Assembly: GCA_016748015.1 (NCBI GenBank)
Contig: JAAOMT010000518.1
Location: 434,001-498,000, forward strand
Direction of reading: 5' to 3'
From: Geosiphon pyriformis uo1
Taxonomy: Eukaryota; Fungi; Glomeromycota
DNA length: 64,000 nt
The position numbers were made by a program, and so were the translations under genes. Under the pieces are notes generated by a model. The model was not told the origin of the DNA and searched no databases. It was given only the letters and a program-made list of their open reading frames with translations. Below, in pieces: positions 1 to 64,000 of the stretch (its first letter is position 1; the number at the start of each line of letters is the position of its first letter).

Positions 1-1
1 A

Positions 2-1670
2 TGGCAAGATCTCAAAGATCTTTTTCGCAATGCTGGTAATATAATTCGCGCAGATGTATCCACAAATTACGATGGAAGGAGCCGTGGGTTTGGTACAGTG
101 CTGTTTGCCACACCAGAAGATGCTCGTAACGCCGTCGGTAAATATTTTCCGAAGGATTTGTAAACTTTTATTTTCTTAAAAACATGTTTTAAAGAAATGT
201 TTTGTATGTTATTTAGTAATGTATAATAATCGTGAGTATCAAGGCAGAACGCTACGCGTTCATTTTGATAAATTCGCGTTACCTTCAATCCCACCTCTTC
301 CTCATCACCCTGGCCCACATATACATCTGGTACAACCGGTACATCCACATCATCGACCTCCTTTGCCTCTAATTCCTCCTCACAATTTTCATATGGGATT
401 GGCTCCGTCAATGCATCACCCTCATTTTTTACCATCTGCTCATATGGGACCGTTTTCTCCGCCTTTGACTACTCCGCCACCATTAACAAGTCCTCCTCCC
501 TATCCTGCCACGGCATACAACATATCATTAAACCATTTAGCTTCTACTGTAGCAAATGCTTCAACAAATGGAAGCACACCATTTCAACAAATGACAATGG
601 TATCCTCTGCGCCTTCACACGGCAGTAACATTCAACACTCAGCAAGTAATAGTACGTCTCAAACTCTTAATCCATCGCAAGATCAATCACTGTCGGCTCC
701 TTCGTTAGTACAATTCTCTAGTTTTGGTCCTATTGGAAAAAATCATTCCGTTCAAACAGTCAACAATTCATCATCAACATCAAGTTTTGGTTCCGTAAGC
801 GCATTCCCTAACCCTATTTCTGGAGTAAACAACAACGGGAATTCTAGTACAGGAAACAATAATGCTGAGAATGCTTTAGGTGTTTCTAAAAACGAAAGTC
901 CTATAATCCAATCTTTAATATCTATGGCTGGTTTACATGTTAATCCAAATCCTCCACAACCACTTTTTTATCATCATCATCATCATCCACATCTCTCACA
1001 TCACCCGCACCATCGCCCTCCAGTGGTATCCTCAGCTGCCTATCATCACGCTCATGCTTTTGCTGCCGTACATCACCATCAACAACAACAGCAACATCAA
1101 CATCAACATCATCATGCACTCCAACATCAACACCCTCATCCACAAACTAACCATACTCATCATCCACATCATCATCATCATCATCATCATCATCACCACC
1201 CGGGTGCGATTGGTAGTGGAATCGTAGGAGGTAATCATCTTCATCAGCATCTCCCTCATAATATTCCTTATAATTCACAAGTTTCATCGAACTCATCAGT
1301 ATCAGTAGCCGGAGCAAATGGATTACATAATAATTCTTCATCAACTGGGATTACAGATGCGGAAAAAGGAAAAAATGGGAGCAGCTTAGGAACAACCGCT
1401 TCAGTACCCAACGACACCGGAAACTCAAATAACAACTCAAGTGGCAATAATAGCAACAATACTTCGATCTCTTCACCACCACTGATTGTTCCTTCGGCAG
1501 CTATATGGAATAATAATGCTACTAATATGTTAAGTGGAACCTCGAACAGTGTCATTAATGGAGGAATCAGCACAAGCGGTGTGATGAGTATTGAAATGGC
1601 CACTCTGGCTGCGATTGGACCAGTAATTCCTACTGCTGTTCCACAATCGGTTTTCGTGAGAAATATCTAA
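2..1670 (+). CDS. RRM RNA-binding protein, Gbp2/Hrb1-like (5'-partial); exons <2-137 and 217-1670; long Pro/His/Asn/Ser low-complexity C-terminus
   Basis: Frame 2 reads WQDLKDLFRNAGNIIRADVSTNYDGRSRGFGTVLFATPEDARNAV, with the WQDLKD motif and RNP1-like RGFGTVLF. GT..AG intron 138-216 joins in frame to VMYNNREYQGRTLRVHFDK, the RRM end. Stop at 1668-1670. Confidence 0.85.
970..1200 (+). repeat. Coding (CAT/CAC/CAA)n microsatellite giving poly-His/Gln tracts
   Basis: catcatcat runs translate to HHHHHH, HHHQQQQQHQHQHHH and a long His run within ORF 219..1670. Confidence 0.85.
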
Positions 1671-2249
1671 TATTTGAGGAGGAAATGAGGATTGATTATT
1701 TGAGACTCGGAATTGAAGCAAATTTCTTTAATTTTCGATTTTTCCATAATCCCTTTTTTGTATATAAATAAATGAAAATTTGTCGTAAATTTAGAGCAAT
1801 TGGGGTATGGGTGAGGAACAGACAGAATCAACGGTCACGGGCATCCATAACCGTTCAAGAATGGGTCAGATGGGGTGTAAATAGTCGTATCAGTCAGGTT
1901 TGCGAGATGAACACTATATAGTATAAAATTTTCTGGTTTTAGTTATCCAATTTTTTCATTTGTCCTTTAAAAAATAGTGAAAAATAACAATAAAACTTTC
2001 ATAAGTAATAAAACTGTTTCCAATATAGGCTCGCACGAGTCTCGAAACATTCGGGTCAAATTTTCCATGCCTATCAATAAAAATACTAATTAGTTGCTTA
2101 GTGATCCCACCGTTTTGACATCGCCACCATCTTTTCCGTTTCCGTTTCCGTTTCCAATTCTCATCTTAAAAAAATAAGTACAGTCAATTCTTTCTAAATG
2201 CAACCTTTATAAATGCAATTTTTCTTAAATCCATATATTAATCGAATTC

Positions 2250-3780
2250 CATAATGGGACTTAAAAATAAATGTATGTTCTTATATTTAAAACATTTATT
2301 TTTTCAAAGATTTTCACTTTCAAAAATTAACAAAAAATAACAAGATTTAAATTTTCTGTTTTTAAAAATTTTATGATTATAATTGTTTTTGTAATATATA
2401 CATTTAATTTATTCAATATTAATTTTATCTAAAAATTAATTTTGGTTATCATAAAATCTTATAATTTAAGACCTTTATATTTTTTAAAACTGAACATAAT
2501 TAAAAATAAATAAATTAATAAACAACAAAACTTCTTTTTTTCTTTTATTTCAAATTTTCCAAAAAGAAAAATATTTTTAATAAGAAGTTTTTTGTTTTTA
2601 TTGTCTTTAGTTTTTTAATATTTTATAAAACATTACCTATTTGTTTAAGAATTAATAACTTATAATAATAATAATAATAATATAATTAAGAAAAAGTTTA
2701 TAAAAAGTATTATATATGGCTTTATTAGAATTAAGATTTTAATTAATTAATATTTAAAATAATTAAAATTTTTTAACAAATTAACAAATTCTTATGGTTT
2801 TTTTAAAATTTGTTAATTTAAAAAACTTTTTTATTTTTAAACTTTCTTTGAATTTGGTTTTACTTTATTTTTTTTTATAATATGTTCTAAAAAAATGAGT
2901 TTTATTTTTTTAAAAAAGTATTTTTTGGCATTAAACTTTAATTTAGCATTTTGAAATTAATTAAATATTTGTTTTAAATAATTATTGATTTTTATAAAAG
3001 TTTTTTATATATAATATCTATAAGCCATTAGATATGATTAAAATATTGTATAATTTAAATAATATTATATTAAATTTAAAGTTTTTATCTTAAATAAATA
3101 TATTTTTTTTTATTAATAAAATTTTTTTAATTTATTAATATTTATTAACAAATTTAAAATTTAAACACTATTTTTGTTTTTTAAAGTGTTTGATATTTTT
3201 AAATTAATAATAAAAAATAACTGTTTATAAATAATAAAATTAAGTTTTTAATAATTAATACAAATTAAATTTCTATTTTTTTTAATAATAAAAACTACCA
3301 AAAATAATTATAAACTTAAAAATTTTTAAATTAAGTATTTTCTGTATTTTTTGTTAAATAATATTAATATTACATAAAAAATACCTAATAAATATATTAT
3401 TAAATTAAATTGGATTTTTTAAATTTAGCATATTAATAAATAAGTATTTTTAGCTGTATTTATTATAAAAAACTTAAATTTCAAGATTTAGTTTTTTAAT
3501 TTTTTTAAAAGTAAAAATATAGCTTTTAATTAACTTTTTTTAAACTTAAAAAATAATATTATATAATTAAACAAAATCAGAAATTAACTTTAATTTTTTT
3601 TTGTTTTTTAATTTTGTTTTATATAAATAATATTAATAAAATAAAATAAATAATTTTTTTAATTAATAATTATTACTTATTATAATACAATTATATAAAA
3701 TTTTAAAATAAACATAATTTATGTTTTTTTTTATATAATTAATTACTTAACCCAAAAAAAACCATATTAATATTATAAAA
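2250..3780. other. Extremely AT-rich tract, probably fully degraded TE relics
   Basis: Almost no G/C and no ORF within it; composition resembles the most mutated TE copies in the window. No family assignable. Confidence 0.45.
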
Positions 3781-3783
3781 ATG

Positions 3784-4131
3784 GTTTGGATTCCTAATTC
3801 GAGGCTTGGGGCTGATATGGACCGCAGGGGCTTGTTGCCTATGGACGGTTTGATTTTTAACGTGGTCCGCGGTCTCTCCGCTGGAGTGTCTTGTGGTGTT
3901 GCTCGCCTGCTGGGTGTTGAGGAGGGTCTCGCGATTAATTTCGGTTTGAGTGTTGTTCATTTGTTTTTTGCTGGTGCGGTTAGGGAGGTTTCGGTTAATA
4001 TAGTTTCGTAGTGGTGCCTTGATTGGCCGGGTGGCTGGTCACATGTAGCAAGCGCGTGAATCATATTTAATTTAGAGCTCTAGATAGTTGTATTGTATTA
4101 AATAGTGATTGGGCTCCACTCGTTATTAATA
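3784..4131 (+). mobile_element. 5'-truncated LINE copy (end of ORF2 + 3'UTR + A-rich tail)
   Basis: Peptide MDRRGLLPMDG...SCGVARLLGVEEGLAINFG...FFAGAVREVSVNI aligns with the ORF2 C-terminus of the LINE at 24944-32786 (IEKNGLILLDG...SAGVVKLLGIANGFGICFG...FFSGLGDPVSVYI). Shared 3'UTR motif GATTGGCC..GTGGCTGGT. Candidate TSD AAAAATG at 3777-3783 and 4132-4138. Confidence 0.8.
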
Positions 4132-4349
4132 AAAAATGTTTTTTGGTATATTTAATTGTTAATACTTCTAATTTAACTATAATTAGTCTTATGTAAATTT
4201 TTTAATTCTGGTTATATAATAATACTAAAGACTTTTTATTAATATTATAATATAAGTTTTTTTTAATTTTAATTATTGTTATGTTTTATGTATTTTTTTT
4301 TAAAGACTAATTTAAAATCTATTTGCTGTTATTAAAGTTTTCTCTAAAA

Positions 4350-4530
4350 CTATTTTTGCCAAAAATATATTTTTAGTATAACAAAATAATAGCAAAGAAA
4401 AGAGTGTAAGTTTATACAACAAATTGTATAAAAAATGAGCTTTGCTTTTTGAAAAAATATATCTTAGTTAAAATTATCTTTAACTAAAAATATCTTTCTT
4501 AATATTTATATAAATTATTTCAATAAAAAC
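4350..4530 (+). mobile_element. Fragment of a B-family LTR
   Basis: Aligns with 24780-24943 + 32787-32818 and with the solo LTR at about 28235-28360 (tagtataacaaaataatagcaaa...tgtataaaaaa.gagc...tatcttagttaaaattat). Confidence 0.7.
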
Positions 4531-4532
4531 TA

Positions 4533-5133
4533 CAGAGGGTGTTCAAAAGTTTCTGAACAAGATTTTATTTAACAATAATATTTATTTTTTTATAAAATAA
4601 AAATAAACAACATATTTATAATTTTATAGTAATTTTCTAAATTTTTCAATTAAGTGTTACTAAACGTTTAAGTCGGCGATATTTTTGGTGAGTAAATAAA
4701 CGTGGACGTCCTGAACGAGGTCTTGAATCAATTGAACCAGATTCTTTAAATCGTTTTATTGTATCCGAAACTGTTGTCAAGCTGCAATTGACTATGTTGG
4801 CAATATCACGATATTTCTTGCCATGCTGTTGTAATAAGCATATAGTATTACGTTGAGCAATCGTTAATTCTTTTTTGCTCCCATTTCGTTTTTATAAAAA
4901 CGACGAAAAAATCTTATATGCGCGTTACATTTCATTTTTATAAAAAAACGAGTATGAATAAAATCGATTATGCGCGTCGCGAAAAAACATTATACACGCG
5001 TGTTTAAAAAATAAAAAACGCGTAATTAAATAATTAACTAACTTAATTTAGTAATAAACTTGTGCTTTTCTTATTATTCAAGCATGTGGAATGTTACTCC
5101 AAAGTTTGTTCGGAAACTTTTGGACACCCTCTG
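4533..5133 (-). mobile_element. Internally deleted Tc1/mariner element (non-autonomous), 601 bp
   Basis: 28-bp TIRs CAGAGGGTGTTCAAAAGTTTCTGAACAA / TTGTTCGGAAACTTTTGGACACCCTCTG with flanking TA. Minus strand about 4884-4647 encodes a frameshifted Tc1 N-terminal HTH remnant (ELTIAQRNTICLL..KKYRDIANIVNCSLTTVSDTIKRFKESGSIDSRPRSGRPR). No DDE domain. Confidence 0.9.
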
Positions 5134-6311
5134 TAGTTGTGAACTTTCAGATTGCAAATCATTTTTAGAAAAGATCAGAATGGCTGGCTTTATGTAACAT
5201 TGAAAATGGTAAGAAGAGAATGAACTATATTTTTGGCGTTTTTGTGCAATGGAGCTAGTTTCAGTTTTTAAGGACTGAAGTAAATGGTATTATTTAAAAT
5301 TTAAATTTGCTAATAGAATCTATCGTTGACAAATAAGGAATTTTAAAAAGTTGGTATTTGATTCTAAAAGAAAGTATTCTTTCAATGTAGCATTTTATTG
5401 ATATTATCATAATAGCTATTCATGTTTATTTACACAAGGAAAATCCTGGAAATCAAAAAAAAAACTCTCACAGAAGCTCATAATTACAATTGAAACACTT
5501 ACTCCTTGAAATTAAAAAACCTTGTTATCCAAAACAGGTCAATTTCAAGGTTATACACTTGAATTCTCGTTGGAATCCCAACTCAAATAAAAATTTTGAC
5601 AGATAAAAATTTAAATGATGTGCAATAGAGAACGCCAGTATTTGAGCATGCATTTCAATGAATGAACGTGTTACCATATTAGAATTGGGGTAATAAATTT
5701 GATACTCAAATTTTCCTACCAAACGTTTTTTAAAAGCCGTTTTAAGTTTTTCACGCATATTTAATTAGTATTTTTAAAAATTTCAGAAACTAAAAATACT
5801 TCACCGCATATTATTAATGCTAAAATATTTAATACGGGGATGAAACATTTGATTATATCAGATGTAGAATCATTTTAGCGCAAAATAGTTTTCTTAATGT
5901 ATCTCTCCATTGTATGGTTTCGTTATCCAGAAAGATGTCTTGGAAAAATACATTAGGAATGTTACACTCGTATTTAAAATATACGAGAAGAGATTTTAAT
6001 ATTGAACTTTGTCTTTTGAAAAAATTAAAATGGTGAATTGCATGTAAATTTTAAATAGTGCCTTTCAAAAAATCATTAAATTTCTTTAATTGTTTTTTTG
6101 TAAAAGCTATCCCCATTTCAAAGGGAGAATCAAAAATTTCACATTTCAATTCATAAAACACTTAAATTTTATACTTTCGGAAAAAATGACGAATCGATTC
6201 CCCCCTCATGTAATTATGTGACATCTTAAAGTGAAAAATTATCATTTATTAAAATTTGAACTCTTTAGATATATTTAGATTTTTCCAAAATTTAATCAAG
6301 TCAATATTTTT

Positions 6312-6330
6312 AGATGTGTATAAGAGACAG
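6312..6330 (+). other. Tn5 mosaic end / Nextera adapter (probable library contamination, chimeric junction)
   Basis: Exact 19/19 match to AGATGTGTATAAGAGACAG. Confidence 0.92.
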
Positions 6331-6343
6331 GTATTAAGCACAG

Positions 6344-7210
6344 TATTACTCGTAGAATATAGGAATTAAATATTAGTACATAAATTAGCCAATCAGAATA
6401 AACGTAGTAAAAGTAGAATTCCAAGATTCTTCTCAGAGGAATTGCAGAATTCCAGAAATTTCAGGATTCTTGTACAAGAAATTACAGGATTCCAGAATTT
6501 CAAGATTTCTCTCAAAGGAATTGTAGGATTCCAGGAATTACAGAATTTTTGGTGTGAAGAATTGAGAAATTGAGGAATCTCAATTATGTATATATAGCAG
6601 TAGTGTTAGAAGTAGAAAAGACAGACCTCACAGTTTAAATTTGATCTAAGTGACCTTCCAACTCACAAATATCAATAAATAATTATTCTTTATCTCAAAT
6701 CCACTTTTTACTATCAACATTTCATGTTAATAGTAATTGATACTTAACTACATTGGAACAATAGCTCTTGATCATGGCTATTAATAGGATACTAATTTGC
6801 AATTGTTTTACTTATTTCTTTATTTTCTTTTATTTTTATTTTATTTTTTTTGTTATTTTTTTTGTTGTACTAATTGATTAAAAATTAAAAGTACTAAGAT
6901 AAAAATGTTATAGAGACTGGTAAAAAACCCATGAAACAAGGGTAGAACACTCATAGATTTGAGGATAGCTTACCAAAAAGATTACCAGCCACCATGCTGA
7001 GAAAAAAATTCAATGAAATTGCAATTCCAGGAGGCTACTGAAAACAATTATTAAATCTCTGTTCATTATATAAAGGACTCTACAAAAAACCTTCAAATAA
7101 TAATATCTTTGGATCTATAATACTGCTAACAACCAATATCAAGCAAGACATTGAGCACCAAGTTATGAGTTTGTTATTTGATTTGAGACCCCAAATAATC
7201 ATTTATAATA
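6344..7210 (+). repeat. 5' LTR of element A (U3 9-bp CAGRATTYC array about 6415-6550, TATA about 6587, AATAAA 6674)
   Basis: Direct repeat of 15532-16398; followed by the PBS. Confidence 0.9.
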
Positions 7211-7212
7211 TT

Positions 7213-7228
7213 TGGTGCTCTCTGTAAG
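7213..7228 (+). promoter_or_regulatory. Primer-binding site of element A
   Basis: TGGTGCTCTCTGTAAG, 2 nt after the LTR; complementary to a tRNA 3' end ...GAGCACCA. tRNA identity not determined. Confidence 0.8.
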
Positions 7229-10200
7229 ATATAATCCTACAGAGAACCAGCACTAACAACAATTATTTAAAAGTGGCAGAATCAGAAATCATAGGAACAA
7301 ACCATTTAAGATTCACCAAATCCTTATTTCAACAGTACAGCTAACAATTGGACTTAACCAATAACCATTATCCAGCAGAATCAGTTTTCAATTTTTATGT
7401 CAACAAGAGAATCATAGATTTTCTAGGAAGACCAGTTAACATTGAATCAGCAAGAGAAAATTTTTATACAGAATTAATCCAACACACCAGTTTATTATGG
7501 AATTACAGTTTTGTACCAATTATTAGAGAAATTAATCAAGAAATTAAAAGATACACACAACAACAATTTCCCATTACTTATGCAGATAAGGATAAAAGAA
7601 AATTACAAACACTAATAGTAATACCAAGAGGAATACAATTACCAACATGGAAAAAACAAAGAATTAAATTTCCACTATATCCATCATATCATCACACACC
7701 TGGTAGTATCATCAACATTACATCAACAGGTGTGTCCACATTAAATATGACATCAACATTTGGATGACTCCTATTTCAAAGTAAACAAAAAAAAGTAGAA
7801 TTATTAGGAACTTATGGTAATTACTTTGAAGAATTTAAATTACAATCCCCAATGTCATCAGAATTTGATTACTGCCACCTCAACCAGATTTCAGAAACAC
7901 AAGTCATTGAAAGATAACAGCATCAGAAGAAAAAGAAGAGGAGGATCAAAAATTTAATTATCAAAATCCAATTGCAGAAAATCTAGAAGTTGAAATCCTG
8001 AATATTCAAATCCAGCAAACTCTGAATAATCCAAACTTTGAGCTAATTAATTAAAAAAACTTACCTCCAAAAATTGTCATCAATTAGCAATCAATTGATC
8101 TGATTGCTAAACAACCTCAACAGCTGCCAATACCACCTCAACCACTACCCCTTTAACTACTACAACAACCAAATGTAAATCTAATGGCCTATGTTCCAAT
8201 AGCAAAACTTGAGAAATTTACAGATGAAGAGGATGATGCATAAGTGTAGCTGAATGATGTGAAAAAAGCCATTACAGCTAATGGATAGAATGACACCAGA
8301 GCACTCCAAGCCATCTCTTATTTCTTATAAAATACTACTAACTTATGATATCAAAGTTTAATTGCCAAACCTCAAACATTTCAGGAGTTTAAAGTTGCAT
8401 TCTTGGGATATCTTAGTAATAATAACAGTATTAATTGTCTAACTAACATCTTCACTACCATCAAACAAAAAAAAACTGAAGCAGTTATTACTTATTTGAG
8501 ATGTTTTTACAAGAACTTATGTCAAATTCAAGCAATCTAAGTTGACTATTTTACAGCACTACAAATTCTAAACCAGTTTATCCATGGACTGCACAGTAGC
8601 ATCCTTCAATGTGTATGCCTAATGTACCCACAAACCCTCCAAGACACAGTTACCAATACATGAGATTTTAAAACTGCTGAACTCAAAGCTAATCATACTC
8701 AAGCCATTAATTTAGTAATGAACAGATCATTTGAATTGGATTCTAAGCTGAAACAATTCAGTGATTCCATTGACAAAAAATTAGAAGGATACTTAGCTAA
8801 CAATCAGGCAATTTATCAATCTCTACAATAATATAATAATCAAGGAAACACGAATCATTTTCAGAATCAGTCGCATCTATTATCTTTGACCAATCAACAG
8901 TGGCAGTAAAAGATGCATGTTTGTCACTACTGTGGTAAACAAGAACATTTGAAAATTGACTGTAGGTTAAGAATAAAAAACCAATGATTAAGAAACCAAT
9001 ATCAAAACCCCAATCACAGATTTCAAGCTCTAAATTAAAACCCAAATCTGAATTAATACTTACCTTATTATACCCAAATGATGCAACAACCAATTTATTA
9101 ACCACCCGTATATCAAACTTCAATTTATCAGTCAACAACACCTGTTATCTATTAACTACAGTTCCAATTCATCTATTAATCACAGCCCCAAGTAATCTAT
9201 CAATCTCAACAAATTCAAACACCACCACAAAACTTACCTTAAAACAAAACCCAAAGACCGAGAATAACACAACAAAGCTGAAGATTATCAATAGTAGTTC
9301 ATCAACTAATCCTCAGTTCCTCAAACCAGTCATCAGGATCTCGACAACAAAATTTGAATACTGGGTACACCCAAAACCTGAATGCCTAACACTATTTAAG
9401 TCTTCTGGTTACCCCAGAAGACGTCTTATCCAACAACCAAAAACCCAACCAAAACAAATTACCTACCAACAACATACCTCCAGCTACCATAACTAATGAC
9501 AAATCACTAACAGCAATTTTTCTATTTGAATTCAAGGAACTGTTACAAATACCATTGTTCAGTGGAACCACATTTGAAGAAAAACCCATCATTGCCATGT
9601 ATACTGATGCTAAAGTCAATGGTTAGGCCATAAAACTGATCCTAGATAGTGGTTTAGCCAGCAGCATTATTACTAAGCAATTTATAGATCAATTAGGTTG
9701 CTAAGTTGACTGTGCTGCCAGTGCAAGAATTATTACTACTAATAGCACCACAAAAACACCTATTGGTAAGATTGATGAGTTTCTATTCGAAATCAATGGT
9801 CTTGTTATGCCCATTAAAGTTTTAATAATAGAAGCCACCCAATATCAAGCTTTAGTTGGTAATGACTGGCTGTCCAAGACCAATGTTATACTCGACTAGA
9901 CCACCCAGGAACTACAACTCAGCCAAAATAGTCAATACACATGGGTTCCAGTCACATGTGAACACTTTAAAACTTCCTCAAGAAATCAATCATTGATCAA
10001 ACTAAAGGAAGAAAAGAAGAAATCTACCTGGAAAGCATACCAAGTCTCTTGGGCTGATGAAGACCACAACAAGTTATTACTGATACTCCCATGGAATGAT
10101 AATGGAAAAGAAAAAAAAAAGAATCTACCTGGAATTCTAACCAAGTCTGAAGAACTGACAATAACCAGGAAGAGCTAATAAATTGGGAGTGGGAAAAAAA

Positions 10201-13200
10201 TACAAAAGAAAAAAGAAAAGGAAAAGAAAAAAAACCAATATCAACCACCACTGCTACTTATACTCTATACCCATATATTCTACCACAACTATCTAACTAT
10301 CACCATCCAAAACTAATATGTGTTAATTGTGGCAAGAAATTGTTGTCAATGGGCACATGTTGTGGTGATAACAAGAAATACCAGACAGCAACTAAGTTTT
10401 ATTGCCGTCCATGCCTCATTAAATGCTTTAAAAGACCAAAATGAGTTGGAAAATGGAATAATAAGCCATGCTTGGCTTGTGGAAAAACTTTCCTTGACAA
10501 AAAAATGTGGAATAACATTTTTAGGAGAGGAAGAATGTGCAACAAATTATGTCAGTACACAATTCTTATAAGTGACTGAATAAGAAAGGGAACACCCATA
10601 GACACAGCTTGGAGACAAGCAGTCAAATGTCTAGACGGCTGTTTACACAATGACAATAAAATCTGGCGAATGGCCTTTGCCAAAATCAAAGGAGCATCAC
10701 TAAAAGAAATAAAAATAATTAAAAATAATCTATCTGAATCTATAAAACTTGACTGGAACCCAGAACCAGTCATAAATCTTTTGGATCCAGAACAATTCCA
10801 TAAACATTACCAGAAATTAGCATCCACTAAGAAGGAACAAGAGCAATAGTTGGAAGAAATAAACATGAGACTATGTGACCATTGTTTGATTTCATGTAAC
10901 TTTCAGTACTATAATGAGTGTGATCTCATTTACAATCTACCACCATGCATAATCTACACGATTCTAGAAAAGGAAAAACCAATCAACAACTGCACATTAG
11001 AATTGGAATCAATTTTCAATTATGATTCAAACTTTGACAATGACAATGACAAAAATAACAGTTCCAGCTCCATTCAAAATGGCAATGAAAATTATGACAA
11101 TTCAAACTCTGATTCAAACCCCAAACAATACATTGCGCTTTCCAACCTCTCCAAGAAGCAGGAACTGAAATAATTCAACGACAATGATGAAGGTATCATG
11201 TCAGAATACATGCATAATATTAATACAGAGTTTGATCTAAGATACTTAGGGAAAGACACCATCAAACTGGAACTCCATTCACACACTTGTATTGATCTCA
11301 AAATAGCACTAGAAATCTTAGCAACAATCATGGTTTAACTAGTATTTAAGAGTAGTTTAGCAAAAAGAGGAATCAACATCAAAGAAGGAATAGTTGATAC
11401 AGAGTATATAGAAAATATCATTGCAATGCTACAAAATGACTCAGAAAAGGCCTATGTCATAGAGCCAAATGAAAAGATAGCACAGGCAATATTTCTACCT
11501 CTAGTGAAAATAGCTCAGTTAGTATCAGTAGGAAACAGAAAAAAATTAAAGATCACAGCTAAAGGGATACAGGAATTCGGATCAACAGGTAGAATAGATA
11601 TACCAGTTAATATGACAGAGGAAAAAGTTATTGACAAGAGAGAAATTATCTCTATCCATCAATCAATTTCCATTCCATTATATGACCAGTATATAATAAT
11701 TATAGAGAGAAAAGTAAGGGATCAAGTTCAGATTTTTGAGATAGAAGCAACATTTTGTAAATCAGGAAAGATGAGATTAGTTAATCTACACATATCAGTC
11801 AAGAACCACAACTACATCAAAATTCCCATTTACAACAACACAGAAAATGTCTTTAAGATACCAGAAAGAACCACCATTGGATACTTAACTACTAAAATTA
11901 AAGATCAACTGCCAAACACCATTCCAGACTTTTCACAACTTTGCAAATATGTGGATATTATATCACAAACAATATATGAACAAAATAACTGTTATTTGCT
12001 CCAATCAGAACAATTGGAACAGATGAACTTGGGAAATCTAGATCCACTACAATGAATGCAATTCAAGATGCTACTCAACAATTTCAATAACATTTTTGCC
12101 AGTGAAAACAAATTTGGCAGAACTGACATCATCTAATATCAAATTAAAACTGGAGATGCAATGCCAATTAAACAGAGAGCATACAGAGTACTACCCATAA
12201 GCCATGAGATTATTTGTTAAGAAATCAATTGGATGTTTGACAATGAGCTAATTCAGCCATCAATAAGTTTATGGTCATCACTAATGGTACTAATCTGTAA
12301 GAAGAATGGGAAAATCTGCTTTTATGTGAATTACTGAAAACTAAATAGAGTAACCAAAGAAGATAGGTATCCGACTCCAAAGATTCAAGAGTTGTTTGAT
12401 GCTTTTGGAGGAAAGAAATAGTTTTTAACTTTGGACTTAGACAGTGGTTACTGACAGGTAGCCATGAAACTGAAAGATAAAAAGAAAACAGCTTTTACAA
12501 CACAAGAAGAAAATTTTGAATTCGAGATTATGCCATTCAGCTTAATGAATGCTCCAGCTATCTTTCAGTGGCTAATAAAAATTGTCTATATGAGACTACT
12601 ATAGAAATCAGTAGTTATATACTTGGATAACACCAATTTGTTCTCAAAAACATTTGATGATCATCTGCATCATCTCCAACAAGTATTTGAAAGACTCAGA
12701 CAGGCAGAATTGAAATTAAATGCCAACAAGTGTTTTTTGAAAAAACAGAACTCAAGTTTTTGGGATATGTTGTAAGCAAAGCTAGTATTAAAACGGATCC
12801 AGATAAGATTGCAATAGTAAAAAACTTTTTAGTACCAACCAACTTGACAGAACTAAGAGCATTCTTGGGATTTGCTAGATATTATTGGCATTTTATCAAG
12901 GACTTTTCTAAACTGGCTCAGCCACTTCATCATTTACAAACTAAGAATGTAAAATATGAATGAACAGAAACTCAACAAAAAGCATTCAACATACTGAGAA
13001 GAAAGCTTATTCAAGCTTCAGTATTGATATATTCAGATCACAGCAAACCATTCATTATCATTACTGATGCATCAGGCCAAGCATTGGGAGCAGTATTATT
13101 ACAAAAAGAACCAGATGCAAGAGAACATCCAGTAACTTATGCCAGTAGAAGCTTAAGTCCAGCTGAAAAAAACTATGGAACTCCAATATTGGAACACTTA

Positions 13201-14828
13201 GTTATCTATTGGGCTGTTATCAAATAGAAAGAATACTTGAGTCAAAAGTTTGATGTGTACATTAATCACAAAGAATTGACTTCAATCCAGAAACAAAAAT
13301 TTGGAGATGATTGCCATATCAGATGAAAAATAGAACTTTCATCATTTAATTATACAATACATATAAAAAAGGAAAAAAAAATGGAAATGCCAACAGATTG
13401 TCATAAATAAGACAAATCTAAAAACATTTCAACCCAAAAATATAACAAAAGATAAATATACAAAAATATCAACAACTCCAATATTATATAAATATCCAAT
13501 TGTTCAAGAAAAAATTATCTTAAAAGGAACAAAGAAACATAAAACAACAATCAAAATATTTTATCAACCATCAAAATATACTTTACCAGAAGAACAAAAA
13601 AAATCTAGATCTACCAACCAGAGTAATCACAGAACCAGAAAAAGAGACAATATTATTTAACATACACTTAGAGCCAATAACAGGATATTTTTATAAATAA
13701 GCAACCATAGAAAGAACCAGAAAAAGATACTATTGACTATCAATATATCCAGACATCATCTAATATGTTCAAAATTGTGATGTTTGTCAAAAAAGAGGTA
13801 GAACAAAACCCAGTGAACCATTAAGAACAATTAAAGTAAGACAACTATTTGATTGTATCAGAATTGACTTAGTCAGACCATTAACAATCACCAGCAGAGG
13901 CAACAGATATATTGCAGTAACTATGAATTATCTCACAAAATAGCCAGAAGCAAAAGCCATTTAAAGAGCAAATGCAGAATCTATTGCTGAATTCATTCAT
14001 CAAGAGTTGATTTGTTAACACAAATGTCCAAAAAAACTATTATCAGATCAAAGAACTCATTTTGTAAATAGAACATTAGAAGAATTAAGCCAAAAATTTG
14101 GGATAAAAAGACCATTATCATCACCATATCATTCATAAACAAATGGACTAGTTGAAAAGTTTAACAGAATATTGTGTGAAGCCATTGCCAAAATCAGCCA
14201 AAAAAATCAAGATGAATGGAATTTGTTTATACCATTAGTATTATTTGCTTATCAGACAATGAAACAAAATAATACACAAACAACATTATTTGAATTAGTA
14301 TATAGTAAAACAGCAATACTACCAGTAGAGATAGAAATATGAACATATCCAACAGAACCAATAACAGAAGAGAATTTCCAAAAAACATTGTTGAAAAGAA
14401 CATATAACTTAATGGAAACACCAGAAAACAAAAGGTAAAGAGCAGCTGATAACATTCAAAAGTTACAAGAAAAACAAAAAAAAAGACACAATAACCAACT
14501 ACCAAAGAAACCAGTTGAATTCAAGATTGGAGACAAAGTACTTCTATATTATACTAAAGTGAAAAAACAATAGAGTGAAAAATTTGATCCCAAATGGAAC
14601 AAACCATTTCACATAGAAGAAATTCTTAGAAATAGAGCTTATAAATTAAGATTAAACAACAAAATCTTAACCAAAACAGCACATGGTGATCGACTGAAAC
14701 AATATCATTATATAATATCATCATCTATCAGTAATATTCCACAATTAGAAGTACAGAGAATATTAATTAAACCAGATGAGATTTCATGAGATCTAGAACC
14801 AATTATAATTATTAAACCAAACACATAA
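7229..14828 (+). pseudogene. gag-pol of element A (many premature stops)
   Basis: gag MAYVPIAKLEKF (about 8184); zinc-knuckle remnant CHYCGKQEHLKIDC (about 8920); PR LILDSG (about 9636); RT MPFSLMNAP and YLDN (about 12530-12630); RH ITDASG (about 13060); IN HHCC remnant and core (about 13660-14330); C-terminal FKIGDKVL..KWNKPF domain. Confidence 0.9.
11197..11595 (+). pseudogene. dUTPase domain within pol of element A
   Basis: Degenerate dUTPase motifs 1-5: NTEFDL, KSSLAKRG, GIVDTEY, KIAQ, KGIQEFGSTG. The copy in element F has DAGFNL, ASRSSL, KIAQ, RGIQKFGS. Confidence 0.88.
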
Positions 14829-14887
14829 AATCAAACAACCAAGGAGTATATAAAAGACATGGTATATGTGACAAAAAACAACAGAAA

Positions 14888-15517
14888 ATGGAGATTACTA
14901 ACAGTATTCACTCACTAGCACAACAATTCTTTTAATTAATTCAACAACAAAAGATAGAAATTACAATTAACCAATAAACTATTAGATACACAAACATCAA
15001 AAAGAGAACATGAGACAAAACACAGAGAAAAACAGAAAACACTGTTGACAAAATAATCACAAAAGTAAAACTGGTAATAGAAACACAACCAAAAGTAACC
15101 TAATATTAAGAGTTAACTATAAAAACTTGGGATTGGTGGATACAACAATTTCCAAGAAACTTTTGTTACTTCTATTTGGGACAACACTTGAACATCCAGA
15201 ACTTATATATAGATAAAACAAAATGATTATTTGACACAACAATATTGCAACAACTAAAACAATTTGTGGGAAAAAACAATTTGATTACACAGACAAAAGC
15301 CATTTATCAGCTATATACTGGATTTCAAGATTGACCAGAAATCTTAATCAATTCAGAAATGGACTCTATTACCATTAACTAAATGGGAAAAATAACAAAT
15401 ACACAATTTAAAGACTTACAGAACAAGATATTACAAGTAATTCTTGAAAAAAAAGTTCAAAAAATACTCAAAGACAGAAAATTAAAATTAGGAGATTTTG
15501 ACAGAGTTCAATATTAA
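14888..15517 (+). pseudogene. Accessory ORF3 of element A (209 codons, unknown function)
   Basis: Single frame from ATG 14888 to TAA 15517. Internal stops are all reachable by C>T/G>A. Homologous ORFs occur in elements F, E, C and as remnants in B. Confidence 0.75.
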
Positions 15518-15531
15518 AAAGAAGAGAATAA

Positions 15532-16398
15532 TATTACTCATAGAATATAAGAAGTATATTAGCATATAAATTAGCCAATCAGAAGTAACTGTAGTAAATG
15601 TGAAATTTCAGAATTCCTCTCAGAAAAATTGCAGAATTCCAGAAATTTCAGGATTCTCGTATAAGGAATTGCAGGATTCCAGAATTCCAGAATTTTTCTT
15701 AAAGAAATTGCAAGATTTTAGAAATTCCAGGATTTCTGGTGTGAAAATTTGAGAAATTGAGAAATTTTAATTATGTATATATAGCAGTAGTATTAGAAAT
15801 AGAAAAGACAGACTTTGCAGTTTAGATTTAATCTAAGTGATCTTCTAACTTACAAATATCAATAAATAATTATTTTTTATCTCAAATTCACTCTCCACTA
15901 TCAACATGAAGTGTTGATAATAATTGATACTTAACCATACTGAAACAATAGCTCTTGATTATGGCTATTGACAGGATACTAATTTGCAATTGCTTTTACT
16001 TATTTCTTTATTTTCTTTTATTTTTCTTTTATTTCTTTTGCTATTTTTTTTGTTGTACTAATTAATTAAAGATTAAAAGCACTGAGATAAAGACATCATA
16101 AGAACTGGTAAAAGACCTGTAAAACAAGGGTAAAATACTCATAAATTTAAGGATAGCTTACCAGGAGGATTACCAACCACCACGCTAAAAAAAAAATTTG
16201 ACAGAATTGCAATTCTGGGAGGCTACTGAAAACAATTATTAATTCTCTGTCCATTATACAAAAAACTTCACAAAAAACCTTCAGATAACAATACCTTTGG
16301 ATCCATAACACTGCTAACAACCAATATCAAGTAAGACATTGAGCACCAAGTTATGGGTTTGTTATTTGATTTAAGACCCCAAATAATCATCTGTAACA
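15532..16398 (+). repeat. 3' LTR of element A
   Basis: Follows a purine tract, ends TGTAACA, direct repeat of 6344-7210. Confidence 0.9.
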
Positions 16399-19300
16399 AC
16401 ATCTTATACAACACATTAAAAAAACTATTAAATACTTACAAACACTTGAACAAAAAACAAATATTAAATTACCACTTTTAATCACACTATTTTTAATTTT
16501 ATTTGTTCAATTATAAATATCCAATTTTTCAATTATTTGGTTTTTAAAACCAGAAAACTTTACTTTATCTAAAAGTCTTATTTAGCAACAAAACCAATAT
16601 TAATCAGTACTAATTTTATTGATTACTTATCAAAAAACCAAAGTAATTATTCTGAAAATTTAGGTAACAAAAAAAATGTTTCTGAATTTACTAAAAAAAA
16701 ACTGCTAAAAAAAAAAAAAAAAATAACAACTGTTTACATTGCAAAAATTTCAGAATTTACAGAAAAAAATACTAATACTAGTCTTTAAAAATGACTTAAC
16801 AAAGTTTTAAAAACAGAAGATGTTAATAGATAAAACACAACAAGAAAGTTGAAAGCAATTTTTTATTTTTTTCAGAAAACAACAGAAAAATAGTTTGAAA
16901 ACTTAAATAAACTTTTTGAAAACTAATAAGCATTTAAAAATGTTCTTTTAAAACAGTTTATTGACAACAATATCTTTATCATTCTCTAAAATTGGTTTAA
17001 AACATTAAACAAAAATTTTCTAAATCTGTTATAATTTATTTTAACAAATTTGTCAGTTAAAAACCAATGATTATTATTCTAATACTTAAATTTTAAACCA
17101 ATTTATTACTAGACTCAAAAACAAATTAATAAAAAAGGTTTGCTTATATGTCTCTAAATATTTAGTTATAGTTATTCAATATTCAAAAGTCTATAAAATA
17201 GTTATAAAAAAACCAATTATATCAAACTTATCAATTTAACTATTGAAAAAACCAGCTTAGCAGCTAAAAAAAATTAACTAACTAATCAAAAAAGCCAAAA
17301 ACTATTTTATTAATTAACAACAATAGCAATAAAAGTATTAGCCACCTCAATAACACAACTAAAACAATAATTTACCATTATTTAATAACTAACTTCAAAG
17401 CTGTTATTATTATAGAATTTTAAGATACTAGAAACAAGATTGCAAGAAGTTACAACAAGATTAACAACAAAAAAATAATTAATATTATTTCCAAAATTAG
17501 CAATCTTATTACCAACTTCTATCATTAGCTTATTATTTATTAAAATCTTAATATTAAAACAATTATTACCAATTTGTTTTACAACTAATATAACAATATT
17601 AGCAATTTTTACAGATTCAATAATATTAATTACTATTTATTTAATAATACTAAGTACTTACTAAAAAATTGGTTTAACAAACCCAATTTTTATCTCAAAA
17701 CTAATTTTTAATAAACAACAACAGAACAAATTTCAATAATTAATTAGTTTTCCAAAGCAATTTACAACAGAAATTTACACACTACTATATTTAACTTAGT
17801 TACTTAACAATACCAAAAAAATCGGATTTTTAACAAACTGTACTTTTTAAAAGTAAAGTTACAGCAATAAAACAAAACTTTTTCAACAATAATTATACTA
17901 TTTTATAATTTAAAATTGCTAAAAATACTAATCTTTTAAATATTTTTCTATTTGAATTCAAAGCAAACAAATTACCATTTTTGTTTAGCAATACAATTAT
18001 TATAAAACAAAAACAATTACTGTTATATATACTAAAACAAATATTAAAGGAAAACCAATTTAATTAATCTTAAACAATAAATTTGCTGAAAACATTATTA
18101 CTTATTAATTAATATAACAGCTTAAGTAAATATTAATAAACCTGCTTAAATAATTATTGTTATAACAAATAGTATAAAAAAAATTCTATTTGGAAAAATT
18201 AACAACTTTTTTTTTATAATTAATAGAATTATTATTCCAATTAAAGTTTTAGTCATAGATATATCTCAATATTAAGCTTTTGTCAGCAATAATTGACTTT
18301 TTAAAGCCAATACAAATTTAGATTGAGAAATCCAAAAATTAAAAATCTCATATTAAAAACAATATACTAGAATATTTGCTATTTATAATATTTTTAACAA
18401 ATAATTTAAAAAAGTCTTAGTGTTTGAATTTGAAAAAAAAGCTAATTACCAAAACTTAGATAATTCTTAAATTAATATTTAATTGGGCTGAAAAAACAGA
18501 TTAATTATTTAAAATATCTATATCACAATCAAAAATATTATGGGCTAAAAAAACTAGTTAATAATCTATTTTTGCAATTAAACTAGTTAACAGTTAATAT
18601 GGCTTATATTTAAAACCAAAACCAAAAAAACAATCACCTTATATTTCACTTATTGCAACAAAAAGCTTTTATTTATAAAAGTTTACATATTATCAGAAAA
18701 AAAATATAAAACTTGTATCTGTTATTACTATAAAATCTGTTACTAAATACAATTTGACAGCCCAAAACAAAACAGAAAATAGAATAACAGATTCTGTTTT
18801 ACATGTAAAAACTATCAAAAAAATACAACTAAATTAATATTACAATAAGAAGAAAAATTTGCAATTAAACTTGTTAATATGTTTTATTAATCTTAAAAAA
18901 AGTAAAAAAAAAACTTTTTTTAATACAATATATATTAGTATTTTTAACAAACTCTATTATAATTTACATAATGCTAAAATAATTTATAATCTTGTTATAG
19001 TTTTAAACAATAAAGCTACTTAGGAAGATGTTTGTCAAATAAAAGAAGCAAAATACATTAAATATATAATAAAATTAGCTAAATTTGATTATAAAAATAA
19101 AATAAAACTTTATTATCTAATTTTTAGCTATGCATATTTTTTAAAAAAAACTCAAATTTAACAATTAAAACAAATAATCATTTAATTATATGAAGAATAT
19201 ATTATGTTTTATAATAACTAATAGTGTTTAAAATACTATTTTTTTAGTATACTATTACTATTAAAAATAATAAATACAAAATCGAATTTGAAGAACCTAA

Positions 19301-21487
19301 AGAAAAAAAAATTGTTAATAACACCTATCTATTTACTCAAAAATTAACCAGTATTATAACTAAAATACTTTAATAACAATGATTAAGAGATTAAACCAAA
19401 AAAAACTTATAATATTAATATAAAATATAACTCTACAATATTCACAAAAAATACTCTGGTTCTCCAACCAAAGTTTTTAACAAAAATTAATTTTAAAATT
19501 GCTTTTAAAATTTTATTAGGAGCAATAGTTCAGATTATTATTGGCAAATAAAAAAATTAACATTAAAAAAAGAGTTATAGATATAAGATATACAAAAAAC
19601 ATTACTGTTATATTACAAAATAAAATTAAAAAATCTTTTAAAATAGAATATGATAAAAATTGTTCAAGTTATTTATCTACTTTTAATTAATATTTCAGAT
19701 TTACAATCAATTGATTAAAGAAAACAATTAGGCAAAAGCAATAAAAAAACTCAAGATTTTGGTTTAATAAGATAATTTACAGTTTCAGTTAATATTGTAC
19801 TTAATATACAGAATGAATTTTACCAAATTTTGTGACTTTTCCAACCAATTATTATTTTACTCTTTGGAAAATATTACGAAATTTACATTTGTTTAAAATC
19901 TATTATCACACAACAAATTTTTAAATCAAATAAACAAATTTATACAAAGCACAAAATTTCAATTCCAAATATTTATATTCTTAAAAGAATAAAAAAATTC
20001 AAAGTTATATTTTATAATTTTAATAACTATCTTATTATTTTATTAAATAAATTAGAAATCAGAATCATATATAACAATATTTTTCAAAAAAAACTTCTCA
20101 AATTGTTTCTAATTTTATTAAAATTGTAAAACAAACTCTTTTTTAAATTTAAGTATTATTTTTAGCACTAAAAATTATTATATCATTAAAAAAACTATCT
20201 CAACTTAATATAAGTCTACTAAAACTACAACAGTAAAGACAATTAAAACAATTTATTATTAAATATGTTAATATATTTATAAGAGATAATAATAATTTAA
20301 AAAAAACCAATATTGTTTAATATTAAATTCATATAAAAGATGCTTTATTAAAATGTTAACAAACATACTAAGTTCTATCTACTAGCTACTAATTTATTAG
20401 AAAAAAATATAACAAATGCTCAATAATAGTCTTATTTAGTTATCAAAAAGCTTTTAAGTTTTATTAATAGTTTTAATTAAAAAGAAAAATAGAAAAATTC
20501 GATTTTGTATTAATTATTAACAACTGAATAATATTATAATTAGAAATATATATTTTTTATCTAAAATTGACAATATGCTAAATACTTTAAGAAAAACCAA
20601 GTTCTTTTCAACTTTAGACTTGAAAAATAAATACTAACAAGTCGAAATAGATTTAAAAAACCATTTAAAAACAGTCTTTACTACTTAAAAAAAGAAACTA
20701 CAAATTTAATATAATGTTTTTTAAACTTTATAATACATTAACAATATTTTAAAAACTCATAAATATTGTTTACAAAGAATTTTTATAATAATTAATAATT
20801 GTTTATTTTAATAACACTAATATATACTCTTTAAATTTTGAAGCTTATTTGATTTACTTGTAAAAAGTTTTTTAACAATTATAAAAAGCAAAATTAAATT
20901 TAAACATTGGCAAATATTACTTTAAAAAAACAAACTTGGCCTTTTTTGGCTATATTGTTAACAAAAATAGAGTTAAATCTAATCTAAAAAAAATTAATGC
21001 TATAAAAAATTTCAAAGTTCTTCAAAACATTATTAAATTAAGAAGATTTATTAAATTGGCTTTTTATTACCAAAAATTCATCAAAAATTTTTTGGAAATT
21101 GCCAAACTATTCAACTATTTGACCAACAAAAATGTTAAATATCAATAAATCTTTATTTAACAAAAGACTTTTGACATATTAAAAAAAATTAACAACAGCT
21201 CTAATTTTTGTTTATTCTAATTTCAACAAACTATTAATGCTTTATATATTACATTTGATGCTATCTTATTATAATTAAATAATAATAACAATAAACAAGT
21301 CATTACTTATGCCAACAGAATTTTTAAACTTACAGAAACAAAATATGAATCTATTAAATTAGAAACAGCAGTTATTATCTGGACTTTTAAATATTTTTAA
21401 CAATACTTATAAAAAAAAAGAATTTAATATTATTACTAACAATATTGGTCTTAAATAGCTTAACAAAAAGAGTTTAGAACTTAATGT

Positions 21488-22374
21488 TGTTACTTATAGA
21501 AAAAAAAACAAATATAGAAAAATAGTAGACCAATAAGAGAATAGTAGTTAGCATGTGAGCACATTGCTCAGCAATGTGAAGCAATGTCAGAAATCATGGC
21601 ACATTGCTCAGCAATATGGAGCAATGTTAGGAATTATGGCACATTGCTCAGCAATATAGAACAATGTCAAAAAAATACAGCACATTGCTTAGTAATGTGA
21701 GCATTGTTTGAAGAATTATAGCACATTGCTTGAGAATGTGAGCAATCTCATAGAACTCAAATTATGTATATATAGTAGTAGCATTAGAAGTAGAAAAGAC
21801 AGACCTCTCAGTTTAGATTTGATCTAAGCAACCTTCTATTTACAAATATTAATAAATAATTATTTATTATCTAAATCCACTTTTCATTATCAACACTTCA
21901 TGTTAATAGCAATTGATACTTAACCACACTGGAACAATAGCTCTTGATCATAGCTATTGATGAGATACTAACTTGTAATTGCTTTCATTTATTTTTTTAT
22001 CTTTTTTTATTTTCTTTTATTTCTTTTTGTTATTTCTTTGGTTTTACTAAACTGATTAAAGATTAAGTGCTGAAATACAGATGTCATAGGGACTGGTAAA
22101 AAACCTGTAAAACAAGGGTAGAACACTTATAGATTTGAGGATAGCTTACCAGAAGAATTACCAGTTACCATGCTGAGAAAAAAATTTGATGAAACTGTGG
22201 TTTCGGGAAGTTATGGATAAAACTATCAATTAAATCTCTGTTCATTATACAAAAAACTCAACAACAAAACCTTCAGATAAACCACATCTTCAGATATCAA
22301 CACCAGAATACCAATCAAACACCAAGTTACGAATTTGTTATTTGACTTAAGACTCCAAATAATCATCTGTAACA
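21488..22374 (+). mobile_element. Solo LTR, A/F family (F-type U3), inserted in the RNase H region of B
   Basis: TGTTAC...TGTAACA ends; R/U5 like the element A LTR, U3 like the element F LTR; flanks ATGT/ATGA. Confidence 0.88.
21561..21745 (+). repeat. U3 tandem array, about 4.5 x 40-41 bp, each unit containing the palindrome ACATTGCT-C-AGCAATGT
   Basis: Units visible at 21561, 21601, 21641 and about 21682; same array on the minus strand at about 59025-59210. Confidence 0.85.
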
Positions 22375-25074
22375 ATGACAAACAATTTTAATAGACTGAT
22401 TTTTTAGCTAATTACAAATATATTATCTATTACAAACCTAAAAAATTACATATAAATATGAATAGTCTTTCAAGAATAAGACAAAATTAACACTAATACT
22501 AATTTTACTACTACTTAATCAAATAATTAATAATAAACAATGAATTCCAAAAACTACAATCACATCAAAAATTATTTGAAAATTTTTATCATGTCAAAAA
22601 ATTGATATTTAAATAAAAAACACTGATTACAATACTAATAAAAATAATATTTTTTATACTATAACAAAATTTATTACTAAAATTATCAAAATTTAAATAA
22701 ACTATTCAAATTAGTACAATAAAATAAAATAAAAAACAATTTTATATAACATATATACAGATCTTTTATTAGTATACTTAAAAAAAATAATATTATGTAA
22801 AAAATACTTAAACATTATTTTTGGCTTTATATACAAAAAATTATTTGACAACATATAGAATTTTGTAATAGTTGTCAAAAAAGAAAAGAAACTTGTTTTA
22901 CTAAATCTTTAAATTCAATTAAAGTTAAATAATTTTTTAATAGAATTGGTATTAATTTAATTGAACCACTACTGATTACAACTTAAAAAAACTGTTATAT
23001 TATAATTGCAGTAAATTATTTTACCAAATAGTCTAAAGCCAAAGCTATTTAAAGAGCAAATACAAAATCAATGGTAAATTTTATTTACAAAGACATCATT
23101 TGTAAATACAAATGCTTGAGTAAACTTTTATTTAATAAAAAAACATATTTTGTAAACAATTTAATACAAGAAATTTGTAAAAAATTCAATATTAAATAAC
23201 TTTTATTATTACTTTATTATTTACAAACAAATAAACTAGTAAAACAATTTAACTAAACATTATATAAATCATTAATCAAAGTTTTAACTAACTTTAAACA
23301 AAAATAAGATATCTTTGTTTTATTAGTATTATTAGTATATAGAATACTAAAACAAGATATAATAAAGCACATACTATTTGATTTGACTTATAAAAAAACA
23401 GTAATATTATTAATTAATTTTACTATAAAAACATATCCAATACAACCAATTACAGAAAAAACTTTTAAAAAATATTTCAAAAAAGAAGTTATACTTTACT
23501 TAATATATTGAAAAGAAAATAATAAATTGCAGCCATTTATATTAAACACTTTTAAGCTTAACAAAAAGAATAATATAATAACAAACTATTACTTATTACT
23601 AATAAATTTAAAATTGGAAATAAAGTTTTTTTATATAGAATTAAGACTAAAAAACAAAGAAATAGAAAATTTAATCATAAATAGAATGAACTATTTTATA
23701 TCTATAAAGTTCTAAACAATAAATTATACAAATTAAAACTTAATGACAAAATTTTAGCAAAAGTTGTACATAAAGATTAATTGAAATATTATTACTTTAA
23801 AACTAATTCTGAATTATTAATTTTACAAATTAGTATATATTCTTCTTTAATTAAATCCAAAAATATTTTTCAAAACTTATAATTAATAATTGTAATAAAA
23901 CAATAATTAAATTAAGATATTTAATTTATTTATTATATTAGTATTTTTTTTAAAAAATAATATAAAAACATTAAAGAAAAATAAAAAGATAATTGTTAAA
24001 AAAATATTTAATCCAAAAATAATTTTATTTTTCACAAAAATTTAGTATTTTTCATAAATTATAATAATTATTTCTTGAAACATTTAACAAATATTCCAAA
24101 AATTAATGTTAGCTTTAAAAATATTTTTTAACTTATCTATAATAATTAATAAAAGCAGTAAATATATTTCTATTTATTGATACTTCTAAATTAAAAAAAC
24201 ACTGTACCAATAAAAACTAAAATTCAATACAAATAATCTTACTTTAAAAGCCATATAAAAACAAATTTATTATAAATTTAAGACAATAGTTGAATCAACA
24301 AATATGCACTACAAATTCAGAACAGTTTTTAAACTTCATAACTTATTTAATACTTGCAAAAACGTTTCACAAAATCTAATACTCTAATTAATAAAGATAC
24401 AATATATTGATAAGTTCACAAAACTGAAATTTTAACAATTTTTAGATCAAATTACTTTAATAATACTGAATTATTATCTAGATATTACAGATAGTACTTA
24501 GATTTTAACAAAACTTAATCTTAAGAAAAAAATTATATTATCAGTAGAAATTTAAGATATTAATTAGCATGAAATTATTTTTATAATTCTTATTATTAAT
24601 TTATATATATTATTATTTTAATTTATTACTTATTATCTTATTAAATTATTTGAATTACTATTTAACTAATAATTCAATTTGTAAATTACACAATACTCCA
24701 AACTATATAACATTCAAAAATTTACCAAAATTTGTAAAAATTCACCAAAATAATTAAATAATTTATAAAAATAATCAGTAGTTTGTTAAAAATATATCTT
24801 TAGTATAGCAAAATAATAGCAAAAAAAAAATACAAGTTTATAAACTAGTATTATAATAAGTTATATAAAAGAAAAGCTTTGTTTTTTAAAAAAATATATT
24901 TTAGTTAAAATTATTTTTTATTAAAAATATTTTTTTAATATTTTTTATTTTATTTTATTTAATGAGTAAGATCCAAACACAACTTAGTGCTATATATCAA
25001 AGAAATGATTTAAACTAAGTGTGAATCATGTACTTTCTACACGTAACCAGCCACTCGGGCCAATCAGGACAACA

Positions 25075-28000
25075 CTACACAGCTATATAAACCGAAACTG
25101 GATCACCTAAACCAGAAAAAAACAAACTGAATTTACAAAAGCCAAAACAAATACCAAAACCATTAGCAATACCAAGCAATTTGACTACACCAGCAGAAAA
25201 CCTCGAAGTCAAACCAGAGACTGAGATAAGAGTCAAGCCATCAAGTAAAATTAACCCATTCTTCTCTATATAAGCATGATGCTTAGCACGAACTGATCAG
25301 ATATTAGCCCTAAAAGTAAAACCAAGAGAATACACAAATTCAACAACTTTCAAACTGGCAACCTTAAGATTGTGGAAGATGGAGACAGCTTTACAAAACC
25401 AGCCATCAAAAACAAAACCTTTATAAAAAACTATGAACACATAAGAATCAGAGACACAGGATGACAACAGTTGCAATACACCCAAAAAGAAATGAGAAAG
25501 ACCAGAAACTGCCTTCCAAGAGCTCATATAAGATTCTAATAAACACCACCAAGCAGATTCATTAACCTTACAAGAGAACACATGATCTAACACTTCCATC
25601 TCACCACAATATAAGCACAATACACTAAAATACAGCCTACTATAAAGACACTTCCAAACAGCAACTGGCAGCCAATAGTGCAAAGCTTTCATGAAATAAG
25701 TGTATGCATTAGCCAAGAGTTTGCTGGTGAAACCAGCAGCCATATGCGAGTCAAGATGTCACACCAATAATAAGTAAAGCCAATCAACTTCAAAAAGCAA
25801 ACAACCAGCCAAAAACTTAGAACCAGATCCAATCTTCCAGCACACACAGCAAACTGAATAATAAATATTATGAACAAAATATCTGAAGTTGCTAGAAACA
25901 ATTCCACTATTAGCAATCAAAAAGTATTCATTTAGGCAGGAAGAAAGATGTCAATTAAAGAGAGAAGCAGCACCAGCAATCGTGTCAATGCATTCATTAC
26001 CCAAAATACCAAAGTGACCCTTCATCTTATGCCAGCTGACTTCCAAATTCTTACTGCAAATAGCATTGATTATATAATGATCTTCGACCCAACATTGATT
26101 ATAAAAGTCAGGACATGCCAGACTCAATTCTGATTTACAAGCGTTTAAAGCAGATTAACTATCCAAAAAAAGTAGAACAGAACTTGATGGGAGAACACAT
26201 TTTAAAGCCAGTACAATAGCTTGCAACTCTGCCAAAGTAGACAACATCAAACCCAATACACAAACACCCAAACCCAAATCAATGTCTTCAAAATATGTGG
26301 CAGCACCAGTTCTACAGCTGGCTGTGCCCAAATTACTAAGGGACCCATCCATGTATACTGACAAGCTGCTAGCACCAGCTTGCAAAAAATGATCACAAAC
26401 AGACACAAAGTTGCTAGATTCAAAAATATTCAAAGGACCAACACTATGCAAAAATGGGAGGAGAACAGAAAAGGAGCCCATACCATTGAAAAATGTAATA
26501 GAAAGCTTGAACCACTCAAGAACAGAGCCACGAGAGTCTAATCTTTTCCAACACTTGAAGATATACCAATTAAATACAGCACTATAATGATCACAAAGTT
26601 GGTCAACAAAGGCAATACCATGCTGCTAAAGAGAAGAGAGAAACTTTGACTCACCCAGAACAGCAAACATTAGAACCCCATTGCAGAATCGAAAGAGAGT
26701 GGTCAAAGAGGCACTCAGAGATAATCCACAGTCAAGAAGAACACAAATTATGCCTGCCAAGAAGTTATTAGAAGCACTGATATGAATACGAACAGAAGAA
26801 CTCAATGGATGAACAGGGTGCCAACACAAAACTTGTAGGTCATGGGACCTATAAGAAAATAAGCAGTCCACAATACCATCAGAGTTCACAAAACTAACAA
26901 GGAAGGCAATTTTACTTTCAGACTGAACTTGAGAAAAAAATTTCAAACCATAAAAAGAAGGATAGTAAATTGTATTACTGGGAAAATTGAGTGGCAAACC
27001 AGATTTAAGTTTCAAGTCCTTGTGAATAAGAGTATCCCACTTGTTACACACTTCAACAAGAACAAAGCTAAACTGCATTTTATAGCTAACTATAAGATGG
27101 AGAACTGCTAAAACCAAATACAAAAGCTGTTTATTTGAGACAGCCTTCCATAGAACCAGATTGGTGAAAAAACAAACATCTGAATTTGCCTTAGCTAAAC
27201 TAGGCTTTGAAAGACCCTCAGTTGAAAGAAAAATACCCAAATACCAATGAAATTCACCCTTTTTGGCAATAGAGATTGGTGAGCCACTGATAGAAAGAGA
27301 CGGATTGCTAACCCTGCTATTAATAAGAATGGCCACTGTCTTGTCATTATTTATAAAAATGTTATTTATCTGAAAAAATTCACTAGCAATATCAAGAATA
27401 TGTTGAGTGGTATTTCGATTGCTACCAACCCAAATTGTATTATCAACAAAAGTGCCAGCAGCAAAAAAAGAAGAAAGTTCAGCCCAAGATTCAGCACAAC
27501 CATTTTTGGAAATAAAATGAGAATTCAACTTATACTTATACACACTCTCTTGACACTTGATTTTACATAATAGAGGGTCATAAAATATGCACCATAGTAA
27601 AGAGAAAAAGACCTTTCTCTGGTCCAGATCATCATGTACCTAATAACCACTCATTAAACCAAAATCTGTCATAACATAATTGGTGCAATTCTTATAAATA
27701 CTGCCAAAAAAACGTATGAACTTGCTGCACATCTTAATCCTGACTAAATTTTTTTCGAGATGCTTCCAGCCAACCAAATTATATGCCTTTTTCATATTCT
27801 GTAAAACCAACCAAAGCTTCCGATTCTTCTCTAAAGCATCTTCAATAACCAAACCAATTGCAAAAATAGGAGACTGAGTTGATATATTTTTCAAAACAGA
27901 AAAATTGTCCCCACAAAGAACATTAAAAGTGCTGCATGCTGTTACCAGATGAAATTAGAGATATTGTTTAGCATGAAATTACCCTTATAAATCTTATCAT

Positions 28001-30720
28001 TAATTAGCATATATTATCGTTTCAAATTATCACTTATTATATTAGCAAAATATCTGAAATTATCATTTAATTAATAACCCAATTTGTACATAACACAAAT
28101 GTAACCTAAGTGTAATGATTAATCATACAATACCCCGAAATATGTAACATTCAAAAGTTCACTAAAATTTGTAGAAATTCACCAAAATAATTGATAGTTT
28201 ACCAAAATATCTAATAGTTTGCAGAAATAACTTGTTGTTTGCCGAAATGTATCTTTAGTTTAGCAAAATTGTAGAAAAGAGCAAAGTTCAAGTTTATAGA
28301 ATAGTGTTACAACAAGTTGTATAAAAAAAGAGCTTCTTTTTTTGAGAAAATGTATCTTACTTTACATTTATTACTTAGAACCATTCCTACACACACAAAA
28401 AGAAATAAATATCAAATAATTTGAAAAACCAAATTCTTTAATTATTGCACTTGGAAAATCCCCAAAACCCAACTAACATTTTGAAATTAATTAGCTATCA
28501 ATTTCAGTAAACTGTTAGTGACTCCAGGCCTGAATAGAAAACATTTCCCTTGATAGAATTCTATTTCTTTTACATTTCTTTTATTTTCTTATTACAATCA
28601 TTAGGGTAGCTTACAGATGAGATTCCTGTAGAAGAGTTGACTTTCACAGCAAAGTAACTATACATTTTAGTGAGCTTCCAGACGAGCAATTCCTGAGAAA
28701 GAGTTAACGTTTACTACAATGTAACTACACAAAGCAACTGGCATGAAATTGGCCATTCCATTTATAAGCCCAGCAGTTCAAATTATAGGAGATAATTTGA
28801 AGATAAATTCAGTTATCAGAGGTTCAAACACTTCTCATAATCATGAATTAACAGTATTACAACAAACATACAAGAGCTAAGAAGAGACCAAAAACCTCTG
28901 GTAACAATGTCAACAAAATTCTATCTGATAGAATCTTAGAGAAAATCTTATAAGCCATCTCAATCAAAGCAATAGGTTGAGTATTCATAAGAACACCTTT
29001 CTATTTATACAGTTTGGGAATCATTGAGACTCAGGCCTCCTTCTAAGAGCCAGGTACAGATTTATCAGACAAACAGGAATTTAAAAGCACCAAAAGCATA
29101 TTCAGAACTGCTTTATTACAATGTTTCCAAAACTCATTTGATATACCTAAGAGACCAGCAGCTTTATCATCAGGCATAAAAGAAACCACCCCAAACAGTT
29201 CATCAAACTCAATAGAACACATAACACCTGAAAAAGCTTTATCAAAAACATAATCCAAAGGTTGATATTGACAACACCAATTACCAGAGACATTATCAAC
29301 CACTTGATGCTTTCTAGTCCAACCTTCCATAATGACATCAATCTTAGACTTAACCAAATTGGGTTTCAGGACAAGTTCATTATCAACAACCAGATGGTTG
29401 AATACCACTTTACGAAATAGGCACTTCAGCATATTCCTGATAGTATGATTCTTATTAATCTCAAAGCTCTTCATCCTTTTATCTATAGCAGCTCTGATAG
29501 TTGCCTCCTTAGTTCTACAAAATTCAGCAAGTTTGGACATGTGATAAGCTTTTCTAGCACCACAAAGAGCAAAACAAACCCGATCAAAGCCTGTACCAGA
29601 ATCCATAATGCTTTGAATGGCTAAAGCCCCAACACTGTCCAAAGAAACCCAGCACTTCATAAGAGACTCAAAATTCACAATACTCTCTTCACATGAAGTC
29701 TTAACTATTTTAGAAACCAACAGCTCTAATTTGTGATATCTTGAAAATTCCTTGGTAAAAACATCATCAAAGCTCTTAAACCACTTCTTTTTGAACACTT
29801 CATTAGCCAAGAGAACCATAATTTTACAAACAACATTCCATATTGCATCTAAATCCAAGAACTTAACAAAGGCAGCAAACTTATTTGAAAACATCACAGC
29901 ATTTGCCAACATAGCATTTTCAAAATTTTTCTATTTAGTTTTATCAGCACCCTTAAAATCAAACTTCCATCAGTCTCTATTCACTTGCTTGTGAAGAGAG
30001 TTTAGCTGCACATCCAAAAGCCCACCCAAATCCACAAACACAGCCCAATAGTTAGTATCAAAAAATTCATCAACATTAAACACATTATGACCCACTACTA
30101 CATTAGCCAAATTCGAAGAAATGAACAAAAAATCAATAGTTTTAGCCATGTCTCAAGAGTTAGCCCATGTGGGCATTTTGACATAAGAACTTCCACCCAA
30201 AGAATTAACTAAACCAAGATCTAGGCACTTTCTGAAACTAGTACTTTTTCGAGAGCCATCTTCATTGAAGTCACCATCCAAAACAATAAAAGAGGATTTA
30301 TTAACCACTTTAGCAATCATAGAATTAATATCATTAGCCTGAGAGAAATGAACAGCCAGAGATGCCCCAGCATAAAGCCTCAAGATAGACACAGAAAGTT
30401 TATTCTTGAATAGCAACTTGACCAATAGAAGCCAACCTGGCACCTCAGAAACCTTACAAACATGACGAGTTAGAGAAGTGTTTATGATAATTGCAACTCC
30501 AGTACCAAGAAACCCTTTGTCTAATCCAGATGAAAAAACTCTAACTCCATTGAATTTATTTCTAATTCAAAGCTTATTGCTAGATCTCAACTTTGTTTCT
30601 GTAATGATTGAAACCAAATTCCCAGAATCTCTATGTCAATAAACAACGTTCTTCTACTTGGCAGGGACATTGATACTGCAAACATTACACATTGCAAAAT
30701 TCCACATAAAATCATTTATT
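25075..30720 (-). pseudogene. LINE ORF2 (interrupted by solo LTR 27940-28906)
   Basis: Pieces 30153..30443 (APE), 29043..29912, 27640..27894 and 26626..27543 (RT), 26155..26481 (RNase H), 25297..25743 (Zn finger); stop at 25075-25077. Confidence 0.85.
27940..28906 (+). mobile_element. Solo LTR, B family, inserted in the LINE RT
   Basis: TGTTACC...GGTAACA ends; 4-bp TSD ATGC/ATGT (one C>T); similar to the 3' LTR of B. Confidence 0.9.
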
Positions 30721-32740
30721 GAGAAATAAAAGAAGTTGACAAGCCCAAGCCAGAGCACAAACAATTCAATTTTTCTAAGACAGATTCAACCGACACCTCC
30801 AAAGCCACCATTTTGGATTCTAATCCACCTACTTTGGACATCAAAACTTTAGAACTACTCAGACCAAGATCAGAAACTGGGTCAGTAACAATCGACAAAG
30901 ATGGAAAAGGAGACACTGTTGTGACATCTAGAGCTATATCTGAGTCCAAATTGGATACAACAGATGTGAAAACAACCAAAAGAGAGATAAGAGATTTGGA
31001 TGCCAAAGGCACCAATTCCACAAAACTCAATTTTTTCATAATACCAGAAACTTGATCTGTCAAAAGCTCTAAAGAGTGTTCCAGAAAAGCCAACCAATCA
31101 ACCAAATAGGAATCACCAAAAGAATTAGAGTCCATTGGTACAGGCTTTGTGTCCAAAGATGAACTAGAACCTAAAAAATCTGATGAAATCACATGAGAGA
31201 AAAAACTACCAACAATTTGGGCTCAAGTTTTCTTACCAAAAGAAACTGGATAAGCAATTGGCACCTGCTTCTTTCTATATATGTTGGCCAAACAAATCCA
31301 ATTTTAAAGAGTAACCACCCACTTACCACGAACACCAGAATTCCCACCCAATAAGCATGCTGTAGAAATATGACCAAACTGTTTGCAATGAGCACAATGG
31401 GCCAAAGAAAGACCAGTCCAGTGCAAATTTACATCCTTAAATACTAGAACAGAACCAATAGCAGCCAATTTAGATGCCTCATTAACAAAGCACACAATTG
31501 CACATCTATCATGTACATAAGAGCTAGGATTACAGCCAATAAAACAAGTTTTCTTACCATATGACTTCAACAAGTTTGAAAGATCATAAGCCATAGTACC
31601 AATTGGAAAAGTATAAAGCAAAGCTCGGTGTTAATCTCTGAATACCCATGTATGTTTATTATCTATAGCCTTTACTACATGAACAGAATCCTTTTTCATG
31701 ATAACAGACCATCTAACTGTGACCAAATCAGCTACCTCAGATGACTTAAACTCCACTAAAGCTTTTTGCCACAGACTGATCAATTGCATCTTGATTGATA
31801 CAATTTTTCTAAATTTAGAAAAAACAGATTCTACAGCTAATTTGAGAAGATTGACTGAAATCTCCTTAACAACAATTATCCAATCCAAATGTTTGTTTAT
31901 CTGTTTAACATCAACATTTATCACAATTTTCTTATGAATTGCCAATTTCCTAGCCTTTTTTAGACTCAATTCAGATGTAAAAGAAGATCTAATAATTCCA
32001 AAAAATTTTAAGGGAGTCAACGCCCTCCCAAAACCATTAATTTGATAGAAGATTTTTTTTATTGTCATCAATTTATTACTATTAGTTTTTCCAGATACAG
32101 CTGATAATTTAACATCAAGCATGAAAGATTTGGCTGGCCTGAAATCGCATTTATCCAAGACACATGACTTAACAGCTGACAAACACTTAGCATCAGAAAA
32201 TTTAGAAGCTAGAAGTGTTAAAACATCATTGTTACTGTTGCTTAAATTGTTAAAAGAAATCTTGTTCAGCTTACTACCTAAAACGTATGTTCTAGTACAT
32301 GTCTTTCTGAGAGTAGCATCATCCATTTCATCATCAACTTTTGAAGCATTTGAATCAGCGTAACTTGTTTCTTTTGCAATCATATTCTTCATGTTTTCCA
32401 AGTCTGAGATGCCGCTAATACTGCTCACTTCACTGTTTACTTCACTGTTCCATGATCTCACAGGCTTGTCACTGTTAATAAGCATATCTATGAGAACCAG
32501 AGGGCCAGCAGATAACTCGACAATACTACCAACAACAGCAGGCTTCTTGGGTTTTTTATAAGATGCACTTCATGAATAAGCACTCATCTGACACTTGGTT
32601 TTAACACCCAACCAGGTCCCTAATTCAGCTGAAATAGACACTAACACACCAGTAGAAGAGCCTACCAGATTTATATTCATAAACAAAGGTATGTTGGAAG
32701 AAATAACTGCGAAACTTATAAGAGTAAGGGAGAAAAGAAA
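30716..32740 (-). pseudogene. LINE ORF1
   Basis: ORF-track pieces 31631..32485, 31304..31621 and 30716..31192; RRM-like segment, CX2CX4HX4C, coiled-coil-like C-terminus. Start position approximate. Confidence 0.75.
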
Positions 32741-34715
32741 ATTTACTTCTTTAAAAAAATCAAGCTCTCATTGTGACCAGGGGATCTAATATTTATACAA
32801 ATTATTTCAATAAAAACCATATTAAAAAACAACAAAATTCATAATTACTTTACTTAAAATTTTCCAAATTTAACAAATATTTTGAAATTAATTAGTTAGT
32901 AATTTTAGTAATTTATTAGTAACTTCAGGTCTAAACAAAAGACAATTCTTTTAATAAAATTCTTTTTCTTTTATATTTCTTTTGTTTTTCTCATTATAAT
33001 TATTAAGATAATTTATAAACAAGATTTTTATAGAAAAGTTGACTTTTACTACAAAGTAACTACATATTTTTTGTAAGCTTTTAGACAAATATTTTTGGAA
33101 AAAAGTTAATTTTTTTTGCAAAATAACTATATAAATAACTGGTACAGAATTGGTTATTCTATTTATAAGTTCAACAGTTTAAATTATAAAAGATAATTTA
33201 AAATAAATTTAATTATTAGAGATTTACTAGCTTTTAATAATTAAGAAGTAACAGTAAAACAATAATAATAACATTCAAGAAAAGAGACCAAAAATTTTTA
33301 ATAATACTATTATTTTGCTATTGCTATTGGTTATTTTATTACTTATTATTTTATTGTTATTGTTAATTATTTTATTATATATTATTTTGTTGTTACTGTT
33401 ATTTTGCTGCTTTTGTTATTACTGATTATTTTATTATTAGTTATCTTGCTGTTATTGTTAATCATTTTATTGCTATAATTTGGTTTATTACTAATTATTA
33501 TTACTTTTGATTTCTTGTTAAATTGGCTTTTTATTAACTGGTTTTATATTCAAATTATTAGAAAAATCTTTTTTTTGTATAATTAATTATTTAAAAATAA
33601 ACTTAAAAAAATAATTTATATAAAGTTTTTTTTCAAATATTATTTAATAAGATAAAAAGCCAGTAATTATAAAAACTTCTGTATTTATTGTATCTAAACA
33701 TAAAAATAAATTAGTTATTGTTTAAATAATTTAACCAATATAAAAATAATATTTTTTACAAGTTATTTAATATAAATTATGTGATTAATTATTAGTTTCT
33801 TTATTTTTTATCTATTTTAACAATTTTTGTTAAAATATATTATTTGCTTATTTAATTAATCTTTAGAATTAAAGATGTTTTAAGCATTTATTTATAATAT
33901 AAATAGTTGGTTATATTTTTGTTAATTTTCTAATTATATTAGCTATAAACTTTTTATTATTATTGGTTTAAAGAATAGTTAAAAGTTTAAATACAGTAAA
34001 AAGTTGAAAAAAAGCTTGTTATTTCTTTTATTTCTTTAGAAAAAAGAGCCATAGTTCAAAAAAATTTTGTAAAATAATTCTAAGTATAACAGATATATTT
34101 GTAAAAATTATCTGGTTAATTGTATATATCAATCAAATCTATTTGTAAATAATATATAAAGTCTTTTGTTAAAATCAGATTTATAGTTATTAATTAAGCT
34201 AAAAATTATTGTATAATATATTTAATACAGCAAAAATAAAACTGTTTTACTAAATTTTTAAATATTCAAGTATATTTATTTTTAATCTATAAATAAAAAA
34301 TTATTAGTATTTATTTATAAAAAATTAAATTAATATTATATATTATATTATAAGTTTTGCTTATTTTTTTATTTTTTATTTCTAAATAAAATTTACATAG
34401 TTTTTTATATAATTTTTTTTTTAAACAGACTGGTTTTTTTGTTTTTTTAAGATAAAGTATATTTTGTCTTTTGATTTGTGCAATATAAAAGATAGTACAT
34501 ACTTAATACTTTAATTTAGAATCGAAATTTTCTTCTTTAAAAGTATTTTTTAATATTTTAATATATTGGTTTATGTAATCTTAAAAAAGCAAAGTTTTGA
34601 CTTGTTTTTTTTCACTTCTAACTAATAAATAGCTTTCAAAAAGGTCAGAAAATGTTTTTTGAGTAAGTTATTCATAATTTATCAATGATAAATGGTGTTG
34701 AAAAGCCATAAAAAA

Positions 34716-34857
34716 ACGCGTCAAATATCAAAACTTTGATTTTTTGATTGGCTAATGAAAGGGAAACTTTTTAATGGCCAATTAACCAAATAATGTAATT
34801 GGTTGAGTTGATTCGGAATCAACACAGTGTTGAATTAATGATTCCGAATTAACTCAA
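34716..34857 (+). promoter_or_regulatory. Putative RPN2 promoter elements (MCB-like ACGCGT, CCAAT boxes, nested inverted repeats)
   Basis: ACGCGT 34716-34721; ATTGG and CCAAT at about 34748 and 34778; 19-bp inverted repeat 34803-34821 / 34839-34857. Confidence 0.35.
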
Positions 34858-35045
34858 GTTGAATTAGAATCCCAAATCAACTTAAATCCTGTTCCAACTC
34901 ATGACATATATAATAATATTAATGATAATAATAGTTTTTTTAATATAAATTACAATTGAAGAGCATACATGTGAATTTAAGATCTATACCAAAAAATCTT
35001 ATAAAATCAAAGCTTTCTATTTTGTTTTACCTTTGATCTTTCAAG

Positions 35046-38000
35046 ATGGTTGGAATTACTTCAGCCGGTAAGCCTTTGGTCAAAAATTATCTGCCTCTGA
35101 GAACTCAAACCAAAGAATTGTAACGACCTAACTAATTAGAAACTATATTGGACTCAAGGTGGTATTATTGCCCTACTCGACGAGTCAGAAGAAGAACTTA
35201 AAATTTATGCCTTGCAAAAACTGAATACCTTGGTGGATCAATTCTGGGCAGAAATTGCTGACGCGGTTTCCAAAATGCATGTCACTTTCAAATTTTCTCA
35301 CCCTTCTTTTATGTTCTCTGATTTGCCCCTCTCATATTGATGGCTTATTCGATCCACAACCTGGAGCTTTAAGATCGTAAAATATCTAAAATTTTAAAAT
35401 ATTTGCCTTCAACAGAGAAATACTTTATGAAGATGAGGGCTTTTCCGAGCGACCGCTTTCAGCATTAGTTGCCTCAAAAGTAAATTTTTGATTCAAAATG
35501 CCTCTTGAAAATTTCTACAATTTCTTTATTGATTTAATAATAAATTGGAAACAAGGTTTATTATCATCTCGGAGAATTTGATGATTCCTTAACTTTTGCG
35601 TTGGGTGCTGGAGATCTATTCGACGCATCATCCAAGTCGGAATATGTTGAAACAATAATATGTAGGTTAAATGGGCATACAACATTATTTTAATATGAAT
35701 ATTAAAATGTTTAATTTTCCGTTTTTCTTTAGCTAAATGTATAGACCGGTATATCAGTCTACGTTTTGAGCAATATGAAAATCCATCTGGTGGAACTGAA
35801 ATTGATCCTCGACTAGAAGATGTCGTCGAGCGAATGTTTAGAAGGTGCTATGACGATGGCGAATACAAACAAGTAGGCTCAATACTTTTACCTGAGATAA
35901 TCTTGGAAGAATTTTCATTATATTCTTCTCACCGATTAAGGTTTTGTATTGAAATTAGGCTATTGGAATTGCCTTGGAAGCTCGTCGTTTAGATGTCATT
36001 GAACAGGCAATATCAAAAGGAAATTCATCTGAACTCTTATCCTACGTTTTAGAAGCTGGCATGACATTGGTACATAATCTGGATTTCAGAAACAAGGTCG
36101 AGCTAATTTGTTTACATGTCATATTATTGCCCAAATCTTGGTTCTTTTATATTAATATTAGATATTTTATACAGGTTTTGCAGCTTTTAGTCAAACTTTA
36201 TCAAAATCTTTCTGAGCCAGATTATACATCGATCAGTCAATGTTTTGTACATCTCAACGATCCGATATCCGCGGCTAAGCTTCTACAAGATCTGGTCACT
36301 AAGGGCGACGATGTTTGGAATTCATATTTTAATTTATCTTTAAAGTTATATTTGTACGTTCTGTTCAACTTGACCCGTTCCTTGCCATTTCAATAGGTAT
36401 ATTTGCTGATAGCCTATCAAATCGCTTTTGACCTTGAAGATAATGCTACCCAAGAATTTCTTCAAAACGTCGTACGTCAATTACCAGCCGGTGCAGTATC
36501 GACTACGGCAGAAAAGCAAGATTTACAACCAATGGAGACGGACGAGGCAGAAGAACAAGTAATACATAACCCTTCTAAATAATTTTCAATAATAACTAAG
36601 CTTATCCTCTTACATTAATCAACTGTGGGGTATTGATGCTTAGCCTCAGAATCCAAATAACGAAAAATACGGTAAAATACGCAGCATACTCTCAGGTGAA
36701 GAGTCTATTAGGTTACATTTGGAATTTTTATATCGTAATAACCACACAGATTTGCTGATTTTGAAAAACACCAAGGTTTGTCATATAATATTATTTCTTG
36801 CTAAGAGTTCCATCGGAGAAATTTCTCAAGTTTTTTTTTCTCAGAATGCCTTAGAGTCCCGAAATTCTGTATATCATTCGGCAGTAACATTTGCGAATGC
36901 TTTTATGCACGCTGGGACCACTAGTGATGAATTTTTACGTCAAAACTTGGAGTGGCTCTCGCGTGCTACTAATTGGTCCAAATTTAGTGCGACCGCTGCT
37001 CTTGGCGTGATACACAAAGTATATACCCTTTCTTTGTTTAAAAAGACTTGCAAAGGCTCACCATCTATTTATGATCCCCTAGGGACACCTATCGCAAGGG
37101 CTTTCGTTATTGGCACCTTATTTACCCCAAGACGGAGTAAGTGTTAGTTCTTATTCGGAAGGTGGCTCTTTGTTTGCCTTGGGACTTATTCACGCAAATC
37201 ATGGAGATGGTGTGCTGGATTATTTGCGAAACGCTTTGAAGAATACACCGACAGAGGTGCTTCAACATGGAGCATGCTTGGGTCTCGCTGCCGCTGGTAT
37301 GGCGACTGGAAATGACGGTATTTCTTATTTCATTTTAGATTACCAACCATAAAACGGCTTTTGAAGATTGTATTCTCTTACTTATGTTTACCTTCTATTG
37401 GACAAAAGGTATATACGAAGAACTTAGAAACGTACTCTTTAGTGATAGTGCTGTTGCTGGAGAAGCTGCTGGTCTTGCTATGGGTCTTGTTATGCTTGGG
37501 ACTGCCTCTGACAGAGCTATAAAAGATATGATACAATATGCTCATGAAACTCAACACGAAAAAATTATCAGAGGCTTAGCTATTGGAATTTCTTTGATTA
37601 TGTACGGCAGAGAGGAAGAAGCAGATGCCTTGGTGGAACAGCTTATACGAGATAAGGTAAGATATTTACGACATTCAAATAGTAAATTTTATTATTTTGA
37701 GGTTTATTCCTGATATAAATTAAATACTACAGGATCCTATTTTGCGCTATGGTGGTATTTATACTGTTGCTTTAGCTTATTGTGGAACAGGCAACAACAA
37801 AGCAATTAGGCGATTATTACATGTTGCCGTTAGCGATGTCAATGACGATGTGCGGCGTGCTGCTGTCACCGCGTTGGGATTCTTATTATTCAGAACTCCC
37901 AAGCAAGTTCCCCGAATAGTCCAATTACTATCAGAAAGCTACAATCCGAATGTGCGTTACGGAGCTACTCTAGCTCTCGGTATATCATGTGCTGGAACAG

Positions 38001-39680
38001 GATTGTCGGTTAGCTTTTGTTTTCAATTCGTGATTTTTATTGTTTTGAAGTAATTTATTGCCCGTAAACAAATGTCACAGACGGTTGGATTAATCCTAGG
38101 AAGCAATTGACTTACTTGAGCCTATGACGAAAGATCCAGTTGATTACGTACGACAAGGAGCATTCATTTCTCTAGCCATGATTTTGATACAACAAAATGA
38201 TACAACAAATCCTAAGGTTTGAGAAATATATTTTACGGAATTTGAAAATATTAATTTATTAACGAGTTTACTTTATTCAGGTATCTGCTACCCGAAAATT
38301 ATATGAAAAAATAATAGCGGACAAACATGAAGATGCAATGGCAAAGTTCGGAGCAGTTCTTGGCCAAGGCATTATAGACGCTGGTATTGATTTCTGTCAA
38401 GTCTGGATGTTAAGACTGATCTTTAATATGCTAGACATATAATACTGGTTCTTTGCATCTTAAATAATTAGGAGGACGAAATGTCACAATTTCGTTGCAG
38501 TCTCGATCTGGTCACTCTAATATGCCTGCTATCGTTGGAATGGCTGTATTTACCCAATTTTGGTATTGGTTTCCTTTAACACATTTCCTGAGCTTATCTT
38601 TCACCCCAACTGCTATCATCGGCTTGAACAAAGATTTGAAGGTAAACCTTAAAACTAGAACAAACCATTTCTTATACTGTTTACTAATGATGTTCATATT
38701 GTAATCTTTTTAGATCCCTAAATTCGAATTTATATCAAATGCTAAACACTCGTTATTCGCTTATCCCGCGACTACAAAGCCACCAACAACAAATGTCGTA
38801 GAAAAGGTAATTTTATGAAGTCACTAAATATTTGTTTCATCCCAAAACAGACGTCGAACAAAGATTATATAATCCTGGTTTTCCACCATTTCTCCTAAAA
38901 AATTAAACTTGATATAAAGATTTCATATTAAACTGATATATTCCCATATTGATGAATTCATCTTTTTCTAAAGGTCGCAACTGCTGTCCTGTCAACAACG
39001 GCCAAAGCCAAGGCAAGAGCAAAAAAGTCGGAAAAAGAAAAAGGGAATGAAAATGCCGATGCTATGGATACGGTAATTTAAGAAGACAATCTTGAAATTT
39101 CTTCGCTTATTTCAAAATTCATTTGATCTACAACTGCATTATTTTCAGGACGAAAGAAAGGACGATATCAAGAAAGAGGAGGAAAAGGTGTGGATACTAT
39201 TTACGATACATATTCCCATCTAGACTTTTTTATTTGATGGCCATATTTGTTTAGGAGGAGCCCAAAGACGATAAGAAGGGTAAAAAGAAAAAAGAGGATG
39301 CTTTCGAAGTTCTTGAAAATATGGCTCGAGTATTACCCACCCAATTGCAATACATATCGTTTAAAGAAGAATCGCGTTATGTGCCTGTCAAGAAGGTATG
39401 ACAATATTATGATCTACCCATTCATACATAGATCATTTTTACTAATCAAATTTGAGATCCTTTAGGGAATTGTCGGAGGAATCTTGATGATGATTGATAA
39501 AAGGCCAGAAGAAAGAGAAGAATTGATTTCGCCTAGTGCACCTGTTGGTAAGCGAAACACTTTTATAGTAATATTTGAAACAACATAAGCATATATTAAT
39601 CACTTTTTTAATTAGCTAATGAAACTAACGAAGAGGAGGCTGCTCCTCCAGAACCCTTTGAATACCCTTTTGATGATTAA
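35046..39680 (+). CDS. RPN2: 26S proteasome regulatory subunit Rpn2/PSMD1, multi-exon
   Basis: [23 protein letters not shown]; [25 protein letters not shown]; PC repeats ([45 protein letters not shown]); [10 protein letters not shown]; [17 protein letters not shown]; C-terminal [10 protein letters not shown]. Many short introns. Confidence 0.97.
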
Positions 39681-39741
39681 TATTTTAAAACTTATTTAAA
39701 ATGATGCCCGAACCTCAAAAAATCCAATAGATCCCAGACTT

Positions 39742-41306
39742 TTATTTTCTAAAGAACTCTATCATGCACGAATTATAATGTAATAGCTCTTCTACCCTTG
39801 ACCACTCCTTTTGATGCGTGTCCAAAATGGATCGTAGTTGATTTCCCAGCCCATCTGGGTTTTCAACTATTAAATCTCCATAAATCTTTAGGAAATGGTT
39901 CAAGTAGGCTTCACATAACTCGAAGTCCTTTTTCGAGGCGATACGAGATTCGATCGCGGTCAAAAACAATCTTAAATTTTGAAAATTATCATCCAAATTC
40001 ACCGATCGAAATTCAAAGTCGATCGCGGATGGATTCAAGCTTTTCATAAAATCAAAGAATTCGGAATCTAAACCACTCATTAGTATTGAGTTTTCCCATT
40101 TTCTCATTCACATGCCTAAAAGGTTCGAGGAATTATACTTACAATCTCTCAGCGGTTCACACTTCTTTAGTATTAACGTTAACTCAGTTTCAATTCGAAG
40201 CTCTTTGGAACTTTTGATGATTTTAGTCACATCTTTGTCGTTACTTTTGACCTGGAATTCATTAACTGGCCCTGTGACGAATTTTGGGTTAACTCCAGGT
40301 AGGGTGGCCAAAAAAAATGGCGCCTTTTCCGGAATTTTTGGAGGCTCTTTTGGTTTATTACGTTTCTTTGAAAGAATTAAAAGTTTAATTAGGCAAAGAG
40401 TGTGATATAGCCAAATTTTAAAATTAGTAATACTTTAATTATCTCGAGATTCAACAAATTTAGCCATTTCAATTTTGGCAGTGTTGACAAAGTGATCATT
40501 TCTTCCGTTAGTTGCTCAGGTGAAGCAAATGAAGTTTTGATATCAAGTTTCTCCATTTCATCCATAAGATTTTCTAAAAACATCAATTGGTCACTGGTTA
40601 ACTAGCAAGAATAACATATATTTCCAAAATATTTACCCTCAACATCACTATCCACCCCAGATGTAGTGGGCAGTGAAATTTTAAAGCTTTCTTCGTCGGA
40701 TACGCTTCGTAGTGAAATGTTACTGAATTGCGCCCGATTAGCCCTTAAATAAAGCAAAAAATTGAGAAATTCCTCGGTGATTTCTGATATATATATATAT
40801 GAAAAGAAGGTTGCTCACCATAAAAATATACCCACATTATCGACGTGGGACGTAGCTAAGAAATCGCCAGTTGGTGAAAACGTGACGCTTGTAGCCACAC
40901 TGTCTACTTGGAATACGTCAATCATGTGTCCTGATGGAAGATCCCAAGTACGAATAGTGGAATCGAGTGAAGACGAAACAATCCAACGGCCATCCGAGTT
41001 GTAAGTCTGGGGTCAAAGTATATGAAACAGCTAAGAGTGAAATAATCGGGACCCCGCTGAAAGAATTGGAAACAATAAACAGCCTTAGCCTGATTTACAA
41101 TGTCCGTGATTCTATTACGATGTCCCCAGAATTCTCTGATAATTTTATATGTCTCGACGTCGATCACCCGAATACACAGATCATCACTAACAATCGCCAG
41201 CAAGTTGCTATCTGTTTTTAGTTGAAGGTTTGTAATGGGTGACGCTATAATGATTGTGTTTGTAAGTGTGGCTGTTTGAATATCCCATATCTATCAAAAA
41301 AGCGAT

Positions 41307-41339
<33 letters not shown>

Positions 41340-43823
41340 GAAGTTTGCAATTTCAATTGCAGAAAGAATCAAGTTTACCTTAACTGTGCCGTCTAGTGAG
41401 CTGCTAATGAGATATCTGTTAAGTGGATCACAAGCAAGGCCAGTTATCGATCTAGAATGCTCTAAATATTATGAGATATTTTGAAAAGGTTTTTATCAAA
41501 AAAACGACCAGAGTGAAATTTGTATTAACTTCCGGTTCCCCCAAAGGATTTTTTATGTTGACCAGACTGCATATTGAACATGTCGATATAACCGTTGGAT
41601 GATCCTATAAAACCATGGTTACCACATGGACTGATAGTAGCAACCTTTAAATTTTTTTACAATCGTATTCTGTTTAGGATAATCCGAATGGAATGTCTTC
41701 AAAGGCAAAATATTTTCTACTCACTTTGGCATTTGATCCATCAAGGGGAACGAATACATGATTGCCTATGGCTTTTTTATGAAAAGACCAAGTACGTGCT
41801 CCATAAGTATTTAGATGACAAGAAATGATATTGTCCCATTCCAACTGTTTCGATCCAGCTGAAAACCAATAAGTATGAAGTCAGGTGTCAATTACGTTAG
41901 ACGTTAGAAAAAGAGAAATATTCTAACTTACCATAAGAAATGTGTATGATTTGTGGTAGCTTCATATCATCATGTTTTAACTCTAGATTTTTAGATTTTT
42001 TACTTAATGATCCTAAAAAAGTGATAAAGAATTTTATAGATTCGCAAATTTCGAGTATGATTATAGTCATAAGAAAAAAACACATAGGTCAATATATCAC
42101 CAACCTTGTGACAATTCGACACTTTGAGAATCACGGACCACAGAAAAAGCTCTTAAAGATTTATCCCTGGCTGCACTTAATATAAAATGTCCATTGTTAT
42201 CACAATATCGAATGGTAGTTGGTGGGGCATGATGACCGCTTCTGGATTTGAGCATGCGAGGCAATCCATCTGTCCCATCAAATATCCATTCCTAAGAAGA
42301 GGATAAATAAGTTTTTCATTTTATAGAGGAAGAATCTAAACTAAAACATAAGCGAGAATCACTACCTTGACTGAATTGTCGTTTCCAGATGTAATCAGTA
42401 TGGGTTGCCCATTCAGGAATTGTATCGATGGAATCAAACCATCATGAGCTCCTTTCATAAGATGAAATAAAGATTTCTTTTCTAAATCCCATAAAGCTAT
42501 GTCACCGTAAATATTAGCAGTTGCCATTATGTGTAAATCATCTAGTAAACAAAAAATTCCATATTATAGTGCGGAATTTTTCAGCCTTTTGTTTGAATAT
42601 TGAAAAACTTTTTAGTGATGACACATACCAGTCCTAAAAGATATAGAAGTTACATGGCCTTCTTGTGAATAAGTTGTGATACGCTCATCAGCTTTGATGT
42701 GATGCAGTATGATGGTCCCATCAAGCAAGCCGATTGCGATAACATCAACAACCGGTGATTGGGTGAGACATGTTATTGGGGATCCAAAGGAGGCAAACGA
42801 ATAAATTATTTTACTAGGTATATATTATGTGATATTAGCTTAAAGACAAGATCAAATACGAATGGAACATTGTTGATCATGCTCTTTACTTTGTGCGAAT
42901 GTTCCAAATTTGCATGGTTCCTTGGGTACTACCCAATAATATTTTATCCAAATATGTGTGCGGATGCACGATTGTCGATAAAGTAAACGATGAATCAAAC
43001 TGTATCTCACTATATAATTCTAAGAAAACAAATATTAATTAGATTCGGAAAAGAATCGAATCATCAAAAAATTCAGGAAATAAAGAGACCTTACCACCCA
43101 ACTTATGATTCCATATTATGAGGGTATTGGTGTCACTGAGCGCCAAGAGAAAATGACTCAATACTGTCAAAGAAAATATGCTCCCATGATCATTGCTGAG
43201 GAATCGAGTGATCTGCCGTTTCATTGAAAGAAAATAGATCAATACATAGCGTAAGCCCGCCGATCTATAATCTCATCTATCACTAATTGCCCAAGAAGTA
43301 CCTCTTTTGCCCTATTGAAAACGATCACCTCTTTGCCGCAAGCTACAAACGTAAGATCATTGAGTGAAGCAATGGCTGTAATCGTCACATGTGTTTGAGG
43401 TCCTATTTTTCAAACATGTGAAATCAATTCGATTAATTAAAGCTCAAGTGGCATTAGCCGTTAAAAGGACAAAGGCCTACCTACAAACAATAGGTTCAGT
43501 TTTGTGCACTAAATCCCTCAATATATTTTAGTTGGAAAATATCGAAATTAATAAAATTCTTTATTATGAATCAAAAATGGACTACATACATCGTAAATAT
43601 GAAAACTGTTCCCCACACAAGTGGTAAGAAAGAAGGCGGTGCCTCTAGCTTGAAGGCTAAATGCAATGTCATTAGTAACATAACCAATTGCACGAAATGG
43701 TTGAAATAATCTTGGTAAGGGGACTTGTGCTGTCTTCGGTAAGCTATTACTAGAAATTGCAAACGGTTTTGTTTTTCTTTTCTTATGGGAGGAGACAGCT
43801 ACAAATTCCAGAGATTCTAACAT
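39742..43823 (-). CDS. UTP21: U3 snoRNP / SSU processome WD40 protein Utp21/WDR36, multi-exon
   Basis: RLFQPFRAIGYVTND; WD repeats (LITSGNDNSVK, RSGHHAPPT, REFWGHRNRITD); C-terminal LSTLPKLKWLNLLNLEII..RNKPKEPPKIPEKAPFFLATL and LNPSAIDFE..DFELCEAYL. Confidence 0.95.
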
Positions 43824-43871
43824 TATGGGCTTGAAATTTTAGTCAAATTCAAATTCTGCGATTTTTTATAT

Positions 43872-43886
43872 AGAATATTCTGGAAG
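43872..43886. promoter_or_regulatory. Heat-shock-element-like motif upstream of UTP21
   Basis: aGAAtaTTCtgGAAg is a perfect three-unit nGAAn array about 50 bp upstream of the ATG. Confidence 0.3.
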
Positions 43887-44169
43887 TCAGATTTAAATTT
43901 CGCTGACTAATCATGACTAGTCTTTAAGAACCGATGAAAAGATTTTATCATTACTGTATTTCTCAAATAATTGCTTGGAAAATTTATAAAAAACCTAGGT
44001 GTATATTTTTATTTGGATATAAATATGTTTTTATATATTTTAGTCTTTTGTTATAACTATTACAATTATTAAATTAAAATATTAATTAAAATATTAATTT
44101 CATTTAAATTAATGTATTATTAACATTTAAAATATATGCAAAAGACTTTTTATTAAAAAAAACTATATA

Positions 44170-46361
44170 CAGTCAGACCTCCATAAAAGAACCCTCGATA
44201 AAAGAACAACCTCTTACAAAGAACATTTTTTTATAGAACCAAATGATTAATTAACAATTTTCCCTCTATAAAGGAACAAGAACATAATTTTATCAAACGT
44301 TTATTCGAAATTTACCTTCATATAAGAACAAATATCACGTGCTAGATGTTAATTGGTAATTGGGAAAAGAGTTAGAACGTATTGAATTGATTTCATCCAA
44401 TTCAGGCTTGCTAAAACCAAATCTAATATTATCATTATAGGCACATTTTCTAACAGACTTGCTAAATTATCACAATGTCGGAACCTTTATTCAAAAAACA
44501 AAAATGAGCAGCAGTTAATGATGCTCTTCATAAAGAAATTTGTCAATATTCCAAACATCACTATGGCACGAAACATGATGATATTGTAGCTTACTTTAAT
44601 CATAAATATCCAGAACTTCATATTTCTCGTCCAACTGTCTCCAAGATAATCAAAGAGCATGCAAAGTGGTTGAATATTGAAATTGATGAAATTGATGAAA
44701 GATCTATTCGACACAAAAGCGTTAAATTTCCATTATTAGACCAAGCTTTAAGTTATTGGGTAGAAAACAAGTAACTACAACCACTATCGAATTCAATGAT
44801 CAACTAATTAAAGAAAAAGGAAAAGAATTTGCCAAACTTCTTGGTATGCACGAAAATGAAATGCAATTCTCAAATGGATGGGTTCAAAAATTCAAAAAAC
44901 GAAACCAATTATGTGTTTACCGATTTCATGGTGAGGCAGGAAGTGTATCAACTGAAAGTTTACCAGAAGAACAAAGAAAATTAAAAACCATTATATCCGA
45001 ATTTGATCCTGCTGACATATATAATGCTGATGAAACAGGATTATTTTTTCGTATGGGACCAAATCAAACACTTGCAAAATGTTGAAATGTAGGAAAACAA
45101 TCGATATATTATACTTACCAATTGTTATCGTTATATATTATTGTTATATTAAATTAATTGGGTTTTTTATAGGATAAATCTTGGATTACAATTCTTCTTG
45201 CTACAAATTCAACTGGATCTCACAAATTGCAACCTTTAGTAATTGGACATGCAAAAAATCCAAGATGCTTTAAAGGAATTAATACTTCTAACCTACCTAT
45301 GATTTACAAATTCAATTCCAAAGCATGGATGCGCTCAGATATATGGAAAGCATGGCTCAAATATATAAATAAAGGGTTTCGAATTCAAAATCGGCATATA
45401 TTACTTTTGGTTGATAATGCAACTTCTCATCATACTCAAATCGGGAAAGATTCATTCCAATTAACCAATATTACTTTGCACTATTTTACTTCAAATAGTA
45501 CATCACATCTTCAACCAATGGATGCTGGCATTATCAAATCTTTCAAAGGCAAATATAAGCACTTATATTTTCAACATATTTTACATCAATTTGAACAAAA
45601 AATTAATATTGAACAGTTAAGTAATATAATATATACAGTATTATTATCATTATATAATATATAATTTTATCTAATATTAATTTATTTTTTAGAAATAAAT
45701 TAAACATAAAACAAGCAATTGATTATGCTGTTCAATCATGGTTTCAAGTAATATCTGTTACAATTCAAAACTGTTGGCAAAAAACGGATATTCTTTTCTA
45801 TAATAAAGAATTAGAAATTCAAGAATCCGAAACATCAATTGCTATGAATATATTCAACAATTTACCATCAAATGCGCAACAATTGGTCAAAAATCTCGAA
45901 GATTATACTGTAACAGTTGATGGATTATTGGCAACTGAAAATATTCTTGATGATAATGAAATTGTAAATATAGTTTTAGCCGATGCTCAAATTGAAACCA
46001 ATACAATTAATGACTCAGAAGAATTAGAAAAATCTCCATCTGCTTTAATTACAATTACAGAAGCATATGAAGCATTAAAAAAGGTAATTAGATTTGAAGA
46101 GCAATTAGCAAAAGAAAATTTTATAGAAAACCAAATTTTACTTAGAAAAAAATTATATGATTACGAAAAAATGAAGGAAAATTCTAAAAAACAGGTAACA
46201 ATTAATCAATATTTTAATAACAATAATAATATAATTGATTGATTGATTTAATAAATAAATATAGTTTATTTGATAATAATATAAAACTCTATAATAGAAC
46301 ACCTTTAAAATAGAACATAATTTGCATGTTCTAACTGTGTTCTTTTATAGAGATCTGACTG
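44170..46361 (+). mobile_element. pogo/Tigger-like DNA transposon (Tc1/mariner superfamily)
   Basis: 23-bp TIRs CAGTCAGACCTCCATAAAAGAAC / GTTCTTTTATAGAGATCTGACTG (2 C>T mismatches); TA TSD; subterminal ATAAAAGAAC-like repeats. Confidence 0.93.
44475..46242 (+). pseudogene. pogo transposase (CENP-B-like HTH + DDE_1) with probable introns and disablements
   Basis: FSNGWVQKFKKR, YNADETGLFF, LLVDNATSH, LQPMDAGII; early TGA (probably from CGA); probable introns at about 45090-45172 and 45621-45692. Confidence 0.85.
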
Positions 46362-46630
46362 TATAAGTATTTGTAAAGCTCAAAAATGTAATTGTAAATA
46401 TATAAAACAAATAAATATTGTTACAAAAGTAGAATATAATATTTAAATAAAATTTTTTATAAAAAAAATTGTTTAAATTAAAAAAAATTGTTAATTATGT
46501 TTTTAAAATAATATTTTTAATATATATAAATTATTATTAAATAAATTTTAATATATTAATTTTTAATAATTATATTGTTAAAATTTTTATTAAAATAATT
46601 GTTTTTTAAGTATTTGTTTTTTAATAATAC

Positions 46631-47115
46631 TTTTTTTTTAATAAGTACAATCCAACTATTATTTAATATAAAAAAACAAACTAAGTAATCTTAACTAAAT
46701 ATAACTTATATGTTTATTACATATAACCAGTTATTCAGCTTAATTAAAACAATATTATACATTTATACAAACTTTTACACTATTGTTTATATTCAAAAAA
46801 ACAAAAAAGTTTTATATAATCCAAAATTAACAGCAAATAACTCTATAATACTTAGTAAATAAACTATTTCAATTAATAAAAAACTAAACAAACTATAAGA
46901 AACATTGAACAATATCTTTTTATTATTTATTAAACCACTTTTCTCTATCTCTATTCTGAATTTAGACTTAAATATTCACAATTTACTATAATGTTTTTCA
47001 GCCAAATAATGAATAAAATTAATTATTATTAATACTGTCTTCTTTTTATCATTAAAAATCAATACTATTTTATTAATTTAATCTTTAAAAATAAAATTTT
47101 TGCACAAAATTGTAT
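46631..47115 (-). mobile_element. Degenerate LINE 3' end relic
   Basis: Colinear with 24960-25400 after allowing C>T/G>A (e.g. tacatataaccagttattcagcttaatta versus tacacgtaaccagccactcgggccaatca); poly-A tail at about 46631-46640. Confidence 0.65.
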
Positions 47116-49002
47116 TATTATAATTAAAACTCATAGTTTTTATTAATTATCATATGTATTAGCCACTAATGTCATATAATTAGCCACTCTATTTTTAGAT
47201 AGTAATTATTAATCTAATCAATAACTTAATTATTGACTTAATTAATAATTTAATTATTGACTTAATTATTGATCTAATCATTAACTTAATTATTAACTTA
47301 ATTAATAATTTAATTATTGACTTAATTATTGATCTAATTATTAACTTAATTATTAACTTAATTATTAATCATTTTTAATAACTATATAAACAATGAATCT
47401 CTTAGCTGTAAAAAGATATAATCAAATATAAGAAATAACAACTATTATTTCAATTTTTCTTATATTATTTATTTTTCTTTTTTTATTTTCAAGTATTTGA
47501 ATATCTTGAGATAAAAAATTATTTATTGGTATTTTTTTATTCTTTTTTTGATTCATGTAATTATAGTATTTAAAAATTATTAAATAAAATATAATTGAAA
47601 AGCATATCTGATATTTGATATTAAATTCTAAAAGCATTAATATAAAACATAGAATTATACCAGTGTATTATTATTTATTAACAATATAAACTATTTCTTT
47701 ATTTTCAGATTCCTTAGTTATTTCTTGAAAAGAATAACAACTGAAATATTTTATAAGACTAATTTCATATATTAAATCTATAATTATTCAATTTACTTCT
47801 TAAAATTGAATTTTTTTTTGATTTATTCTATTATTATACAATTTTGTTCTCTTTTGCTATTCATTAACTTGTTACTTTAATTCATAACATAAAAGTGATG
47901 TTCTTTGTAAGGTTGTCAAAATTCACTTTGTTTCTTATTATATGAATAATTATTTATATTTGTTACAACAATCAGAAAAACACTTTACAGCACATAACAG
48001 AAATAATCTAGATTTTATTAAATTCAATCTTCTGTTCTTTTGCTTAATTTGTTTTTTTAATGAAAAACAATCCAGTAAACAATTCCAAGATTTTTGGAAT
48101 TGGTTTCTAAATAAGCATTTAGCTAAAACTTATATAATTTATATAATATATTTTTTGATCAAGTTTATTTTGAAAAAATCTTTAAAAAAAAAAACAACAA
48201 CATCAATCAGTTTTTATACTCAATAATCTTTGAACAATAGTTTTCTGATTTCGAATATTTGAATTACCAAATTCATATTTGAATTGTTGTTTACCAGTTA
48301 ATTAAAACATTTTTTGAAACAGAAGAAAAAAATTACCAAACTGCTTCTGTTTTTAATTTTTTTTTAAGTAAATTAGACTATTGTTACAGGTTGAAGTAAC
48401 AAATTAATGAATAGCAAAGGAGAACAGAATTGTAGGGTGATGGAAATAATCAAAGAGAATTCAATTTCAAAGAGTGAATTGAATAAGTATGGATTCAATG
48501 TACAAAATCAGTTTTATAAAATATCTTAGTCACTATTTTTTTCAAAAGGTAATTGGGGAATCTGAAGGTAGAGGGATAGTTCATACTGTCAACAAATGAT
48601 CACACTTGGTATAATTCTATGCCTCACATCAGTGTTTTTAGAATTTAATATCAAGTATCAGATGTGCTCTTCAGTCACATTTTATTCAATAATCTTCAAA
48701 TACTACACTTATATATTTCAGGAAAAGAGTAAGAATTAACCAACAAGTAATCTTTTATTTCAAGATGTTTGGATACTTAAAGGTAGAAAAAGAGAAATTA
48801 GTGATAAGAGAATGATTGAGATAAAAGTTGTTATTTTATTTATTTTTGATTATTTTGAACATGCTTTTCTACAGCTAAGAAATTCATTACTTATATAGCT
48901 GTCAAAAGTGATCAATGATCAGGTCAATGATTAGGTCAATGATCACTATCTAAAAATAGTGTGGCTAATTTATATGACATCAGTGACTAATACATGTGAT
49001 AA

Positions 49003-49659
49003 TTAATAAGAAGTATAAGTTTTAACCATAATATTATTCTTTTCAAAGAGATTGAGCTCTGGCAAAATCAAGCTATTTATGAGATAATTTATTTGAAGGG
49101 TTTTATCTAACTCAAAGCTAACTAGTTTGTTGAAGTCTTTTGTGGATAAGGTATATAACACTTGAGGTGAAATGAGTTTTGTATTCAAAAGACCAAATCT
49201 TTGTATTAGAGTTTTGGCTCTTCTAGCAATAATTAAAACTTTGGAGACATCTAACCATATAATGCCCAAAATTTCTGCTTGTATCTCTGAAGTTGTTTTC
49301 TTCATAAGTTTCATATCCTTTATGATTTCACCAAGACAACCATAGAGCTCTAATTGCCTTCCATATGACAAGTTTTTGTCTATGGATAAGATTTCTTGAA
49401 GTGTTTTTCCAATTGTGTTGAAAAGTAGGAGTATAGCTACTGTTATACTTTCCAACAGATATTTATCCATTTTACTACCAATTTTTTCTCTTCTAGTAGT
49501 AGTTTTCTTTGGTTTAATAATAGTATGTGTTCCACTGTTATCAGTTATAATGGTTTGTTTTTCAATAATCAGAGTAGCATTTGGATAGTTTTTGATCCAA
49601 TACTTATAGAAAGTATAGAAGGTGTTTTAAATGTTTTGATCCAAAAAATAATTGTTCAT
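49003..49659 (-). pseudogene. Accessory ORF3 of element C
   Basis: ATG 49659, one TAA, then in frame with ORF 49003..49470. N-terminal LIIEKQTI + basic patch and LYGCLG echo ORF3 of A/F. Confidence 0.6.
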
Positions 49660-52600
49660 GTCAGTTGAAGATACCTCTGTTTTGGGAATGGTGCATTTAT
49701 TTATACTTGATTTTTGCTGATTATTTGAGTTAGTATTATCACAACAGACAGCCAATCAGATTATTTATAATATTTCTTGAGTTGTGTACCATAAACAGGA
49801 TGATTATTGAAGATTGTTCCAGATTGATCTTGAAGAATATAAGACCTATTGTTCAAAACTTTGTTGACTATAAAGGGTTCTTTCTATTAGCTAGAAAACT
49901 TATCACCATAAATATTGTTTCTGTCAAAATGATATTCTAGTACTAAGTCACCAATACTTAAAGAAAGTGTTTTATAGGTTTTCTTTTTCTTAAGCTTTTT
50001 TTGAAACTGTTTTATCTTTTCAAAAGCAATTATTCATGCTTTTACTAAGAAGTCAAGAATGGTACCAAGTCTTCTTTGCAAAATGTCTTTGTAATTTCCT
50101 ATTGTGATCTCTTCAAAAGGTATTGTTTCAATATTAGTTTTTATTAATAGTGTTGCCATGTATTCATAGAGCAGATAAAAAGATTTATAACTTGTTATGT
50201 TATGATTCACAGTTCTATAAGCAAACAAAGCTGAAGCCAGTACTTTGTCCTATAAGTTTGTTTCTTCACTGGTTTTGGTTAGAGTTTCACATAGTGTTCT
50301 ATTAAAACGTTCCACTAAACCATTTATTTGAGAGTGATAAGGGGAAAAAAGTTTATGATGTATTCCCATTTTTCTACAAAGTTCTTCAACCAATGTACTG
50401 AAAAAAGCTCTTTTTCTATCAGATAAAAGTTCTTTGGGGCAGCCATGATGGCAAATGATATCTTCATAAATGAAATTGGCTATTGAGACTGCTGTTTGGT
50501 CTGGGGTGGCTCTTGCTTCTATCCACTTTGTAAGATAGTTGATAGCTGTAATAATGTATCTGTTGTTATCAGGAGTTATTGTTAAAAGTCCAACAACATC
50601 TATACCAATTATGTCAAATGGTTGACCAACAAAGATTGGATGGATATCTTCTTTGTGATTGGATTTATCTTTTCTTTGGCAGATGTTACAGGTTTTGATG
50701 TATTTAGTCTTTTTCTAAGGTAGGCCAATAATAGCAAGCTAAAGTTTTCTGAATTGTCTTTGTTTTTCCAAAGTGTCCAGCTAATGAGTCAGTGTGCATG
50801 TTGTATATTACAATTTCTTTTTTTTCAAATCTGATGACTTTCTAGAAATGGTCAGGATCTTTTTTGTTTCTTTTGTATAATTGGTTCTGGCAGATCAAAT
50901 AGAAATTTGATTGTTTTTGCAAATGTTCTCTTTGCTGTTGAGTGTATTTTGGTGGGTATTGTCCTTTACCCAAAAATTCCATTAAGGCAGAGTAGTTGTT
51001 CAAGTCCATTATCGTGTTTGTTTGTGAAGAAATTACTAATAATTAATTTGGTTTGGTTTGAGAAGTTGTACTATCACTGGATGGTAAGTCTAGAGAAAGT
51101 GTCAGCATTTTAATGATTTGCTCCTTTGTAGTGTTGAATATTATAGTCAAATTCATCCAAGTGGAGTATTCAGCAAGTTATTTGTTTGTGTTTCAGCTTC
51201 TTTTTATTTCACAGCCAAACCAAGACTTGATAATCTGTTACCATTAAGAATTTTGCACCAAAAAGATATTGATCCCAGTAGCTAGTAGCCCAAACTACTG
51301 CTAAACATTCTTGTTCAGTAATTGAATAGTTCTTTTCTGCTGGTGTAAAGAATCTACTAACATATGCTATGGCATGTTCTCTGCCATTTTCATCTTTCTG
51401 TGAAAGGACAGCATTAAGTCTATAGCCAGATGTATCAGTATAGAGAATAAAAAGTTGGTCCAGATCAGGTTGCTTAAGAATTGGTTTAGTAACAAGTTTT
51501 TCCTTCAGAATTTTAAAAGCTTTTTGTTGATGAGTGCCCCAGTGATAATTGACATTTTTTCTGAGTAGCTGATTGAGAAAAAAAGCAATTTTGAAGAAAT
51601 CCTTGATAAATTTGTAATAGTAAGAAGCCAAACCAAGAAAAGAGCATAGTTCAGAAACATTCATTGGTTGTCTAATGTTCTGAACTTTTTCAACTTTAGC
51701 TGGGTCAGAGAAGATTCCATTTTTTGTAATAAGATGACCAAGAAACTGGGTAGATTGGTGTCCAAAGAAAAATTTAATTGGGTTGATCTTAAGACCAGCA
51801 TTTCTGAGCAGGTCAAAAATCTTCTGTAAATGTTCAAGGTGTTCATTCCAGATTTTTGAATATACTATTATGTCATCCAAGTAAACCAGAACAAAGTTTT
51901 TTTTTACTGATTCAAATACTTTATCCATTAGGCGTTGAAAGGTGAGAGGAGCATTGGTAAGACCAAAAGACATGACTGTGAATTCATAGATGCCATACTT
52001 GGTAATGAAAGCAGTTTTCTTTCTGCTTTCTAGATCCATCTTTACTTGCCAGAATTCAGCAGTTAAGTCAATAATTAAGAAGAAAGCAGCACCATTAAAT
52101 TTATCTAGCATTGCATCAATTTTGGGAAGTGGATACATGTCTCTTATAGTGATAGTATTTAGTTGGCAGTAGTCAACACAAAAGCATAAGGTTTTATCTT
52201 TCTTGAATACCACTACAACTAGGAAAGCTTATTTACTCTTGGTTTTTTGTATGAATCCAAGATCTTTCATCCGGTTTATCTCTTTCTTAATAAACTCATT
52301 ATTGTGTTGATTAGATTGATAATGCTTCAAATGGATGGGGTGAGTTTCTTTTGTGGTGATAGTGTGTTGTATTACATGAGTTTGTCTAGCGGTATCATCT
52401 TCTTTTGAGATAACTGGGCTATTTTTAGCCAACAGATTTTCAATGTCCACTTTTCTTTCTTCAGGAAAAGGTTCTCTTTGTTTTACAACTAATGATTGGA
52501 TTTCAGGTGGTTCATTCTCAAAGAACTTTTGTACTTTTTTAAGTTCTTCTTAAGGTATCAAGCTAATTGGTTCCCAATTTTTGTAATAGATCAGGCAGGA

Positions 52601-55600
52601 TTTGCATTTATCACTTGGTGAATACAAAGGTTTATTACACCAGCACCATGCACAAGGGCCATGCCACCAATAACTGTATTTGACTTTTTTGCCAGGTTTT
52701 TTGTCAAAAATTCTTCTGAGGATATTATAGTAGGGCCAGCAGATCAGTTTGCCATTCACCATAATTCCTTCTTTGTTAGCTTTAACATTGTCCAGAGGCT
52801 TGCCATTGCTGGTAAAAATGGTATAGATGAGTTCAGCAGTTTCTTTTTGTTTTTCTTAATTTTTATCATCATTGCTCTTATCATTATCTGATTCATCTAA
52901 TTGTTCTTCTTCTTGGTTTTGTTGGATTATTGAAAGAATTGTCCAATGATAGCACTTAATCACAATAGGTTTCTCACCACATCTGATGGTTAGTTCACAA
53001 AGTTCATAATCAAGCAAGGCTTTTGTTTTCTTGAGCCATTTATTGCCAACTATTATGGTGTATTCTTTTGCTTCAGATACTTCCATGTCAGTTTCAATGC
53101 TGATGCCATTAATTCGGACAGAAACAGCTTTGGCTATGCCAAATCTTTCTTTTTGTTACCATGTATATTGGTCATTGGTCTTGTAAATAGTTCATCAATT
53201 TTTCTGTCAATTGCTTCTAAAAAGTGTTTGGCAATAATACTAACCAATGATCTACTGTCCAGGATCAAATCAATAAAGTAGCCAGCCACTTGGGCTTTGC
53301 AAATCAGAGGAGTGACATTGCTGTTGTCAGCAAATCCAGCTTAATGAGAGTGTTTATTGGTTTTTGGTGTTTTCTTCTTTGGTATTAATAATTTGCAAAG
53401 GTCTTTTCTGAATTGGGGATGGGTTATTAACTGGCCAAAGGTAATGTAAGCAGAAGTTTCTATGAGATCTTTGACAACAGAATATGGTCCAGATTTTTGT
53501 ACAATTTTTGGAGGTTCCAACTTTGGAGAATTTTTAAAAACTTTAGCTTTTGGTAGTTCATTGTTATTAGTGGTTGATGTGAAGGCTTTTTTTGGATTTA
53601 TAACGAAATCAACTTTGGCTTTCTTCTTCTTTCTTGTTGGTTCAGAAGTGTTGATTGCTAGTTCATTCATATCATGGTCATTATCAGTTAGGTTAAAAAC
53701 ATAAAAGAGGTTTTCTTCTGATTGGCTTGCACTCTTACCCTTTGGAGGTGTGCCTACCAATTTAAAGGCTAATAAACAGTGGCTTTCACTAGGGGATTCT
53801 CTCCAAAGAAATTGATGTTGGCATGATTGGGTCTTTGATTGGAAACATTATTATTGTTGGGTCTGTTATTCTGGGTGTCATTATTTCTAGGAGCTGGAGG
53901 GAGCAATAGAAGATTGTTACAGTCTCTTGAGAAGTATTCAGTTAATTCACAGCAATAACACACAGATGAGTCACAATTTTGCTGTTTTTAATATAGTAGT
54001 TGTTGGGGCTGATTTAAACAGGATTCAAATCTGGGTCTTTGGGATTGTTGGTTGTCTCTGACTGCTTAAGCTAATGGTTCTAATAGCCAAGCAAGGTTAG
54101 CAGTAAGTCTGTCTATTAACTGTTCATTAAGATCTTGAGTATGAGTGGCAAAAGAAGTTGCAGCCATTTGTGGAGCTAGAGCCATAGCAGGAGCAGGAGC
54201 AAAAACTGGAAGTGTAAATCCCAAATGCATCCTTTGGTTATCTTCAATTCTTTGTTCCAGTTTAATAGCCATGTCCATTGTTGGGTTGTGTTTTAAAGCC
54301 AAGAGAGGCCAAAAAGCATATGATAGATCAGTTCTTAATCCTTTTGTAAAGGAATGGATCTTTTGCTCTTTTGTTTAGTTTCTTCCAGAGTCTACATATT
54401 TGATTAGCTTTCTGATAGCTTTGGCATATTCAGTCACTACTTCTCCAGGGCCTTGGGTTTTTCTTTCCAATTCCATGTGCCATTTGGATATTAATATTGG
54501 AGTTCTGAACTTGATCTCAAACCAGGTAGTGAAAGAGGTATTTTCTTTTTCAGTATTGGTTGGTATCCATCTAATTATTTGGTGTTGAGCATTGGCATCT
54601 GTTTCTTGTGAGAACCAGGTAGCAGGAGAGTCTTGGAAATAGCTGCCAACGATTTGGAACTTGTATTTTTTATCATACTGGTTGGCTGTGGCAGCTCTTT
54701 TAAAATCATTTAATCATTCAATTGGATCTTGTGCATCACCTCTAAATAGTGGTAGTGGGGTATTGTTTCTTCTTCCTAGAGTAGTTTGTATATTTTGGAG
54801 GGCAGCCAGAATGTTTGCTTGCATGGAGTCATTAGCCATTGGTTTAGGGATAACTGTTTGTGTAGATGAGTTTAATTTGCTTGATAAAAGATCAAAAACA
54901 GGAGCAGTTTAGTAGCTTTCTTCTTCTGTTTCAAAGAAAATTTCAGTTGCTTAATGGGCAGCAATCCAAATGTGGATTTGATGATTCAGATATTCGAAAT
55001 CAGAAGGCTGTTGTTCAAAAATTGTAGAATACAAGAGCTGATTGATACTGTTGTTTCTTTTTTTAAAGTTGTCTTCAAAATAAGCTTGATCAAAGTAATA
55101 GATTGTATAAGCTGTGTAGGTTTCAGCTGAATGCTCATTTAGGAACCAGTTCCAAAAGTCTTGGAATTGTCTGCTGGATTGTTCTTTAATGGGAAAGCAA
55201 ATCAAGCAGGAGGACAAAGGATTGAGTTCAATAAAGTCTAGATTGTTTTTGTTGTGTACTTTAAAGTGTTTTTCTGATTGTTGTAGCAAGTATAAATAAT
55301 CATTCATACAATAAGAAACAAAGTGGATTTTGACAACCTTACAGGGAGCACCACTTTTATGTTACAGATTGGAGTAACAAGCTAATAGATAGCAAGGGAG
55401 AACAGAATTGTAAGGTAATGAAAATAATCAAAGAGAATTCAACTTCAAAGAGCGAATTGAATAAATATAAATTCAATGTGTAAAATCAGTCTCATAAAAT
55501 ATCTCAGTTACTATTCTTTTCAAAAAATAACTGGGGAATCTGAAGATAGAGAGATAGTCTATACTATCAACAAATAATCACACTTGGTATAATTCTATGC

Positions 55601-55887
55601 CTTATATCGGTGCTCTTAAAATTCAATATCAAGTATCAGATGTGCTTTTTAGTCACATTTTATTCAATAATCTTCAAATGCTATACTTATACATTTCAGA
55701 AAAAGGATAAGAATTAACTAACAAGTAATTTTTTATCTCAAGATGTTTGGATACTTGAAGATAGGGAAAGAGAAATTAGCAATAAGAGAATAATTGAGAT
55801 GAAAGTTGTTATTTTATTTATTTTTGATTATTTTGAACATGCTTTTTTATAGCTAAGAGATTCATCACTTATATAGCTGTCAAAAGT

Positions 55888-56019
55888 GGTTAATGATCAG
55901 GTCAATGACTAGGTTAATAATTAGGTCAATGGTCAAGTCAATGATTAGGTCATTAATCAGGTTAATAATCAGGTTAATAATCAGGTTAATAGTCAGGTCA
56001 TTGATCAAGTTAATGATCA
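55888..56019 (-). repeat. U3 array of C: 11 x 12 bp (GGTCAATGATCA on + strand)
   Basis: 11 units here, 3 units at about 48910-48945, and a long degenerate array in the D LTR at about 47205-47370. Confidence 0.85.
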
Positions 56020-56915
56020 CTATCTAAAAATAGTGTGGCTAATTTATATAACATCAGTGGCTAATACATGTAATAATTAATAAGAAATATAAGTTTCAAC
56101 CATAACACTATTTTACACAAACAGCTACCTCTGAATCAATGACTGCTGATCTTATATAAACAAACATCTTGGCCACTCTTCAAGATATACAAACTGCTTT
56201 AGAATAAAAAAATAACACTTTATTACCATTATTTAAAAGTGATATTTAAAACTCAATTAAATAATTAGATAATTTTGAAAAAACAGTTACAGTTAACCAA
56301 TATAATATTGAATACAAATTCCAAATTGTTGGTGGCTATCTCCAAGGTTTTTTTGCCACTTGGTTTTTACAAAAAACTAATATTAATACTTATTAAAAAA
56401 TTATTAGATAAACACCAACAAATACCAGAAAAAAAAACATTTTTTTTATTACTTGGTTTAAAAACAAATTTAGAACTTCTATTTTGATTTCTAAATAGCA
56501 TATGAAATTAGAAAAAAGAACTTAAAGTTTTAATAAAGTTGTAATTAAATACACAAAAGCAATTAAAAAGCTTATTAAAATAGTAAACTTTGAAAAAAAT
56601 AAGATTAAAAAACAAAAAATTCACTCCTTTACAAAAAAATTGAGAATTAACTTATCTTATGCTTTGTAGTCTCTCTTGGCTCTAAAAAATAATCTCACAA
56701 TAAATATGGTCATTGAACTTACACAAAAAATTAAAAACAATTAAAGAATATATTTGGAATTTTCTCTTTTAGTTTTTGTTTTTGCTTCTATTTTGGCTTC
56801 TGCTTTTTAAATAACTACTATTTTTTTGCAATTCAAACCCAAGATTCCAATAAACAATTGATAGATAAACTTATAACTAATTTTGTTTGGTTACTAAAGT
56901 TTTTAGTTCAAGCAG

Positions 56916-58354
56916 TGTTACGGGTAAACTTGGTGGATAATGAAAATAGTAATGTTTGGTGCTTTCAATTATTGGTAATATGTTTTCTATGTAATTCTGT
57001 TGGCTTAGTCTCAATTATCAGTTTCTGAAGGTCTATTTCTGAATGTGAATTTACCTGTTGAGTTCTTTAATTATAAGACACAGAGTTTGTCTTTTGTGGA
57101 TTGCAATGTCTTCTATAAATGTAAGCTTTTCTTTTCTGAGCTAATAAGCACAGTCATTAAGGTCTGGTAGTGTCTTTTTGTCTTTCTGGTAAGCTAACAA
57201 GATAACGTTAATATCTAAAACCTAAGGGGAACCTCCCTCTTTTACCAGGCTATCACGAAGTCTATTCTCAGACAGTCAATTTTACTATGTTGCCACTCTA
57301 CAAAAAAAAATAAGAAAAAAAAAGAAAAAAAAAGATAAATTAGTATTATCAACTACCATGATTAAGAGCGATTGGTCCAAGTTGTTAATAGTTCAAGACA
57401 GTTATGCTAAAAGCATTTGTCCTGGAACAAAGGTATGAAACAATAGTCAATTCACGTAAATTCTACACAGTTTGAGAACATAAATTCATGATTCTAATTT
57501 CTCAATAATTGATTTATTTCAAAAGATGAATATGAAATATAATAAATAAGAAGGGGGTATAGATATTTGTTTCTTGTCTAGTGGTTCATATCTATCTCTG
57601 CTCTTTTCTACTTTCTACTACTACTTGCTTTTATACATTCTTTTGGTTTTACAGAATTGCTTCTGATTGTTTTGTTATTAATAATTATTGCTTTGTTATT
57701 TTTGTTATTGCTTCGTTCTTCTATGTTATTACTAGTTATCCTATATTATAACACGTTTTCTAGTGTTATTTTGTGTTATCTCACATTGTAACATGTTATC
57801 TTGTGTTATCCTAAGTTATAACATGTTATTCAATGTTATTGTGCGCTATCCTAAGTTATAACGCATTATTCAACATTATTGCATGATATTCTGTGTTATA
57901 TCATGTTTTGGTCACGTTTCTTCATAACTTCAGATTGGTTTTTCTACTTGGATAACATTATCTCTCTCTTTTTAGAATTAAGCTCCTACAAAATTGTATG
58001 TATCTGTTTCTATGTCTTTGTTTGTGTAATGTTTGATTGTTGCATTGAGTATTGTTTTTCATAGGTCTTCAAACTGTCAATTGGTAATTCGTCCTATGTT
58101 GTTAACTGTTATCATTTTTATAGATTTATGCAGCAGTACGTTTGGACAATGTTGAAAAGCAGCATATAGTTAGTATGCTGTTTTGTAATATAATATCAAG
58201 TTGCTACTTCTTACAAATTTTTTTACTTGTTGCATTGCTTCTTTGTTGAAAGTTTTCTGGCTGAGATCTCCATATAATGTCTTCAAATCTAGTTGTTTAC
58301 CAATTTTGTAAAACCAATATGTTGAAGGCAGTCTTTCTTTCCATTCCTGGGCAT
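56916..58354 (-). mobile_element. 3' end of Ty3/gypsy element E: 3' LTR 56916-57957, PPT, C-terminal part of ORF3; interrupted by F
   Basis: TGTTATC...CGTAACA ends in element sense; purine tract 57961-57973; GTTATAAC-based U3 array at about 57725-57905; peptide YWFYKIGKQLDLKTLY..KTAY*LYAAFQHCPNVLLH is homologous to ORF3 of A. Confidence 0.8.
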
Positions 58355-59290
58355 TGTTACAGATAATTATTTGGGGTCTCAGATCAAATAACAAATCCAT
58401 AACTTGGTGCTCAATATCTACTCTAATGGCTAATGGTAATAATATTGGTATGTTGTCTTTATCTAAAAGTTTTGATTGAGAGTCCTTTGTATAATATACA
58501 GAGATTCAATGACAATGTAGTTGGTTGGTGAGTTGTGTTCCCAATTTCTGTCTTCAGCTTGGTAGCTAGTTTATTCTGACATTCATGCTCTTCTGATAAG
58601 CTATCCATTAATATATATATAATTGTTATCCTTATTTCTGGGTCTTTTACCAGACTATCCGTAACATCAATTACTCAGCACTTTTAATCCCTAATCAGTT
58701 AGTATACAACAATAAAATCAAGAAAATAAAATAAAAGAAGAAAAATAAAGAAATGAGCCAAGGCAATACACAAGTTAGGATCTGTTAATAGTCATGATCA
58801 AGAGCTATTGTTCTAATGTAGTTAAGTATCAATTGCTATCAACATGAAGTGTTGATAGTAGAGAGTAAATTGAAATAGTGAATAATTATTTATTTAATAT
58901 TTGTAAATAGAAAGTTGCTTAAATAAAATCTAAACTGAGAGGTCTCTAATAGAAGGATTCTGCTTTTTTTCTACTTTTAACACTACTGCTATATATACAT
59001 AATTGATGTTCTATGGGATTGTTCACATTTCTGAGCAATGTGTTATGATTTTTTGAGCAATGCTTACATTGTAGAGCAATATGCCCTAGTTTTCTAACAT
59101 TGCTCCACATTGCTGAGCAATGTGCCATGTTTTCTGACATTGTTTCATATTGCTGAGCAATGTGCCATGATTTCTGTCATTGTTCTACATTGCTGAGCAA
59201 TGTGTTCACATACTATATACTATTCACTTATTGGTCTATTATTTCTCTATATCTGTTTTCTTTTTATGAGTAATATTATCTTCTCTTTTT

Positions 59291-59926
59291 TTAATATTGA
59301 GCTCTGTTGAAATCTTCATTCTGAATTAGCTCTAATACTTTTTTTTTTAGTATTGTTTGTTTGACTTTATTTTTCACATCTTCTACTTGTACATTGTTCA
59401 TTCTTTCCCATTGATTAATGGTTATGGTTTCCATGTTAGAGTGTAACAGTATTTCTGGATAGTTCTGAAATATGTTGTGCAGTCAATAAATTGTTCTCAC
59501 ATGTAATGTTGAGTTCATTTTTTTTCCAATAAATTTTTCAATTTGCTGTATTATGTTTTGGTTAAATACTCTCTTGGATTTGTCAATGTACAACTCCTGA
59601 ATATTCAACTTTCGACCTAACTGGTAGTAACAGTATGATATTGGAAGTTGTTTTGTCTATTGTTTTCAATTCTCTTTTATAAGTTCTTTTGTTGGTGCCA
59701 TAATAGGTTTTTTCTCAAAAGTGTTCTTTACTTTTTCTATTATGTTATTTGACCAGTTTTTATCACTTTTTGGTATCTGCTGATATGGTGTATTCTTTGT
59801 CTTTCTTTTGGTGTTTTGATAGCAGATTGTTTGGTTGTTAACAATAATTTCCATGTCTAATAATTGTTGACTTAATGCCTGGAATAATAATTGAGCTATG
59901 GTGTGAATATAATCTGGTATTTTCAT
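59291..59926 (-). pseudogene. Accessory ORF3 of element F
   Basis: MKIPDYIHTIAQLLFQ..IIVNNQTI..CYYQLGRKLNIQELYIDKSKRVF..RTIY*LHNIFQNYPEILLHSNMETITINQ. Two stops align with Trp codons of A. Confidence 0.78.
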
Positions 59927-62900
59927 TTTCTTGGTTGCTTTTGTCGCGTATACTGTGTCTTTATATACTTTTTTTTTATTGTTTGATTTTACATGTTTGG
60001 TTTAATGATTATGATTGGTTTCAAATCTTGTGGATTCTCATCTGGTTGGACTAGTATTTGTTGTACTCCTAATTGTGGAATGTTATTGGTGGATGATGAT
60101 GCTATTTGGTGATATGGTTTCAGTCAATTACTATGTACTGCTTTGGCTAAGATTTTGTTGTTTCATCTTAGTTTATAAGCTCAATTTCAAGAATTTCTTT
60201 TATGTGAAATGGTCTATCCCATTTGGGGTCAAATTTTTCACTCCATTGTTTTTCCGCTTTGGTACAATGTAAAAGTACTTTGTCTCCAATCTTGAATTCA
60301 ATTGGTTTGTCTAATAGTTGATTATCATGTCTTTTTTTTTGTTTTTCTTGTGATTTTTGGATGTTATCAACTGCTCTTTGCCATTTATTTTCTAATGTTT
60401 CCATTAAGTCATATGTTTTTTTTAGCAATATTTCCTAAAAATTGTCTTCAGTTATTGGTTCTGTTGGATAAGTGGTAACTTCCATCTCAATTGGTAATGT
60501 TGCTGTTCTACCATATACTAATTCAAATAGTGTTGCTTGTGTAGTGTCTTGTTTCATTGTTTGATAAGCAAATAATACTAATAGTATGAACAAATCTTAT
60601 TTGTCCTGATTTTTTTAACTGATTTTGGCAATTGCTTTGCACAATGTTCTGTTAAATCTTTCAACTAACCCATTTGTTTGTGGATGGTATGGTGATGATA
60701 ATGGTCTTTTGATTCCAAATCTCTGACTTAATTCTGCTAATGTTCTGTTCACAAAGTGAGTTCCTTAATTTGATAATAGTTTTTTTGGACATCCATGTCA
60801 ACAAATCAAATCTTGATGAACAAATTCAGCAATGAATTCTGCATCTGCTCTTTGAATGGCTTTTGCTTTTGGCCATTTAGTGAAATAGTTCATGGCTACT
60901 GTGATATATCTGTTGCTTCTGCTGGTGATTGTTAATGGTCTGACTAAGTCAATTCCAATGTGATCAAATAGTTGTCCTACTTTAATTGGTCTTAATAATT
61001 CACTTGGTCTTGTTCTACCTCTTCTCTGACAAGCATCACAATTTTGAACATATTGGATAATGTCTGGATACATCGATGGCCAATAATATCTTTTTCTGAT
61101 TCTTTCTATGGTCACTTTTTTATAAAAATGTTCTGCTGTTGGGTCTGAATGCATGTTGAATAATATTGTCTCTTTCTCTGGTTCTGTGATTACTCTAGTT
61201 GGTTAATCTAGATTTCTTCTGTTCTTCTGGTAAAGTATATTTTGATGGTTGATAAAATATTTTGATTGTTGTTTTATGTTTCTTTGTTTTTTTTGAGATA
61301 ATTTCTCCTTGAACAATTGGGTATTTATATAATATTGAAGTTGTTGGTATTTTTGTATATTCATCTTTTGTTATATTTTTGGGTTGGAATGTTTTTAGAT
61401 TTGTCTCATTCGCAACAGTCTGTCAGCATTTCTATTGTCTTTTCCCTTTTTATAATGTACTGTATAATTAAATGGTGAAAGTTCTATTTTCTATCTGGCA
61501 TGATGATTGTCTGCAAATTCTTGTTTTTGGATTGAAGTCAATCCTTTGTGGTCAGTATACACATCAAACTTTTGACTCAAGTATTCCTTCTATTTGATAA
61601 CAGCCCAATAAATAACTAAGTGTTTTAGTGCTAAAGTTCCATAGTTTTTCTCAGCTGAACTTAAGCTTCTACTGTTGTAAGCTACTGGATGTTCTCTTCC
61701 ATTAGGTCTTTTCTGTAAGAGTACTGCTCTCAATGCTTGGCCTGATGCATCAGTGGTAATTATAAATGGTTTGCTGTAGTCTGAATACATCAATACTGGA
61801 GCTTGGATAAGCTTTCTTCTTAATATATCAAAAGCTTCTTGTTGAGTTTCTGTCCATTTATACTTCACATTCTTTGTTTGGAGTTGGTGTAATGGTTGAG
61901 CTATTTTGGAAAAGTCTTTAATAAAGCAGTAGTAGTATCCAGCAAATCCCAAGAATGCTCTTAATTCTGTAAGATTATTTGGTACTGGAAAGTTCTTGAC
62001 AATCTCAATTTTGTCTAAATCTGTTTTGATTCCATTTTTGCTTACCACATGTTCTAAAAACTTGAGTTTAGTTTTTTTAAAGAAACATTTGGTCATATTT
62101 AGCTTTAGTTCGGGTTTTCTTAATCTTTCAAACACTTATTGGAGATGATGCAGATGATCATCAAATGTTTTTGAGAACACATTGGTGTTATCCAAGTATA
62201 CAACTACTAATTTCCATAGTAATCCAGTATAGACAATTTCCATAAGTCATTGGAATGTTGCTGGAGCATTCATCAAGCCAAATGGCATGATTTCAAACTC
62301 AAAATTTCTTTCTCTTGTGGTAAACACTGTTTTTTTTTTGTCAGCTGGATCCATAGCTACTTGCCAGTAACTACTATCTAAGTCCAGTGTTGAGAACCAT
62401 TTATTTCCTCTAAAAGCATCAAATAGTTCTTGGATCTTTGGAGTTGGATAGCTATTATCTTTTGTTACTCTATTCAGTTTTTGGTAGTCTACACAAAAGC
62501 AGATTTTTCCATTCTTCTTATGAACTAGTACTACTGGTAATGGCCATGAACTCATTGATGACTGAATTAGTCTATTGTTAAACATTCGGTTGATTTCTTG
62601 ATGAATAATCTCATAACTAACTGGTGGTATTCTGTATGTTCTTTGTTTAATTGGCATTGCATCTCCAGTCTTGATCTGATGTCAGATGATGTTGGTTTGG
62701 CCAAATTCATTTTTACTAGCAAAGATGTCATTGAAATTGTTGAGTAACATCTTGAGTTGCATCTGTTGAAGTGGATCTAGATTCCCTATGTTCATCTGTT
62801 CCAATTGTTTTGGTTGGAGCAGATAACATTCACTTTGTCTGTAGATGATTTGTGATGTAATGTCCACATATCCACAAAGCTGTGGAAAATCTGGAATGTG

Positions 62901-63214
62901 ATTTGGTGGTTGATCCTCAACTTCAGTGGTTAAATATCCAATAATAGTTCCTTTTGGTATTTTAATAATACTTTCTGTTGTGTTGTAGATAGGAATTTTA
63001 ATATTTTTGGGGCTTTTGGCTGATATATAGAGATTAGTAAGTCCAATCTCTCTTGATTCACAAATAGTGGCTGCTACTTCAAACAACTGAGCTTACTTCC
63101 CTTTTTATGGCTAACATATATTGGTCATATGATGGAATGGAAATTGATTAATGAGTTGAGATAATTTCTTCTTTGTCAACAATTTTTTTCTCTGCCATAT
63201 TGACTGGTATGTCT

Positions 63215-63612
63215 ATTCTACCCATTGATCCAAATTTCTGTATCCCTCTTGTTGTTATACCTAGTTTTTCTTTCTTTCCCACTGAAACTAACTGAGCTAT
63301 TTTCACCAGAGATAAAAATATTGCCTGTGCTATTTTTTTATTTGGTTCTATAATATAGACCTTTTTTAAATTATTTTGTAGCATGACAATGATATTTCCT
63401 ACGTATTCCACATCAATTATCTCTTTTCTGATGTTGATTCTTTTTTTCACTAAACTACTCCTAGATGCTAGTTGAACCATGGTTATTGCTGGAATTTCCA
63501 AAGCTATTTTGAGATCAATACATGTGTGTAAATTTGGTTCCAATTTGATGGCTTTTTTTCCCAGATATCTCAGATTAAACCCTGCATCAGTATTATGTAC
63601 ACATTCTGGCAT
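63215..63612 (-). pseudogene. dUTPase domain of element F
   Basis: HNTDAGFNL, ASRSSLVKK, IIDVEYVG, KIAQ, RGIQKFGSMG. Confidence 0.9.
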
Positions 63613-64000
63613 AATACTTTCATTATTATCATTATATTATTTGAGTTCCTGCTCCTTAGAGAGATCAAGAAGCACAATGTATATTTCAGGGTTTGAATTG
63701 GAGTCTGAATTATTAATATTTTTGTTGTCATATTGCATGGAGCTAAAACTGTTGTTTTCATTATTATCATTGTCAAAATTTGAATTGGGATTGAAAACTG
63801 ATTTCAATTCTGATGCACAGCTGCTGATTAGTTCTTCTTCTGGGATTGTGTAGATCATGCATGATGGTGGATTGTAAATGAGATCACACTTATTACAATA
63901 TTGAAAGTCACAGAGAATTAAGCAATATTGACATAACTGAGTATTTAACTGCTCCAAACGCTGCTCTTGTTCTTCTCTGATAGGTGCTAATTTTTGATAA

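Follow-up and report, generated by a model that had tools for sequence, protein, structure and literature searches.

A constrained third open reading frame beside family-specific U3 arrays in Ty3/gypsy retrotransposons of Geosiphon pyriformis

It is still an open question what third genes other than env do in LTR retrotransposons (PMC7264820). Additional sense-strand open reading frames between pol and the 3′ LTR have been described there and, as ORF3s, in bdelloid rotifers (PMC5408684). The elements which we report here resemble them, as far as these two accounts are available, in the position, the orientation and the family-wide presence of a third frame, which we call ORF3 as well. They also have a dUTPase-bearing pol, as do some rotifer lineages in the available text of PMC5408684. 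Our ORF3 differs in that it is not env-like, has neither a transmembrane segment nor an enzyme domain and appears to be exchanged as a block together with U3. The antisense frames of Retand and Grande elements (TRP28 and gene23; accessible parts of PMC11963269 and PMC7264820) are likewise additional genes; they have a promoter of their own, DNA binding is predicted for them, and family-specific tandem arrays lie close by. Those frames, however, are antisense, carry PF04195 and have arrays which are mostly internal and not in U3, whereas ORF3 lies on the sense strand and lacks PF04195; a cognate pairing is not stated for them in the available part of PMC11963269.

Two regulatory systems are also close. 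Foamy virus Tas, in the accessible part of its description (PMC3798896), is comparable to ORF3 in its regulatory position at the 3′ end and in the internal promoter, for which a candidate TATA box exists here, and the metagenomic relative L001 likewise repeats a motif in the spacer before ORF3 and in U3. In contrast to the virus, our elements have neither env nor bet, reside in a fungus and have the spacer directly behind integrase; the putative targets are tandem phased arrays, and elements A, F and C have no cognate sites before ORF3. Nothing in Pfam, PDB or BFVD links ORF3 to Tas, the structural models being of low confidence. The anti-silencing VANC proteins of Arabidopsis VANDAL elements (PMC5735166; PMC13547354, both in the parts available) share with our case element-specific tandem arrays that are wholly different between relatives, and a heavily methylating host. 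VANC belongs, however, to Mutator-like DNA transposons and is MAIN-related; here we deal with an LTR retrotransposon whose arrays are found only in U3 and would be exchanged by recombination. The MAIN/PMD domain of VANC gave no Pfam match above the cut-off in ORF3, for which the models are weak. VANC-like tandem motifs do differ between related elements here, and their role as targets is putative. The co-evolution of VANC with its targets is under structural study (PMC12859917, available part). By the features tested, we deal with a Ty3/gypsy element whose third frame, in sense orientation, is not Env, Tas, VANC or TRP28 but may work like Tas or VANC. As to the host, an LTR expansion is known in Geosiphonaceae (PMC11952901) and methylation of transposable elements in a related fungus (bioRxiv 2021.03.30.436303), both according to the accessible text.

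The window, that is, the whole stretch of 64,000 nucleotides which was analysed, is a repeat-rich eukaryotic sequence with several such elements. Element A (6344-16398, plus strand) is a full, decayed Ty3/gypsy retrotransposon. Its 5′ LTR (6344..7210) comprises a U3 with CCAAT box and 40-bp array, a TATA box and R/U5; the primer binding site (about 7213-7228) follows directly. The decayed gag-pol (7230..14829, start approximate) encodes gag, protease, a Cys-rich insert, dUTPase, RT, RNase H and integrase, and the pol stop codon ends at 14829. The order protease-RT-RNase H-integrase is that of Ty3/gypsy elements. LTR pairs with TG...CA ends, primer binding site and polypurine tract (PPT) are present, the 5′ ends of A being decayed, and a target duplication of 4 bp is exact in C and retained in three of four bases in A and in solo LTR B. 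The dUTPase lies within pol between protease and RT (A 11186-11660; F 63624-63166, minus strand; relic B′ 19408-19648) and is recognized in F by Pfam PF00692 (E = 1.9e-12). The Cys-rich insert, at about 10300-10900 between protease and dUTPase, has several CxxC pairs, and its stop-free part of 77 aa has no Pfam match. A near-complementary copy follows the primer binding site of A, so that the two (7213-7250) could form a hairpin; C has a similar primer binding site.

The other elements are nested into one another, with C and E inside the C-family element D, F inside the ORF3 of E, and B inside B′. Between 47100 and 64000 the nesting is four deep, and elements appear to insert into each other. 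Solo LTR B (21488..22374, plus strand) sits in the RNase H-integrase stretch of the old relic B′. A decayed long element at about 25000-32500 (minus strand), by its look presumably a LINE, breaks up LTR-like sequences that belong to the B′ family. Decay is strongly biased towards transitions, with 110 transitions and 10 transversions between the 5′ and the 3′ LTR of A and a ratio of 71:0 in a second pair. The observed/expected ratio of CpG is 0.05-0.15 in four elements versus 0.81-0.90 in two host stretches. Within LTR pairs, C-to-T changes are seen not only in CG but also in CA, CT and CC contexts, which hints at non-CpG methylation or a RIP-like process.

The sequence-only reading of the window had placed a frame of some 210 aa between integrase and PPT in A, F, C and in part E. 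Such a coding frame is indeed found in all four, in E as the 3′ half only (58349-57972, minus strand, within the remnant 56916..58354). In A it spans 14888..15517 (plus strand, 209 codons), in F 59926-59291 (minus strand) and in C 49003..49659 (minus strand, 218 codons), where it overlaps the PPT and the LTR start. As open frames these copies do not hold, having 8, 3 and 1 internal stops in A, F and C. The relic that had been assigned to B is real (24151-24549, plus strand; family profile iE = 1.9e-19), is 54% identical to the intact protein P0200, whose type it shares, and runs into a PPT, but its host is the old element B′ and not solo LTR B. The ORF3 proteins of A and F align with 38% identity (E = 9e-32), those of A and E and of F and E with 32-35% (E about 1e-17). 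Transversions at codon positions 1/2/3 number 41/25/55 between A and F, 31/18/40 between A and E and 32/20/36 between F and E. The third position thus exceeds the first and the first the second in all three pairs, so ORF3 has evolved under protein constraint.

Intact copies (P0004) exist in nature, and one of 211 aa is 73% identical to F. A search of 1.84 billion proteins with the ORF3 profile gave 71 matches, down to 20-25% identity. On inspection they include F, E, several A-like subtypes, the P0137 type and that of B′ (P0200); two proteins from metagenomes, P0183 and P0188, are also among them, with 20-37% identity to the others. At least six ORF3 types, again by inspection, coexist in Geosiphon. 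The named homologues of the third frame are hypothetical proteins of Geosiphon pyriformis (4 of 4; the best 120 of 130; 18 of the 20 looked up among the 71). ORF3 is conserved across lineages whose integrases are only 40-56% identical. At three of the eight stops in the ORF3 of A, 89-97% of the contig depth differs from the window among the 40 of 811 entries listed, summed contig depths not being equal to copy numbers. ORF3 had no Pfam match above the cut-off and no sequence match in PDB, viral contigs and a first metagenome scan contained no relatives, and a search of largely open-access literature returned no description of this family. Taken by its sequence, ORF3 is shown to be a constrained protein-coding family.

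The protein is soluble, with a pI of 8.4-9.6 and basic patches. The absence of a transmembrane segment, from which it had been concluded that ORF3 is not Env, is borne out by the intact copies scored: the best 19-residue hydropathy is 0.44 in P0004 and 1.28-1.37 in three C-type copies, so the protein is not Env-like. In 33 A-like matches variation is higher at residues 31-50 and 61-90 than in the core 91-150. AlphaFold models are poor (mean pLDDT 48 and 40), and both of these weak models show a helix, a beta hairpin, a basic loop and a helical core. The DNA-binding fold that had been expected did not emerge, as Foldseek returned nothing at E = 0.001 in PDB or BFVD with these low-confidence models. 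With VIA-align the best Z scores were 4.1 and 5.7, and several of the matches for residues 80-160 were helical DNA-binding domains (capicua C1, Spo0J, DnaA IV; Z = 3.2-4.0), which lie within background and were not used. The acidic C-terminus is in part the PPT read in frame and therefore argues only weakly for an activation domain.

Whether the third frame of C belongs to the same family is less clear. A sequence pattern had been proposed to be shared between C and A, F and E. Score tests do not support it: BLAST, hhalign (probability 0.06-0.2%) and HMM scores are not significant between C and A, F or E, and in 212 of 1000 shuffles the score is at least as high as the real median. Only the register of the alignment does: of the 20 intact C-type copies, 16 give a long alignment in register, a result matched by 0 of 1000 full and 15 of 1000 local shuffles. 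The register test was chosen after the alignment had been seen and the 20 copies are one family; we therefore consider the third frame of C, judged from these alignments, only a probable remote homologue of ORF3. These 20 are the intact ones, of 218 aa, among 120 C-type proteins. The C-type copies (P0009-P0128) form subfamilies in which non-transition changes cluster at residues 78-88, 115 and 189-193, and these residues are candidate specificity positions.

A TATA box precedes the ATG by 41 nt in A (14847..14854) and in F (59967) and by 46 nt in C (49705), exactly as had been noted. As A and F are not independent, this placement amounts to two lineages; the background rate of such boxes is 0.006-0.05 per 20 nt. 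The box of C overlaps the pol stop codon. A CCAAT about 50 nt 5′ of the box in A falls into pol codons and was discounted, and for splicing as a route of ORF3 expression a YAG just before the ATG was seen by eye in A only. A transcription start would be expected about where the left boundary of the exchanged block lies in A (14868..14878, see below), that is, 21-31 nt after the TATA box. The position of this breakpoint and the metagenomic relative L001 lend indirect support to the spacer before ORF3 being an internal promoter.

L001 is 50-56% identical to A and F over RT-RNase H-integrase and has an intact ORF3 of 230 aa and an LTR. Its spacer between integrase and ORF3 is 316 nt long, and on the other side ORF3 overlaps the adjoining U3, which is not a 40-bp array. 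The commonest GC-rich 6-mer of this U3 (TGCCCT, four copies) occurs twice in the spacer, as in 3 of 3000 shuffles for a motif first noticed by eye, against one occurrence in 2.8 kb of coding DNA. Spacer and U3 also share a 12-mer, and behind these sites the spacer has a TATA box, 126 nt ahead of the ATG. The shared sites contain CCCTA/TTAGGG, and we assume that they could be telobox-type sites of the host. Positions 2140-2340 of L001 look like a miniature of its U3 (3117-3660), with shared blocks in the same order that end in a TATA box; from this likeness, an LTR copy may have given rise to the internal promoter. None of the five top 6-mers of the respective U3 occurs in the 300 nt before ORF3 in A, F or C, so the dual-site layout of L001 is not general.

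In A, the 3′ end of ORF3 lies within a conserved island (15500..15545) with a GGAGCTCAA-like motif, the ORF3 stop, the PPT (15516-15531) and the start of the 3′ LTR (15532..16398). The motif stands just 5′ of the PPT in A (15500-15512), F (59300), E (57985), C (49060) and L001 (3088-3098). It is read in different frames and is thus likely to act in cis, in plus-strand priming or in packaging. A crossover between ORF3 and the array could take place in this island.

The U3 arrays of A and F are no more alike than shuffles, in line with the sequence-only reading, which had also stated that C and E carry yet other arrays; this is so, with 12 bp in C and 10/20/40 bp in E. The A array (15598..15748, with a CCAAT at 15575) had been described as a 9-bp repeat in contrast to a 40-bp unit in F. 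It does consist of RGAATTCCA-like subunits of 8-9 bp, but its strongest period, like that of F, B and E, is 40 bp; the contrast therefore hides a geometry common to the A and F arrays. In F the array (59204-59018, in the 3′ LTR 58355..59275, minus strand) is palindromic with a top period of 40 bp, in E (LTR 57957-56916, minus strand) the top period is likewise 40 bp, in the B′ LTR (from about 24536, plus strand; better-kept relative at 27940-28370) it is 20/40 bp, and in C (LTRs 56107-55360 and 49033-48382, minus strand) and D 12 bp. Four homologous ORF3 types (A, F, E and B′) are thus accompanied by four arrays which are unrelated by the shuffle test in the pairs compared. The array stands between a CCAAT box on its 5′ side and a TATA box on its 3′ side in A, F, B and E. 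The conserved period may also come from concerted evolution. Family-specific arrays and a fast turnover of U3 occur in other elements, too (available part of PMC11963269).

The comparison of A and F is the most telling. They run collinear along pol up to an abrupt break ahead of ORF3, as had been observed, with 29 transversions in 1276 positions of the integrase region and 121 in 625 thereafter; the change point lies at 14868-14878. At fourfold sites, ORF3 has 7/14 transversions, integrase 5/78 and the RT region 10/66. Such a jump from 5/78 to 7/14 speaks for an older ancestry of ORF3 and not just for relaxed constraint. A and F do not become close again in R/U5, contrary to what had been proposed (81/620 transversions); B is closer to A there (27/618). 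Solo LTR B has an F-type U3 array (21556-21750) on an A-type R/U5, with 4% transversions to F in U3 and 4% to A in R/U5, and switches at what corresponds to 15757-15776, next to the LTR TATA box (15776-15783). At informative sites it goes with F in 59 of 64 in U3 and with A in 64 of 78 downstream. The flanks of B are one continuous target, so B is a single insertion, and as it lacks ORF3 it shows exchange of U3 but not the pairing. From these patterns R/U5, pol and ORF3+U3 have separate histories. What stands of the proposed exchangeable cassette is thus one informative pair (A and F), to which B adds that U3 moves between R/U5 backgrounds; this supports, by sequence comparison, a swap of ORF3+U3 as one block between A and F. 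E, B′ and C differ everywhere, and their pairing of ORF3 and U3 is therefore ordinary descent. A joint of A-type ORF3 with F-type U3 was seen once among the best 15 of 392 contig joints, with a short side of only 25 letters.

We suggest that ORF3 is a self-encoded activator or anti-silencer which binds U3 and co-evolves with its array, and give this reading, drawn from the sequence, a probability of roughly one half. ORF3 would be made from the promoter in the short spacer as a subgenomic mRNA that ends in the 3′ LTR. Template switching of reverse transcriptase, possibly on a co-packaged ORF3 mRNA, would exchange the block; the 5′ end of this mRNA would fix the left breakpoint, and its R end would do so for the right. 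The left breakpoint, we note, is also explained by ordinary copy-choice where homology ends. A basic, helical ORF3 oligomer would bind the phased array, and protein and array would change together with the 20/40-bp geometry kept. Recognition of its own array would then keep the LTR active against host methylation. As to the sign of the regulator (activator, anti-silencer or repressor), analogy favours activation. A more far-reaching version, to which we lean rather less, sees in ORF3 a transcription factor of a new family and in the elements a library of protein-enhancer pairs on a shared gag-pol chassis, swapped by way of the ORF3 mRNA, Tas/VANC-like and arisen independently in early-diverging fungi.

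A serious competitor, to be held tentatively, is that nothing but linkage joins ORF3 and U3. ORF3 would be an accessory protein with another job, such as exporting or packaging RNA, suppressing RNA silencing or blocking a host restriction factor; the arrays would bind host factors and turn over fast, and both would travel together as the 3′-most block of the RNA, where crossovers need homology. ORF3 adjoins U3 at the RNA 3′ end and even overlaps it in C and L001, so linkage predicts the pairing pattern without any binding. Moreover, a single informative pair separates ORF3+U3 from pol, and that A, F and C have no cognate sites ahead of ORF3 is what linkage would give. Accessory genes of LTR elements have varied jobs (PMC5408684 in the accessible part; CERV), and maize CRM is known to have recombinant subfamilies (PMC3648361, available part). 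Against mere linkage, synonymous sites have reached saturation although pol is almost the same, so old ORF3+U3 alleles persist on one backbone, which calls for an explanation; the conserved island between ORF3 and the array would permit their separation; and in L001 spacer and U3 have sites in common.

ORF3 could also bind its own U3 as a repressor, for copy-number control or as an exclusion factor, so that new pairs escape resident repression. The same sequence evidence speaks for this, and at least six coexisting types fit negative frequency dependence; we nevertheless regard it as unlikely, since the arrays lie between CCAAT and TATA, an enhancer position, and both precedents, Tas and VANC, act as positive regulators. 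That ORF3 is a non-functional relic or a captured fragment which is carried along passively seems very improbable: all copies in the window are broken, but the codon-position pattern, the intact copies, the conservation across lineages and stop positions that differ in the contigs contradict it.

Returning to ORF3 as a self-encoded regulator of its own U3, these elements offer natural, intact and divergent alleles whose short arrays differ and whose backbone is nearly the same, which makes a comparison of cognate with non-cognate pairs direct. If true, ORF3 would represent a new DNA-binding family with orthogonal pairs of protein and site, and it would be a means by which a retrotransposon sustains its expansion in a heavily methylating host.
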